From NCBI RefSeq assembly GCF_036588685.1, contig NC_086378.1, forward strand, positions 23,746,001 through 23,810,000: a stretch of 64,000 nucleotides of DNA, written 5' to 3'. The notes beneath the pieces were generated by a model. The model was not told the origin of the DNA. It saw only the letters and a program-made list of their open reading frames with translations, and did not search any database. The position numbers were made by a program, and so were the translations under genes. Source of the DNA: Mytilus trossulus (taxonomy: Eukaryota). Positions within the stretch are counted from its first letter, which is position 1; each line of letters begins with the position of its first letter. This document shows, in pieces, positions 1 through 64,000 of the stretch.

Positions 1-476
1 TAGAAAAATACAAAGCAATACCAGCACAAACGACTTTAATGTTAACATCTGTTTAAAGGTGGCCATTATCGAAAACAAATACCGCTTTTAAAAAGGTGTG
101 ATGTGTTTTCCAAAGAAACATGAATTGATGAAAAACTAAATGATAGTTACTCAATCTATAGAAATGTTTACTAGTAGTATATCTTCCTTTATTTTATTTA
201 TCTTTCATGAAATTATTTATTTTGTAGTGATTAAGATTATAACACAATATTTGACAGTTGTACCCACTTTTGATATTTGTACCCATTATGTCTGCTAGCT
301 ATAAAACAGGGTTGAATTCATCATTATCTATTATCAAATAGAATAACAGTTTTACAATTTGATGCACATATTTCTCTATATATTTCTTCAAGAGAAGGTC
401 TACGCAGGGTAAAATCATTAATTGTCAGAAGTTCATACGATGTTATGCTTCTTGTGTTAATCAAAGACTGTAACAT

Positions 477-2536
477 AGCATCGATGAGGGATTGTCGCAT
501 ACTAGTATTCTCCGTATCAAATTAAGATATGTACGTATACGGGAGGTTAATATATATCAAATACATAATAATATGTTGTTATAATTTTCAATTGGCTAGG
601 TCATTAACATTATGTGTGTACGGTGGTTTTAACCTTGATATGTTTCATGACTAAATGAGCCAGACTATGTTGGAGTACTTAGTATTTAAACAATATATTA
701 TCTTTTAAATGAATGTAAATGTACAACAATATCATCGTCTGAATTATATCCCAAATAGGTGGAGAGGTGGTTACACTATGTCTGCTATAATTGTGCTAAA
801 GAATGCTATGAAAATTTCACACACTATGATAGCATTTCCTGACAAAATATGGCATTGGAAACTGTCATATTTAATATTAGTAACTGTACAGTTTTCCTTC
901 ATACGATTTAAAGTTTCGAAACTAAATTCGAAGAGGAAAACAGACAACTGCGAGACTTCACTGCGTTAAGATACATGTATCTAATAATATAGATACAACA
1001 TTATAGGGATTAGTCTCAAACTTTAACGATTTACAAGCTTTATTGCATTGTTATATATGTTGAAATCTCCCCAGCTCCGTCAATTAATTTCGTTTAATTT
1101 CAATATTTCCAAAAGAGAAACAACCACACGTCATAATTGTGTCAATCATTCATTTCAGGAAATACAGTGAAATTCCGATTAACTTTGTCTTTGAAATCGA
1201 TATACGGGTAGTCAATGTAGTCTATGAAATATGGTTTCGAAAGATACACGAGCAAACATGAACATTGTTTTAGTGAGAATACCTGTAAAACTAAAATAAC
1301 AAAAATAGTTAACAAAAAGAAATATATGGAACGTTCTTATCAATTGACAAATCTAAAGCTCGTTGCATACGTGTCGAACTTACTTTTATAAACAACCTGT
1401 CAAAGTAGGTTAATGATATGAGGTTTTATGTTACTAATTACGAGTGAATATTTGACTAAACATCATCTTAGAAATCAATAAATACCTGTATCTATATATA
1501 AAAGAGTATGACTATTGTTTTCCATTTGTTTACTTTATTTTTGAATTTTGATTTTGCCATATTAAAAAGAATGTTTCGTTGTGAATTTTCCTTTGTGATT
1601 TTTTTATTTTCCTGATATTGTTGTCAGGGTTTTAGCATCAAGGAGGGACTTTCTCTTCTTCTCTGTATCAAATATGGATATATACTATAATTATCACTTG
1701 GTTAAGTCATTAGCACACAGTTTGATTGCTGGTTCACCTTGATATATTTCATGATTAATTAAACCTGACCATGTTGGATAATATATTGAACTCGTTGTAA
1801 TAATATCCTGAATAAGTGTCCAGGTGGTTACATTATGTCTACTATATTCATGATAATTGTGATAATTAATGCTGTGAAAATGTCACACACAATGATAAAG
1901 CTTCTATACAAAATATTGTATTTGATACTGTCAAATATGATTTACGCAACCTTTTTCCCTTAACAGGATTTATAGTTTTGCAATTAATTAGAAAAACTAA
2001 AGGACTAACCGTGAGATTTCTTTGCGTTGAGATATCTTATATCAAAGATACCACATTAAGGATATAAACTTCTCCCTTAGTTCCACATTGTAATAAATTT
2101 ATATTTAGATATGTGTTATGCATTTCTGAGGTAATCTCCCAAGACCCACCAATAAAATTTCAGTTTAAGTCAATAGTTCCAAGAAAAAACATGCACACGT
2201 CATAACAGTTTGCATCATTCTTTTCAGGAAATGCAGTGTAAATTCTATTGTATGTGTCTTGAAAACCGATAGACGGATTAATCTATTCAATCTCGTTTCG
2301 AAGGATATACGTGCAAAGATGAATATGTTTCAGTGAGAGTAGATGTCAAATAGAATTACAAAAATAACTAACTGAAAGGAAATTGTAAAAGGAAAGTACA
2401 TTATCTACTGAAAAATCAAAAGATCAAATCTGCTTTTAAAACCCCCCACTGTCAAAGTAGGACTGAGGTTTATGTTTTGGTTATGAATTACTATGTCGCT
2501 AATTACGAGTGAATATTAAGCCAACCATCATCTTAA
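477..2536 (+). repeat. Old diverged tandem duplication, ~1 kb unit (copies ~477-1470 and ~1632-2536)
   Basis: Collinear shared blocks: TAGCATCgAtGAGGGA vs TAGCATCaAgGAGGGA at the starts, CACACGTCATAA, TTTCAGGAAAT.CAGTG, CTGTCAAAGTAGG, and CTAATTACGAGTGAATATT...CATCATCTTA at the ends. Confidence 0.85.
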
Positions 2537-3241
2537 TGTTTAAATTGTTTCATATGTTGATGATAGTATTATAGTTTTCACTACAGCATGGCGTTGGTTC
2601 ATTATTGAAGACCCGTGTTTCTTGTAGTTGATTAAATTCTTGGGGTTTTCGAATTTGGTAGATAGTGGTCTTATTGGCAATCATACCACATTACCTTATT
2701 TTATATGTGTTAAAAATACACCGATGTGAGAAATCACACATGACTTAAATGTATCTTTCTCGTTAAAGGGGGACATTATTAACAGTATGAAGAATATCAC
2801 TATGTCGAAGCAGTTTTGTGATAGCCAAGGAGCCACGTATTTATCAATGATATATGACAACTTTACCTATAAACTTTAAAATGATTCCAGGTAGAACATG
2901 TACCTGCATTTTTTGTTTCTTTGTTGAAATATTTGTTTGCTATATAGTGATAAAGGTGGCTATGGTGTATTCGTCCATCTTGAATGTTGAAGAAGTAGAT
3001 AACAATTGGTTTATTGAAATGTGACATATTGAGAGTAGTATGTAATTCATGTCTTGACCTTTAATGAACAAATAGAAAAATATGTGTCATATTTCGGCTG
3101 TTATTTATATAATACACCGTTTTTGTGTTCGATTCATTTTTATTAACTTTGCCAAACAAGGGGGGATAACTCAGATAGTAGTGGAGATAACGTAGTTTTG
3201 TTATAGAAAGTATTGTGAATTTACCTATTTTAATTTGTAGC

Positions 3242-3379
3242 AAGAAAACAGATTAGGTGACCCCATGGTTTTCCTATTCTTATCTGAAAGCATGCTATAA
3301 GAGCTTTCTTGCACAACCTCTTATAGCATGCTTTCAGATAAGAATAGGAAAACCATGGGGTCACCTAATCTGTTTTCTT
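3242..3379. repeat. Perfect 62-bp inverted repeat with 14-nt loop
   Basis: 3242-3303 is the exact reverse complement of 3318-3379. Confidence 0.95.
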
Positions 3380-4052
3380 TGTTAATTGAATTATAACCTC
3401 CTTTGGTTTTCAAATAGTCGACTATGAGCGTTCCGGATGAAGTTGAATCCAGAAAAACACGTGCAATTTTAAAAGTGTTGTTTAATCTTATTTCCGATGA
3501 TACCGAAACAAATTGTGCAAGTAAAAATTATAACCTGACTAAATATTCTTGACTGTTGTGTGTGAACGTAATAATATAATTACAACCAAAAATAAATCTA
3601 AGAGCTAAAGCTATTTTCTTTAAAAAAAATCCATCTTTAGACATATCATCAACGAATATGTAGTCACAAGCAGTCTCACAACATATCTAAAAAAAATGAT
3701 ATTTATATATGATTAAACAGCTTCCAATAATTATTCTTTCTTGTTTAAGTTTGTTTTCATTTATCGCAAAATTTTAATTTATCCTTCACTATATCTGTTA
3801 TTAATTTTATTTCTAAGCCTTCTTAAACATACTGTATCCACAAAGTGAATTATACTTTTGTAAAGAAAAAGAAATTGAATATGTCTTTGGGCATGCATAT
3901 TGACGGTTAGACTTTAGTTGAATACAAGACAGATGTATATGTTAGAAAAATATGTCCTGTCTTCTACCTTTTGTCGTTTTCTAGACTTCAAATTTAAAAA
4001 AAATAAATTTTTTAACATGTATTCTCTTTTATCAAACAAGATGTATTATTAG

Positions 4053-4894
4053 GGTGTCTTCCTCGAATGCCAACATTTTATGTGTGACCTATTCCTTGAA
4101 TGCCAACAAAAATATTTCAATGGATGTTTATATAATAACAATAGGTGTTTTTAGAACTATCTAAATGTTTTTAAAAGTATAAAATAATTAATGAGCTTGA
4201 TAAAATTGCAACATTTTATTACTTTTTGATAAGAAAAATGGTAGATTTTAAGGTTAAAATTATGAATTTTAAAGAAATAAATAAAATTAAAACGTTTTTA
4301 CAATTCCTTGCTTTCTATTAAAAAAAAGATAACTTGGGAATGGAAGTGTTTACTTACATAAGACTTATTAGATATATCAAAGAAATTTTAGTTACATACA
4401 GATATATTTAAAAAAAAAAAAGAATATTAAAGATTTATCATCTATATCATTTATATATATCTGAACAATTGCAAACTGAACAAAATAAAACATAGTTATG
4501 TAACATGAGATACAAAATTTCAAGAAATTCCACCAAGTAATATTAGAGAAATTACAGCACACAAAACTATATAAATGTTGAAAAAAAACCTTGAAGAACA
4601 AACTGGATTTCATGACAATATGCACATGTTGAATTTGTTGCATTTTAAGATAATCCATATTTATTTTTAAGTACAACTGAATGCAGTAACAGCAACACAT
4701 GATTTTCGAAAACTTGAAAAACATGAACTTGTTTTAGCTACCTGTATTTACCTATCTGTTTAATTAGTATGATTGTTTTGATAAGCATTCATTTTTGTTG
4801 TGATAACTACTTGCACTTATTCCTTGAACGCCAACATAATTTTACAGGTAAATTGTCGGTAGATCAAAGGATGTTGGCATTCAAGGAATAAACC
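4053..4894. mobile_element. Non-autonomous DNA transposon, Merlin-like
   Basis: 24-bp TIR GGTgTcTTCCTcGAATGCCAACAT / ATGTTGGCATTCAAGGAATAAACC, GG..CC termini, and a perfect 8-bp TSD ATTATTAG (4045-4052, 4895-4902). Internal copies of TTCCTTGAAYGCCAACA near 4092 and 4820. Confidence 0.8.
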
Positions 4895-5397
4895 ATTATT
4901 AGATTCTTATTTTAATGTCACTACAGTGTCGCCCAACAAAGTTCTCATGTGGGGCTGCTGTTTTCAAATGTTATTTTCCTTATGCAATTAAAGCCTGATA
5001 TAATATCAAACATGCCATATCCGGCATTTTTTTTCGTCAGCTAAATTTTGACCGAATAATTTTAAAATAAAATTGATTAACATTAACAACCACGCTATAT
5101 AGCCAATTACATGTACGTCTACTTCTGTGTAGACAAGTGCTAGTTAACATTGTCTCACATGCCAGTAGTTGCCGTACGTAACGATGTATTCGTCATTTGA
5201 AGAAATAATTTGTTATGGCAGATCTTTCATGGGTATTACACAGTTGATTGAGGGCTTTTTCACCTGATATCATCATCCCATTAGCAAGTGGTATGCTGAA
5301 CTTGGATGACTTAGGCTATTCTTTGCGTTTCCTCTTTGTCATACCTCCCGACGACGTTTCTACTTATCTATAAATTCCGGACGTTAAATTATTGGAT

Positions 5398-5445
5398 TTG
5401 AGAGTTCCTGATGATGGTAAATCAAGAAAAGCACTGTGGACGCTA
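5398..5445 (+). ncRNA. Degenerate hammerhead ribozyme, possible third retrozyme family (second remnant ~3425-3465)
   Basis: GAGTTC-CTGATGA-TGGTAAATCAA-GAAA-AGCACT-GT-GGACGC keeps hammerhead core order, but stems and cleavage site are mutated. Confidence 0.45.
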
Positions 5446-6181
5446 TTAGATATATAAAAAAGAAGATGCGGTATGAATTCCAATGACACTACTCTCCACA
5501 CAGAAATCAATAAATATAGATTACCGTACAGCCTTCAACATTGAAAACAGCCCATAGTCACCTACAGAAGGTCTAGATATGACAACGTAAAACAATTCAT
5601 ACGAGGGAACTAAAGGTCTTATTTATGTAAAAATAAATAACGAAAACAAATTTTAACAAATAAACAAACAGCTTCCCCTTAATTGCAGGCTTCTGACAGG
5701 TATCGAGAGATTATAGATCCATGAATGTGTGTATAAAATTGAGAATGAAATGTAAATAACATACAAGAAATATTTAGTTGGTTTTTAATTTACTGATAAC
5801 AAATTCAATATTTATACCAATAAAAACAATATTCACTTTCATTAATGTTTGTCAATATGTTTGTAGACTAAAGCAATTATACATATAAACGAGGTAATAC
5901 GGCATTTGTAATCGTATTAAGTGTGTACACATAAGAGAAAAAACAAAATACTTATTATAACAATTGTTTAATATCAATTGATTTTTGACAAACTGACACT
6001 GTGTCCTGTTCTATAGAGTGGTAAACTGTGAATAGTCATGTATGACTTTTATTTTTGGTTCCAAGTTAAAATTGAAGTAGATATAGGAAGATGTGGTATG
6101 AGTGCCAATGAGACAACTCATATTATCGTTACCACTATGTGTATACCATTCCTTATATCTGTTTACATATACACAATATTT

Positions 6182-6480
6182 AAAAAAAGAAGATGTGGTA
6201 TGATTGCCAATGAGACATATATCTAAAGAGACCAAAATGACACAGACATTAACAACTAACGATCACCGCACAGCCTTCAACAATGAGCAAAGCCAATACC
6301 GCATAGTCAGCTATAAAAGGCCCTCATAAGACAATGTAAAACAATTCAAACGAAAAAAATATGGCCTTATTTATGTAAAAAAATGAACGAAAAACAAATA
6401 TGTAACACATAAACAAACACAAACGACAACCACTGAATTTACAGGCTCCTGACTTGAGACAGACACATACATAAATAATG
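6182..6480 (+). repeat. Abundant interspersed repeat family 'AAGAAGATGTGGTATGATTGCCAATGAGAC'
   Basis: Copies at ~5455-5700(+), 6085-6120(+), 23938-24103(+), 51545-51770(+), 2580-2705(-), 8270-8430(-), 12180-12412(-), 46430-46575(-), 58540-58880(-). Confidence 0.85.
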
Positions 6481-6671
6481 CATTGCAGGTCCCTCCTTAG
6501 TTTGGACATGTTAACTGTGGATTTGATGGTAATTTTCAGCCAATGAAAAAAGTAACATTTAAATTGCATTATAATTTGATTTCGTTAGCGGAGATAAAGC
6601 TGCATGTCTCCATATCAAAGACATTGTTTTTGCTAATATGACTTTTGTTTGTATATACTTTTAAAGTTTAA

Positions 6672-6778
6672 AAATAATCAGAAAACACAGTCATATTCCT
6701 ATCATTAATATTAAAACATTGAAGATAGGAATATGATTATATTAATGATAGGAATATGACTGTGTTTTCCGATTATTT
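6672..6778. repeat. 40-bp inverted repeat (1 mismatch) with 27-nt loop
   Basis: 6672-6711 pairs with 6739-6778. Confidence 0.9.
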
Positions 6779-7585
6779 CGTTAGTGGATGTAAGGTCCCA
6801 CGCAGAAATTTTGTTATAGTTAAGTATTGAGGTATCTAACTGCATCATGTGGACTGAAAAAATAAATGAATGTAAATTCTAGGCTATTGTACTACACAAG
6901 TAAGTAGTTGCATACACAGAGTGGGGATTTCCTTCACATATAGGTCCAATCAGATGTCAAAATTGTGGTCTCCTCACTTGATGGCATCCAATCAAAGTGG
7001 GGGAAATATTCATTTTTTTGTAAACAAAAATATCTTGAGATTTTGATGGTAAGGATAGGTTCGGACAAGGCTCTAATTCACTAAATATCCTTTATCTCTT
7101 GAATTTTGCCTATAATTCTTGTCGGCTTTTAGCAGGATTCTGCAGGTGAGCATTATATTGGTATCAGAGCATCACATTTTTTTACTTATTTGCAATGCAT
7201 TTATAAATTTTAAAATCTCCATGCTGGACAGACACCCACATTTAAAGGTTTTCTATATATTTACATAAGCACGCACACATCTTAGTTCCTTGAAACCATA
7301 CATTTTATTTGTATATAAGCTTGAATGAATTTTCAAGAAAATAAAATCATAAATCCATGAAATTCTAAAGGTTTATTGTAAAATAACTGGTTTCTGCCAC
7401 CTAAGTCTGATTTTTTGTAATTTTCATAGATTCGAAAATTTTCTCTATTGGAATTTACCTTTGAGAAGAAATGGTTTATATGATAGCCAATAAGATAACA
7501 CTCGACCAGAGAGAATAAACATATTAAACTATAGTACACTAGGTATAACTACTGTTTCATGTTTGAATAAAGGTGACATCTTAAA

Positions 7586-7777
7586 TTCTTATCCCAGGTA
7601 TAGATTACCTAAGCCGTATTTGGCACAACGTTTTGGAATTTTGGATCCTCAATGCTGTTCAACTTTGTACTTTTTAGGCTTTATAAATAGTTTGATATGA
7701 GCGTCACTGATGAGTCTTATGTAGACGAAACGCGCGTCTGGCGTACTAAATCATAATCCTGGTACCTTTGATAACTA
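7586..7777 (+). mobile_element. 5'-truncated retrozyme, family A
   Basis: Reverse complement of the family A unit at 24760-25390 and 43621-43880; contains an intact hammerhead. Confidence 0.85.
7701..7744 (+). ncRNA. Type I minimal hammerhead ribozyme, intact core
   Basis: Stem I GCGUCA/UGGCGU; core CUGAUGA; stem II GUCU/AGAC with loop UAUGU; GAAA; palindromic stem III ACGCGCGU; GUC cleavage triplet with predicted cut after 7738. Confidence 0.9.
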
Positions 7778-9037
7778 TTAACAAAAATCAATTTTAATTT
7801 ATATATTTAATTAATTCCATTTACTTGTCAACGGAAGATGATTGTAAACTCTTATACACATCAAGACAAATAAATTATTTATATCTTTCATTATTTTGTC
7901 GTCATGTGTACTTTCGTTTTCCCCTGATGAATGATCAACCACATGACTAGTTAGATAATCTGTAAGATAACAACAATAAACAATGTTAGCTACAATGGGA
8001 ATAGTAAGTTTAAATTGTTAAATAACATTATTCATATAGAAAAAGAGTTGTGGGGTATACATAAATCTGAAAGCAATCAAATGACAAAGATCAACATACA
8101 TTTATAGGTGTCTATACAATTTATGTCCAACCGTAAGTTATATCTTTGTAAATACGTCTTTTTGATCGAGATTGAAATTTCAACTGATATTTCATACTGT
8201 TTATTTTTACACTACTGTTTCAAGTTATGGTGAAGGTTGGCACCTGTTAAAACGTTTTATTTCTCTTCATTTGTTTGCATTTGTCCTAAGTCAGGAGCTT
8301 CTTGTCAAGTGATTGTCGTTTGTTGATGTGGTTTATAAATGTTTCTGCCTTTTTTTAAAAATATAGATTAGACATTGGTTTTCCGGTTTGAATTGTTTTT
8401 CACCAATCATTGTGAGACCCGTAATAGCTTGTAAAGTGTTGAGTAGAATAATTTTAATTCAACATGTTACTCATATATCAGCATGCTTTTATAAAGAAAA
8501 ACCTTAATGTACTATTTATATTTGTTATTTATTTCGTCGTTCTGCTTTTTTGTTATTAATTGTAATTGTATGTTCTTGGAGTACTTATTTGCCAGAATAT
8601 TGATCGCAATGAGGTTATAATTAATGCCATATTTTTTATAGTTTCAGGGACAGGCGGACAAACGAACGGACGCAAAGACCAGAAAACATAATGCCCCTCT
8701 ACTATACTAGGTGGTGTAAATAAAAAGCATACTTCAATTAGGTAAATTTAAAAAGGAGAAGTCAATGGAAATGTACATAAGTCAGCCCATATCAACTACC
8801 GAAATAAACGGAAACAATATCACATGCCTGGCTTGGTATGAGCATTTTCCGATGAAACTTTTGTTTTAAACATGGTTTCCTTGCTTTATTTTTAAATTGT
8901 GTGAGAGATGTTTATATTTTATTGCTCAATTATATTGACACAATTGGATATGTAACCCAAAACACCTTCCAGTTTTAGACCATGGATCGTTTGTGTGTTA
9001 CATCTTCAGTTCGTTCTAAACCATTTTATTTTTTCAG

Positions 9038-10366
9038 GTTTATACTCTGATTCTGTTTTTCATGCTCCCCTTGATGAAGTGTGACCGCTGTCCTGCTCCG
9101 AAACAATGCAGTTGCCAATATAATATAATTTACTGTGATCATTTGAATCTTACTGATGTTCCGGAGTTTACGAAACCAGACAACGAGCATATGACTTGGG
9201 ATATTGAACTGCATAATAACAACATAAAAAGTATTCGGAATGGTGCTTTTCAAAATTTGAAACTTGAAATGCTTCTCATATTTGATAATGAGATTGAGGT
9301 TGTAGAGGATGACGCCTTTAGTGGGAGTGAGGATAGTCTATATGTACTACATCTTTATAATAACAAATTGACTACAGTTCCGTCTGCTGTTGGTAAAATG
9401 AGAAACCTTATGGGTTTAGATGTCCACAACAATCCTATATCTACAATAAGGGAAGATATACTTCAAAATGTTTCAAGCACATTGTCCGGTATTATGTTTG
9501 GTGATATGAAAATGACCTTGTGGCCAAACTCTCTGAACGTTTTGTCAAACTTGGAATCAATAAGGATTCAAAATCTAAACATCACACTAATTCCAGACAA
9601 TGCATTAGATTTTTTTCGCAACTTAAGTAGTTTTGAGATGATTTCAACAGATTTTAGTAACATACCATCTTCTCTTAGTGATCGCTCAATGTTAGAAGAT
9701 ATCAATTTAGAAGATAACCCAATGTTGACGACTGAAAGCTTCAAACCTGAAACATTTAGTAAACTTTCTACTTTAATGCGAATGACAATTATGAATAGTA
9801 GTATAACTATTTTACCAAATATATTTAATAAACTTACTAATTTGTTTATTCTGCAACTAGAGAACAATCCGATAACATCAATTCCAGATCACGTGTTTCC
9901 TCTGAATTTCTCCTCTAACTTTTGGTTTATGACATTAAAGAACACATCTTTGGCCAGTGTTCCAAAGGCTCTATCCAACCTTACTAGTCTCACCCGACTT
10001 GCTTTTATGACAAGCTTAATATCGGAAATTCACGATAACGATTTCAGAAACATGGATAAACTAGAGAGACTGTATTTTACAAACAGCCCGTTACATACTG
10101 TGTCCGAAAATGCTTTTAATGGACTGAAGTCCTTGAAGTATCTTACTCTGGATAATACGCTCCTAACTACCGTACCGAAAGCAATGATGAATCTGCCATC
10201 ACTTTCAGATCTAAGTCTATCAAATACCAAAGTCGTTTGTACATGTTCCAATCTAAGATGGATTAAACAATGGACTAAGCAAAGTGAAGTGGAGATTTAT
10301 GGAAGTTGTATCAACATTAAGATGACGATTGCATTATTTATTTATAAAGAACTGCCCAAGTGTTAA
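9038..10366 (+). CDS. Secreted leucine-rich repeat protein (LRRNT, roughly 13-14 LRRs, LRRCT), main coding exon
   Basis: 434-aa ORF with N-cap CPAPKQCSC..IYCDHLNLTDVP, repeated LxxLxLxxNxI motifs and C-cap VVCTC..LRWI..C..C-stop. Acceptor TTTTATTTTTTCAG ends at 9037 and adds in-frame VYTLILFF, completing a signal-peptide-like segment. AATAAA near 10479. Confidence 0.92.
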   Translation, partial: VYTLILFFMLPLMKCDRCPAPKQCSCQYNIIYCDHLNLTDVPEFTKPDNEHMTWDIELHNNNIKSIRNGAFQNLKLEMLLIFDNEIEVVEDDAFSGSEDSLYVLHLYNNKLTTVPSAVGKMRNLMGLDVHNNPISTIREDILQNVSSTLSGIMFGDMKMTLWPNSLNVLSNLESIRIQNLNITLIPDNALDFFRNLSSFEMISTDFSNIPSSLSDRSMLEDINLEDNPMLTTESFKPETFSKLSTLMRMTIMNSSITILPNIFNKLTNLFILQLENNPITSIPDHVFPLNFSSNFWFMTLKNTSLASVPKALSNLTSLTRLAFMTSLISEIHDNDFRNMDKLERLYFTNSPLHTVSENAFNGLKSLKYLTLDNTLLTTVPKAMMNLPSLSDLSLSNTKVVCTCSNLRWIKQWTKQSEVEIYGSCINIKMTIALFIYKELPKC

Positions 10367-10819
10367 TATATAAACAATATGTTACATCATATATAAAGGT
10401 CCGAGAAAAGCTCGGTTATTCTTTAACTTTTTTATTGCCAGTGTTCAGTTCCATAGTTAAAACGGTCTGAAGGAAACAAATAAAAACTCTTTATTTAAAT
10501 CGAATGATATTTTGCCATAATATGCTTTTGGAAAACATTGTTTGGGAAAAAAAGAGAGTACGCATAATTTGAACAGATGATTAACAATGGAGTAATATCT
10601 TAATCATGGCGGATATATTGTTCCTATGTTGTAAGTTTATAAAATTTTCAAAAATTGATTTGATTCTTGATCGAACATTTCTGATTTGGAACAATTATAT
10701 TTGTGATAAAATATAAATGATAAACTTAGCATATTTTTCGGTATTTGTAAAAATAATATATATGAAATAAAATACCGAAAACAAGTAACATTAAAAATAT
10801 TTAGCAGTTTGAAAGTGTA

Positions 10820-10905
10820 GTTTCACTGATGAGTCTTTTGTAGATGAAAAGCGCGTCTGGTGTATATACAAAATTAGATCCTGGTATCTATGATGAGTTT
10901 ATTTA
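10820..10905 (+). mobile_element. Retrozyme family A fragment with degenerate hammerhead
   Basis: CTGATGA-GTCTTTTGTAGAT-GAAA-AGCGCG-TC-TGGTGT, with a broken stem III pair. Similar decayed copies at ~33790-33960, 35620-35840, 44690-44740, 50545-50610 and 53575-53710. Confidence 0.75.
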
Positions 10906-11139
10906 CAAGAAACGTACACGACTTTACAATTCTCCGATATGTGATATTAATGTAGAAGATAAATAAAATTTTACAAAGATCTGTCCTCATGCAATTAAAA
11001 GAATTTTTTTGTTTAAAAGTATTCCTGATAGTGGTGAACTCTTACACAAAAAAAATTGACACATTAGAGTAATGAGGAAGAACAAAATACAACTTAAATT
11101 GACACTACGTATACATGTACATATATATTGGTAAAAAAA

Positions 11140-11605
11140 TTAAAATTAAGAATAGAACTTGGGAATTTGTCAAAGAAACAACAACTCTACCATAGAGCAG
11201 ACAACTGCTGAAAGCCGCCAATGCATCGAGAAACTGCGGCAACCGGAGGCGTCCTCATGCTGGCCCCTAAACAAATATATATACTAATGCAGTGATAATG
11301 GACGTCATGCTCAATTCCTAATTATACACAAGAAACCTAAATTAAAATTCATACAAGACTAACAGTGACCGAAGGCTCCTGACTTGGGACAGGCGCAAAA
11401 AATACGGCAAGGTTAAACATGTTTATGAAATCTCAACCCTCCCTCTAAACCTCTAGCAAATGTATACATACAAACGCACAACAGTGCGCACAGTAAAACT
11501 CAGTTTAACAAAAATTCGAGTACGATGTCAGAATAAGTAACAAAGGAAAATAAACAAAATGACAATAATACATAATTAACAAAAGACTGCTAGCCGTCAC
11601 TGATA
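11140..11605 (+). repeat. Abundant interspersed repeat family 'TTGAGAATGGAAATGGGGAATGTGTCAAAGAGACAACAACCCGACC'
   Basis: Homologous to ~14860-14980, 17188-17316, 26178-26770, 48610-49025 (+) and 57279-57394 (-). Confidence 0.8.
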
Positions 11606-13857
11606 TATTTTTGTAAAGACTACATTCAAACAATATGGTGCATACTTACATGTAGCAGGAGACGATTGGAGTTCAAGTGATTCGTTGTGATTCTTTCAGT
11701 TTCTGGTTATTATCTTATATTGAGTAAATAGATTAAATAGTTTTTACATTACTTCAAGGGTGTACTTAGGCGAGGTTATGACATTCTGTCAAATGTTCGG
11801 ACTTCTTTGCTCTTCTCCTAAGCTATGTTGTATAAATAAACATTTTGATAAGAACGTAAGTTCACGTATTATTTTATATTAGTAAAATCATTCGATACGG
11901 TTTTACTCAGTACTTAAATCGATTGTTTTTAATGGAAACAAATTTGAATTAAATTTATAATACTACTTATGAATAAAGTTATGAGAACTTATAATCATGC
12001 ATCCTGTCGACTATTCTGTATATTGATGCTTTTACATAGCACAATGTCATGCGTTTTTGAGACGGTTTATGACGTCTTTACACTCAATCAGTTTGAAATG
12101 TACTGATTATAAAATACTTTAATCTGGAAGAACATGATATACTTATTAGTTGTAATTTGCTTCCATCTAGCGTTTAGTTATTTTTATTTTTTTTTTCGCT
12201 CATTTGTTGTACCTAAATTAGGCCGCTAGTTTTCTCGCTTGAATTGTTTAACATTTGTCATTTCGGGGCCTTTTACAACCAACTTATGCGGTATGGGCTG
12301 TGGTCATTCTTGAAGACCGTACGCTGACCTATTATAGTTGTTAATTTCTGTGTCATTTGGTCTCTTGTGGAGAGCTGTTTCATTGCAATCATACCACAAC
12401 TTCTTTATTATATTAGAAATAGGAGTTTTCTAATATGCTGCAAATTTATAACCATTGATAGCTTATATATTTTTACGGCCTACTTGAGTTTCAAAGTTAA
12501 TGGTAACTCCGTACTTTGTTTTAAGGAGATGCAAAACCTGAATTCTTGATGCTGAAAATCATTTCAATATGTCTGGTGTTTGTTATTGAAAAGAGATAAG
12601 AAAAAAAAAACAGAAAAAAATATCATAAGAAAAAGGTATCCGATGGGGAAATCTCAGAAGTCAACTAACTGTAAAAGAAACCAATTTACTTTAAATAACA
12701 AACATGCTAAGATTTTAAATCTGAGTCTGATAGCCGTTTGGAAACGTAACAGGTTATTGACCAATCGTTGTTTATAAAGACAATGTGTGCAGTGAGAATA
12801 CATAAATGATTTAAAAGTCACATATTTTTCTAATAACGTGGAACACAATGGTTCAATAGTGTTTCATTAGTTTGCATTAATACGTAAGACAACGATACCT
12901 TGCAAATATTGTCTGATACTATCAGAACCTTTACGAGCTGTTCGACTGTATATCTAGATCTACATGTTAAAACGTATAAGATAAGTTTTTTGTCGCTATT
13001 TTACGAAATTTTCCTTTAATCTTATTGACTGATTATTTCCTTTCTCAGCACAGTCGATATAAAAAGTTATCACTAGAAACTAAAGCTTCATATGCCGTTT
13101 AAAAAAAACCAATGAATTCAACAATGTTATAGGTAAAACAGCGACAAAAAAAATATTATTGGTCATCGATCGATTCTCTCACTTTCGCCGTTCCGTCTCC
13201 AGCGAGAAAATATATCTCATTGAGATGACCAGCAATAATCTATAAATAATGTATAAAAAACCTGACCTGTCTTCAAAATCGGAAATAGTCCTAACACCTT
13301 TATTGCGATAGTTAGAATTGTATTTCAGCAGTTTAAATTTATGAAAGGCAAAAAACTTTTAAATAGAAATTCGGGATATTCTAACTCTTTTAGTCGAAAT
13401 AAAACTAAAATTCTATTACAATGAAGCAAAAAAAAAGCAACAACCACCAAACAAAAAAAAAAAGTCAACAAAATGCCACATAGAAAAGTTAAAACTGGTC
13501 AACACGAACACCACCAAAATCCGGAAGTCTCTAATGCATAGGAATTGCTAATTTGAGTACAAACCTGTTGATAAGTGTTGTGAACTTTGAACAATTGCTG
13601 GGCGGAAGTTGATGTCAACAATGGGGAAGTGAAAGTACGGGAATAAATATCACGTTACGTCGTGTAAATTGTACTTTCACAACACTAAGTCAAATAATAG
13701 GAACAATAAATGCATTCGTGGTTACAACTGGAATATATCTGTCATCAACTGTGAATCATTTGATATCATCACTACTGGAACATAAATCAAAAATATTTAA
13801 CAGTAAAACATATTAAAAATGTATTGTAAATTATCAGTTGAAACTCAAATAAAAAAG

Positions 13858-14764
13858 ATGTATGTGAAGTTAGCAGCCGGTTCGTTATTTCATTTTCGAA
13901 TAATATCCAACCGGCTGCTAGCAGTCGGTTTGATATTCAAAATTAAGTTAAAAATCATAAATAAAAAGTACTTAATAACATTAAAAGAATGATTTTCATA
14001 GTTAAAATCTGATAAAATACGTAAAAATTGTTTCATGATCTCTTCAAGCTGTCGTAAATTCCTGTTGTTTTCGAATATAAACCCCTTTCTAACTTGAAGC
14101 AAAAAGAAAAACCTGCCAACTCTAGAAAACATTTAGTTATATACATAGAAATATTAATTGAATTCCCAAAAAGAAATATATAGTGAAAACCTACCTGAGA
14201 TCACTTGAATGAGGTGAGACCCCCGTTGGTTTCAATGTACATAACATTTGAATAAATCATAGACTCTGTATCACCATCGCCCTGTGCCCTTTGTCCTAAA
14301 ATTTTGACAATTTTTAGCTGAAAAGTGACAATCTAATCCCCCCGCAGATATTGAATATGACATTATTCTCGGAAATCCTTTTGATACAATCTATTCAGAG
14401 TCTATTAATTCGTCTAGTTTAATGTACATTGAAAGAACTGGGGGAGAGGGTTCTGACCGTCGTTTAAGCATATATATATATATATATTTATTGATGCCTC
14501 TCAAAAGACAATTACAAACTTTTTATACAGATCTAGATAAAAGTAGGTTTACACTATATATATCTGTTCATGGGCTTTCCATATTTATTCTATTTATATT
14601 GCTAAATGTTTCAAGAATCATCGGGTTTTATTTTTGTTTTAAGAAATATGCGATATGAAAAATGCCATGTAATAATCTGATAATATCCAAACGACTGCTA
14701 GCAGCCGGTTGGATATTGAATATTGAATATCGAATAACGAACCGGCTGCACACTTCACGTCCAT
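13858..14764. mobile_element. Foldback/MITE-like element with ~75-bp terminal inverted repeats
   Basis: GTGAAGTtaGCAGCCGGTTCGTTATT...AATATCCAACCGGCTGCTAGCAGTCG at 13864-13937 recurs inverted at 14682-14758. No clear TSD. Confidence 0.75.
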
Positions 14765-17700
14765 AATAAAAATCTTTTGTCATTGAGATAATTGAGTTAG
14801 CATAAAGATATGAAATATCGTATAGCCAATTTAAATCAATTGGGGTTAATTCCCTTTGTAATGAGAATGATAAAAGGGAATACATGTATGTCAAAGAAAC
14901 AACAACCCGACCAAATAGCAAATAGCAGCCGAAGTCCACCAATGTAACAAGAACAGGCAACACACGGGGGAGGGCCTCACCTTTTATTTTCATTAATAAA
15001 GTAACAAAACTGAATCATCTGTCAATGACTTTCATTTAATTTTAATGAATTCTATATTAGTTCTTCATATTTACTCAATATCTTTAACATATGCATGTTA
15101 AAGATCAAATGTAATCAACAGACAAATTTTCATTCGTTAAACAGATTACAATAACGGTTGCCCATTGGTAACTGGAGTGACTAAAATGAATTATCTAAGT
15201 CAACTGTATTTGTATTAATGTCCAAAATGTTCATGAGGATTAAATGTAGTATTCTAATATTTGACATTGAGTGTCAGCCACCTTTTCTGAAGGATGTTTA
15301 AAAAATGCAACATATAGATACTCATTAAAATTCAATAAGGCCTTCCAATTCATAACAGGATTGACTTTATGAATTCACAGACGGTTTTATTGAATGTCAA
15401 AAGTTTTCAAGATTAATAATGACGGTCCATGAATTTAAATTATTATCACATTGACTGCGTTGGTATCATGTAACATTATCTAATTAAATTATAGATTAAT
15501 CCAGCTCCATATTTACATGCATTTCAACTGTTAAAAATATTCAGCAGTAGCACAGACATAAATGAGAATTCACCAATTTCAATTAAAATGAATGATGCTG
15601 CTGAAACTGTGAGACATTTTGGATGAAAAAAACGGAGTTAATTATCAGCTATAAAGCGAAATAACTAGTGTCTTTAGACATAAATGAAAAATTTTGTTTC
15701 ACTCTTTTTGAAGCGCTAATCTATCTTGATGATGTATAGACAAAAGTAAAATAATTTGTCACCATCGTTTGTTTCGCTACAGGCGAAAGGGGAAACGAAA
15801 TATATAAACGCACACCTCCTTAATTTCAATAAAAATAGGTTTTAGAGAGCAACAGAAACAGCTGCAACATTTGATAGCACAATAGAATAGTTTTATAAAC
15901 CGGATATAGGTTTGGTCTGCAACTTGTATTTAAGTATGCTAAATCCTAGTGTAAATGATAAAGAAGTCAAATTTTCTTCAATGATACACGAGGAGATACC
16001 TTTAATTTTAAATACTCTAACAGATCTATGTATTGGTTTCAGTATCCATATCTGATTCACATCGCACTTCGTGTTTGTTATTCTGAAGCCAGCTATAAAT
16101 ACAAATTGAGTTTTATTGAAAAACGGTCTTCTTGAACAATTCGAATAGCCACAATATAACATTGATTAAGTGACATATGTGTAATCTAAGAGTTCACTAG
16201 AGTTAGGGGGTGAGCAAGTTCTTCATTTAATGAATATCAATATCTATTTCAAATTAAAAAAAAACCAAGCTGTTTGTTTGTTTTTCCCATTGGTATCTTT
16301 CACAAATTACATGTATAACCTCAATCGATTTCTAAGTTTTGAACACCGGTTTAATACTGTTGCCTTTTTTCATATCCAAGTATATTATTATTAACTACTT
16401 CACTTTTCAAATAGTTGTTTTAATTAAAAAATTGGAAGAAAACGATATTGTTTAAAGATTTGTAGTAGACGATAGCCAAATACATTTCTATTCGTCATGA
16501 ACATTTGACTTGTGTTAAACTACATTATCTAGTAAGTTGTAATATTGGATGGTTCAATTAATTAATGAGCACATCTAACTGTAACGGTATTGTAAGTAAA
16601 GTCCAGAAGCGAATGAAGACGCAATAATTGCAAACTCTGGTATAATTCAGTTGAAATACGCATAATGTTTTTCCTCAGTAAAATATTTTACCTTCAGTAA
16701 TATTCGATCACGTTTACAAGCAAACTCTGACTTCACCTACCGCTATTGTTTTTCACGAATCCACAGCAAAAACTATTATGTCACAGCTGCGATAAAAGGT
16801 GTGTCTGATTAACACATTTTTATATATCTGTAAATGATCGCAGCAGAAACTCTCTGTTTGTTAAAAGGTTCATGTAAAAACTGCGATAAAATGTTAAATC
16901 AATTTGCACATTTTTTCTAAGAATAATTGTTATGTGTGATAATAGTGATTCATGTTTTGTTATAATAGTCGGCATATACGAATTTGACAGCTTCATGTTA
17001 TATCCCTTTATGTCTCCCCAAATCAAATTGTTATCTACAATAATGCCATGTTAATTACGCTAGTTGACATTAAATTCTTACAAATGGCAAGATTTGAAAC
17101 GTCGAAGAAAAATCGGATACACCTATGGTAACAACACGACGAAAAGACAACTGACAATTAAATATGTTTAGATTTGCGTTCTTAATACAATTGAGAATGG
17201 AAATGGGGAATGTATTAAAGAGACAACAACCCGACCATAGAAAAAACAACAGCAGAAGGTCTCCAACAGGTCTTCAATGTAACGAGAAATTCTCGCACCC
17301 GGAGGCGTCCTTCAGTCCTCAATGTTTATCGTTGCTGTAACATAGTGTCTCGAAATAAATTATGTAAAAGCCTTTTATGAATTTACTGTTATTTACATAT
17401 TATGCTGTACCGTTAGTTGTAAATACTTAAAGACAAAGAAAATTGAATGAATATATCTCAAGATTTTTCTCTCTTAATAATAATGAGTTTTGAGACAAAA
17501 ATGATTGTCTGCCACGAAATTTTAGAAGTGGAATTATCACATGTCAGCTTAAACCTTTTAGTAAATAATTGACAAGATAAAAACAATTGAGACATCTGAT
17601 TAGATTATTAAGTCAGTAGTTGTGGGTTAATGATAGAGAATCCGAAGACGAGATTAGACTTTTTAATGTAAAGCTTTGTTCATTTCAAAGGCAGGGATGT

Positions 17701-18665
17701 CGAATCGTGATTACACATCAGGAACTTGTTATGCTTTCAAATATTTTCTGCAAATAATTCAGGGTATTGCATAGTGTTTCAAGTTGTTGTTTTTATGTTT
17801 TTCTGATACGATTGAATTGACTTTTTTTATGATGTTTTTTATAATCAATACAATAAGTAGTGTGTCTGTTTCCAGTGTTTCTGTACTCTTACGATTTCAA
17901 TCTAGCTGTTGTAATACTAGCATGTCGACGTTGTGGTTGTGAATTCCAAACCCCACACGTTGCAGATGCGTTTAATTCCAACTTTAAATGAATAAGATTG
18001 TTACTTATCATGCTGTAGTTCAGTGGCTTACTGTATTTCTTTACGAAATACTACCACAAATTAACAATGGTATAAGGCACCTTAAACTGACATTGATATG
18101 ATGAATCTTAGAATTATTCTTATACTAGAAGGGACATAACTAAACACTGTTTGTAGCTGGGGAAGAATATGAGGCACAAAATATAAGGTCGTCCTGTCCA
18201 CGTCGAAACTTCCATAAATGTTGGTTGTTTTTGGGATAGGTTTGTTTTCTCATAAGAGAGCAACCATTTCACTTCAAAGGGGGATAGTGTTTTTGGTTTT
18301 TTGATCGAGTCAGATATCCCCCCCGCCCCCCCGACAAAGTGTGAACAATAATATTTAGTTTAACATTGCTATCAACCAATATATTTATTCAAAATTTAAT
18401 ACTATAAGGTATTAATAGGAAAATGACTGTATCCAATCAGAAATATGACAGTTGTTATCCATTCGTTTGACAATTTTGCCGTACACACTTTTCGTTCTGC
18501 ATTCAATAATTCAATATTTTTTTTCGTTTTCTTTTTTGTAATATTACTACGCATCAAAAGTTAAATAACAAATACTTTTATATTTAAAATCGAAAAAATT
18601 TGCATTAAATGTGGTTGTAATGTCATATAAAGCATTAACAATGTTTACAGTTGATTGCAGGTTAC

Positions 18666-18748
18666 AGACAATAACTGTTTAGTGTCTTTACATATCAGCA
18701 GTGTTTGTTCTACAGCTGATATTTAAAGACACTAAACAAATATTGTCT
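18666..18748. repeat. ~34-bp stem hairpin with 15-nt loop
   Basis: AGACAATAacTGTTTAGTGTCTTTAcATATCAGC pairs with GCTGATATtTAAAGACACTAAACAaaTATTGTCT. Confidence 0.85.
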
Positions 18749-19071
18749 ATAAGTATTTCAGATATTTTATTAAAATACCAGCTAGTATTTGAGACTGGAA
18801 CATTTCCTCTACTACATGTCCCACTAACACTTACAGCTAACCATGGCTTTCTGTTTAAGGACGTACTTTGATTTATAATGCTTTACTTTTACCAATTTTG
18901 ACGTGCATGAAGAAATATTCAATTGCCATTTATATAGAATATAATTGTGTCTTATTAATTTTGGAAAGTTATCAAAACATTAAGTTAAAGTTGCAGAAGA
19001 ACAAATGGATTTTTTTTATTATACTTTATTGGCTTCACAATTGTCACATTTTAAACGCATACTTTACGCAT

Positions 19072-19292
19072 ACGGGTGCCAAATGTAGAGCAGGATTTGC
19101 CTACCCTTCCTGGGCACCTGAGATCACCCCCGGAGTTTGTGGGGTTCGTGTTGTTTATTCTTTAGTTTCTATGTTGTGTAATGTGTAATGGTGTTTGTCT
19201 GTTTGTCTTTTTCAATTTTAGTAATGGCGTTGTCAGTTTATTTTCGATATATGAGTTTGGCTGTCCCTCTGGTGTCTTTCGTCTCTCTTTTA
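19072..19292 (+). repeat. SINE-like interspersed repeat
   Basis: GC-richer block (GAGCAGGA..CTACCCTTCC..GCACCTGAGATCACCCCC..GTGGGGTTCGTGTTG); its tail CTGTCCCTCTGGTRTCTTTCGTCYCTCTTTTA recurs at ~45480-45516. Confidence 0.6.
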
Positions 19293-20435
19293 TAAAGCTA
19301 GGATCCATCACTTCATTTGTGCTTTGTATCAAACTTAAGATATAAAATTATATGATGTATATGATGTACACACCACTATTAAAAGTACACTGGTAGGAGT
19401 CGATTGACTATATTTTGTAAAGTATTTAAATAGTTATCAAAAGTACCAGGATTATAATTTTATAAACATTTAAGGAACATTAGGATTTATTGCGGAAGTA
19501 TGAATATACTGGCATACATTTGAGGAAATGGATATTTCATAACACGTTTGTTTTAAAGTAAATTAGATTCATGTATACTTACCTTGAACAAAAAAATAAA
19601 ACATCTATACGTATTTTGGTCTGCTTTAACAGGGAACTCTTAATTTTGTGTAATGATTAGATATTGCTTTTCATACATATTTTTCGAAAAAAAGAAGCTT
19701 TTCGATTTGCTGAATTGCCTTAAGCCACATACTCTTTTATCATTTAGAAAGCGTTTCTTGAATCAATGAGCTAATTTTGTTTTTTTTATCTTTTCATTAC
19801 AGGTTTGTCAAATTTAGAGTAATCTGTTTTCATAATAAATAAATCAGAACTCTTCATGTTTGTCCCTCCGCTTGTTAAACAGATTAACATATTTTTGAGA
19901 ATGTGATGATGAAAAAAATAAAATGACTCATTATACGTATTGAGCTATGTTAATATAAACAACAATAGATCAGCGCATAGTCGTCATACATGAGAAAATG
20001 CTATACCACAAATAAACGAGTATGTAAACAAGTAAATGTCATTGTATGACCTTACAAATACCTTACAAATACGACAGAAGCGGTCAAGGCAAGACAAAAC
20101 CAAAAGGCAAAACCAAACTAACAGTCCGAATAATGCATGAAAAACAAATAAGAAATACATTTTACAGACTGAAACCCACGACAATCATTGAATTACAGGC
20201 CCAAGACTTTGAACCGTTGCATTACAAATGTTCAACGTTAAACATGTTTGTGAGCGCTTACACAATTTCTAGGACAGAGCATGTAACATCACATCATAAT
20301 TAAAAGCTGTACAAACAAGTTAGAATCGGGTTTATTCATCTCATTTACACGAATCACAAAAGAAAACAAAAATAAAAAGACAAAAGACAGAGAATGCAGA
20401 TCTAAGATCTAAAATACTAGCTAGTTTGAAGCTTT

Positions 20436-21211
20436 AAACTAGAGGCTCTCAAGAGTCTGTGTCGATCACCTTGGTTTATGTGCATATTAAACAATGGACA
20501 TAGATAAAATTATAAAAAAAATGTGTTTTGATGATGGTGATGTGTTTGTAGATCTTACTTTACTGAATATTCTTGTTGTTACAATTATCTCTATCTATAA
20601 TGAACTTGGCCTAGTAATTATAGTGGAAGATATTTTCTAAAAATCTACAAAACATTATGAAAAATGTAAAACATTGACTATAAAGGGCAATGATTCATGA
20701 AGGGGTCAACTGACCATATCGATCGTGTGTTATTAGTAAATCTTACTTTGCTGGACATTATTGCTGTTTATTGTTTATCTCTATCTATAAAAGTATTCAA
20801 GATAAAAACCAAAAACAGCAAAATTTCATTAAAATTACCAATTCAGAGGCAGCAACCCAACAACAGGTTGTTCGATTCATCTGAAATTTTCAGGGCAGAT
20901 AGATATTGACCTGATAAACAATTACTTCCCATGTCAGATTCTCCCTAAATGCTTTGATTTTTTAGTTAAAAGCCAAAAACTGCATTTTACCCCATGTTTT
21001 ATTTTTTAGCCGTTCCGGCCAACTTGGTTGGTTGACTGGGTCACCGGACACAATTTTTAAACTAGATAACCCAATGATGATTGTGGCCAAGTTTGGTTTA
21101 ATTTGGCCCAGTGGTTTCAGAGGAGAAGATTTTTGTAAAAGTTAACGACGACGGACGACGACGACAGACGCCGAACGCAAAGTGATGGGAAAAGCTCACT
21201 TGGCCCTACGG
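20436..21211 (-). mobile_element. Helentron-associated (HINE / DINE-1-like) non-autonomous element
   Basis: AACTAG plus short hairpin GGCTCTcaAGAGtC at one end; GACG-type microsatellite and AAAAGCTCAC subterminal repeat at the other. Confidence 0.7.
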
Positions 21212-23185
21212 TACCCTTTAAAATGGACGTTTTATAATACGATGAATACAAGTTTGTTCACTGGCATTAAAAGACATGTCTGTGAGGGTTCCTTCGTTGG
21301 TAAGTATGACTTTTAACAATCCAATACAGTGTATCTACCAAGACGGCTGTAATAGCTTCAGATTGAAGAAATTCAATAAAAACAAAACCTTTTTGATCTC
21401 GTCGAATTGTAAATGTCTTATACGATGATTCTATCATTTGTCTTGATGTCTAAGAAAATAATGTGGAGTGTTTTAATTTGAAATAAGTAAGCCTGTTACT
21501 GGTACCGTCAAATATACGTAAAATCACAAACAGGTTGATTTGCATTTCACTTTTCATTTCGTTTAAAGCATGACACATTAAGCCTTGAAACATGGAGGTT
21601 GCACAATCAAATGTAGGTCTACGCAATAATAGATCAAAAATAAATTATAAATTAAATCATATTTGTTTTAATCGGATCACTGATTTAAAGTAATTGTTTG
21701 AAAAAAATGTTTATACAAGTTATGTTTACTTAAGATCATTCCCCGAGCTGGGAGACAAGTTGTCTAAGTTATGTTCTAATTTACCAGACTTAAACATAAC
21801 ATAACATAAATTATTTATACAATGAAATTTAACACATGTATCATAAATGAGCTCTCCTTGAGGAGAGCATACATTTTATTAACCAATGTAAATATAAATC
21901 AAACATTTAGTTTCAAATTGAATTTTAAGGACACTACGGCTTAATTTCAGTCATTACACATTGCGTATAAAAACAGTCACACTGTCTCAAACTCAGTCAT
22001 CTATCCACTAATACATACAAATATACAATAATCTACAAATCAAGATATACAACTTAAATAAATCATTATAAATAAATCACTACTCGCCACATACAAAAAA
22101 ATAGATAGTCTTTGTGATGGTCGATGGGGGTGCGGGTGGGTTTGGGTTGTGGATGGGGCTCAATGCAGGCAAGTCAGTAGTACGGAGTATGCTACTCAGC
22201 GTAAGGCAGAACTTTAAATTGTAACATTATAAATTACATTTAAATTATATTAAAGAACAAGCACTAGAAACACGATCCAAAATCATACGATACCTAGAAT
22301 ATCCGTTTTAAATTATCAATGCAATAAATTTCGTTCAATGGAATATATACTGAACGACTTGAGAAACGCAAAACTAGATTATTTTTGTGTTATTTTTGAA
22401 TGAATGTGCCAACGTCAAAAGCGATGACTGCCTGTTACTAACGCCAAAATGATTGTCAGAAAACATGATTGTCAAATGACGTTTCATAATCAAATTCTGT
22501 TGATGTTTCATTGTCACTACACGTTGATCTGTTCATTTATGGCCAGCAACACATCTTGTCTACTTGTATTGTTGTCGGAAGGACAGAATAACGTCATACG
22601 GTATGGTTGCAGCATATTTATGTTTTCATGTTTGTAGTATTCTAAAGGGCTAATTCAGTTCTTATTTTCTCAGACTTTTAAAATACAACATTTAAAAAAA
22701 AAAGTAAGTAAGGCAAAGGATTGAAAGAACTGTTTCACAAAGCAAAAAAACTGACACAATCTTTCATGGGACCAAAATTTCGCTGTAAGTAATTCGTGAG
22801 ACTTAAAAAAATCGGTATGTTCAATAACCACAGGTAAGTCAGATTTTGATTTTTTGTAAGGAGAAAGAAGCATGATAAGCATGAAAAGTAGTTGTAAGAG
22901 AATCAAAAAAGATTTGGTAAAAAAAATCAACAAAATGAGTGTTGCGTTCAGTATATGATAAACATTACAGGTATTTTAAAACATGTCTTGATGTAAACAA
23001 ACACACATGTTTTACCAAATCAAATACATGTGCTTCCGTACTGCTATCAAATTAATTTCTAATTAATTTCATGTTTTCTATTAACAAGAGCAATCAGTAT
23101 ATTGGACAATTTATCAGTCAATTTAATTATATTGTCGATAATTTTTGAATTGAACAAAATTATTTAATGATTTCAAATCTATTAA

Positions 23186-23878
23186 AGGGGCACTAGCTGT
23201 CAAATTCATTGTCACCTATTTGACTAAAAGTTACATATTTTATCTATATCAATGAAAACATTTATCAAAACTATCAACAGTGTGAAATAAACAGTTTACA
23301 GAGCATAGGTTAAATGATATGTAGTTTCGTTTCGTGTGTATTTAAGTTCAGACTCCATCTAATTAAATATTGAGTTGACCTCAGATGACCATATAAGCGA
23401 TGTAAACATAAATATACTAAGAATTAGATATAAATAGATTAAGCCAACACGTGCATTTGAATTTTTATAAGTTTGTTTAAATGTATTTTATACATTAAAA
23501 ATATATGTTTCTCGTCGTTTTTACATGTAGAAGAAAGATTTTTAATGGATCGAATCAGTCATCAAATGATTTACCTTTGTTTCACTTTCAATGTTGACAT
23601 ACCTTTCCTTTAAATGAACAGTACACATACAAAACATGCGTTGTCCATCTCTAGTTAAGGGGATCAATTGAAGTTCACATGAATACGGATTTAATGAGAT
23701 CGGCTTATTCCCTTGCAAGTGAATAAGTCATTATCAATAATATTAAGCTTAAATTGACAAAATTGAACGATTTTAGCTGCTAAAAGCGAATTATTATTTC
23801 ACTATTTCACTTTTATTATTGATTGAACAAAAAAAAATTATACTTTAAAATTTTATGCATCTCGTAGCTAGTGCCCCT
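23186..23878. mobile_element. Non-autonomous TIR element, Kolobok-like
   Basis: Perfect 13-bp TIR AGGGGCACTAGCT / AGCTAGTGCCCCT, flanked by TTAA (left) and ATAA (right). Confidence 0.8.
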
Positions 23879-24759
23879 ATAAAACATTGTAAAAGTGAAA
23901 AAAAAGTATTGTAATGGATATTTGGTCTTTCCGACAATATAAAAAAGAAGATGTGATATGATTGCCAATGAGACAACTATCCACAAAAGACCAAAATGAC
24001 ACAGGCATTTACAATTATAGGTCACCGTACGGCCTTCAACAATGAGCAAAGCCCATACCACATAGTCAGTTATATAAGGTCTAGATAAGACAATGTAAAA
24101 CAACACTAATTTTAAGTAAACAAAATCTGTAACTCGACAATTTACCAGTTTATAAACATTTCATTTATTCAAACCTGAAAAACACTACAGACAAGGGGCT
24201 TACGAATGAGTTGCGAAAGACTTTCACCGTAAGATGGAAACCTGTATACAAACTTAAATGTGTTTATATCATTTAATTACAATTAGTTATTAAATTCAAC
24301 GCATTCAATATTTTTTTAAATTTATAAATGCTCATTTCCATGATTTAACAACATAATTTGGCTCTTTCAAGTACATGTACTATGATGAAAGTGTGTACCC
24401 CGTAAACAGTTAATTTACATAAAAATGAACATAATATACCTTGTTTTCATAAAAGTGCTGTTAACAAATTAAAAAAAACAAAATGTTACGACTATACAAT
24501 TCCGAACAAGTAATGTTAACAAAAAAGTAAAGGCGTACAGTGAAATCCATACCAAGTAGGGCTCCATAAATAGGAAGCTGGTGAAATTGATTATTTTCCT
24601 GATCAAAATCTTTCAAAAGAGAGTATAAGGACATTCACCTTTAATAACATAACATAACAATGCAAACGACGTAACTGTTAGGCCTGGTTTAACAGTTATC
24701 AAACATTCCTTCATAAATAACATGTTTTTCCCCACATTTATTCAAGATCTATATTACTT

Positions 24760-25390
24760 GTTATCAAAGGTACCAGGATTATAATTCAATACACCAGACG
24801 CGCGTTTCGTCTTCATAAGACTGATAAGTGAAGCTCAGATCAAAATAATTATAAAGCCAAACAAGTACAAAGTTGAAAAGCATTGAGAACCCAAAATTCC
24901 AAAAAAAAAATTGTGCCAAATACGGCTAAAGTAATCTTTTCCTGGAATATGAAAATCCTTAGTTTTTTCGAAAAATTCAAAGATTTGTACCAGCAAATTT
25001 ATAAAAATGACAATATAATTGATATTAATGTCAACACCGAAGTGCTGACTACTGAGCTGGTGATACCCTCGGGGACGAAACGTCACCCAGAAGTGCATCG
25101 ACTCAGTGGTGTAAATTGTTATCAAAGGTACCAGGATTATAAATTAATACGCCAGACGCGCGTTTCGTCTGCATAAGAATCGTCAGTGACGCTCAGATCA
25201 AAATATTTATAAAGCCAAACAAGTACAAAGTTGAAGAGCATTGAGGACTCGAAATTCCAAAAAGGTTGTGCCAAATACGACTAAGGTCATCTATTCCTAG
25301 GATAAGAAAATTCTTAGTTTTTTCGAAACATTCAAAGTTTTGATACAGGAAATCAATAAAATTGAAAATATAATTGATATTCATGTCAAT
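24760..25390 (-). mobile_element. Tandem retrozyme family A, ~1.75 units of 358 nt with two degenerate hammerheads
   Basis: GTTATCAAAGGTACCAGGATTATAA at 24760 and 25118. Hammerheads at ~24791-24834 (core mutated to CUUAUCA) and 25149-25192 (core CUGACGA, first stem II pair mismatched). Confidence 0.9.
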
Positions 25391-25756
25391 TGCCCATTGC
25401 CCACTCTATATGAGTGGCAATAATCTATAATGTTAGTGTTATTCATGGACAAGTTAAAAACAATCTGAATCCTCGGTGAATAAATCTTTTCACAAGTAAA
25501 AGTATTTTTTAAAAAGTTAACCAAAAAATTTCGAAACTCCCTGAAAAATGCACTCCGAAAGATTGTTATCAAATGGAAAAACCAAAAACTCAAACAATTT
25601 CTATTTTTAATTTAGGTGAATGTGGTTTTAGCTTTTCATTATAAGCATATCAACATAAATCGAAGCAAAATACAATTATTGTTGAACATGTTGTATTCCA
25701 CATTACATGTTTAATTTTATACATTGAAGTAAAACATGCACATCTTATATTATTAG

Positions 25757-25895
25757 TGACATAGTGTGCTAGTGACCTACCACGATATATATAAGGTCAA
25801 TAAATTTCATATGGGTTAGGAGCAAATCGCAAATCGTCATATGGAATTTACTGACCCCATTCATATGATATTAGGTCATTAACACACTGTGTGAC
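25757..25895. repeat. Degenerate palindromic MITE-like hairpin
   Basis: ACATAGTGTGCTAGTGACCTA / TAGGTCATTAACACACTGTGT and GGTCAATAAATTTCATATG / CATATGGAATTTACTGACC. Confidence 0.65.
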
Positions 25896-27207
25896 AAATT
25901 AACCTTACCAATTTTTTTAACAGTTGTTATAAAGACTAGCGGCCTATCAACGTTATTAAGGCTTTAACCATATTAACCTACATGACTTGGTCTATACAAA
26001 AGCAAATGAATACCAACATTAACAACTTGTTATCTTTTAATGTGTTATATGAATTTGATTCCATTGTTCATCATCAACTAGTTCTCTAACCTTTAAGGTT
26101 TTCCCTCAACGCCGTGTTGTTTAAACAAAGGATTGTAACACCACTTATAACCTGTATTAAAATTAACCACAATATCAAAAACTGAGAATGGAATTGTGAA
26201 ATGTGTCGAATAGATAACAACCCGACCTAGATAACAGTTGAATACTGTACCCTGGGCGTGTTCAAGCTGGCCCCTAAACAAAAATGTGTACTAGTTCAGT
26301 GTTAATGGCCGTCATACTAAACTTCGAAATATACAAATGAACTCAAATCAACAATAATACAAGACTTCGAAAATCGAGAGGCTCCTCTCTCGGGACAAGC
26401 AAAAACAAGCATCGGGGCTCAACATGTTTTGTTAGTTCTCAATCCTCCCTATACCTCTAACCAATGTGGAAAAAAACTAACACAGAGCAATACGCACAGA
26501 TAAACTAAGTTTAAAAGAATTCCGATTCCCATTTCAGAATAGGTAACAAAAGAAACTAAGCTAAATTACAATGATACATAAATAAACAAAGGACTACTAC
26601 AATGTAGCAGTTACCGACCTTCCAGCTCCAGACCTCAATTAAACTGAATGAAAGAATAAGTCTTTAAATTATCATATGAAAATCAAGCACAATACCTCCC
26701 GCTAGGTTTTATAGTGGTTTAGTATTATACCATTATAAAATGATGAGAACAAATATAACCCGTATCACACGCATACCAACCCCATATGAAATATACCAGG
26801 TGTCAATTATGTTCTGAGAAATGTATATGAGGTAAGATAATAAATCAGATTAGAACAAATTAAAACGCATATGACGTCGGTGAAAATCTAGTGTTAACCT
26901 TTTACTTGATTGCGCGTTGCGTTCAATTTTCAGAGAGCATTTGACGTTTCTTAAGTTTTTAAGATTTTTAACATTTATTTAAGTGCATATGTTGTTTTGT
27001 TTAAATTCCAATTCTAACAGACAACTTTACTTGAATACGACTGATGTGGAGAAATGTGCTATACAAAATCCGCTACTTCGTAAGATTGTGCATACATTTA
27101 AATAACTCGTATTATTTGCACGAATAGGAGGAGTGCATACCTCACACAGATAGTTATTTGTATTTAAAAGGTCAGTGGCAAACCAGTTTTTTTCGAATAA
27201 GACTGAC

Positions 27208-27247
27208 ATGTGCGAAATGAAAGTCCTTTTGATGACATTTGATAGCG
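27208..27247 (+). CDS. Proposed first coding exon of the GPCR (MCEMKVLLMTFDS)
   Basis: Open from ATG 27208 (also ATG 27217, 27232) to a strong donor G|GTAAGC at 27248. Phase 1 matches the acceptor at 28319 (G+AT = Asp). Confidence 0.5.
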
Positions 27248-27369
27248 GTAAGCTCCTCCTCTCTCTACTTCGTGTAATTATCACGTGGACAAGTTTTATT
27301 TAAGTTAAGAAAAATACTTATTTTATCATAGACTACCAAACCAAATATGCATAGTAAGTATTATGTTTA

Positions 27370-27799
27370 TACTAGTAAATTATAGGAGGTTTTTGACATT
27401 ATGATATATTTGTATTCGTCAATACCATTGAAGTTTAAGTTTAAGTAACTTTCCTATTTTTGGCAGTCTAAGTTCTAATAATTTCTTTATACAAAAATCT
27501 GTTTTTGTTTTTTTTGTATTCAAATATTCATATTTACATAGACATTTACAAATGGAGCGATTCCTAGAACAATCACAATATACTGGTAAATTATAGGAGG
27601 TTTTTACATTATGATATATTTTAATTCATAAATACCTTTGACGTTTAAGTTTAAGTAACTTTCTTGTTTTTAGGCAGTCTAAGTTCTAATAATTTCTCTA
27701 TAATAAAAATTCCGTTTTCGTTTTTTTGTATTCAAATATTCATATTTACATGGACAATGCAGCATACGAAATGGAGCGATTCCTAAAACAATCACAATA
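27370..27799 (+). repeat. Tandem duplication of ~211 bp, two copies, in the proposed GPCR intron
   Basis: TACTRGTAAATTATAGGAGG...AATGGAGCGATTCCTARAACAATCACAATA occurs twice (27370-27580, 27581-27799). Confidence 0.92.
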
Positions 27800-28319
27800 A
27801 CATACTGAGTGTGTTCTACTAGGTGTTTATAAAGGGAAAGCACACATAGCGACTGCCACATACAAGTAATATCTAATTGACTGTCAGAGAAGATAAGCAT
27901 AGGCGATTGGACATTCTAGGCAGTTGTTGGAAGTATCAATCATGTCAATTGACATAAAACCAGCAAATACAATAAACGCAAACAAACATCCAAAGTGATT
28001 AAAAATCTGTAGTAAAGAACACACTCAGGCACCAACACTACACTTTTAAAAGATTATTTGTTACATTTCCTTCCTAACTTGTACCAGGTATATTATTCAA
28101 TTACCAACGACCTATGCAACTTTTGGTACCGTACACGCCTTTGTTAGCTTTGTAAGCTTCGTTACTTGATATTATGCTTAAGCAAACAGCATGTCTATAT
28201 ATATAAAAAAAAACAAAAAACATCAAATACCGTTTATATCGTAATGAAATATTGTATTATTAAAAAAAAATCACTTGATTTTATTAGTTTAATAATTTGA
28301 AATAATTTTTCTTTTCCAG

Positions 28320-29488
28320 ATTTGACTAATAGTTCGTCTTTTCTAACTGGTGATATCTCGGAATATGAATATTTAGCAGACATCTTACGATCAATGAACC
28401 TGTCACAGTTTGGTAACGAGAGTGATCATGAATTGTTATACAATTTGATCAAACAAATTCAACAGAAAGTTGATTCAGAACAAGATGCATCTGTTCTAAT
28501 TTACAACTTACTGACATTTGTACCTCCACTCATTTTAGCATTTGGAATTGTTGGAAATATTTTGTCGTTTATTGTTCTCACTAAATTTTCCAAAAGGTTT
28601 CCTAGTTACCATTACCTGTATGTACTGGCATCTTTAGATATGGTTGTGTTATTAACAGGGCTGTTAAGACTATGGGTAAAACAAATAACCGGAAACGACG
28701 TTGCGAGTGAATCTAATTTTCTGTGTCCGCTATTCACATTTTTAGGTTTTTTCAGTAGTGTTGCTAGTGTGTGGATTGTCCTGGCTATATCTATTGATCG
28801 TGCGATTGCAATTAAATATCCTCTGAAGAGATATAAGGAAGATGTCAACAAACGAACAAAACTTATTATTCTGATTATTTTGATAGGAAGTGGATTAGTA
28901 AATATTCATTTCCTTTTTACCATGGGGTTGCAACCAAACAAATCACATGACCTCACATCATCATGTGACCCGCATTTGATGTACCTTAACTTTTATCGAA
29001 CTGTTTGGGCATGGATTGACGCCATAATTTACTCATGGATTCCATTTTGCGTCATTGGTATTACTAATATATTTACTATCATTGGCCTTTTTATCGCACG
29101 AAAAACTAGAAAATCATTAAACAGTAAAGAAGTCAAAGTATCACATCGGGAGCATTACATGACTATCATGGTACTTACCATTTCTATATCCGTCCTTATC
29201 ATGCTTGTTCCAGTCAATACCATAATGATAATGTTGATATTTTGGAAAAACACAGTTGGATCAAACCAAGAATTATATAGTATGCAGGTAGCAAAAACAA
29301 TCGGCGAACTATTAATGTATACAAGTCATTCGGTTAACTTTGTACTTTATTACTGGGCCGGTTCCCAATTCAGACATCAATTTGGGAAGGTATTCTTTCC
29401 AAAGAAAAAAGAAAAAAGAGTTCATAGAATGTCTACTTTTGAACCTACATGTAGTAAATCAATACTATCCATTGATGATGATTTATGA
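28320..29488 (+). CDS. Class A GPCR, FMRFamide / sex-peptide-receptor-like orphan peptide receptor, main exon
   Basis: Seven hydrophobic segments; GN (TM1), LASLD (TM2), DRAIAIKYP (TM3), Cys in TM3 and ECL2, IPF (TM5), SHSVNFVLY..GSQFR (TM7/helix 8); N-terminal sequons NSS, NLS, NES. Acceptor TTTTTCTTTTCCAG ends at 28319, so the TTG 'start' of the ORF track is internal. Confidence 0.93.
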
Positions 29489-29513
29489 GTATTAGTTTTA
29501 GGAAAGTCATATA

Positions 29514-29701
29514 CTGTAAACCAAATTATTTTCGCGTCTTTCGCGAGTAGAAAATACGCAAATATAAATCATCGCGAATTTGTATTTCCTTATTGCACTA
29601 TATAAAATAATTAAGAATATCGCAAAATTAAATAGCCGCGAAGTGGAATAGAAAGGGTTAAACTCGAAATAAAGTATCCGCGAAAATAAGCTGGTTTACA
29701 G
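29514..29701. mobile_element. MITE with TA target duplication (Tc1/mariner-type)
   Basis: TIR CTGTAAACCAaaTTATTTTCGCG / CGCGAAAATAAgcTGGTTTACAG flanked by TA; internal repeats of CGCGAA. Confidence 0.85.
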
Positions 29702-30939
29702 TATACTATCAACAATGTTTTGAGTTAAGATTAAATAAGCAATATCAGGAATTTCAAAATGTTGTATCGAGTAGATCATAATGTAGAACAAGCTTAATAG
29801 TGCGGTTAAAATTTTACAAGGAATAAAAATCACTATATTTATGCTTTTATTATTTGTGTTATTGAACTGCTGTTGACATCGCCATATTTCAGCGCTTTTA
29901 CAATTGAAAAAGGTTACATTAACTTACCAATAGGTACGGACGCTATATTTTATTATTGTGTGAATAAAGCTTCCATCAACTGTTGATTTTTTTTGTTTTT
30001 GTTAGATAATACTAATAAATGAAGGTGTGGAAATGTAGTTTAATGAGTTAGCAACTACATGACACAAAATAAACTTTATCTTAAAGATCAACACACAGTC
30101 ATACAAATTAGATGATTGTTTCAAAATTATGTACAGCGTTGCTTATGTCACACTCAACATTGGTTCTTCTGAAGTACAAACAAGTATTACACACTCATCA
30201 ATAACAAACAAATATAACACAAGGTGAAAATATAATATTGTGACAGTAAGAGTTCTGACAAAGGAGGAACATATACATTTTTTTTGTTTTTTACAAGAGT
30301 TTTGATGTATATGGTACATGTAAAGGAATAACAAAACTTTCTTTAAACAAAAGAGAACAAAATGTTCTAGAAAAGGGAATATAATGTTCCAGAAAAGGTT
30401 ATAACACTTATATATAAGATAGCATTGAAAACAATTCAACTTAACAAATCGTTTAAAAAAATTAAAGCACAGTCCTGTTGAGAACGGTTTTATTACTTAT
30501 CTGTTGCTTCTACAGTTCTACCTCGGAATAGATTGACTATTGGAAGGTCATAATAATTAGGCAAGTTCAAATGAAAATCCAACTTTTCAATCAAACAGGC
30601 CACTAGTTTATACATAACAGGTGTAAACTACATTGCATGCTTTATTTGTATATTGTATTATATTGTATGAGTCTCTTGACAAACAATTGCTGGGCAAACA
30701 ATTATATTTACATATAATACACCCTTTGATTCATATTCTTATAACAGAATTGTGAGGAATCAGTTAAACATTTTGCTTTAAATTTTACTTTATTTCGATG
30801 GCCACTCCTCAAACTGGATAATTAAGAATCAATGATGTTCTGCTACCTTTTGTCTTTAGTTGAGATTGGGTCACGATCGAAGATGTACTTGGGTTAAGTT
30901 AATTTTTTTTCTGACAACAGGAGTCGAGGACAATATAAA

Positions 30940-31950
30940 AAAAGTAAAATCACAAAAAATACTGTTCTTAGAGGAAAATCGTATCGGAAAGTCCATAATC
31001 ACATGGCAAAATCAAATTACAAAACACATCAAGATGTCATATTCCTGACTTGGTACAGGCATTTTCAAATGTAGAAAACGGTGGATTAAACCCGGTTTTG
31101 TAGCGCTAACCCTCTCACTTTGATGACAGTCTAATTAAATTACGTTATATTTACAATGATGCGTGAACTAAACAGACATACTTAATAAAACAGTCAAAAT
31201 ATAGGTACAGCAGTCATGGTCTTGTAACAATTTTAAAAGGAACAATTTAACAGAACACATAAACATCTATCTACAAACACATTCATTGATTCGCTAGTCT
31301 GTCGTCAGAAAATTGTATACGTCACATATATTTGTCGTTCAATGTATATACAAACAATATTATAATTTCACATATGCAATGTAGGCATACAGGGTTCAAA
31401 AATCAAAAGTATGTAAGAATTGATTTCGGAAAACGACCGAGATTTAAAATAGTCCAAAAGTTATATAGAATTTATAAGAATCCACAAAAAGTTCATTGCA
31501 CTACGCGATTGAAATATTTTGTCGTTTGTGGTTCAACGTATTTTGTAATTCATAATAGGAATATATCATAATGACATAAACTAGAACAATATCAAACTGA
31601 CGGGATCTTTTAAAGTACATATTCACGTTATAAGAACCAAAGAAATACAAAATGTCGCATATACAAAACACACCTGCAAAAAATGAAAGACGATACAAAC
31701 ACATTGACGGGATGTTTAAGTACCGAGCCTCGTTAAATGGATATCACATAAAACATTTCAACAGTAAAAGAAATATTAAAAATAAAACAAAGACAAATGA
31801 CAGAACAATAAAACATATTTTTAAGATGATAAACAACAAAAAAAGTATAGTACAGATACAGAAGAAAAGGAAAAATCCGTTCAAAGTGACAAAAAACGTT
31901 ACCAACAAATGGAAAACCACTGCCATATTCCTGACTAGGTACAATCATTT
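30940..31950 (+). repeat. Abundant interspersed repeat family with 'CTGTCATATTCCTGACTTGGTACAGGCAT'
   Basis: Homologous segments at ~43480-43620, 48088-48210, 55058-55200, 57560-57840 (+) and 35068-35195, 52778-52980, 56930-57065, 62035-62160 (-). Confidence 0.75.
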
Positions 31951-31969
31951 TCGGAAGAGAAACAAATAG

Positions 31970-32348
31970 TTAATACGTCAGACGCGCGTTTCGTCTACAA
32001 AAGACTCATCTGTGACGCTCAAATCAAAATAGTTATAAAGCTAAACAAGTAAAAATTTGAAGAGCATTGATGACCAAAAAGTTTTCCAAATACGGCTATG
32101 GTAATCTTTTCTTGGGATAAGAACATTCTTAGTTTTTCGAAAAATGCAAAGTTTTGTTAAAGGAAATTTATTGAAATGGCCATATAATTTATATTAATGG
32201 CAACATAAAAATGCTGACTACTGGGCTGGTGATACCCTCGGAGACGAAACGTCCACCAGCAGTGAATTGACCCGGCGATGTAAATAGTTATCAAATGTAC
32301 CAGGATTATAATTTAATATGCCAGATGCGCGTTTCGTCTACATGAGAC
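31970..32348 (-). mobile_element. Retrozyme family A, slightly more than one unit (~344 nt)
   Basis: Hammerhead at 31975-32018 (core mutated to CAGAUGA) and a second truncated hammerhead at ~32318-32348. Confidence 0.85.
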
Positions 32349-35300
32349 AAAATCGTGGGTTAAACCTGGTTTAATAGAAACGATAAGTTTCCCGATTTGT
32401 GACAGTTGTTAGTAGTTCTAATATATTAATAGAATTGAGTGAGCATCCCAAACAGACATAATGTTACAATAATTGGAATTCAGCAGCCACACCTGTGTAA
32501 ATATATATCACAGACATAAAACACAACTGACTAAATTATTCAAACAAATGTACAATTAAATCATACAAAGGCGATAATAAAATATAACATATATATTATG
32601 GAAAAAACAGGGACATTAACTCACAATTAAACCATTATTTCAAATGCTGTTAATGATAAAAGGCTTGTCTGCCTTATACGTATACCTCCAAAGTTATGCA
32701 GCAAATACAGCTGTGATCCTTTAACGGACAAGTTTGAACGTTACGTATTCACATTGAAGTTATTTCAAAGTTAAAATGTGTAAAAACAAAAACGGAACGC
32801 TGCTCGCATGTACAAAGCAAGAGTGGGCTAAATAAAATCTATGAATTGTCGGTACTGAGTTAAATGTGGATTATATACTATACAGTGGTTGTGTTAAAAG
32901 TCATCATTCACAAATAGAAGTCTTGTAAAATATGTCTGAAAGATCTGCATAAAAAAATCAAGTATTAAGATGACAGAATCAATTATTTTTATCATATCGC
33001 TATGACAAGTAAGAGAACAGTTTGCTTGAATACAAATTTCAATCGTTTTCGTATATTCTTTTTTATAAGTTAGTTTTATGAAAGTGCTATGATTTGAGAT
33101 TAAAAAATAGCTTTCTGTTGAATAGTTTTGTCTCATACAAAGGTCGTTCACTAACGCTTTCATCCCTTCTATAGCTACCTGTTGTTAGTGTATATATTTA
33201 GACTTTATTCATTATCACAATTAATAACAATTTATTATCAAATGTTAACTGATATTGTTTTATTTAAATAAACAACTGTGTGTGTGCTTTGCTACTTGAA
33301 ACATAAATCATATGTAAACTATTTATTGTCACAGATCAATCTAGATATTTTTGCAGGAAAAAGACAAAATTTGTTTCCATATTCTGCATTTAAATTTTCT
33401 TTTCAAATACTTAAATTTTGACTTTAACCTTTTTTTATGACAAAAAGCGCGTTAGACGTACAAAATTATGAACCCAGATTTGTTGATGAGAATACTTTAA
33501 TTGTGTAACGCTTCATTTCAGAAGGTTTTATCTCGCGTTTTTTGTGTTATAATAGTGCTATAAAAACAAACTTTTTGACTATTTACACTATGTCTCTGCT
33601 TTATTTGACAATGATAACTGAATTTTGCGTTTATAAAAATCTGCTTCATTAAGAAAAAATCTGTCATTTTCATTACGTATAAGAAAGAAATTCTAATCGT
33701 GAACTAATTTGAAAAGTGATTAAGCTAGTAACGGTATAAATTTACTGTTTGCAAAAGATAAATCATTCGAAATATTTTTATTTTTTTTATCCCAGACAAG
33801 GATTACCTTAGCCGTTTTTGGCACAACTTTTTTGGAATTGGGGATCCTCGATGCTCTTCAACTTTATACTTGTTTGGCTTTCCTACTTTTTTGATACGAG
33901 CGTCACTGATGAGTCTTTCGTAGACAACACGCGCGTCTGGCGTAAGATATTATAAGCTTGGTGCTATTTGACAAATGCTAAATTTAAAAAGGCCGAATAC
34001 ATCTAACACAAGAACAACAACTGTCTATTACAGCCATTTTCTTTACTACAAAATTTTAAGTTAAACCTGTTTTTAAGCAAGCTGAACCGCTCACTTGAAG
34101 GAGGATACTCATGTGGGACCAACCCAAACAGACAAAATAGGCAAACATGTCACAAATTGTCAACATATTGTTTTAATATTAATCGCTATGGAACAAATAA
34201 TAAACGTCTTTTATTTCGATTATGTACGTAAATTGAAGTTCAATGTTAAAGTATATACGTCAATTATATCAGACGTAAGAAAACAAGAAAAAAGAATTAC
34301 TTGAAACTGTGAATTATAAAAAATTATAGGAAACTTAGATTGTAATTTATTTCACAAATATTTTATCATTTATTTCGTTTAATAAAAAAATAATGTTTGG
34401 ACAATAACACATAGTTTTCTGTCTAATATTTTTTCTTATATTGAGGTCTTTTACTTACGCTTTTATCGCTAGTACATGCTGTTGATTTCTTTTCAGACAC
34501 AATTCATTATCACAATAAAATACAATAAATTATCAAATATTAACCGAAAGCTATTTCATTGAAATACCATCTTTTCTTCTATTTGAAACATAAATCAAAT
34601 TTGTATATGTCAATTATAATTCTAAACATTATAAGTGAAATATTATCAAAGTTTTATTTAATAATGTTCATCCTTCAATACTGTTAGACATTTCTCCATT
34701 ATGTATTTCTATTTTCTTATTCAATCCTATTCAAATTTTACCTTTAAAGTTTTGTTTAATTCTTTATTCGAACGACGCTAGCTTTTTCTTTGTACACGAC
34801 ACTCGTGCTTGGCTTAAAAAAAAATGTCTGCTTGGTATCGTTGATGAGATTATTTAATATCTTCATCTCCACTTTTCAAAAGATTATTATGATAAAATCG
34901 GACTTGTTGACTATTCATATAACATCATGTCTCTGGCTTTTTTTGCAAATGGTAATTAAATGTTGCTTGTATCCAAGTCTTTTTTCAAAAACCTATGACA
35001 TTTTTACAAAAAGTCCGTTGTTTTTGTGTTTACAAATTATTAATACAATGGCTTTAATAAGACTTTCATACAAGTGAGAGGGTCAACTGGCTTGAAAAAA
35101 TGCTTAATTCACTATTTTCTATATGAGGAAATGATTGTACCAATTATGGAATTGGACAAATGTGTCCATTTGTTTGATGTGTTTGTGCTTTTAATTACTT
35201 CTTAAAGAAACAAAATACAAAGAATGAACATACCAATACCATCTATAGTATAAATGAATAATACTGTTTAGGACGAATATCACGAATATATATAACTTGT

Positions 35301-37779
35301 AATATTAACAAAACCCTAATATGGTATTCAAATGGAGAACAAATAAAACATTTTTTTCAACATCGATCCATCTAATGTTCTGTTCATATTAGTAAATTCA
35401 AGTAAAATGTTAAAGTATACGTCAGTTACATATACATCAGACATATCAGACGTCATAAAAAAACCTTTAACTAACAACTGTGAAACATCAAAGTTCAAAT
35501 GTATCATACAGCTATAAACATGATAAAAAAACAAAAAAGACAGAAAAAGATTGTAATAAGACAAGTCTTGAAACAAAAAAAAAAGAGAACGGATGAATTT
35601 TGTTTACAAAATTTAGAATTTTTTCAAAACTAAGACTTTTCTACCTCAGGCATAGATTACCTTAGCTGTATTTGGCAATTTTTTATAGGAATTTTCGTCC
35701 TTAATGCTCTTCAAATTCGTTCTTTATTTGGCCTTACAACTTTGTTTGGGTTCGAGCTTCACTGTTGAGTCTTTTGTAGGCGCAACACGCGTCTGGCGTT
35801 TATACAAAATTTAGTCTTGGTATCTATGATGAGGTTATTTGCAGTAACAGAAACAGAAAAATAAAAACACTGAAAACAAATATGCAAACACAGCAGTATG
35901 ATTTGTATTTATTTTTATCATTTGAAATCATTTGTAGTTTGTATTAGGTAAACCAGTTTAAATGCATACAATGCAAGATACAGTTACGTAAAAATCTTTC
36001 ACGACGTCGAACTGGAAAATATGCATTTTCGACTGAATTGTATCATACAAACATTTCAAACACGAGGTCATGGAATTATCTTTTTTAAAAGTACAGCTCT
36101 TTGTAAAATGCAGGCAGAGGGTGATTCATGACACTTTCAAAAACACATGAAATTTTATCACAGTAGTAGGATTAACCCCTGAAAAAAAAATTTGGAACTT
36201 TTTTTCCAAAAATTGTACTGGTTGCCATGGTAAGCAGGGCAGTACTTTTACCTAAAATGGAGGGCTAAATATGTCAAAAATCAACAAATTTCAAATGTCA
36301 ATATATTTTATTAGGATTGACAATAAAAATAAAACAAAATATGTTTTGAGCAAACCAATTCATACATTTTCATTTTATAATATCAACATTTGAGTAATCG
36401 ATATCAATAAAATGAAATAATAGATGTGAAAATGTGAAAAAAATGCAAATTTGCTATTTCTCAAAAACTGTGATTTTTTAGGCTTAAGATCGTTTAATTT
36501 CTTCAGTTACCAGATTCAATTACTTAATTGATGCTGTGCATGATACTATCCAAGGTATACTTGTTTAATAAAAACTTTTAAAATTTTGGGATCTGCCCCC
36601 ATTTTTTGTTGCAATGGCAACAAAAATCTCTTATTTTTGAAAATCTCAAAAAATGTGAATTTCACTACTTTTCCAAGAAAACCTATATTTTGTCACAAAA
36701 TAAAAGTATAAAAAAATAAGAAGTGTGCCTAATAATGATTTAAATATAGATATCACAGAAAGCTCTTAAAAAATGTGATATATTACGAATTTCTGTTGCC
36801 GTGGCAACAAAAAACTCATATTTGAAATAATTGTAAAAAAGTGAAATTCCCTTCTATTTTCAGTAAGATTAAATTTTGTCATTAGATAATATTATGCAAT
36901 TGGTGGTGTTCATAATAATGATTTAAATTTATTTGAAATTTTTTAGAAAAAATAATTTTAGAACCATTTCAGTTTCCATGGCAACAAAATCTATGTTATC
37001 AAATGTTGAAAACACATGAATAACACTACTTTTCCTGGAAATTTTTTACTTTGTCACAAAATCATAACATGAAATTGGTGTTGTGCCTTAAATTGATTAA
37101 AGTGTAAGACATATATGAACCCACTACAAAAGGTAGAATATAAAACCTGTTTTTGTTGTCATGGTAACAAAAACCTTAAATTTTGAAAATGTAAATGAAA
37201 TGAATTAAACTGCTATTTCAAGTCACTAATATTTAAAACTATGCTTAATGACAATCAATATAATAAACAACAACGGTTTCAAAATGATTTTTGTATCCTA
37301 CTGATACTTTTAGAGCTTCTGCTCTTCACAAAAGAACCCCTAAGGGTGACTGGGGAATAGAAATATGGTCACTTGGTCTACTCCCGAACTACTCTTACCA
37401 TGCTTACAAGCAATTATAATTTTCTATATTTACATTTGATTTCATGGAATGGTCATTTGGCAGGGGTGGATCCAGCCATTTTAAAAAGGGGTTCCTAACC
37501 CAGGACAAAGGGGTGGGGTGTCTAATTACATGTCCCCATTCAAATGCATTGATCGTCAAAAAAAGGGGGCTATATCATAAATTTCATGCATGTCTGTCAT
37601 TTTCTGGTTTTAGTTTGCCTCAACCAAATGATATGAAACATATACATAATTGTTATTACCACAAAACAGAGATCAAGTTTGAATTTAGTTAGCGTCACTT
37701 TAACTGTTCCCGAGATATTGGGATATCTTTGTTTGTTTGATACTTTAAAAATTGTTAAAACCGAGAACCAGATCAGTTT

Positions 37780-37901
37780 CATAGGCGGATCCTGGGTGGC
37801 CCGGGCCCCCTTTTGTGGGAAAAATTTGGTTGATTATATAGGGAATCACTGAAGTTTGACTGGAGCGTCCCCCCTTACAAAAAGTTATGGATCCGCCACT
37901 G
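37780..37901. mobile_element. GC-rich MITE with 5-bp TSD
   Basis: CATAGGCGGATCC ... GGATCCGCCACTG with TSD AGTTT/AGTTT. Confidence 0.8.
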
Positions 37902-37963
37902 AGTTTAGAACTGTATAGTTTACCTTAAATGACCTGATTAAGTGAAGAAATTTCTAAAATTGA

Positions 37964-39077
37964 CTATTTGATCTTGAAGGAAAAACTTTCTTGACAACGA
38001 TTTGGACTAACTTGAAAACTGGGCCAATAATCAAAACCTAAGTACATGTTTAGATTCAGCACATCAAAGAACCCCAAGAATTCAATTTTTGTTGAAATCA
38101 AACAAATTTTAATTTTGGACCCCGATTTGGACCAATTTGAAAACCGGGCCAATAATAAAAAAAATAAGTACATGTTTAGATTCAGCATATCAAAGAACCC
38201 CAATTATTCAATTATTTGACTTAGTTTAAATTTGGACCCTCTGGACCTTAATGTAGACCAATTTGAAAACGGGACCAAAACATTAAGAATCTACATACAC
38301 ATTTAGACTCGGCATATTAAAGAACCCCAATTATTCAATTTTTGATGAAATCAAACAAAGTTTAATTTTTGAACCCTTTGTGCCCCTTTTTCCTAAACTG
38401 TTGGGACCAAAACTCCCTAAATCCATCCCAATCTACCTGTTATGATCATAAATCTTTTGTTTAAATTTCATGAATTTCTATTTAAGTTATGGTGCTTAAA
38501 CCAAGAAAAATGCTTATTTGGCCCCTTTTTTGGCCCCTAATTCCTAAATTGTTGGAACTGCAACTCCCAAAATCAATCCTAACCTTCCTTTTGTGTTCAT
38601 TAACCTTGTGTTTAAATTTCATTGATTTCCATTTACTTATACTAAAGTTAAGGTGCAAAAGCTAAGGAAAATGCTTATTTGGGCCCTTTTTGGTCCCTAA
38701 TTCCTAATTTGTTGGGACTTCAACTCCCAAAATCAATTCCAACCTTCTTTTTTGTGTTCATAAACCTTGTGACTAAATTTCATTGATTTCCATTCACTTA
38801 TACTAAAGCTAGTGTGCGAAAACCATGAAAATGCTTACTTGGGCCTTTTTATTTAGGCCTAATTCCTAAACTGTTAGGACCAAAACTCCAAAAATCAATC
38901 TCAACCATCTTTTTAAGGTCGTAAACCCTGTGTTAAAGGTCATAGATTTCTATATAATTATACTAAAGTTATAGTGCGAAAACCAAATGTCTTTGTGAAG
39001 AAGACGACGCCGGACGACGACGCCAACGTTATACCAATATACGACCAAACAATTTCAATATTTGCGGTCGTATAAAA
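37964..39077 (-). mobile_element. HINE / DINE-1-like element with two internal tandem arrays
   Basis: Terminal hairpin TATACGACC...GGTCGTATA-AAA and GACGAC microsatellite; ~127-bp unit x3 (38052, 38178, 38305) and ~160-bp unit x4 (38390, 38541, 38701, 38863). Confidence 0.75.
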
Positions 39078-39190
39078 CGGGGGGATATTCTAGTTTTCAG
39101 ACAATGCTTTGAACAGTTATCAAACTTTGGTGACGGGTGTATATCTTTTAAAAATCATAACCTCCCTTTAGTTTTCATGCATTTGTGATA

Positions 39191-40034
39191 CTAGAACACA
39201 CCCGTGAAATCGTGGGGAAATATACTGACTGGGGAATTTCAGGAGAGGTATCAAAACTGTCAAAAGGTACTTAGGGACTGGGAACATTTTTTTCCCTCCC
39301 CCTATTTTTCAAATACCGGTTTTTATACCTTCTGTTTTTCTGTACTCTTTGAACATTTTATAGATAACCATTGGAATTTATAGTAAATTATAACAAATAC
39401 AGTTATTCATAGTATTCATAGTAAATGTATGTAAGCATACAGAAATATATCCGCAGTGATAGCCGTTGATAGTAAACCATAGGCGGATCTTAGGGGGGCC
39501 TGGGGGCCCTGTTTCCAATTTCGTTGAAAGAAAATTGTTGCTTTTATGGGGAATCACTGAAGCATAAGAGGAGCGCCCCTCCCTCTTAGGTCAGTCAGCC
39601 CCCCTCCCTTATGAAAAGTTCTGGATCCGACACTGTTAACTAATTGATAGTGAATAGCAAATATTATTCATTTTTGTTTCCCTCCTAAATTAACCCAAAT
39701 TGAAACACATTAAGCAAAGATGATACATGCTAGAACTCAAAATGATAGCAAAAAGCAAATTTATATACTTTATTCATAGTCTTTGTATGTCAAAGAACAG
39801 AAAAACTCAAACTGGAAGTCTAATCTGGCTTAAAGTTTTGTCCAATGACGGGAAAATATTCGGAAGCTTTCTTTTTCGTTTTTATCCAAAATTACCCAAA
39901 CTGAATGATCATAAGAATGGATGACAAATGCGACTATAAATGTTACCTTTAGGACACAGAGGCATGGTGATTAATTTATTGTGGAAGGAGGGGAAGCAAC
40001 ACACAAAATGAGGTATTTCGTTTAGTAGTATAGA
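39191..40034 (-). mobile_element. Non-autonomous Helitron
   Basis: The minus strand begins TCTATACTACTAAAC and ends with hairpin CCCACGATTTCACGGG then TGTGTTCTAG. Inserted between A and T with no TSD. Confidence 0.8.
39478..39635. mobile_element. Second copy of the GC-rich 5-bp-TSD MITE, nested in the Helitron
   Basis: CATAGGCGGATC ... GGATCCGACACTG, shared core GGGAATCACTGAAG, flanks TAAAC/TTAAC. Confidence 0.75.
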
Positions 40035-42254
40035 TGACACTGAGAAGTTATTATTCTTAGAAAAAGCGACGGGCGTAACATGCGCTGTTTATTTTCATTT
40101 TATTGAATTACACTGTTATGATCAGTTAAGAGTACATTTGAACTTTGCAGTATATCTGAGGTAGTTAATGATTATTATGTACACCTTAGCTGTGCATGAT
40201 CCTGATCTATGAAAGATTCAAACAAAAACGACTCAACATCCATTCCTCCCCCAAAATGCAACAGGGTATATATTTAAATTTTGACAGTCATGACAGTACT
40301 GAGAGTGAAACAAAGCAAAGCATGCAGTTATATTCCCCCTAGAAAACTGAACACTATTAACAGAATTATATGTAATTTTTTACATAAACTATATGATTAA
40401 AATTTGATTGACTGGTATGGGTGATATGTGTTACCATGGCAACTGTTGAAATAATACTTAACGAGTGTAGTTTAGAGCTTTTATATGCTTCAATGCATGT
40501 CTTTTCATAAAGGTTTGGAAACAGTTGAGAACATTGAATTCCCTACACTGCAGAATTCAACAAATAATAACTCTGTTTCCAAGGAGAAAATACGTTAACA
40601 TGGTGATAAAATATAAGAGAGCACCACGCAATGTTTTTTTTTTGGTCAGGTAGTATTCAAAATTGTAACTATAATGCTAGCTATGATTTACATATTTTTA
40701 ATTTTTGGAAAAACACATGAGAAAATTTGACAATTCCACAATTTCATGATTCCGAAAAAAATTAATGTTTTTTTATTATTTTTTAACAAAAAATCTAAAA
40801 GTCGGGGTTGAACTGCAATATTAACTAAGCTCTGAAGCTAAACCAAAGCTATATAGATGAATGATTCATGGATATGAAATTTCTGAAAATAAAATTGATT
40901 GTATTCATAATATAATCATTATTCTATTCATAACCAGGCTTTCCGACCAAAAGTTATCTTTTCAAGAATCTACATGTATGATTTTTTTTAAATAAACCTA
41001 CCCCCCCTTTTCCCTAACCTTCGGTTCTAATCCCAATGTTTCATTATATATTACATATGTTGAACCTTCTGAACAGAACAGACAAGACTGTGAGTGAAGC
41101 AAAGCACGCAGTCATATTCCAACTTGATAATAAACAGCGTCTATATATATATATGTATTTTTTTACATAAATTTCTATTGATACATCTTAAAACAGATGT
41201 TGCTATGGGTAATGTGCATTTACATGGAAGCTTTTGAAGTCAGCAACTATTAACGATGGTAATTTGAAGTAAGCTTATGCTTAAATGTATTTTTTTAATC
41301 AGTTATGAAACAATTCAGTACATTTAAGCTCTAAAACTGCAATATTTTGCAAATAATAAGTCCGTTTCCAAGGAAAAAATCGGTTGCTATGGTGATAAAA
41401 CTAAAGAAAGTCCCAAGCTTTTTTCTATTTAATTTGGTAAAGTAGTATCCCAACTTCATCACTATAGTGCTAAATATGCTATACACAGTTGCTCTTTTCT
41501 GAAAAACACCATAGAAAATTTGATTATTTCGCCAAAATCCAAATTTCAGAAAAGTTGAAAATATGCATTTTTTGGCAAAATTTTTCAAAAAATTTACAAA
41601 TTCAATTTACATGCAATCTTAACTAAAATGATGCTTCAACAAAGTTGTATCAATGTTACATATGAAAATTAATTAAAAATGCTTGATTCTATTCCTAATC
41701 AGGCTCTGAATTGTAGTGATTTAGCTGATTTTTGAAAGATTTTACTATGTCTAACAACCAAAAAATAGAGTGTCCATTACCATGGCAACCACTCGTTTTA
41801 TCCCACTCATATTTATTTTTTGAGTAGTATTTAGTTACTGCTTCTTCTAGGCCATTTATAGATAAAATCTGAAACCCTCATAAATCACATGTATATGGCA
41901 CCCTGCCTGGTTCTTACAAAGAGCTGTACTTAATGGCTTGTGTATGTATGAATATTATATTTTTCTAATTGTTATGAACAAAACACAGATATTTTTTATT
42001 AGGTATATATAAGTAACAAAATTTCGAAAGAATGTGATAAAAATGGATAATTTCTAAAAAAAACGTTTCTCAAATTCAAAGACAAATTCTGTAGATAAGA
42101 TGATTTTACTATAACCCACTTACATTTATCTTTCTAATCTAAAATGTAAATTATGTTTTTCTTAAGAATAGAAATGACCAAGAAATAGAAAAGTTCAGTT
42201 TATGTCTAAAATTTCGTCCACATTTATGTCTGAAAGTATCACATGAAGGTATTG

Positions 42255-43038
42255 TTTTTATACGCCCGTCAAAATTTTGACGGGACGTATTATGGTAGGC
42301 AAATGTCCGGTGTCCGCCCGTCTGTCCGTCTGTCCGGCGTAAACATGTCGCACCGTAATTTAAGAACAACTTATTCAAATTTCATGAAACTTTACATAAT
42401 TGTTTCTTATGATGGTCAAATGATGTGTATACATTTTGGGGAAAATAAGATTAAAACTTTTTGAGTTACGGCACTTTGTAACTAAAACAGGGGTGTTTTT
42501 TTTCACATGTCGCACCGTATCTCATAAACGATTCTTGATTATGGCTTAAAACTTTAAACACTTCTTAGTCATATTAATCTTAATATCTGTATACTTTTTG
42601 GTGATGATTCAAAATTTTAATTTTGAGTTATTGAGTATTTTGTAAAAAAGGGGCAGGTTTTTTTTACATGTCGCACCATATCTCTAAAACAATTTATGAT
42701 TATGGCTTAAAACTTTAAATATTTCTTAGTTATATTAATCTAAATATCTGTATACTTTTTGGTGATGATTCAAAATTTTATTTTTGAGTTATTGAGTATT
42801 TTGTAAAAAAGGGGGAGGTTTTTTTTACATGTCGCACCATATCTCAAAAACAATTTATGATTATTGCTTAAAACTTTACACATGTCTTTGTTATATTAAT
42901 CTTAAGATCTGTATACTTTTTGGTGATGATTATAACAATATATGGTTATTGCTTAAAACTTTCTCAGAAACTATTTATGATTGTTGCATAAAACTTCCAC
43001 ACACGTCGGGCGTATCATGCGCTCATGGCGCAGCTGTT
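42255..43038 (+). mobile_element. HINE / DINE-1-like element with 161-bp tandem core
   Basis: 5' T-run plus hairpin ATACGCCCGTCAAAA/TTTTGACGGGACGTAT; (GTCY)n microsatellite; ACATGTCGCACC at 42343, 42505, 42666, 42827; 3' subTIR CGGGCGTAT (43007-43015) and hairpin TGCGC-TCATG-GCGCA. Confidence 0.85.
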
Positions 43039-43620
43039 CATTACAACATGTTTGAAATGAAATGGTGAACATTACCTTGTCTAATTAAAGCTTTCCTCAA
43101 ACCATAGCACACTAAAACAATAACCCAATTGCGAGATGTATACATTTTGTAAGTACTGAAACGCACTAAATTTCCACAGAGATTACTCATTATAAACTAT
43201 GTAGAATATTTGGAAAAGCATTGCACGATGCTTCAATGATTTTAAATAATAGCACAATAATATCTTAATTGATTGAAACAGATGTTTAAAACGACTTCAC
43301 AAACCATGTTTGGAATGAAATAATAACAGATATTGAGAACAGAAAAGAACAAAAACAAGACGAACACTCAGTCTTTTTTGGCTATACTATTTTTGTGACA
43401 AAACAATTAACCGTGTCTGACAGGGCAGCGATCAAAGATGCATAAAAATACATACTGAAAATAACTGTGGAAGTACACAAGGAAATCTATAAGGCACCGA
43501 AGAAAATTCTAAACGAAAAGTTCCTAATCAAATGGCAAACTCAAAAGTTCAAACACATCAAACGATTGGACAACAACTGTCATACTCCTGACTTGATACA
43601 ATCGTTTTCTTATGTAGAAA

Positions 43621-43880
43621 GTTATCAAAGGTACCAGGATTACAATTAAGTACGCCGAACGCGCGTTTCGTCTACATAAGACTCATCAGTGACGCTCATA
43701 TCAAAATATTTATAAAGCCAAACAAGAACAAAGTTGAAGAGCATTGAGGATCCAGATTTCCAAAAAGCTGAATACGGCTAATGTAATCTATACCTGGGAT
43801 AAGAAAATCCTTAGTTTTTTCATAAAATTCAAAAATTTTTAAACAGGAAATTTATAAAAATGACCACATTATTGATATGA
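43621..43880 (-). mobile_element. Retrozyme family A copy with near-intact hammerhead (43652-43695)
   Basis: Minus strand GCGUCA-CUGAUGA-GUCUUAUGUAGAC-GAAA-CGCGCG-UU-CGGCGU: intact core, GUU triplet, first stem I pair mismatched. Confidence 0.85.
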
Positions 43881-46663
43881 ACATGAGTGATTGAACCTAG
43901 TTTTATAGGAAAAGTACTAAGAAGTGAAACTTACAAAAAATGTATGGGGTGCCGTTTTCTCGATGGTATCATATCTTTGTAGTTTACAAATTAAATGAAG
44001 TATAAAAATCATTAATGGACAGCTTGATAGGCCGCATTTCAAAACATCTCTCATTTTCACTTCAATCTGAATAGTCGGACATGGTACCAGAGGTATGTGT
44101 TATACTAAAGACGAAATACCGTTAACAGTAATTGACAAAGTAGTTGTTCCTTGGAATTTCGGACGTGTCTTAGATTTAAATTATGGTTGGTCTATGGAAA
44201 TTTACGTCTTCAATAAAAAATAAATATTAACACACGTTAGAACATTAAACTCAACATTTGCGGCTTATAATTATAATGATAACCGAATACAAAGGGTTCG
44301 ATTGAAGCACTTATGTATCTGCAATTCAAAATGGACTACCAACGCATGTTAAATTCCTTTTACTGACACGTGTCTTTACCTTCTAATAGATAACAGTTTT
44401 TAACTAACAGTTCACAAACGGATATCGATAATCAATTCAAGTTACGACTTAGATATTAAGTAATACAATATGTTAAAAAACGAAAGCCAAACATAGTGTC
44501 AATTTTGTTTTCACTTAACATACGAAAGGTCAATGTATTAGGTGAGATCCATGTCAGTATAAAGAATGATTTTTTTAACAATTTTTATTGGCACCTCTCC
44601 ATGTAAGTCCAAAAATAGCCCCGTGTTGTTACGAGTGGAATAAAACAATCAGATAAGACTGAAATTTCAATTAACAACGATAAGTCTTTGCGTCTGGCGT
44701 ATATACAAAATTTAGTCCTGGTATCTATGATGAGTATATTTTTTTTTGATGATTTAATTCAAGCAAAAATAAGATATTGAAAATATTAACTATTTTCCCA
44801 GTATAGGTAGCTGCCAATGTGTTTACATATTGTTGTTGCTTGACCTTTTTATGACGTAATTGATATATGTGTATGGTATTTATTTTCAACTGACATTAAG
44901 CGTGATTCAGCAGGTAGACATTACTTTTTTCTATTTAACTGAATCACGCATCATACACGTGTACATATAAAACTGAAAATGGCAGCAGTAACAAGTCAAG
45001 TGTGATCATTTGTGAAATGAGTAATAGCAGAAAAAAATTATTAAAAGAAAATGTTGATAACTTAGTTTTGGAGGAATACATGTATAATCTTGAAGGAAAA
45101 TTAAGACAACAGCAAATTTTGAACTTGTAATGTAACAACACATTTTGCCAAGAAAAATATTATCTGAATAGTTTAGCTACTATTTTGGACAGTTAAACAT
45201 GTATCGGCATGAATACCCCTAGTTCTAATAAGTCATCATAATGTTTGAAAAGATATGAAAGAAACACGATCAGCATGTAAATGACCAGCTTATTATCTAA
45301 ATGAGATGAATATTATAACGCAATTTATCAGGGGGTAACTTTTATTCTCATATGTAGATTTACATATAAATAACTTATGGACATGCGAATATAATATGTT
45401 AACAAACAGAAGAGAGTTTATGTTGACGTTTTCTACTACTGATAATCTGGCACTTACTATAATTATACCAGGCTTATAATTTGACTGTCCCTCTGGTATC
45501 TTTCGTCCCTCTTTTACTACGCATGACTCGCGTTTCTTTAGACTTAACAGGGCGCTCATAACCAAATATTGTTTTGGAATTGTATGGCTTTCAGCTATTA
45601 CGATATGATTTGAGGCGCACTAGTACTGGAATTATAAAGATTAAAACTCATTTATCATCAATTTGACAAATGTCGAAGTAGAAAAATCTAGGTATTTTCA
45701 ATGATTTAAAAGTTTTAATTAAAGAGAAGTTCTGATATTAATTTTATCATATGAGCATTCACTTCTATTTTGGTGATAACTACAGGTAGACAAAAAAATC
45801 AAGCAGAAAATTTTGCGGGAACTGCTTCTCTCTATATTTTTCAATATTAAAGATAAGTACCTTTGTTTATTGTTTCAAAAACTGTGAACAATATCAAGCT
45901 TTATTAAAGAATTTTAAATATATCTTTTTAAACAATATTTTTTGAAGGTCAAGAAAAGAAAGGTAGTGATAAGCAGGCAACATTTGTATTGCAAGGAATG
46001 AATAAAAGTAGAGGATTCCGAATATCTGACAAAAAGGCAAAAACAAGACACATGCAAGTGTAGAAAAGATTCTTGATAACTCTATAATATAATGATGAAA
46101 TTGAGAAAGCCTGTAATGGGTTAACTTTGTTGTTGTTTGACCATCATATGACGTAATTACTATATCGGTGGTTTTTTTTCAAGTAACATTTAGCGTTATT
46201 ATAGAGTTTAACATTATTTGTTTTTTGTTCAGCTGAAACAGCCGTCATACCCGTAAGCGATTCCTTTTATAGAATGGAAATACATATATCTTCTCAATAT
46301 GCCTTGTCATTCTGTTCAAGGTCGTTACGTGACTTATAAAGTTGCATTCTATTTGATTCGATCTCTAGTGGAGAGTTGGCCATCTTATAAGTGTATAATT
46401 CCCCGTTCAAATCATCATGTGTCTGTTAGAGCCTTTAAAAGCTAACCAATCGGTATGAGTTTTTCTCATTGTTGAAGGCCATACGGTTGCCTTCATTTCC
46501 TAACATCCACTTCATTTTAACTTTGATGAATCTGTAGTTGTCTCATTTGCAATCATACCACATCTCCTAATTTTCATATGTCATACCTTTTTCATGTTTT
46601 ATTTATGTATGATTGTAAAATCACATAAAGTCAAACAAGTTAAAAAAAAAAAGGAACCATTAA

Positions 46664-47223
46664 GGAGGCTCGCGGGTATAAGATATTCAGACAAAGTTAA
46701 ACTTTAATTGTTCATTACAAATTTTATTTATTACCTTTAGTAGTTGTTATTTTATCATATAGTACAAAAATTATTCCAAAAAAATCTATTCGTGTTGGCT
46801 CCATTAGACTTTTAAAATGTATATATCATTGAATAAGCTCCAAATTGGTGCAACAATGCCACTGTTTGGCATTAAAATTGAAGAACTTTTTTTCAACTCA
46901 TCGGCGACCTTTATTTTTTATTGTTGTTTTCGAATAAGGTGTACATAAACTAAATAATTGTAATATTTTAGCGATTTCTGTAATTCAGTTCTTTTTTTCA
47001 TTGCGATATTACCGCTATTTTTCCTATTAGTTCAACAGAAAAAAAGGACATTAACAAAAATGTATGCTTCTTTCGAATTTTTCGATTGTGAGCGTAAAAA
47101 ATACGGTGACCCCATTTTTTTATTTCATTTTTTTATTAAATATAAGTTAAATTTCATTTATAGAAAAAAACATAGAGAAATCCTATATTAAATTAAAAAA
47201 ATGATTTAGACCCGTGAGCCCCC
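46664..47223. mobile_element. Non-autonomous Kolobok-like element
   Basis: TTAA on both sides (46660-46663, 47224-47227); imperfect TIR GGAGGCTCGCGGGTATAA / TTAGACCCGTGAGCCCCC. Confidence 0.82.
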
Positions 47224-50200
47224 TTAACACCAATATCAATCAATTTTGCAATAGATCTATCATTATTAATTGATAGAAAGTAGTTCTGAATTAAAAAAAC
47301 CAACAACTTACATTTCGAACATCAAATTGTCGTATTTAAATCAATATGAAAAATTGAATCAATAGACAGATATGTCGAGTAAAGTACTTAAACGGCAATA
47401 TGGTGAAAATAAATTTTATGATGAAGCATTATTTTCAATAGTTAACGTGACAATAGTCATGATTTTGTTTTCGACTATTGTTTGTCGTCGAATTTCTATG
47501 CTTTTCTCACATGGAGTTTGTTTTTGATACATGTGTTCGAATATCCATTAGAGATCGTCAGCCTTACTTTTTGAAAACATTAACTGAAATTGAAAACTAT
47601 AAAACCATGACAAAAATCTACGTATTATGAATAAGCGTGAATCTGACGACGTTCACGATCAATCTTCGCCATTGTAAAAGTCCGTACTGAAAGTCTAAAG
47701 GGTATACATTTTAGCAAAAAGACATTTGTATATGGCTGAATAAATGCATAATGTAAGTTGATCATCTCATCAATAATACTAATGAACCCAGAACTTTATG
47801 AAAAGAAGTAAACAAAACATTAGGTTGTTAGCAGTGTTGATGCTGCGATTTAAAAAATTCACATATTTCAACTAAAAAGGTTTGTTTACAGAGTTCAGTT
47901 TTAATGAATAATTTGAAAATATTTTTTTAACGTTAAATTGATTACCAGAATTTTAGAATTATTTTGATTACTTTAGAATAATTAAAAATGTTCACTGCCT
48001 TTCGAGTTTTGACACTTGATGGAAAATAATAATCTCATCCGCCGATCCTAAAATAAAATAAAAAAAATATATGACAGTGACTTAGTGCAAAGTAAAATCA
48101 CAAAAAATTATGAACTCTGAGCAAAATTCAAAACGGAAAGTCCTTAATCATATGACAAAATCAAGAGCTCAAACACAGCAAACGAAAGGACAACAACTTT
48201 CATATTCAAAAAGAAGTAAAGTTTGCGATGTGGAATGGGAAATATGTACATAATACGGTTTTGATTGTGTTCATTGTTAATATGTCATAGGAGTTTTAAC
48301 ATGATATAGTTGTTGATTTCTGTGTAACTTTGTATCTTGTGCAGAATTGTTTCTTTTGCAATAATACCACATCTGCAAAATGTATTTTTTTTCATTCGAG
48401 AGGCAAACAACATATTGAAAAACGTGGTTCTAATTATTAAACAGCCGGTCAGAAATCTTTGGTTTGTTAATACTAGTTTATCATTTTATAAAACTTTGAT
48501 GAAATGATTTACGTTGTATGAACAAGAATCTGACAATAGTTCTTTCAAATTTCGATTCTGGTATTTATAAGACAAAACAATGAAACTTTGTCCTTCACAT
48601 ACTTGAGATGTACAATTGGGAATGGAAATGAGAAATTTGTCGTAGGAACAAAAATCCGGAAAACATCCAATAGGCACCAATGGGTCTTCATCACAGCGTA
48701 AGAATCTTGAAGCCGGAGGTGGGTTTAACCTGGCCCCGGAACAAACATGTGTACTTGTTTAGTAAAAGTGGACGTCCCACTTAACACGCACATGCTGTTA
48801 TTTGGATGTTTCACGTCCGGCTTTCCTGTCTGGATATTGCGGACTGGAAAAACCTATTTTACAGACCGGTGTCTGTTTGTCTTTCGGGCCTTCATTTTAC
48901 TCCGACTGCGTTGATGTTGCTGGTACGAAAACATAAATAAACAAGGATTTAAACAAGGTACCAGACTAACAAATGCCAGAGGTCCCAAACTTGGAACAGG
49001 CGCAAACATGCAGTGGGGTTTATTATGTATCTTTTGAATAGAACAAGGAGATCCCGCTATGTCTTTAAAATCGAAAGAATTAATGATCATTGTCAGATAC
49101 TTGTTACAGAGGATATGTTTTTTAATCGAATGAAGGATCATTTGCCGTAGTAAATATATTTGAAACTGACGCTAACAAGGACGTATTTGATGCATGTCAT
49201 CACTTTTACTCCGATATAATACCAGATTCTTTGTCGTTTTATTTATATATAATATGTGAACTACTAATCTTAAGCCACTAAATCAGGAAATGAAACTCAA
49301 TAACTACGGGTAAATAAACCAGGACACATTTTAATAGCTTAGCCATCAGAAGAATCCGTACAGCTTCTTCTTGCAACTAAGAAGCTTCCTAATGCCACAG
49401 TATTAGATAGCGATATGAAAAGAATCTTTAAGTAAATAAAATGACAACTTTAAATTTAATGGAAAGAAAAAAGTAAATAAAGGAAAAAATTTACAAAAGA
49501 TTAAAAAAAAGTGTGGTTCATGTATATACATAAAAGAAAGCAATACATTATCTCTATAAGTCAATTGATTTTGATTTTTATCTTATGGTTTAATTTGAGA
49601 ATTCAGCTCATCAATTATGTAAAGTACTTAAAAACATCCATGGATTTAAAAAGGGTTGGGTTGAGTGATTCTTATGAAAGTAAAATATTACTAGCACTAT
49701 GGAAATTATCTTACTGTTTGAAATTGACCAATTATAAGAAAATCTATAAAACAAACCAAACTGCATCAAATACTGTATTTTCAAAGGTTCCAAAGCCAAC
49801 CAAAGTCTCCTACATGTATATGTGTACGTGCACTTACATGCAGTCGCTTTCTACCATTCTTAGCTCATATAATAATCAAATATAACAAGTCTGACAAATG
49901 CATTTCTATTTCACATGTACATATGAAGAGTTATTGTTGCTTGCTTTACGTTTAATTGCAACCATTTCAAGCATGGCCAAGAAGGGAATAAATCAATACC
50001 ATATATATCAAGTAAATACCACTGTTAAGGTCGATGACTAACTGAAGATACATAATGTAAATGAATGGCAATACTAATATGAGATTTTCCAAAAATAATA
50101 CACTAAATTTAAATGGTATAAAGACGATCAAACAATACAAAAAACAGCAAGGTTATAAATTTCCAACGCGATTTTCTTGATTCAATTTCAGCAGGAACCC

Positions 50201-51816
50201 CCAAAGCCGAATAATTGAAAAACAATTATGTTTGAGAGCTAAAAACGTTGAAAAGCTATAATAAACAATAATGAACAAATGAACTAATACAAGAATTTCT
50301 CTAAAGCTAATTTCACCTGAAGGCGTTGACATTGTGGTTTCTGTATAATTTCAAAATCAATAAACGGTCAATTTTAAATAATTTGATATACATAATGTCA
50401 GTTCCAAGGTACTGACCTCTGAGTGATAAGCTTTGATACTCTCATTTCGATGTAACTTATTCAAACAAAGTATGTAAGAAAGTAATATAAATTCATTTTT
50501 TTAGTCCTGATTGCTGGCCAGTTTTGTACATTTTTTTTACTCATGCATCACTGATAAGTCTTTTTTGTAGACGACGCTCAATTTTTATCCTAATATTTAT
50601 GGAGAGGTTATCTACAGGAATAGTTCATCAACGACATTTAAGTAATACGTCATATGTTGTGGATTAAAGATGTTTATTTTTCATTACACATGAACACCTT
50701 TATAATAGTTTTAGTAAAGTGATAATTGACGAAAATGTCATATTCATTTTCGGCCTGTTTATCGTATAAAAATAACTCTAAATAACTTTTGTTTTTGTAT
50801 TTTCGATTCTTATTACACTTTGTCTTAGGTGTTCTGTTATTTCTTTGATCGAAACAAAAGATAACTGTTAAGGGTTTCGTAATCAGAAAATTTAATTTCA
50901 CATGTACGCAAACTGAAAATTCCAGAAATATTGCCTTATTTGTATTAATATACATGTATTAAAGATAGTATGCCAAAATACAAGATTAAGCTCAAATTTG
51001 CTAATATAGGACCTAATTCCACCTAGGAATCAAACGATTTAGCAAATAGGCTTTGTAAAGTTTTTCTTTGAAAACTGACAAAATTATAAATGAGTAATGT
51101 GCGTCAATCGAATATATAGCCCCAGCCTTTCAACTGAAACAACACTGATACGTATTCATCATGACATTACCAGTATATTTGAAAATAACAATTGTGCAAT
51201 ATGGTTCTGAAATATGGTGTCTCACAGGGTTCCGTCTTGAGACCAAGATTTTATTCTATGTTTTCGAAACGAATGGTATCTGTAAGAAACATTTGATACT
51301 ATGGCACTTGTATGCAGAGGGTTTACAATTTCACCATCAACCATTAGCTAATTGAGTTGACATCTCCGAGCGTCTAAAGTTTTGTTTGAAATAAATTAAC
51401 GCTTGGTTTTGTACACAATATAGGAACATCAGAAATATATACTAGTACAAGAATTGTTTGTTAATATTTTAATAAAAGTCGTAGCATTGGACATGTTGGA
51501 CGTATTCTTTTCCATATAACGAATAACGCTGGCAAGAGTCTATATAAAAAAGAAGATGTGGTATGATTGCCAATAAGACAATGTAAAAATAATTCAAACG
51601 AGAAAACTAACGGCCTTATTAATGTAAAAAAAATGAACGAAAAACAAATATGTAACACATAAAAAAACGACAACCACTGAATTACACACAGGCTCCTGAC
51701 TTGGGACAGGCACATCACCTAAGTAACATAAATAACATGGCATGGTTAAACATGTTAGCGGGATCCCAGTTTAAACTGGTGCTGAATGCATTAGCGAAGT
51801 TGGTCCTCTGTATCTT

Positions 51817-52009
51817 AAATAAGTCATACATATATATTTAAAGACCAATATCATCCTTACGATGATACAATGCTGGTTTGATCGAGATGCCAACACATAT
51901 GGATCATAATGTATGGTTTATTGAGACAAGATACTTGCATCTACGTTGGTTATTCTCTTTTATGAAATAAAACTATACCAGGTCTTATATATATATGTAT
52001 GACTTATTT
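51817..52009. mobile_element. Small MITE-like element with ~29-bp TIR
   Basis: AAATAAGTCATACATATATATTTAAAGACC / GGTCTTATATATATATGTATGACTTATTT. Confidence 0.6.
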
Positions 52010-53099
52010 TTTTAGATTGGAGTGGAGAATACGTGTGTTAAGTGTAGAAAAATCAAAAGTTTGATTATATTACAAGATGAAAGAGTTTTATAATGTATGC
52101 ATATACTCTAAAAGGTATTTGGATTTTTTTCTTATCCGCATCTGATCCATGCCAGAATAGGCAGTTTCATAATAAATTTGAAGCGCGACTTTGTTTGCTG
52201 ATAAAACAGATGTTAATAATTTAGAAAGTGGTTTCAGAAGACCAATAAAAAAACTGTTGTTTCTAAGAACACTTATGAAGTTTATGTATTCAATGTTATG
52301 CTGAACAATCCAGTTCTCTGTGTTAGTTTGAAATTCACAAGGAACATAGAACAGACTTATGCGTGTCCAGGGTTTTATCTTCAGTACGTTATTAAGTGTT
52401 GTTGTGGAATATGTCAATACCTTTTATATACATCAAGCAGTTTATATTATTTTTTTTTTTCATTTTTTATACAGAAAAACATATTGTGGGCTTTATCTGC
52501 GGGGACAATAACATATTTGTCATAGAAGTAGACCAAGTGTTTTGCAACATTTTTGGTATTAACAGATTAATGTAGCATGGACATTTATAAACCTATTCAG
52601 ATTCTTATTTCAATTTGTACCAACGACCTCACATCCGTAATACATTTAAAAAGAATATCTTTGTTTTCTTACTCGCGTTTAACCCATTGCCTGGCATAAT
52701 CTTCGACTATATCCATCAGTATTTTGAAAGTCAGTCACACATTGTTGTAAATATAATTTAATGTAAATGCGATTATTATACAAGTGAGAGGTGAAGCTTG
52801 CTAAAAAATAGGTGTAATCCACCATTTCTACATAAACAAATGCCTGTACTTATTGCGTATTATGACAGTTGTTATCCATTTGTTTGATTTATTTAAGCTT
52901 TCAGTTTTGCCTTTTGATAAGGTACTGTCCGTTTGAAAATTTCCTGGGAGTTATGTTTTTTGTTACTTTACTTTTTTTGGTAAACAACTGTTTACAATTA
53001 GATGTTCTATTTTGTTTGTAGATATTATAAATACAAATTAGCAGCATTCAACATTTTCGAAAGATAATAGTGTTAGTCAATATACATGTATATTCGATT

Positions 53100-56000
53100 T
53101 AATTTAGACAACAATTAATTAGAAGTTCACTATTAAATTGATATGGTTTTATATCTTTTATTATATTTGTTTAAGTTTTTAAAATTGTTATATTTGATTT
53201 GGTTTTGCATGCTTTTAAATGATTTTATTTTCTTTGCAGTTTCGTGAAAGTACGAATTTGGGTACATGCATATTGTTTGACACTTACAGCGCGTATAGTA
53301 AGCGTATTTTTGTAACTTGTGATTAACGAAGATCTTTTTATGTTACAATACTAATGATAATAATCAAAAAATCTTTTAACATGATTGTGTGAATGAAATC
53401 AGCAGATTATTTCGTCAGAATCTCACTTGTTTATACTTATGTTATAGTTTCTAAAAATGAATTATTTACACTAAATTTAAATGGTTTAAAGTAAACATCA
53501 ATCAATTTTGTTACACAGCATTCAGATGTAATTCTATAACATGAATTAGAAATGACCTGAATGAAAGTCATTAATATCTTTCGGAATTTTGGGTCCACAG
53601 TGCTGTTTTTGTTCGTACATAATGGTGCCTTATAAGCGCCTTCAACTGTAGCATCACTGTTAAGTTTTGAGAAGACGAAACGTGTGTGTGATGTATGAAA
53701 ATAATGCTGGTATCTGTGCCGAAGTTATATAAGAACGTTCCCCTGAAATACTGTTTAATTTCGATTAAAAGCGTTTTGTCTGAATGTTTCAGCATCGACA
53801 TTTAAATAACTAGATAATACGTCAACGGAAGTGAACTGTGAATGTTTATTGTTTATTAAAAACAAAAACCTTTAGAATGAACCGTAATAATCTCTAGTGA
53901 TAATGAGTGCAAATGCTAAGTTCTTTTTAGGCATGCTTATTATTTTACAACAATTTGAGATAAATGTTGCTTTTGTGGTTTCAATATTCGGATTGAACCT
54001 TGTGTTGTGTGCTTTTTTGTTCGTTGGTTAAGAAAAACACATATTGTGTATTTCGTTTGATTTCCCATGCATTTTAATATCTTTAAGGCGTCATACTAAT
54101 GTTCATTTACGACATGTGTATGGTACTTCTTAACATCTCAAAACCAAAGTATAATTTCATTACCTTTTATAAGACCCAACAATAACACAATTACTAAATG
54201 CCTATCAATCATTTACTTCACATGCAAGAAAACTGACATTTTCATACATGTAAACGTATTTGTAGATCATTATTCGCAGAACAATTTTGCATTTAACATT
54301 TTCGATACTTTTCCTTTAGTTTTCTAGATAATAGGCAAAACGCAAAAGAAATGGCAATAATTCTGACAAGGGTCAACTGACGATTTTAGCCATTTTATTC
54401 TAGAAGATCGTTTATGCTTATAACTATTGTTAATCATTCTTTTTTAAGAAAATATGCAAACGTAGAAAAAATAATGAAATTCGTCATTTTAAGGCTGGAA
54501 GAAGTTGATGATGATTCAATATTAATGATTGTTTGGTTAAAGATTACTCAATTTTTTTGAAATCGGTTGATGACATCTTAAAAAAATCATGGTATTGGAG
54601 ATGTCATACAACTACTGAATTTCCTCTATTAATCTTTTCGAAAATTGTTCAGAATTTGTCTTTGTTTCAAATACAGAAATACTTGGCATGAGCAGAGTTT
54701 TATTCTGTCCAGAACTATACACAATATTTCAATATCATTGCACATTAACCTATAAAAGAAAGTAAACGAATCAAATGCTCACCTCTTTTTTTTATTTTTT
54801 TTTTATCTTTGTTCAAGTTAATGTGATGTAATCTTAAGTTTCCAAAATAGTGTATAGAGGGATATATGTGTGTTCTTTTTTTCGATTGCAACCGGAAGTG
54901 AGTACTATCATTTGGTGGTAATATACCTGCATTCTACTGCCATGCAGATGATACACAAGTTCACCATCGAAAACAACAAATCATTAGATAACTAGATTGA
55001 CATCTCTGGTTTTCTAAAAACTTAAGTAGACGAAATCAAAGCTTGGATGTGTAGGAAAAAGTAAAAACACAAAAATACTGAACTCCGAGGAAAATTCAAA
55101 AAGGAAAAGCAAAAAGCAAAAAGCAAAATCAAAAGTTCAAACACATCAAACGAGTGGATAACAACTGTCATATTCCTGACTTGGTACAGGCATTGGTACA
55201 GGAACATATTGTCCAACAAGCTATACTGTCAAACATCAATAAAAGTTTTTTTGATTGAGCCCAACTAAGCGAATCGCATACAGTCTGATTTAAAAATTGT
55301 GATTGTTTTTTTTTAAAAACATTCAGAATGCAGCAACATACCTCTGTAATTATCCAATCACGTTTTCTTCAGATTCGTTAAAACATATAGGACGAACTCG
55401 ATCCTATATTATAACGGACGCTTGAAAAAAATGTACCATGCTTTCTTGTTACGTCCCTTCATGATTAAGGTTAAGTGTTAAAAAATGGTGTGAGCGCCTC
55501 GATATTCTGTCCAAACGTCAACGTCTTTAGAAACCGCTGGCAGGTTAGTAACCAGCAAAACGAAAGTTGAAAATATACCTCAAGGACTTTTGACTCTTCA
55601 CTGGTTGCCATTTCAATTGTAATGCTAATATCAACTGCTGCTGAACGCATTAATGAACTTGTTTTTCTTTATCTAAACAACGCCATAGTGTGTACGGACC
55701 AATACGATCCTTGCGACGTGACAATGCTGCTTTTTCGTTGTGGTAGCAGTTTCCTTCCAGCAAGTCTTCGTAATGGACAATCACTAGTCAGATATATTTA
55801 AAAAGGACTGAAGACTCATTTATCAATGATTTATGGATTTATTATTGTAAATACCGGAATCCGGGATAGATTGTTTTTGACCGCTGTTGATTTGCTTCAA
55901 TAATCATTGTATTAAATTGATTTGCTGTGTTTCTGTATATTCTGGATATAACTGTTTACTATGAGTCGTTGTCTGTTGTTAACATTAACAAAGAAGCAGC

Positions 56001-57435
56001 ATAGTCTTTGTTAAATGGACACTTTAAAAAAATGTACAGTATTTACCTTTTTTTAAACCAAAGAAATACTTTGCATGTATAAAGTTTAATCCTTTCAGTG
56101 CTACAATGAAAATTTCACACTACATTTCATTGTATATAAGAACCATCCCCGGAAGTAAACAGCCCAATTTTTACACTGTTATTTACTGGTTACCTAGTAT
56201 TTAACCTTAACGTTCCATAATATTTTATAAGACCATCAAATAAATAAAGAATGATGCTTTCAGACACCCAAAATACATGTTTATGACTCAGAAAATTTAA
56301 CTGCATTGAAATGCAGGGCTAATTTTCTACAACTGTCAAATTCAATGGACTATTTTTATAGGCTTACTTTCGTACAACCGGATGTGATGTACCATGATTT
56401 GGTGGTATTACACCTGCAGCGATTTAGAAAGATAAGTTTATAACTATTTATAATCCATACATATTATTTAGTTTAGATAATTTTTTTTTGAGATTTAACA
56501 AATTCATTGATAGTTGTTTAATCTGTTTGTTTTTTTAGTTTAAAATGTTTATATTTGATTTGATTTTGCATACTTCTAAAAGCATGTGATACTTTCGACA
56601 ATGTTGAAGTAACATGTCTATTGTTAAACATGTAAAGCGCTTAGAGTTATTGTATTGTTTTAATAGCAGTTAATATGCACGTTACAAATACCATGNNNNN
56701 NNNNNNNNNNNNNNNNNNNNNNNNNNNNNNNNNNNNNNNNNNNNNNNNNNNNNNNNNNNNNNNNNNNNNNNNNNNNNNNNNNNNNNNNNNNNNNNNNNNN
56801 NNNNNNNNNNNNNNNNNNNNNNNNNNNNNNNNNNNNNNNNNNNNNNNNNNNNNNNNNNNNNNNNNNNNNNNNNNNNNNNNNNNNNNNNNNNNNNNNNNNN
56901 NNNNNNAGTGTTTCACCGAGGAAAACGCAAGTACCAAGCACAAGTCAGGAACATGACAGTTGTTATTCATTCGTTTGATGTGTTTCAGCTTTTGCGTTTG
57001 CCATTTGGTAAGAACTTCCTGTTTAGAATTTTCCTCGGAGTAAGTTTTTTGTTATTTTACTTTCTACATGTACACATAAACAGGAAATCTCACCTTAAAT
57101 ACTGTTTTGAGTATGTTAAGTTTAAAGCTATTTATGGGAATAATTTAAAATCGACATTTACATTAGGCGTCATCTGAAGTGGACTGTAAATGTCATTGTT
57201 CATTCCAAACAAAAAACCTTTCAAGTGAAACGTACTAATCTTTTGAAGTGATTATCAAGTTCATTGTAGTCTGAGGCACGGGGTGCGGGATTTTCTCGCT
57301 GCGTTTAAGACGCATTTGTGACCTTCGGTTGATATCTGCTCTTGGTCGGGTTGTTGTCCATTTGACATATTACTCATTTCCATTCTCAATTTTATTGCTT
57401 ATCGTTTTGTAACAACTTTAGACGAATATTGCTGC
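53100..57435 (+). repeat. Diverged local duplication (~53100-53975 vs ~56470-57435)
   Basis: Shared collinear blocks TTATATTTGATTTG.TTTTGCAT, AAATACTGTTT, TCGACATTTA, GAAGTG.ACTGT.AATGT, AAAAACCTTT..GAA.CGTA.TAATC and GCTTAT..TTTT..ACAA.TT. Confidence 0.7.
56696..56906. other. Assembly gap (N run)
   Basis: 211 consecutive N. Confidence 1.
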
Positions 57436-59781
57436 AGTGTTTAAATAATCACAACAAGGACACATAAACAGACGGTGCTAAAACGTGTTTTAATCCGTAT
57501 TTTGTTTTATACATTTGATACATATAAGTAATTTATCATTTAAATTCATCCAAAATTATCGAAATAAAGGCAACAGTAGAATACCGCTGTTCGAAATTCA
57601 TAAATCGCTGGAGAAGAAACAAATCCGAGTTACAAACCAAAACTGAGGTAAACGTATCAAACATAAGAGGACCATGACACAACAGAAACACAACATTAAA
57701 ATAAAACATACATAGATACGAACTATAATATAACAGTGTCAATTTCCCTGACTTGGTACAGGGCATTTTAAGATAAAAATGGTGGGTTGAACCTGGTTTT
57801 GTCGAATGCCAAACCTCCCGCTTTAATGGCAATGTTAATGATAATACCTTATTGTTTAAATAGTTTGAGGATGTCACTAATTTAGATTTTACGCAAACAT
57901 AATAGTGCGTTTAAGGAACAAAGAATAATAATATATGTGGTATATAGTGACTGTGTCTTTTTATATGCTGTAATGTTATACTATTGTTACCGGTAAGTTG
58001 AAGGTCAGTACCGATTTAAACTTTCAAACCCTTTGCATTTGTCCTAAACCAAAAACCAGAATTTTTGTGGTTGTTGTTTGTTAATGTTTTTCAAAAAAGG
58101 GTTTCTCGTTTTACGTTTTTTTATAAAGACTTGACCGTTAGTTTTCGATTTGATTGTTTTACAGTATTCATGTTGATGTCCTTTATAGCTTACTGCTCGG
58201 TGTTAGCCAAGACTCATATCACATCTTGTATATCAATATATGAATGAAACAGCATCAAAACGACAAAAATAACCAATTGAAATACATCTACAGGGCAATA
58301 TCGCGTCCTCATGAATAGACAAGTATATATACAATATGTCAAAGTTGTGTCGCCATAAGTCTATACAAATTGTACATTGTTTTAACCAAAACATTTTCAG
58401 AATTGCCACTTGACAAAAATCTGCTATCACCAAGATTTCTCAAACGGGACAAAGTCAATGTCAACAGGGTTTTCAACTGATTTATAGTTTGTTCTGATAT
58501 TGTATTGTTACAACACTCTCCCATGTTAGAATAAGGTTTGGGATCACACTAACATTTTTAACCCCGCCATTTTCTGTATGTTTGTGTCTGTGCCAAGTCA
58601 GGATCCTGTAATTTGTGGTTGTCGTTTGTTGATGTGTTACATATTGTTTTCCTTCATTTCTTTATTCTTTATGCATAAATAGGACCGTTGTTTTTATTTC
58701 GTTTGAATTGTTTCAAATTAGTCGTTTCAGGGCCGTTTATGGCTGACTATGCGGTATGTAATTTGCTTATTGTTACAGGCACTTTGGTAACCTATAATTG
58801 TCAATTTCTGTATCATTTGATCGTTTCTAGAGAGTTGTCTCAATAGCAATCATACAGTCAGCATCTTTTTTTTTATATTTTAAATGTACATTTAGAGATC
58901 TCAAATCTCCCAAATACTTACCTTTTGACGTTATAGGTTGTGGAAACACCGTTACGCTCTGAATTTTAGACAAAGAAAGACAAATATGGATATATAAATC
59001 ATTGGATTAAACATAGGATTATGTTTATGTATATCAAAGCTGTCAACGAAAATACATTTGAATTTGAATTTTTTTTTTTTTTTTATTTATTGTTAACTGA
59101 GATACAATATTGACTTCAAATCTATATGTTGATTAGGAACCCTAGTAAATAAGCTTTACGTATTAGAAATCATGCCTTTCAGTTGTTTATTTGTAAAACT
59201 TGTTTTCATCGAATCAAAATAAAACTATTTTTGAATTGAATAGTCTACAACTTAAAAAAAAACTGCTCATCCACTAGATACGCTAAAAACAGTTGTAACA
59301 GGTTTAATTGTTAAAGTAATGTTTATTGGGTATATGTATTAGTGAAAGATAAGTTTGACATGCAAGTCCAACGAGATGATAAATATTATAAATTAAGATA
59401 GATGTAAATTGATAAATAAAAATATCATTCCCTGCGGGTATCATCAGACTATAGGTTCGTGAATCTAAACTGATATGATCGATTAATATATTCTCATTTA
59501 ATCAATTTACACAATATTAAGAAAAACACCTAATCAGTTAATTGATTAATGTGCACACAAATGAACTTCTTAGACAAACTTGACCTGGTGTCGAATCGAC
59601 TATTGCCCCATTTTGGTGTATCACAAGTGTTCAACTTATCAAGCATGTCCTCTTTTTTATTTTTATTTTGGGGTTCATCATCTGTAGTACAGTTTGAACC
59701 ACTTTTGAAATATCTATGAGCATATTTAAAGAATTTTTTTTATTTTACCTTCTTGAATACAATTAACGGTACCAATTTTCT

Positions 59782-59826
59782 TGCACCAGATACGCATTTC
59801 GACAATACATGTCTCTTCATTGATGC
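59782..59826 (-). ncRNA. Second family B hammerhead, core C3 mutated to A (probably inactive)
   Basis: GCAUCA-AUGAAGA-GACAUGUAUUGUC-GAAA-UGCGUA-UC-UGGUGC. Confidence 0.8.
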
Positions 59827-60135
59827 TCGTGGCCAAAATAAAATCCAAAGCTTATATAAAAGATGAAGAGCTATAATCCAAAAGGTCCAAAAAGTATAGC
59901 CAAATCCGTGAAAAGGAATCAGAGCTTTGCATGAGGGAGATACATTACTCAATTTATAATAATTTCTATCATTTTGTAACAGCTTATTTTAATAACGCAA
60001 AAAAAATCCGTATTTTCATGCCAGTACCGAAGTACTGGCTACTGGGGTGGTGATACCCTCGGGGACTAATAGTCCACCAGCAGAGGCATCGACCCAGTTG
60101 TAGTAATATAATTAACGGTACCAATTTATTTAATT

Positions 60136-60181
60136 TGCACCAGATGCGCATTTCGACAATACATGTCTCTTCAGTGATGCA
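60136..60181 (-). ncRNA. Type I minimal hammerhead ribozyme, intact core (family B)
   Basis: Minus strand UGCAUCA-CUGAAGA-GACA-UGUAU-UGUC-GAAA-UGCGCA-UC-UGGUGCA: 7-bp stem I, 4-bp stem II, palindromic stem III AUGCGCAU, AUC triplet. Confidence 0.9.
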
Positions 60182-63100
60182 CGTGGCCAAAATATTTGAA
60201 ATCCAAAGCTTATATAAAAGATGAAGAGCTATAATCCAAAAGGTCCAAAAAGTATAGCCAAATCCGTGAAAGAAATCAGAGCTTTGCATAAGGGAGATAC
60301 ATTCCTCAATTAAAAATAATGTCTATCATTTTGTTTCAGCTAATTTTAATAACACCAAAAATCCGTATTTTCATGCCAGTACCAATATTCAATTATTATC
60401 CATTGTAACATGTTACAGGTATCTAATTTTCTACGAACTTCGTTTATATCTGCTTTTGACTTTAGGATAAGCACATCCTTGACATGTTTTTTTTTTAATT
60501 AGGTCTTTTAGTTTGACTTACTTGGTTATTATAAAATGTGCACATCAATACAATACTAGAAGCTATATCAATCGGATTTCATTCGATGGTTAATTGGGTA
60601 GGTTAGTGAGCAATCTAAACGTGTTTGCTTTTTGTCTAAAAATGAAATGAAGAAATTATTAAAGTGTTTAACAAATAAAATTGATGAGAGTTAAGACATA
60701 ATACGAAGTCTTTCTATTGGTAAATTACCCACACAGTTAACCTTAATAACAGATTCAAGCGCTAAGAACAGACTAGGAAAAACAAGCCCTGGAGTCAATT
60801 CAATTCTAACCTAGTTAAACCGGATTGGATATTCTTCATTATTATAGGAGCTGCTGGTAAAATATAACCCCATTTAATTTAGTTAAAATGAATATGTAAC
60901 AAAAGATGATGTTATATAATAGAAGACGCTTTAAGGGATACTCTATTTCATCTTTTATCTTATTTGATAATATTTATGTCATCTACCAAAAATACTTTGC
61001 CATTATTTAAATGTTTCCTGATAATGAGAACAAATATAACGCCACTACGAACTTGATATATACCTGATCAAAGTTCAAACTAATAAAAGAGGTTGATAGA
61101 CAAATAGAATGATAAGGGCTGTCCTACCATACCTGCAAACAGTGTAGGTTTTACAGAAAATGTGCAAGCCCTTCATTGTACAGGAATCATTATATGTGCA
61201 ACTAAATGAGGACATTAACATAAAAAAATGTGCAGCTATCACGACGATATTTGTGCCAGAATATGACTGGTCATTTTTGTTATTAACTTTAAAGGTAAAC
61301 CATTGTTAATATGAAGCTAGATAATATAAAAGTTGACGGAAATATGATATTTGTAATAAGCACAAATAACGCAAGGCTTATTTTTCATCATCATCCTTAC
61401 AAAAATGGATCGGCTTGGAAAATTGACAATTGTTATGATAGTGTTATTCTATTTGTATTTGTATTTGTAACTGTTAAGTCTATTTTTCATGACATACTTT
61501 AAGTGGCTCGGTACTTATACATTCCGCAATTTAATTGAATGTTGTCTTTAATTTTTGCCTTTTTGCTTTTTTTCATAGCAATTTCTTTTTCTTTGTTTTC
61601 CATTTTTTTTGTTTTTGTAGTTATTAAAAAATTTCACAATGTTGACTGCTGTACTCTTATTTTTGACATTTTAACCTCTATTTTGTTTACACTTCATTGT
61701 CAATAAAATGATATAATACTCCAACATTGTCTACGTAAGTTAAGTTTTAACAATAATTAGTTATAGTGGATACAGATTACAACTAATATCAATCCCTTTC
61801 TACTTTGCGAGTGCGAGTGCTGCCTTGTAGCGGCATTAGCTTACTCTTTTACGAATTTTACAAGGGTGTCTTTTTCATGCAAGTGATATTGCTATATTTC
61901 TCTAAAGACAGGTCAGCTATTTATCGTCCCCTTCCGACTGACTATCATCATTTCTCAAGACTCGCTAATGGTGTCAAGCATTTTTGTCAAGAGAGAGCTG
62001 AAACTAAGTCCCGGAAATGAAATATCTCTACCAATCCAGAAATATGACAGTTGTTTTCCGTTCTTTCAAGTGTTTTAACACTTGATTTTACCTACTGATA
62101 AGGGACATTCCGTTTTTAATTTTCCTTTGAGATCAATATTTTATTTATTCTAATTTTTCAAACATTCTTTAATTGTACACTTTTCGTTAGGGGTTTTATT
62201 AAATTGTTTATTAAGTTTTTGTTGTGCTTTATTGAATGAATCAGTTATGAGTTTTTATAAACTATTTTAAGTGAACTTCTCATTTCAAGAAGACATCATC
62301 CACCAAACACGTTCGACCATTTTTTTTACATAAATATGCAAAATGAGCGATGAGCACGATGAACATGACGTTCCTAACCAGGGCTAGTGGATCGTCATGT
62401 GAAAAAGACCTATATTAAAAAGTAGTAGTGTTTCTAACGATGTTCTTTCTTTATTTTTTCGTCAACTATATTCTTTGATTAGACACAAGACAGGCGGTTC
62501 AACCAGAACAAAAACAAACTAATATATACCAATGAAGCCCAAAAAGGGAAATATTAAATTCAACAGCCACATGCATGACTTTTTTTTTCAATATTACAAA
62601 ATAAGTGCTTATTACTAAAAAAACATATTCAGAGAGCTTTTAGCCGGATAAAATATACTGAGCCAAAAAGGTTTAGCAACATAAATGTGAAATTTTATTA
62701 TATCACAAAATCATAACAACATATAATTTTAATAATTACAGAATAAAATTATGACATGTCAGAAGCGACATGAATGTTCATCACCCACATTGACTAGGAT
62801 TACTTTTGTATTGAGCGCGGAAGGATAAAAATTCGGAAATGAGTATAGTGTTATTCAAAATCAATTTCTCAGCTATGTCCTCAGTGCACCAATGAAGGAT
62901 TGGTAGGCACACCAGCAGCAGCGAAAACATATTGTCACGTGTAAACGTAAAGCGAATGTAGCGCTCCTCCCTTTGACGATTTTGTTTTTGGTCTATAGAT
63001 ATCGACCTATACTATGCAGTTGCAATTTGTCGATATCTGTTTGTTAGTCTCTAAATTGTTGCCTTATGTACATTAAATCGAGCCGCGATGTAAGCAACAC

Positions 63101-64000
63101 TCATTCTGGCATCAAAGCTTTCTGACGGTCATTTTTGGGGAGGCCTGGTTGACGCCCCATGCAATATTTTCAAAGGCGTATGTGTTTTTCTTATCAATGG
63201 TGTGTTTCTGAACGTTATTGATAAATAATTTTCTAATATCGTTTAAAAAGAACAGGAACAGAAGGTTAAACATCAGTTACACTAGCAAAGCTGAAATGGC
63301 GCGAAATCGATCACCAGGACAAAAGTACGATTGTTTTAAATTACAGGTTAAACTAAGGATTATATCAATAATGTTTAAATTTGTTTTCTCCAAAAACAAC
63401 AAAATCAAAAAAATCAAAATAAAGTGTTGCTAAACTTATTGGCTCAGTATATTATTCACAGACGCAATAGTTCAAGTTATTCAATTTTTATTACATTTTA
63501 AAGACCTTTATTACATTTACTCGGTGTTGTGTGGTACAGTCTGCCAAGATAATTGATATTGAAGTTAGAGTGTTATTTACATGCAATCTTATCCGGAAAC
63601 GTGGTCGAAATATTTTTTTACGGTCTTTAAAACTGATAATACAAGTGAGAAACTATTAATCAACGGCTTTGCGACAGTTTGAATGGACAATTTGTTTTCC
63701 TAGCGTGGTTATTTTAGAAAAATATTCACAACTATAATTTAAGTGCATAGCAGAGAATAAATTAAGCAAGATAAATAACAAACGATGTGAGTTATTTGTG
63801 AGTGAAAACGAATAAAAATGACATAAATAACCAATTTAAAGACATCTAGAGGGCAATATCTAGTCTTCATGAAGGTGTAATACCACCAAATCATGGTACG
63901 TCACATCCGGTTGTATACGAAAGTAGGTCGAAATAAATATTCCTTTGAATTTTGACTGTTTTAAGTTATCCATCCTTCATTTTATTGCAGTAAAACATTT

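What the first reader, a model, noticed from the sequence alone, without database searches (positions are those of the whole stretch)
24760..25390. Family A retrozyme: dispersed and tandem ~350-nt hammerhead retroelement, over ten copies in 64 kb
Seen: a non-coding 344-358-nt unit with one hammerhead per unit, in both orientations, as 1-1.75-mers and truncated fragments in all states of decay. Established: non-LTR retrozymes are tandem hammerhead repeats that give circular RNAs and are thought to use Penelope-like RT; I recall ~350-nt examples being reported in Mytilus. Inference: read-through transcripts self-cleave to monomers that circularise and retrotranspose.
Basis: partly seen in the sequence, partly recalled or inferred. 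Interest (0 to 1): 0.75.

Follow-up and report, generated by a model that had tools for sequence, protein, structure and literature searches.

The report
Decayed mussel retrozyme with Penelope-like footprint
This is a damaged copy of a mussel repeat that carries a hammerhead ribozyme motif, likely the family already published as making RNA circles, and its copies share one fixed end beside a second conserved, predicted RNA fold that may be where a Penelope-type reverse transcriptase binds.

Summary
The repeat is real: window 24758-25389 is 1.77 copies of a 358-nt non-coding unit with one type I hammerhead per unit on the minus strand. Twelve related loci lie in the window, but only by pooling three subfamilies and short fragments; three carry a near-complete unit. 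The host is Mytilus, and the element fits the mussel non-LTR retrozymes of Cervera and de la Pena 2020 (PMC7229834), so the family is very likely known. This locus is predicted dead: one hammerhead has G5 and G8 changed, the other a mismatch at the base of stem II. Two features I did not find in the papers read: (1) polarity: 9 of 12 loci end 33-45 nt 3' of the cut site while the other ends scatter; no poly(A), no target duplication; (2) directly beyond that end lies a ~78-nt fold, 70/79 identical between subfamilies (ribozyme 29/40, body 113/196), with two-sided pair changes and no Rfam match. This resembles the internal start of Penelope reverse transcription (PMC11167929), and suggests the fold positions the enzyme. 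That role is inferred, not shown.

The parts
24758..25115 (-). Complete 358-nt repeat unit (family A)
25116..25389 (-). Second, 5'-truncated unit (0.77); stops at RNA +122, inside the 3' hairpin of the conserved fold
25149..25192 (-). Type I hammerhead, core intact, U-C mismatch at first pair of stem II; predicted cut between 25155 and 25154
24791..24834 (-). Type I hammerhead with G5 and G8 of the core changed (24826, 24823); predicted inactive; cut position 24797/24796
25030..25107 (-). Conserved structured domain (long stem plus UUCG-capped hairpin), RNA +48 to +125; no Rfam or tRNA match
24758..24796 (-). Segment from the cut site to the fixed element end (RNA +1 to about +37/39); inferred start of reverse transcription at its outer end
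7586..7783 (+). Family A truncated copy with fully intact hammerhead (7701-7744, 33 bits)
10819..10912 (+). Subfamily C fragment
19425..19464 (-). 40-nt family A fragment, RNA +43 to +6, stopping 5 nt short of the cut site
31958..32348 (-). Family A 1.1-mer inserted in an unrelated repeat; carries the domain at 32194-32294
33735..33966 (+). Decayed family A copy
34767..34855 (+). Weak, very decayed fragment (E 0.006); membership uncertain
35593..35844 (+). Subfamily C copy, hammerhead damaged
43621..43881 (-). Family A 0.75-mer inserted at the same site of the same unrelated repeat as 31958
44690..44744 (+). Subfamily C 50-nt fragment ending a few nt past the cut site
53577..53729 (+). Old, heavily decayed copy
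59756..60385 (-). Family B 1.8-mer (unit 354 nt); one intact hammerhead (core at 60174), one with C3 changed; domain at 60015-60115

Best explanation
The locus is a 1.77-unit, hammerhead-bearing repeat of a mussel genome, likely an old and predicted-inactive insertion of the Mytilus non-LTR retrozyme family, most likely written into DNA by a Penelope-type reverse transcriptase that would start inside the RNA about 33-45 nt downstream of the ribozyme cut. Shown here: the repeat, the hammerhead motifs and their damage, the fixed and the scattered ends, the conservation of a second domain. Shown by others for mussel retrozymes (PMC7229834): self-cleavage, ligation by RtcB in vitro, abundant circles. 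Inferred: intact tandem copies elsewhere supply minus-strand RNA (circle or uncut multimer); the protein binds the ~78-nt fold at +48 to +126, primes from a nick in A/T-rich DNA just 5' of the fold, copies across the cut/ligation junction and falls off at variable points, rather often when it meets the fold again, giving 0.75- and 1.75-mers.
For: Host: neighbouring GPCR exon is 100% identical to a protein named as Mytilus trossulus. Hammerhead; family-wide the core letters G5/G8 are kept in 86-100% of contig depth in 4 of 4 runs (e.g. X1 93700/95397 and 93137/95682; X19 1640764/1797774 and 1606687/1872057). G8C abolishes cleavage per PMC11167929. Polarity: outer ends of 9 of 12 window loci at RNA +33..+45, the other 3 at +11, +12, +26, none into the domain; binomial 2e-11 for a given 13-nt window, 8e-9 over all windows; 2 of 2 outside loci with that end visible (L002 +37, L003 +44) agree. 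Other ends scatter from +6 to +331. In one search, 715/152/60/9 contigs cross 24760 into letters with agreement 0.43-0.51 whose majority follows the element for only 6-8 nt. No target duplication (longest shared flank word 5.0 vs 5.2 for mismatched flanks, 10 loci), no poly(A) at the fixed end (flanks). Domain: 70/79 identical between families A and B against 29/40 for the ribozyme 5' part, 113/196 for the body, 24/47 for +1..+47; 5 of 25 pairs with two-sided change, 0/500 shuffles reach the score; folds better on the hammerhead strand (z -3.7 to -4.6 vs -2.0 to -3.4). Precedent: anole Penelope RT starts internally 85-92 nt 3' of the hammerhead cut, needs RNA 3' of the start, nicks A/T-rich DNA; Xenopus retrozymes derive from Penelope pLTRs.
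Against: No autonomous Penelope element was found or compared: no genome was held and no RT/GIY-YIG hit in 23 of the 70 window ORFs scanned. The start offset differs from the anole case (33-45 vs 85-92 nt). Covariation rests on 6 sequences from essentially two lineages, so it is not a probability; the central helices never covary and two alternative folds score alike. The two focal units share only 1 exclusive letter and are 87% identical, no closer than to other loci (83-90%), so a single circular template is not shown (the L001 units share 6). Stops at the fold are 3 of 12 (p about 0.012, chosen after looking). Short fragments stop near, not at, the cut (+6; about 5 nt past). Ends of subfamily C copies were measured against a family A reference and are approximate. 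Identity with the published clones unverified.
Confidence: 0.62

Rival explanations
1. Same family, but the fixed end is a real RNA 3' end (a host nuclease cut or transcription stop at the 5' base of the fold) used SINE-style by some LINE, and the fold serves processing, ligase recruitment or circle stability rather than RT binding.
For: The fixed end abuts the fold in both families; RNA-level selection on the fold does not name its partner; no Penelope partner was seen.
Against: No poly(A) or simple-repeat tail and no target duplication; ends spread over about 12 nt; published mussel RNAs are unit-length circles; no tRNA-like match.
Confidence: 0.17
2. The conserved domain is mainly an internal promoter read as DNA (Pol III B-box type or other), as in Schistosoma hammerhead repeats; end polarity has another cause.
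For: An 11-nt stretch at about +51 resembles a B box with one mismatch (consensus recalled, no call); Pol III-driven hammerhead SINEs in Schistosoma and Pol II-driven newt repeats are reviewed in PMC6765202; a 20-nt core is near invariant.
Against: Two-sided pair changes and a kept UUCG loop point to RNA; the hammerhead strand has 9 runs of four or more T per unit, which would stop Pol III (established knowledge).
Confidence: 0.12
3. One reading: read-through RNA of 24758-25389 self-cleaves twice, circularises and retrotransposes.
For: Two hammerhead motifs 358 nt apart; the upstream one has an intact core; the palindromic helix III could allow a dimeric fold.
Against: Downstream hammerhead lacks G5 and G8; upstream one has a stem II mismatch; stem I is not formed in the predicted circle (probability 0.0).
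Confidence: 0.04
4. A non-autonomous rolling-circle DNA element (Helitron/Helentron type) or plain satellite that merely carries a hammerhead.
For: One fixed end, partial tandems, no target duplication and A/T-rich targets also fit rolling-circle DNA transposons (recalled).
Against: The fixed end is fuzzy over about 12 nt; the ribozyme core is kept family-wide; the fold is strand-biased with G-U pairs; RNA circles are published for the mussel family.
Confidence: 0.05

Closest known systems
Mytilus galloprovincialis non-LTR retrozymes (Cervera and de la Pena 2020, PMC7229834; read: abstract, methods, results, discussion; supplement not readable)
   Same: Genus, 350-390-bp units (here 343-358), type I hammerhead per unit, more than one ribozyme family, low GC, non-coding, hammerhead not formed in the predicted circle.
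   Different: This copy is damaged and from a genome whose neighbouring gene matches M. trossulus; sequence identity to clones MN642551-76 not checked. Fixed end and second conserved domain are not mentioned in the parts read; the 2020 review (PMC7761336, passages) says metazoan repeats show no conserved motif that points to the mobilising element.
Penelope-like element PAc of Anolis (Frangieh et al. 2024, PMC11167929; read: main text and part of methods)
   Same: Genomic copies end at a site 3' of the hammerhead cut; RNA 3' of that site is needed; A/T-rich targets; partial tandems with 5' truncation.
   Different: PAc encodes RT plus GIY-YIG and has a minimal hammerhead; start is 85-92 nt from the cut in an AC-rich stem-loop; here non-coding, 33-45 nt, fold not homologous as far as tested (not aligned).
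Vertebrate non-LTR retrozymes derived from Penelope pLTRs (Li et al., bioRxiv 10.64898/2026.07.22.740005; read: abstract to discussion; supplements closed)
   Same: Monomers, dimers and fragments dispersed through the genome; proposed Penelope mobilisation.
   Different: No mollusc sampled; link is by homology and co-occurrence, not by end mapping or an RNA element. This locus fails their definition of 'active' (two consecutive complete hammerheads).
Rfam Hammerhead_1 (RF00163)
   Same: Core, three helices, short palindromic helix III, GUC triplet.
   Different: Scores 16.6-33.3 bits, all under the gathering score of 34.

Membership tests
Metazoan non-LTR retrozyme | Type I hammerhead motif in each repeat unit | tested here: met
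   motifs present, below Rfam gathering, both focal ones damaged
Metazoan non-LTR retrozyme | Head-to-tail units of 150-450 bp | tested here: met
   358-nt period; also 31958, 59756, L001, L002
Metazoan non-LTR retrozyme | GC under 50%, non-coding, no LTRs | tested here: met
   GC 0.35; longest ATG frame on the L001 circle 34 aa, on the focal circle 87 aa; the two frames over the unit have no Pfam hit; flanks are not repeated. PBS/PPT not searched.
Metazoan non-LTR retrozyme | Self-cleavage and circular RNA in vivo | not testable with these tools
   Only assembled contigs were offered; shown for M. galloprovincialis in PMC7229834
Metazoan non-LTR retrozyme | Target-site duplication longer than 4 bp (optional, 'when present') | tested here: inconclusive
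   None above background in 10 loci; copies are old
Published Mytilus retrozyme family (Mg353, MN642551-76) | Sequence identity to the published clones | not testable with these tools
   Supplement unreadable; five motifs found in no full text
'Active' retrozyme of Li et al. 2026 | Two consecutive units with complete hammerheads | tested here: not met
   G5 and G8 changed at 24828 motif; stem II mismatch at 25186 motif
Autonomous Penelope-like element | RT plus GIY-YIG ORF next to the hammerhead repeat | tested here: not met
   (23 of 70 ORFs scanned, those near the copies; none hit); the two long ORFs are LRR and GPCR
Penelope-type mobilisation | Copies end at a preferred site 3' of the hammerhead cut, 5' ends truncated | tested here: met
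Penelope-type mobilisation | Shared sequence with a Penelope pLTR/ORF start of the same host | not testable with these tools
   No genome held
tRNA-derived SINE | tRNA-like head, tail, target duplication | tested here: not met

The most novel reading that the evidence does not exclude
Mussel retrozymes carry, besides the hammerhead, a second RNA element more conserved than the ribozyme: a ~78-nt fold that recruits the Penelope reverse transcriptase and fixes its start just upstream, so the genome's copy ends record internal initiation on a circular RNA and the fold's return after one lap sets the 0.75/1.75-mer sizes. This would name the mobilising enzyme class and the cis-signal of an animal retrozyme.
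Probability: 0.33. Interest if true: 0.7.

Novelty: new member of a known kind. Interest (0 to 1): 0.38.

Why it matters
The family itself is published, and this copy is a fossil, so the finding as written is ordinary. What matters is the by-product: how animal retrozymes get back into DNA is open (the 2020 review says no conserved motif points to the helper element). A fixed end plus an adjacent conserved fold gives a concrete start site and a candidate binding element that can be tested by genome-wide end mapping and one in vitro assay, and would say whether RNA circles are real retrotransposition templates.

Tried and rejected
Second hammerhead on the plus strand in the domain: rejected by inspection (A6 changed, no NUH site in register) and no Rfam hit. 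Domain as an anti-hammerhead blocker: complementarity exists in family A only and the domain folds locally in all four circles. HDV-like or H-type pseudoknot: rejected, a 3-nt linker would have to span 12 bp and no catalytic strand is present (reasoning). tRNA origin: none. Target duplications: none above background. Single-template test on the two focal units: no signal. Expression: 18 RNA or guessed-RNA runs held only small shares (0.06-0.15); family contigs were laid in 4 of 4 runs, but contigs show neither strand, ends nor circles, RNA status is a guess for X1 and X3, and the unique flank 24560-24730 had next to no cover in any run, so transcription of this locus is neither shown nor excluded. 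Pattern scans: viral contigs 0, genome contigs 0 for the domain and 1 for the hammerhead, metagenomes 2. Earlier scan notes: nothing. Whole-monomer folding is not exceptional for the intact L001 unit (z -0.5; focal unit z -3.0).

Full report
Observation. Window 24758-25389 is a head-to-tail repeat: a full 358-nt unit and 0.77 of a second, 86% identical. Rfam finds nothing at gathering level in the window, but in E-value mode Hammerhead_1 matches the minus strand at 25149-25192 (24.5 bits) and 24791-24834 (16.6 bits), 358 nt apart. The unit is 35% GC. With the focal unit as query nhmmer gives 12 segments at 9 loci, both strands, and 30 shuffles give none; three further fragments make 12 loci, 4.7% of the window. 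They fall into family A (6 loci), a family B 1.8-mer at 59756 whose body is only 113/196 identical to A, and a third type plus very old pieces (5 loci). Only three loci hold a near-complete unit. So the repeat is real, and 'over ten copies' needs pooling.

Host and family. The GPCR exon at 28349-29485 is 100% identical to a protein named as Mytilus trossulus, 89% to M. coruscus. PMC7229834 (abstract, methods, results and discussion read; supplement not readable) reports about 5000 type I hammerheads in two families in 350-390-bp repeats of M. galloprovincialis, self-cleavage at about 0.1 per min, abundant circles and RtcB ligation in vitro. Size, ribozyme type and subfamily structure fit; direct sequence identity could not be checked (one search found none of five motifs in any full text). 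Laying contigs of four public runs on one unit gave 6065, 155, 1510 and 58269 contigs: a very large family, though contigs say nothing on strand, ends or circles.

State of this copy. Of 11 hammerhead motifs in the window two are fully intact (7707, 60174); one chance row was dropped. At the focal locus the motif that would make the monomer's 3' end has G5 and G8 changed; the family letters are read at these two places in 86-100% of depth in all four runs, so the damage is private. G8C abolishes cleavage (PMC11167929). The other motif has an intact core but a U-C mismatch opening stem II. No monomer or circle is predicted from this locus. No RT or endonuclease frame lies near it (23 of 70 ORFs scanned).

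Polarity of copies. Numbering the RNA from the first base after the cut, the outer 3' ends of the 12 window loci lie at +45, +43, +37, +11, +36, +45, +26, +45, +34, +40, +12 and +33: nine within +33..+45, none beyond +45, against a 355-nt unit (binomial 2e-11; 8e-9 allowing any window). L002 (+37) and L003 (+44), from other collections, agree, though they were found by patterns near this region. In one search, 715, 152, 60 and 9 contigs cross position 24760 into loose letters; the pile-up there is by construction, but the low agreement (0.43-0.51) and a majority that follows the element for only 6-8 nt say most leave the element there. The other ends scatter from +6 to +331; three of twelve stop at the 3' hairpin of the domain below (p about 0.012, post hoc). 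There is no poly(A) and no target duplication above background. This is the pattern of target-primed reverse transcription from a preferred start with 5' truncation (established knowledge). Most copies cross the cut site, so the template was a circle or an uncut multimer; the two focal units are no more alike (87%, 1 exclusive shared letter) than other loci, so I cannot choose.

A second conserved element. RNA +48 to +126 (window 25107-25030) begins right after the fixed end. Between families A and B it is 70/79 identical, more than the ribozyme part (29/40) or the rest. It folds as a long stem followed by a UUCG-capped hairpin, better on the hammerhead strand (z -3.7 to -4.6 against -2.0 to -3.4, on windows chosen after looking). 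In six real copies 93% of cells pair and 5 pairs change on both sides, 0 of 500 shuffles reaching the score, but these are two lineages, the changes sit in the outer stem, a small hairpin and the UUCG hairpin, and two alternative central folds score alike. It matches no Rfam family and no tRNA. A blocker role, a second ribozyme and a pseudoknot were considered and rejected.

Mechanism. The anole Penelope protein nicks A/T-rich DNA, starts reverse transcription inside the RNA 85-92 nt 3' of the hammerhead cut, needs RNA 3' of the start, does not need ribozyme cleavage, and leaves copy ends at those start sites (PMC11167929, main text read). Xenopus retrozymes are related to Penelope pLTRs (bioRxiv 10.64898/2026.07.22.740005, abstract to discussion read; supplements closed), and Penelope elements abound in Mytilus (PMC8557442, passages). 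I therefore infer that a Penelope-type protein binds the domain, starts 3-15 nt 5' of it, and copies round the unit. The family assignment I put near 0.9, Penelope-type internal start near 0.6, the domain as protein-binding signal near 0.35. Rivals: a true RNA 3' end used by a LINE; an internal promoter (a B-box-like stretch, consensus recalled; Schistosoma and newt precedents in PMC6765202, passages; nine T-runs argue against Pol III); an active locus; a rolling-circle DNA element.

Novelty. The family is very likely known and the copy is a fossil. The fixed end and the domain were not mentioned in the parts read of PMC7229834, its preprint (passages), the review PMC7761336 (passages, which states that no conserved motif points to the helper element) or the 2026 preprint; searches (listings only for the other papers) showed no other treatment. 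The unread supplement of PMC7229834 (alignments, circle folds) and subscription papers or repeat databases may hold them. Verdict: new member of a known kind, interest 0.38, with a testable mechanistic lead.

Noticed in passing
window 31958-32348 and 43621-43881: Two retrozyme copies with different truncations sit at the same position (within about 3 nt) of two copies of another, unclassified repeat (about ten more copies, e.g. 52760-52890, 31030-31150, 57735-57860, show the empty site): possible target preference.
   Followed up: partly
window 7586-7783: The one fully intact family A hammerhead reads on the plus strand 1.2 kb upstream of an LRR-protein exon (9020-10366, plus strand, apparently preceded by a splice acceptor); if inside that gene's intron it could cut the pre-mRNA.
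   Followed up: no
window 27368-27799: The annotated first coding exon of the FMRFamide-receptor-like GPCR (ATG at 27552) lies inside a 210-bp tandem duplication, with a second ATG copy at 27771.
   Followed up: partly
window 3243-3378: Near-perfect inverted repeat with arms of about 60 bp; gives spurious Rfam miRNA/sRNA hits.
   Followed up: no
L003 (CALHGI010000550.1) 190-270: A mussel retrozyme fragment sits in a contig of a cyanobacterial MAG whose other end looks bacterial: probably a chimeric or contaminated contig.
   Followed up: no
window 10819-10912, 35593-35844, 44690-44744: A third subfamily with a different segment between cut site and fixed end; loose ends at 25075 suggest a third variant of the small hairpin in the domain.
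   Followed up: partly
window 36603-38986, 40292-41699, 42343-42931, 742-2535: Other tandem arrays (periods about 126, 160, 185, 790 and 1060) unrelated to the retrozyme.
   Followed up: no

Follow-up and report, generated by a model that had tools for sequence, protein, structure and literature searches.

[quoted passage not shown]

A conserved block in three retrozyme families

The window (the whole stretch of mussel DNA that was analyzed, 64 kb) contains three copies of a short sequence block, here called the module, each of them lying in a unit of about 355 bp on the same (minus) strand as the type I hammerhead of that unit (Table 1). The three positions had been proposed in the initial annotation from the sequence itself, and the sequences are present there as written. 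A profile built from 103 copies recovered exactly these three module copies in the window, the match of copy 1 extending over 25118-25019 (E 5e-25). The consensus given in that annotation, the exchange of the apical loop between copies (GUUUC vs UAUUA), and the observation that a G-U pair fits the hammerhead strand only were also correct. Copy 1 shows private changes (GAUGCA, a deletion before GAC, and ACUGAG/CUCAGU), and in the RNA sense about 45 nt separate the cut site of its hammerhead from the module downstream. The core 14-mer of the module occurs three times in the window as exact matches, versus 0.86 occurrences expected at up to three mismatches. In the whole genome (1.3 Gb) it was counted 12,113 + 12,194 times (about 24,300 copies) versus 10 + 6 times for the reversed control, and the majority of these copies lie inside arrays of 350-355 bp.

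Three retrozyme families carry the block: family A, with the loop GUUUC; family B, with the loop UAUUA and about 2,700 copies; and family M, with the apical hairpin GGAGA-UUUA-UUUCC and about 570 copies. They are the same element as the non-LTR retrozymes of Mytilus galloprovincialis, which have been described as 350-390-bp repeats with type I hammerheads and abundant circRNA, and the published clone Mg353 belongs to family M (PMC7229834). In that work (Cervera and de la Pena, 2020), primers were picked on the "most conserved motifs," and the degenerate primer 110R_Mytil_Rtz sits on the module, although the block was given no function (PMC7229834). The earlier statement that no description of the module was known was thus nearly right: its function had not been described, but the block had already been used as a primer site. 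A literature search for the motif strings returned nothing relevant.

Table 1. Positions of the module copies, neighboring elements, retrozyme insertions, and reading frames.
Feature	Position	Strand	Remarks
Module copy 1, family A (decayed)	25051..25107	(-)	Outer stem, helix X, apical GAC/GUC hairpin with loop GUUUC
Module copy 2, family A (decayed)	32220..32276	(-)	Outer-stem 5' strand and X mutated; profile E 3e-23
Module copy 3, family B	60041..60098	(-)	Loop UAUUA; ACCACC replaces ACCAGC; profile E 5e-31
Type I hammerhead, unit of module copy 1	25149..25192	(-)	RF00163, 24.5 bits, E 0.0016, below gathering score
Hammerhead_1, weak match	24791-24834	(-)	Rfam
UUCG-loop hairpin	25030..25049	(-)	Directly 3' of module copy 1 (RNA sense)
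UUCG-loop hairpin, family B version	60020..60039	(-)	Directly 3' of module copy 3
AC-rich leader	25108..25121	(-)	…AAUUUACACC; immediately 5' of module copy 1 (RNA sense)
Family B leader	60099..60110	(-)	…UUACUACA; immediately 5' of module copy 3
Family A insertion	24758..25389	(-)	Unit 121-359, 1-359, 1-39
Family B insertion	59756..60383	(-)	Unit 115-359, 1-359, 16-38
Family A insertion, slightly less than one lap	43613..43881	(-)	Unit 127-357 plus 2-45; module and UUCG hairpin absent
5'-truncated family A copy with hammerhead	7586..7783	(+), opposite to other copies	Unit 202-359 plus 1-45
Open frame, 52 codons	L001:2534-2692 (array G000:C1:138-143 kb)	(-)	AUG within hammerhead box CUGAUGA; runs through the module
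Read-through false proteins P0001, P0003, P0005, P0014, P0037, P0072	Outside the window		

Conservation of the block

One real unit of each family was aligned, and in this three-way alignment the conserved block began at the leader (UUAC.ACC) and reached as far as the start of the hairpin that follows. Identity among families A, B, and M was 0.9-0.95 in the block, versus 0.55-0.65 in the hammerhead and 0.25-0.55 across most other parts of the unit, which bears out the earlier claim that the block is conserved far above its surroundings. Variation on the array unit was surveyed in one RNA run (raw reads) and in contigs under three further species labels. Among the variable places listed, 22 and 17 were in the flanks on either side of the block, and a single real one, a linker A/U that separates family A from family B, was inside it. 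Apart from this linker, none of the variants listed inside the block reached 5% across the four species labels. The core is also present in four metagenome contigs. Two of these contigs, L061 and L064, were attributed to another organism because 1 kb of their flanks is without counterpart in this genome. The conservation of the block appears to exceed what shared ancestry gives, and it supports the proposal of the initial annotation that a second constrained RNA domain lies on the ribozyme strand beside the hammerhead.

Such uniformity might also be expected if the block had no function of its own and had passed between the families, through gene conversion or template switching near a start site of reverse transcription, the block then being younger than the rest of the unit. 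Retroelement enzymes are able to switch templates, the block adjoins the proposed start site (see below), and most of it never varies within this genome. However, the core persists in contigs of another species and in divergent tandem units, where changes are found mostly in loops, and decayed dispersed copies do gain changes within the module, indicating that mutation is not limiting. We therefore regard an exchange of this kind as improbable.

Coding constraint was considered as well and rejected. The family M hairpin is longer by 1 nt and so changes the reading frame midway through the block, and the 52-codon frame that runs through the module (Table 1) is open in one array only, so the block is without coding constraint. 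This frame, found in one family A array, echoes that of the Poseidon element PAc of Anolis carolinensis, whose ORF begins inside its hammerhead.

Predicted fold and covariation of the module

The complementarities of the outer stem, of helix X (GAUGCC/GGUAUC), and of helix Y (GCUGGUG/CACCAGC) are all present in the sequence. All structure predictions (local, circular full-length for A, B, and M, and RNAalifold) gave one nested imperfect hairpin of about 58 bases that contains X and lacks Y. From its base to its tip, this hairpin consists of the outer stem ACUGGG(U)/(G)CCCAGU, a small internal loop (C vs ACCA), X, CU/AG, UGG/CCG, and the apical stem GGAC/GUCC, and in the predicted folds it is followed by the UUCG hairpin. 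The local hairpin is contained in the circular full-length folds of the three families, in which the leader is fully unpaired (A and B) or about half paired (M). Pair probabilities were 0.96-1.0 for X and 0 for Y, folds in which Y was enforced were 8-10 kcal/mol worse, and the fold z-scores of the sense strand were -3.1 for family A and -4.0 for family B. A closing stem between the leader side and the sequence past the UUCG hairpin, predicted in A and B, was not recovered by RNAalifold and was discarded.

Two-sided changes were searched for in 98 distinct copies and were found only in the apical stem (C-G to G-U in 32 cells) and in three pairs of the UUCG hairpin, which covaries between families (GUCAACAC/GUGUUGAC vs GCCAGUAC/GUACUGGC). 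Two subfamilies of M also differ in the apical stem, with A-U vs U-A. In the 98 copies, none of the pairs of X and Y showed a two-sided change; both helices are invariant, and therefore this genome cannot discriminate between them. The outer stem, X, CU/AG, and UGG/CCG, which make up most of the hairpin, are likewise invariant in this genome, so covariation is silent on their pairing. The compensatory change that had been pointed out in the outer stem (ACUGAG/CUCAGU) is real, but it comes from a decayed copy (85% identity, with other changes in the module), one of the 98 distinct copies, and taken alone it is no evidence for the stem.

Module-like units outside this genome

The 52-codon frame was used as query in an exhaustive protein search. 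The long protein matches proved to be three-frame read-throughs of 73-77-nt tandem repeats in other assemblies, giving false proteins of up to 1,401 aa (Table 1). As each base of these repeats had been read in three frames, the DNA of the units could be solved back from the translations with a support of 0.89-0.99, the result being an inferred sequence that may contain errors. Each unit consists of an AC-rich leader, the module, and a short tail, without a hammerhead, and it corresponds approximately to unit positions 46-120, the segment that is absent from one-lap mussel copies. Arrays of 73-77 nt were absent from this genome. A link between the 52-codon peptide and an autonomous Penelope-like element (PLE) was also tried and rejected, its 98 matches being spurious ORFs over repeats, none of them with reverse transcriptase context among those inspected.

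The 73-77-nt units keep the leader AYCAC, GGUC-GAUACC, YUGGUG-GAC-UAUCA-GUC-CYCGAG-GGUAUC, and CCAGCA-GUCAG. In these units X stays paired, its G-U pair being changed to A-U and, in one family, A-U to G-C (the latter according to an alignment by eye). In place of the 3' strand of Y, the units have AUACAC, AUCCGC, AUGGGC, or AUCCAC, or lack the segment, and two to five of the seven Y pairs are kept. Over the sequences outside this genome, X keeps four to six of its six pairs in most of them, and Y two to six of seven. In these relatives the 3' strand of Y appears to behave as a loop, unlike a helix. Of six such units, four had the mussel-type fold within about 2 kcal/mol of the optimum, and in the remaining two it was clearly less favorable.

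On the reverse strand of contig L064, at about 770-950, a minimal hammerhead-like motif (CUGAUGA...GAAACGCGUC) was observed about 105 nt upstream of the module. The module of this contig begins abruptly at GGUGGUG-GAC, and the sequence upstream has no match to the mussel families.

Evaluation of the module as a pseudoknot or a ribozyme

The initial annotation had interpreted the crossing helices X and Y as a pseudoknot and had suggested an unrecognised ribozyme as one of three possible functions, the other two being an internal promoter and an RT-recruitment signal. A true pseudoknot with X and Y formed together, possibly a self-cleaving ribozyme of the hepatitis delta virus (HDV) kind, would have its strands in the order X-Y-hairpin-X'-Y', equivalent to P1-P2-P3-P1'-P2'. 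HDV-like ribozymes sit at the ends of other retroelements (the 5' ends of R2, RTE, and L1Tc), so that both this strand order and the association with retroelements are shared with the module. Moreover, the Watson-Crick complementarity of Y is perfect over 7 bp and is kept in A, B, and M, about 0.09 such matches being expected by chance in 58 nt according to our own estimate, and L064 has GGUGGUG together with CACC(C)ACC, a possible compensation.

The remaining evidence is against this structure. Besides the null probability of Y and the energetic cost of enforcing it, neither X nor Y shows a two-sided change, and in the sampled relatives the 3' strand of Y is replaced or missing. The linker from X to Y measures 3 nt and that from X' to Y' 0 nt, which would make the usual stacked pseudoknot geometry impossible, side-by-side packing being the only arrangement that fits both helices. 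When the module was compared with a nested double pseudoknot, GGUAUC and ACCAGC were found to be contiguous, leaving no room for P4 or for the catalytic C of J4/2; P1.1 is also missing, and the first pair of X is G-C and not the G-U of HDV-like ribozymes.

At the gathering threshold, Rfam returned no ribozyme match in the whole window, and at E up to 10, in families A and B, it returned only weak Hammerhead_1 matches beside the module. The hammerhead core CUGANGA...GAAA...UH is absent from the module, all Hammerhead_1 matches lie outside it, and family B has no GAAA in the module loop. Reads showed no pile-up of ends before GAUGCC, an argument that is weak since the hammerhead site is likewise without pile-up. 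In addition, the Mg353 transcript contained the module and reached into the first bases of the hairpin that follows, and hammerhead products are the only ones described for it (PMC7229834). Altogether, the module is most likely neither a pseudoknot nor a new ribozyme, both proposals being unsupported, and a crossing structure of the HDV kind seems highly improbable.

Transcription of the unit

Retrozyme RNA was derived chiefly from the hammerhead strand, at about 5:1 in the module (run X24, L001:1690-2044), and many reads of this run link the end of the unit to its start, as tandem or circular molecules would. The reads revealed no site where many molecules start or stop: no pile-up of read ends was detected anywhere on the unit, either at the module or at the hammerhead cut, which was taken as positive control, and no ligation or cleavage junction mapped to the module.

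These data bear on the suggestion that the module is an internal promoter or transcription start element of the unit. The pLTRs of PLEs do contain internal promoters (PMC8557442), and the block sits where a unit-length element defined by its copy ends would start. However, read starts do not accumulate at or near the module, A and B boxes were not seen by eye, and ARAGORN detected no tRNA-like sequence (0 genes in the window, and 0 at relaxed score in module units and 73-77-nt arrays). Furthermore, the distribution of changes between loop and stem is the pattern of an RNA. Judged by this indirect evidence, a promoter is very improbable.

The module could alternatively be a structural domain of the circRNA with a role other than reverse transcription, such as stability, folding or regulation of the hammerhead, recognition by the circularising ligase, export, or binding of a host protein. 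In mussels, retrozyme RNA is abundant and mostly circular (PMC7229834). A stable, independently folding pair of hairpins is predicted in A, B, and M, and arrays with the module and no hammerhead exist in other organisms, both as such a domain might show. On the other hand, ligation and cleavage junctions are absent from the module, and a structural role would leave unexplained why, with leaders of unequal length, the three families all have their copy ends 4-9 nt upstream of the module (see below). For these reasons we consider it unlikely.

Dispersed copies end at a fixed point in the leader

Dispersed copies of families A, B, and M are 5'-truncated, with scattered 5' ends, and have their 3' ends at a fixed point. 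This point lies in the AC-rich leader (UUUACACCAC, UUACUACCAC, and UUUACAACCAC). The outer stem begins 4-9 nt downstream of it and the hammerhead cut is 33-51 nt away on the upstream side, and because of this distance from the cut the copy ends are not hammerhead products. Dispersed family A copies terminate inside the stretch homologous to the leader of module copy 1. The copies of the window end at unit positions 38-45, and family B copies, to which module copy 3 belongs, were also seen to end at unit positions 33-35. About 27 of 43 sampled insertions had clean ends, located at position 44 in A, 33-40 in B, and 27-51 in M (most of them at 46-51), the rest being interrupted or continuing into arrays. 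In reads and contigs of all four runs, heterogeneous flanks join the unit at positions 41-43.

The insertion at 24758..25389 begins right after a UUCG hairpin and stops right before the next position of the module, and that at 59756..60383 follows the same end logic. The truncated copy at 7586..7783 ends at the same unit position as the insertion at 43613..43881. Of the nine retrozyme pieces in the window, six fall short of a full lap and for that reason lack the module. With copy ends 4-9 nt upstream of the module in each of the three families, RT recruitment is the best fitting of the three functions that had been suggested for it.

A candidate element for internal initiation by a PLE enzyme

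Retrozymes have been proposed to depend on PLEs (PMC7229834; preprint 10.64898/2026.07.22.740005), and the way in which the retrozyme circle is primed and recognized by a reverse transcriptase was left open in the 2020 paper (PMC7229834). A precedent is provided by PAc (Frangieh et al., 2024), in which reverse transcription starts internally, in an AC-rich stem-loop downstream of the hammerhead (PMC11167929). Its start, ACAACACA, is located at +111-118 of the ORF and 85-92 nt past the hammerhead cut, and the template must reach about 55 nt 3' of the start, where a protein-binding motif is presumed (PMC11167929). Cleavage by the PAc hammerhead is dispensable, the ends of genomic copies coincide with the start sites, and the Anolis element is also without RNA-seq read ends at the hammerhead cut (PMC11167929).

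The mussel elements share with PAc the order of hammerhead, spacer, AC-rich start, and RNA 3' of the start (which is required in PAc), as well as copies that end at the start site (a putative one in the mussel), an unused RNA 3' end, and the lack of read ends at the hammerhead cut. Two traits of PLE-type initiation were found in them: a fixed internal copy end that coincides neither with the hammerhead cut nor with the RNA 3' end, and an AC-rich putative start tens of nucleotides downstream of a type I hammerhead. They differ in that the region is coding in PAc, with two start sites that give a 34-nt "tail," whereas the mussel element is non-coding and has a single cluster of ends, which is also closer to the hammerhead cut (33-51 nt vs 85-92 nt). 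No similarity between the module and the PAc region was evident by eye, and since the PAc binding motif is undefined, homology with the mussel module cannot be claimed.

[quoted passage not shown] According to this proposal, RNA of the hammerhead strand would fold into one long imperfect hairpin with the UUCG-type hairpin next to it, and a PLE enzyme may bind this hairpin domain, by analogy with PAc. cDNA synthesis would start in the leader, AC-rich and unpaired, at a point that precedes the hairpin by 4-9 nt and follows the hammerhead cut by 33-51 nt, and copying would then run toward the 5' end, round a circular or multimeric RNA. The mussel copy ends would accordingly correspond to start sites, as has been demonstrated for PAc of Anolis (PMC11167929). 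With the hairpin lying 3' of the start, it would not be copied on the first pass, and only copies longer than about one lap would carry it. The short arrays of other organisms that contain only the module are not predicted by this internal-initiation model. A search for an autonomous PLE carrying the module or the leader found no PLE ORF in the 350 kb of DNA examined.

Part of the evidence might be explained at the DNA level, if the endonuclease or DNA-binding part of a PLE enzyme recognized the block as duplex and new copies homed into old ones at the leader, forming head-to-tail arrays; the constraint would then be on the sequence and not on the RNA fold. The block is nearly invariant and most of its stems are without compensatory changes, most of the genomic copies are in arrays, and there are parallels in known elements, since recognition by the Penelope endonuclease of D. 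virilis was reported to require the "tail" region of that element, and PAc makes nicks in its own pLTR (PMC11167929). In contrast, the variable places lie in the hairpin loop and the changes in the apical stem preserve pairing, as expected from an RNA fold, the conserved G-U pairs suit only the transcribed hammerhead strand, and PAc cleaves AT-rich DNA with a small sequence requirement (PMC11167929). We consider recognition of the duplex rather unlikely.

If the module acts in internal initiation, the hairpin beside the fixed copy end would offer a concrete target for two questions, how the retrozyme circle is recognized and primed and which RNA motif is bound by PLE enzymes. With three families and about 24,000 copies, the module is open to direct mutation tests, and it may help in the design of circular-RNA or PLE-based insertion tools.

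Comparison with other RNA signals of retroelements

The 3' stem-loops of LINEs and SINEs and the 3' UTR of R2 resemble the module in that a conserved structured RNA directs where the enzyme starts and in that non-autonomous elements keep it while the rest diverges. They differ in position: those signals lie inside the copied 3' end, whereas the mussel hairpin is located 3' of the proposed start.

PLE enzymes are the sister group of TERT, and the core of telomerase RNA, formed by template and pseudoknot, is also a structured domain located just 3' of the place where a TERT-related enzyme starts copying. In a bolder version of the proposal, X and Y would form together in a compact side-by-side pseudoknot acting as a platform for a telomerase-related PLE reverse transcriptase; leader and module would be the counterpart of the telomerase RNA template and pseudoknot core, and the 73-77-nt arrays of other animals would result from the same enzyme copying the core. 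However, the pseudoknot of the module is unsupported, and copying extends over hundreds of bases without the stop imposed by a boundary element, so we hold this version to be quite doubtful.

Lengths and 5' ends of the insertions

The RNA-sense 5' ends of three copies of the window (25389, 43881, and 60383) map to unit positions 115-127, barely within the UUCG hairpin or immediately past it, and these three insertions amount to one or two laps minus the segment formed by the module and that hairpin. A polymerase that circled the RNA and halted at its own landing pad would leave such ends; being three cases, they are an observation and not a test. A solitary piece of 38 bp at 19427-19464 matches unit positions 6-43 only, that is, from the hammerhead cut to the copy end, and recalls the optional "tail" of PLE insertions.

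Follow-up and report, generated by a model that had tools for sequence, protein, structure and literature searches.

X-box-like palindromes in both arms of a probable non-autonomous transposon of Mytilus trossulus

Described systems closest to the locus

The non-autonomous inverted-repeat elements CERP2 and CELE2 of Caenorhabditis carry arm motifs that are bound by a host transcription factor, HIM-17, and their co-option as promoters has been shown (PMC9757741). For the mussel element described here both binding and co-option are hypothetical. HIM-17 has THAP domains related to a transposase, and its target motifs form a non-palindromic pair (PMC9757741); RFX, by contrast, is an ancient regulator of the host. 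Arms that are long, internally repetitive and structurally unstable, and whose tandem units hold conserved sites, are known from Galileo and similar foldback-like elements, which also form chimeric copies; those of the mussel element recall them in part. The arm sites of Galileo are transposase sites (PMC3573991). Galileo is a P-superfamily element whose duplications measure 7 bp and whose two arms are nearly identical (PMC3573991), whereas in the mussel element the candidate duplication measures 2 bp (or 4 bp) and the arms are only faintly alike. Non-autonomous elements of the IS630/Tc1/mariner superfamily, including its long-TIR clades, share with the mussel element the flanking TA, the inverted ends and the subterminal inverted repeats of several hundred bp (bioRxiv 10.1101/656579; PMC5490172). 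The long-TIR elements of aphids were reported to be free of palindromic motifs, which the mussel element carries; the latter has no transposase and owes its 5.8-kb size to nested repeats. Among DDE superfamilies, IS630/Tc1/mariner is the richest in the majority of molluscs surveyed (PMC10294476).

All animals are reported to have RFX genes, whose products bind an imperfect inverted repeat; X-boxes are promoter elements, located mostly within 500 bp of the start site (PMC5838959). The X-box of ciliary promoters, known from the DAF-19 targets of C. elegans (PMC3245922), is a 14-bp imperfect palindrome; its tolerated variants, its occasional 15-bp form and the presence of several sites per locus are all common to the element. 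Unlike ciliary X-boxes, the sites of the element occupy the arms of a transposon, with as many as five in one arm, and are remote from any gene start found. A literature search for such RFX-type sites in transposon arms found no publication.

Extent, arms and interior of the element

Positions 36094-41926 of the window (the whole 64-kb stretch of DNA analysed) form a non-coding element of about 5.8 kb with inverted ends and TA flanking each end (Table 1), in agreement with the 5.8-kb TIR element of the original prediction (36091..41929). The inverted ends (36089-36117 and 41903-41931) match over 29 nt with 90% identity. In this single copy the junction letters read alike as a TA duplication with CAG ends (36094-41926) or as a GTAC duplication with AG/CT ends, and two paralog pieces align past the right end, to 41929 and 41931. 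No direct repeat of 7-8 bp, the target-site duplication of Galileo and the P superfamily, is present at the junctions. A Kolobok-type TTAA duplication was rejected: TTAA stands right at the right end and TTAAAA at the left, and an extra change is needed to make them fit. The ends, with their TA and CAG/CTG termini, appear Tc1/mariner-like, and the superfamily assignment is tentative. The element, whose inverted ends are short and whose long arms have diverged, is probably a non-autonomous cut-and-paste transposon, and the copy in the window is a decaying relic.

Table 1. Features of the element, in window coordinates
Feature	Position	Strand	Remarks
Left TA, candidate target-site duplication	36092..36093	.	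From sequence; alternative GTAC 36091-36094
Left terminal inverted repeat, CAG start	36094..36117	+	Match reaches out to 36089
Left arm, non-coding, CpG-poor	36094..37337	+	From contigs and depth
X-box-like palindrome	36221..36234	.	127 bp inside left end; all compared contigs read C at 36234
Four diverged tandem units, one palindrome each	36563..37292	+	Spacing 187, 177, 183 bp
X-box-like palindrome, unit 1	36608..36621	.	514 bp from left end
X-box-like palindrome, unit 2	36795..36808	.	701 bp from left end; holds one of the arm's only five CpGs
X-box-like palindrome, unit 3	36972..36985	.	
X-box-like palindrome, unit 4	37155..37168	.	Compared contigs read C at 37165
Interior, a patchwork of unrelated high-copy repeats, without transposase remnant	37338..40199	.	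Depth 5e3-2e6 vs 4-80 in flank bins
Nested MITE-like repeat, 9-nt inverted ends	37784..37897	.	Relative 70% alike at 39482-39631
Nested satellite-like arrays, 126-bp and 160/161-bp units	37998..38986	.	Followed by microsatellite-like run and palindrome near 39040-39075
Right arm, non-coding, CpG-poor	40200..41926	-	Inner border approximate; common to many diverged copies
Diverged ~790-bp direct duplication in right arm	40268..41699	+	40268-40911 vs 41055-41699, 67%
X-box-like palindrome	40430..40443	.	Partner position in duplicate (near 41221) decayed
Weak X-box-like site	40594..40607	.	Duplicate of 41383
15-bp X-box-like site, one half intact	41199..41213	.	Mirror partner of 36795
X-box-like site	41383..41396	.	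530 bp inside right end; mirror partner of 36608
X-box-like palindrome	41776..41789	.	137 bp inside right end; mirror partner of 36221
Right terminal inverted repeat, CTG end	41903..41926	-	Match reaches out to 41931
Right TA, candidate target-site duplication	41927..41928	.	From sequence

The longest reading frames in the element have 90-91 aa, and no transposase remains were found in it by six-frame reading. None of its 37 frames of at least 45 aa reached the Pfam cut-off (three weak matches stayed below), no Pfam family was found in 64 frames elsewhere in the window, and Rfam gave no match at gathering score in 35000-43000. No protein with an RFX-type domain was seen in the element or the window. 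The search for an autonomous partner by end pattern returned one match from metagenomes, one and none from viral sequences and six from prokaryote genomes, none of them real: all eight loci are chance matches without arm homology. X-box doublets in viral contigs numbered zero in each of two scans, and PF02257 in prokaryote genomes 0 of 2.

The element is multi-copy and dispersed. Left-arm contigs are about 98% alike in all four runs, with a depth several-fold above the flank in three of them (350 in X1, 272-286 in X2 and 43 in X3, compared with flank contigs at 33-43, about 52 and 6.6, respectively), contig depth not being equal to true copy number. In X8 the left arm had a depth of only 65-74, versus 44-70 in the flank. 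Right-arm pieces of other copies are 83-90% alike among the matches listed, and continue into different sequence.

Beyond their short ends the arms are faint mirror homologs (z 4.1 vs 100 dinucleotide shuffles, falling to z 2.7 once the sites are removed; z 0.4 in the same-orientation control). The mirror alignment of the arms, which are about 55% alike with gaps and are both repetitive, scores 67, compared with at most 30.5 for 22 unrelated stretches. Palindromic sites are found 127, 514 and 701 bp from the left end and 137, 530 and about 713 bp from the right end, and site letters agree at 30 of 37 aligned positions versus 389 of 593 elsewhere. We infer that a single long inverted repeat gave rise to both arms. 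The span could instead consist of the left and right ends of two related elements facing each other by accident, an unlikely arrangement in our judgment, which would leave the motif result unaffected. In X1 the right arm is covered 5 to 60 times as deeply as the left, which would suit two such elements, although a right arm common to many sister families would also account for it; the arms also differ in the likeness among copies (83-90% among the right-arm matches listed, 98% in the left). The 2-bp duplication is weak proof of a single insertion, no empty-site joint was present among the 15 listed of 1980 joints, and chimeric copies are known in Galileo (PMC3573991). The matching ends in the right orientation, the identical flanking letters and the mirror homology between the arms speak for one element.

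Nested high-copy repeats make up about 2.9 kb of the 5.8-kb element, about half of it. The nested 126/161-bp arrays, microsatellite and end palindrome recall HINE, a non-autonomous Helentron of bivalves (PMC7492417). This likeness is limited to these parts and is one of appearance; the outer element is not HINE-like, and HINE carries no X-boxes.

Palindromic sites and their fit to the RFX X-box

All eight palindromes listed in the original prediction are present at the positions given there. Allowing up to two mismatches to the 14-bp palindrome, seven matches were found in the 64-kb window, all of them between 36221 and 41789 in the arms of the element. Shuffles of the window gave 0.53 matches on average and four at most (0 of 100 reached seven), which rules out a chance origin of the cluster. 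With up to three mismatches there were 11 matches, ten inside the element span (the one at 37394 in a nested repeat) and one outside (55604). For three X-box patterns, 4 of 4, 6 of 7 and 9 of 20 strand-hits fall inside the element. A role of the palindrome as a hairpin was rejected, as there is no loop and, by inspection, only one pair among nine sites is changed on both sides.

The unit spacings predicted for the left arm were recovered by repeat analysis; in the right arm, for which periodicity had also been claimed, no 180-bp period is present. Pairwise identity among the four left-arm units is 82% in the palindrome versus 56% in the rest of the unit (p 0.0019 with the 14 columns fixed in advance; p 0.087 when compared with the best-scoring 14-column window in alignments whose columns were shuffled). 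As had been predicted, the palindrome has changed less than the remaining unit; equal conservation of motif and unit, named in the original prediction as part of a refutation, was not observed. It is not the sole best-kept block, a second, non-X-box block around unit column 124 being conserved to a similar degree (84.5%). The suggested relation of unit length to nucleosome repeat length did not hold up, since unrelated tandem units in the window measure 126, 160/161, 161 and 210 bp. A 10-bp dinucleotide signal gave weak values only, none of them clear, and nucleosome phasing of the units is supported neither by this signal nor by the unit lengths.

The consensus of the element palindromes is the full 14-bp X-box, and the identification made in the original prediction stands. 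The site at 37155, with the C of the contigs at 37165, equals the validated xbx-2/xbx-4 X-box on the other strand, and the 15-bp variant in the element also occurs among the validated X-boxes in PMC3245922. A degenerate consensus was derived from the validated nematode X-boxes in Table 1 of that paper. Without any break it fits six of nine sites as read in the family and five of nine in the window copy; the others have one break. In a tolerance test against this nematode consensus, with nine sites that are not independent (40594 and 41383 are duplicates) and were chosen partly by consensus likeness, two of them read as in other copies, 3 of the 17 substitutions from the perfect palindrome break the consensus, whereas 9.8 are expected under uniform mutation (p 0.0002), 7.7 under a contig-derived spectrum (p 0.012) and 6.1 under a strong AT bias (p 0.076). 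When all sites are read as in the window copy, the test becomes weaker, and 4 of 19 substitutions are breaks (p 0.0004, 0.02 and 0.12, respectively).

By a rival reading that we hold to be unlikely, a conventional transposase would use the palindromes as plain secondary binding sites, and their X-box likeness would be coincidental. Convergence on subterminal tandem repeats that hold secondary transposase sites is known, and tandem repeats at transposon ends are often interpreted in this way (PMC3573991); the second conserved block of the units would suit such sites, and the strongly AT-biased model leaves the tolerance test non-significant (p 0.08-0.12). The test is significant under two of the three mutation models, and both the full 14-bp consensus and the one family-read site that is identical to a validated X-box make a coincidence rather improbable. 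The palindrome and the terminal inverted repeat have, moreover, no sequence in common. Inner repeats of IR/DR-type elements resemble the terminal repeat.

Two of the five left-arm sites carry changes in the window copy that have no counterpart in other copies. Among the differences from multi-copy left-arm contigs (40 of 849 rows listed), 2 of 17 hit sites, which occupy 5.7% of the span, so that about one is expected and power is low. As these two sites are decayed in the window copy and intact in other copies, selection has likely acted on the mobile lineage and not on a local host enhancer. The mirror-homologous arms, the mirror spacing of sites, the RFX-like tolerance and the restoration of two sites by other copies are new in this analysis.

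Candidate readers of the palindromes

The original prediction had left a choice between recruitment of host RFX and an X-box-like transposase site. The choice stands; tolerance and mirror retention tilt it towards a reader of RFX type. We prefer the host protein, with about an even chance of being right: RFX of the mussel would bind both arms and aid mobilisation of the element. Bound to the palindromes, it would help to leave the two ends accessible to a transposase provided in trans, which probably reads only the outer ~25 bp. Over many cycles of transposition, selection would have retained the palindromes in each arm independently, presumably because both ends profit from a dimeric host factor. 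That RFX might act on the element at a particular time in germ cells is a guess based on what RFX does in other animals.

The autonomous partner might itself encode a winged-helix domain of RFX type, captured onto its transposase or onto a cargo protein. Such a domain would explain the RFX-like tolerance and the sites in two arms equally well, the palindromes then being self-recognition sites of genuine X-box specificity. We regard this as unlikely, given that the TA/CAG ends suggest Tc1/mariner, whose transposases have two helix-turn-helix motifs (PMC5490172), that the 7-bp duplications of P-type elements such as Galileo are absent, and that neither the element nor the window contains such a protein.

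The sites may have served once as an RFX-driven promoter or enhancer of the transposase gene in an autonomous parent and merely have been inherited. X-boxes are indeed promoter elements (PMC5838959), yet one side would suffice for this purpose and no coding remnant marks the position of a gene, which makes such an inheritance very unlikely. The survival of sites in both strongly diverged arms points to a function of the ends, in access or pairing, more than to a promoter on one side.

The presence of ten X-box-like sites within 5.8 kb, together with the established co-option of MITE motifs in nematodes (PMC9757741), could suggest that the host has taken over the window copy as a clustered RFX enhancer. 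Such an enhancer role of this copy was not supported, with two of five left-arm sites changed relative to other copies, and we hold it to be highly improbable. The 2 of 17 differences within sites count against it, at low power. No gene start was found within several kb of the element, where short or unannotated exons could escape, and the nearest gene seen, a GPCR, ends 6.6 kb away with its start on the far side; the 64 other frames of the window have no Pfam family.

A single decayed copy is by itself of modest significance. Eukaryotic cut-and-paste transposons are known to recruit few host DNA-binding factors through their ends. It is conceivable, though we lean against it, that RFX, the regulator of cilia and sperm in animals, is a host cofactor recruited by X-box arrays in both arms of DNA transposons from several unrelated superfamilies. 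These would thereby enter germ-cell chromatin and spread ready-made clusters of RFX sites through invertebrate genomes. If the reader is an RFX domain of the transposase, it would represent an undescribed transposase architecture that rivals a host regulator. If RFX of the host is recruited, the mobility of the transposon would be tied to the programme of ciliated and sperm-forming cells, X-box scans of invertebrate genomes would be swamped by repeats, and transposons would be a source of new ciliary regulatory sites.

Palindromes and their conservation

The palindrome, a 14-bp X-box-like word of the kind recognised by the animal regulator RFX, is a real feature of the element, and all sites quoted in the original prediction were found. 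Seven matches with at most two mismatches occur in the 64 kb, all seven within the element, against a chance expectation of 0.53; none of 100 shuffles got to seven. In the four diverged tandem units of the left arm, pairwise identity is 82% over the 14 palindrome columns and 56% over the 174 others. With the columns fixed beforehand p is 0.0019; it is 0.087 when the comparison is with the best window obtained after shuffling columns. The palindrome had been called the best-conserved part of these units; a second block near unit column 124 is equally kept (84.5%). This block, odd-centred and itself palindromic, is present in its exact form twice in the left arm and is a candidate site of the transposase or of a second factor. 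The spacing of about 180 bp, earlier taken as nucleosome-like, is unremarkable, as unrelated units here span 126-210 bp.

The bases at 36234 and 37165 are C in other copies, both closer to the perfect palindrome, and the sites take 2 of 17 left-arm differences while covering 5.7% (among the differences listed, 40 of 849 rows). For these two reasons the sites appear to have been maintained over a long time while the lineage was mobile, yet to be unprotected in the present copy.

A degenerate consensus was derived from the validated X-boxes of Table 1 in PMC3245922, with a few rare letters omitted. With two sites read as in other copies, 3 of 17 substitutions break it, where three mutation models predict 9.8, 7.7 and 6.1 breaks (p 0.0002, 0.012 and 0.076); with the window's own letters 4 of 19 do so (p 0.0004, 0.02 and 0.12). 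Given that some sites depend on one another and that likeness partly guided their choice, this tolerance lends moderate support to an RFX-type reader.

Ends, copies and surroundings

The element ends in inverted repeats of 29 nt, 90% alike. TA adjoins CAG at 36094 and CTG at 41926; in this single copy an alternative GTAC duplication with AG/CT ends gives an identical reading. The ends fit Tc1/mariner as described in passages of bioRxiv 10.1101/656579, PMC5490172 and PMC10294476, making the element a candidate member. It fails the duplication length given for Galileo in a passage of PMC3573991.

Contigs from 4 of the 24 listed runs, each run labelled with a different organism, were compared over 35201-42700. 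Two paralog pieces align on to 41929 and 41931, which hints at a preferred palindromic target. No contig piece of these runs bridges the entire element, and no empty-site joint was found among the joints listed (15 of 1980). In run X1 one unique flank contig stops at 36118 and another begins exactly at 41932; the two copies may share a wider target sequence, or an empty allele may have a different junction.

Contigs covering the left arm are about 98% alike. Their depth, which is not true copy number, is 350 in X1, 272-286 in X2 and 43 in X3, with flanks at 33-43, about 52 and 6.6; in X8 it is merely 65-74 against 44-70. Three of the four runs would thus contain a subfamily that is small and young. 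Left-arm contigs of X2, X3 and X8 extend to 37366-37367, beyond the high-copy repeat start at 37338, so that this junction is common to other copies. The right arm is common to many more copies (X1 depth 1875-22013), which are also more diverged, the pieces listed being 83-90% alike. None of the element's 37 frames reached the Pfam cut-off, and an Rfam search of it gave no matches. The interior arrays resemble those of bivalve HINE elements, as far as these are described in a portion of PMC7492417.

CpG observed/expected is 0.22 in the left arm and 0.39 in the right, both below all 45 comparison bins (minimum 0.43; window 0.82), which suggests past methylation or its avoidance. Of the five CpGs in the left arm, one lies in the middle of the 36795 site. 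Some sites are bound by RFX1 only if such a central CpG is methylated.

Elsewhere in the window, the GPCR frame (28385-29485) matches a Mytilus trossulus protein at 100% identity. The remaining named protein matches are to Mytilus, with five proteins at E ≤1e-40 among 4212 candidates, which marks the window as mussel DNA. Only two long frames, LRR and GPCR, carry Pfam families; the 64 other window frames of at least 72 aa carry none.

Features of the window and of the element
Feature	Coordinates	Remark
LRR protein	9020-10366	single long exon
FMRFamide-receptor-like GPCR	28301-29488	single long exon
Very high-copy repeat, inverted pair	35634-35724 / 43724-43809	brackets element at about 8 kb
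Left arm	36094-37337	
Second block of left units	36685-36700, 36875-36885, 37046-37062	
Interior	37338 to about 40200	mosaic made up of MITE-like pieces and of 126-bp and 160/161-bp arrays, in very high copy
Right arm	40200-41926	
Second HINE-like element	42240-43000	immediately right of element; GTCY-type microsatellite, 161-bp units
Assembly gap	56696-56906	Ns

Mirror arms and the proposed reader of the sites

The two arms are, judged by alignment, remote mirror homologs. Over 710 bp inward of the short ends the mirror score is 67, against -1 ± 17 for shuffles (z 4.1; z 2.7 without the sites; a same-orientation control gives z 0.4), while 22 unrelated stretches score no more than 30.5; a separate local alignment hardly exceeds its block shuffles (109 against a maximum of 102). 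The distances of sites from the element's ends are 127, 514 and 701 bp on the left side and 137, 530 and about 713 bp on the right side. The right arm contains a duplication, copies 67% alike, in which the pair 40594/41383 is retained in both; the site at 40430 is intact and its partner decayed, with a 15-bp site 22 bp away. Comparison of 40410-40443 with 41199-41234 gives the appearance of site turnover, the 15-bp site being X-box-like. That each arm retained its sites independently points to a function at the ends more than to a one-sided promoter, which is unlikely.

Sequence, conservation, symmetry, repetition and absence of coding are observed features. The inferred mechanism is that of a non-autonomous cut-and-paste transposon: a transposase acting in trans would recognise the outermost 25 bp or so, and a dimeric RFX-type domain would bind the palindromes. 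The original prediction, which is partly supported, had proposed either recruitment of RFX or an X-box-like transposase site; weight has shifted from the transposase toward host RFX, partly through the tolerance test and the mirror homology. End-pattern scans of metagenome, viral and prokaryote genomes found no autonomous partner with matching ends, and for that reason two other readings keep some probability: an RFX domain of the element's own, which is improbable, and ordinary secondary transposase sites, such as a passage of PMC3573991 describes in Galileo, which are slightly less probable again. Since every animal is reported to have RFX genes (PMC5838959, in part), a host RFX protein is the simplest source of the reader, with about an even chance of being the right one.

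No description of RFX sites in DNA transposons was found among the titles and passages that the literature searches covered, and no match to the palindrome string described such transposon arms, by title. In one RFX-matching paper, as far as its excerpt goes, RFX concerns gonad chromatin and not transposon ends. The best guess at a likeness is CERP2/CELE2 with HIM-17 (in a portion of PMC9757741), where host-factor motifs lie in the arms of a non-autonomous element, as may be the case here.
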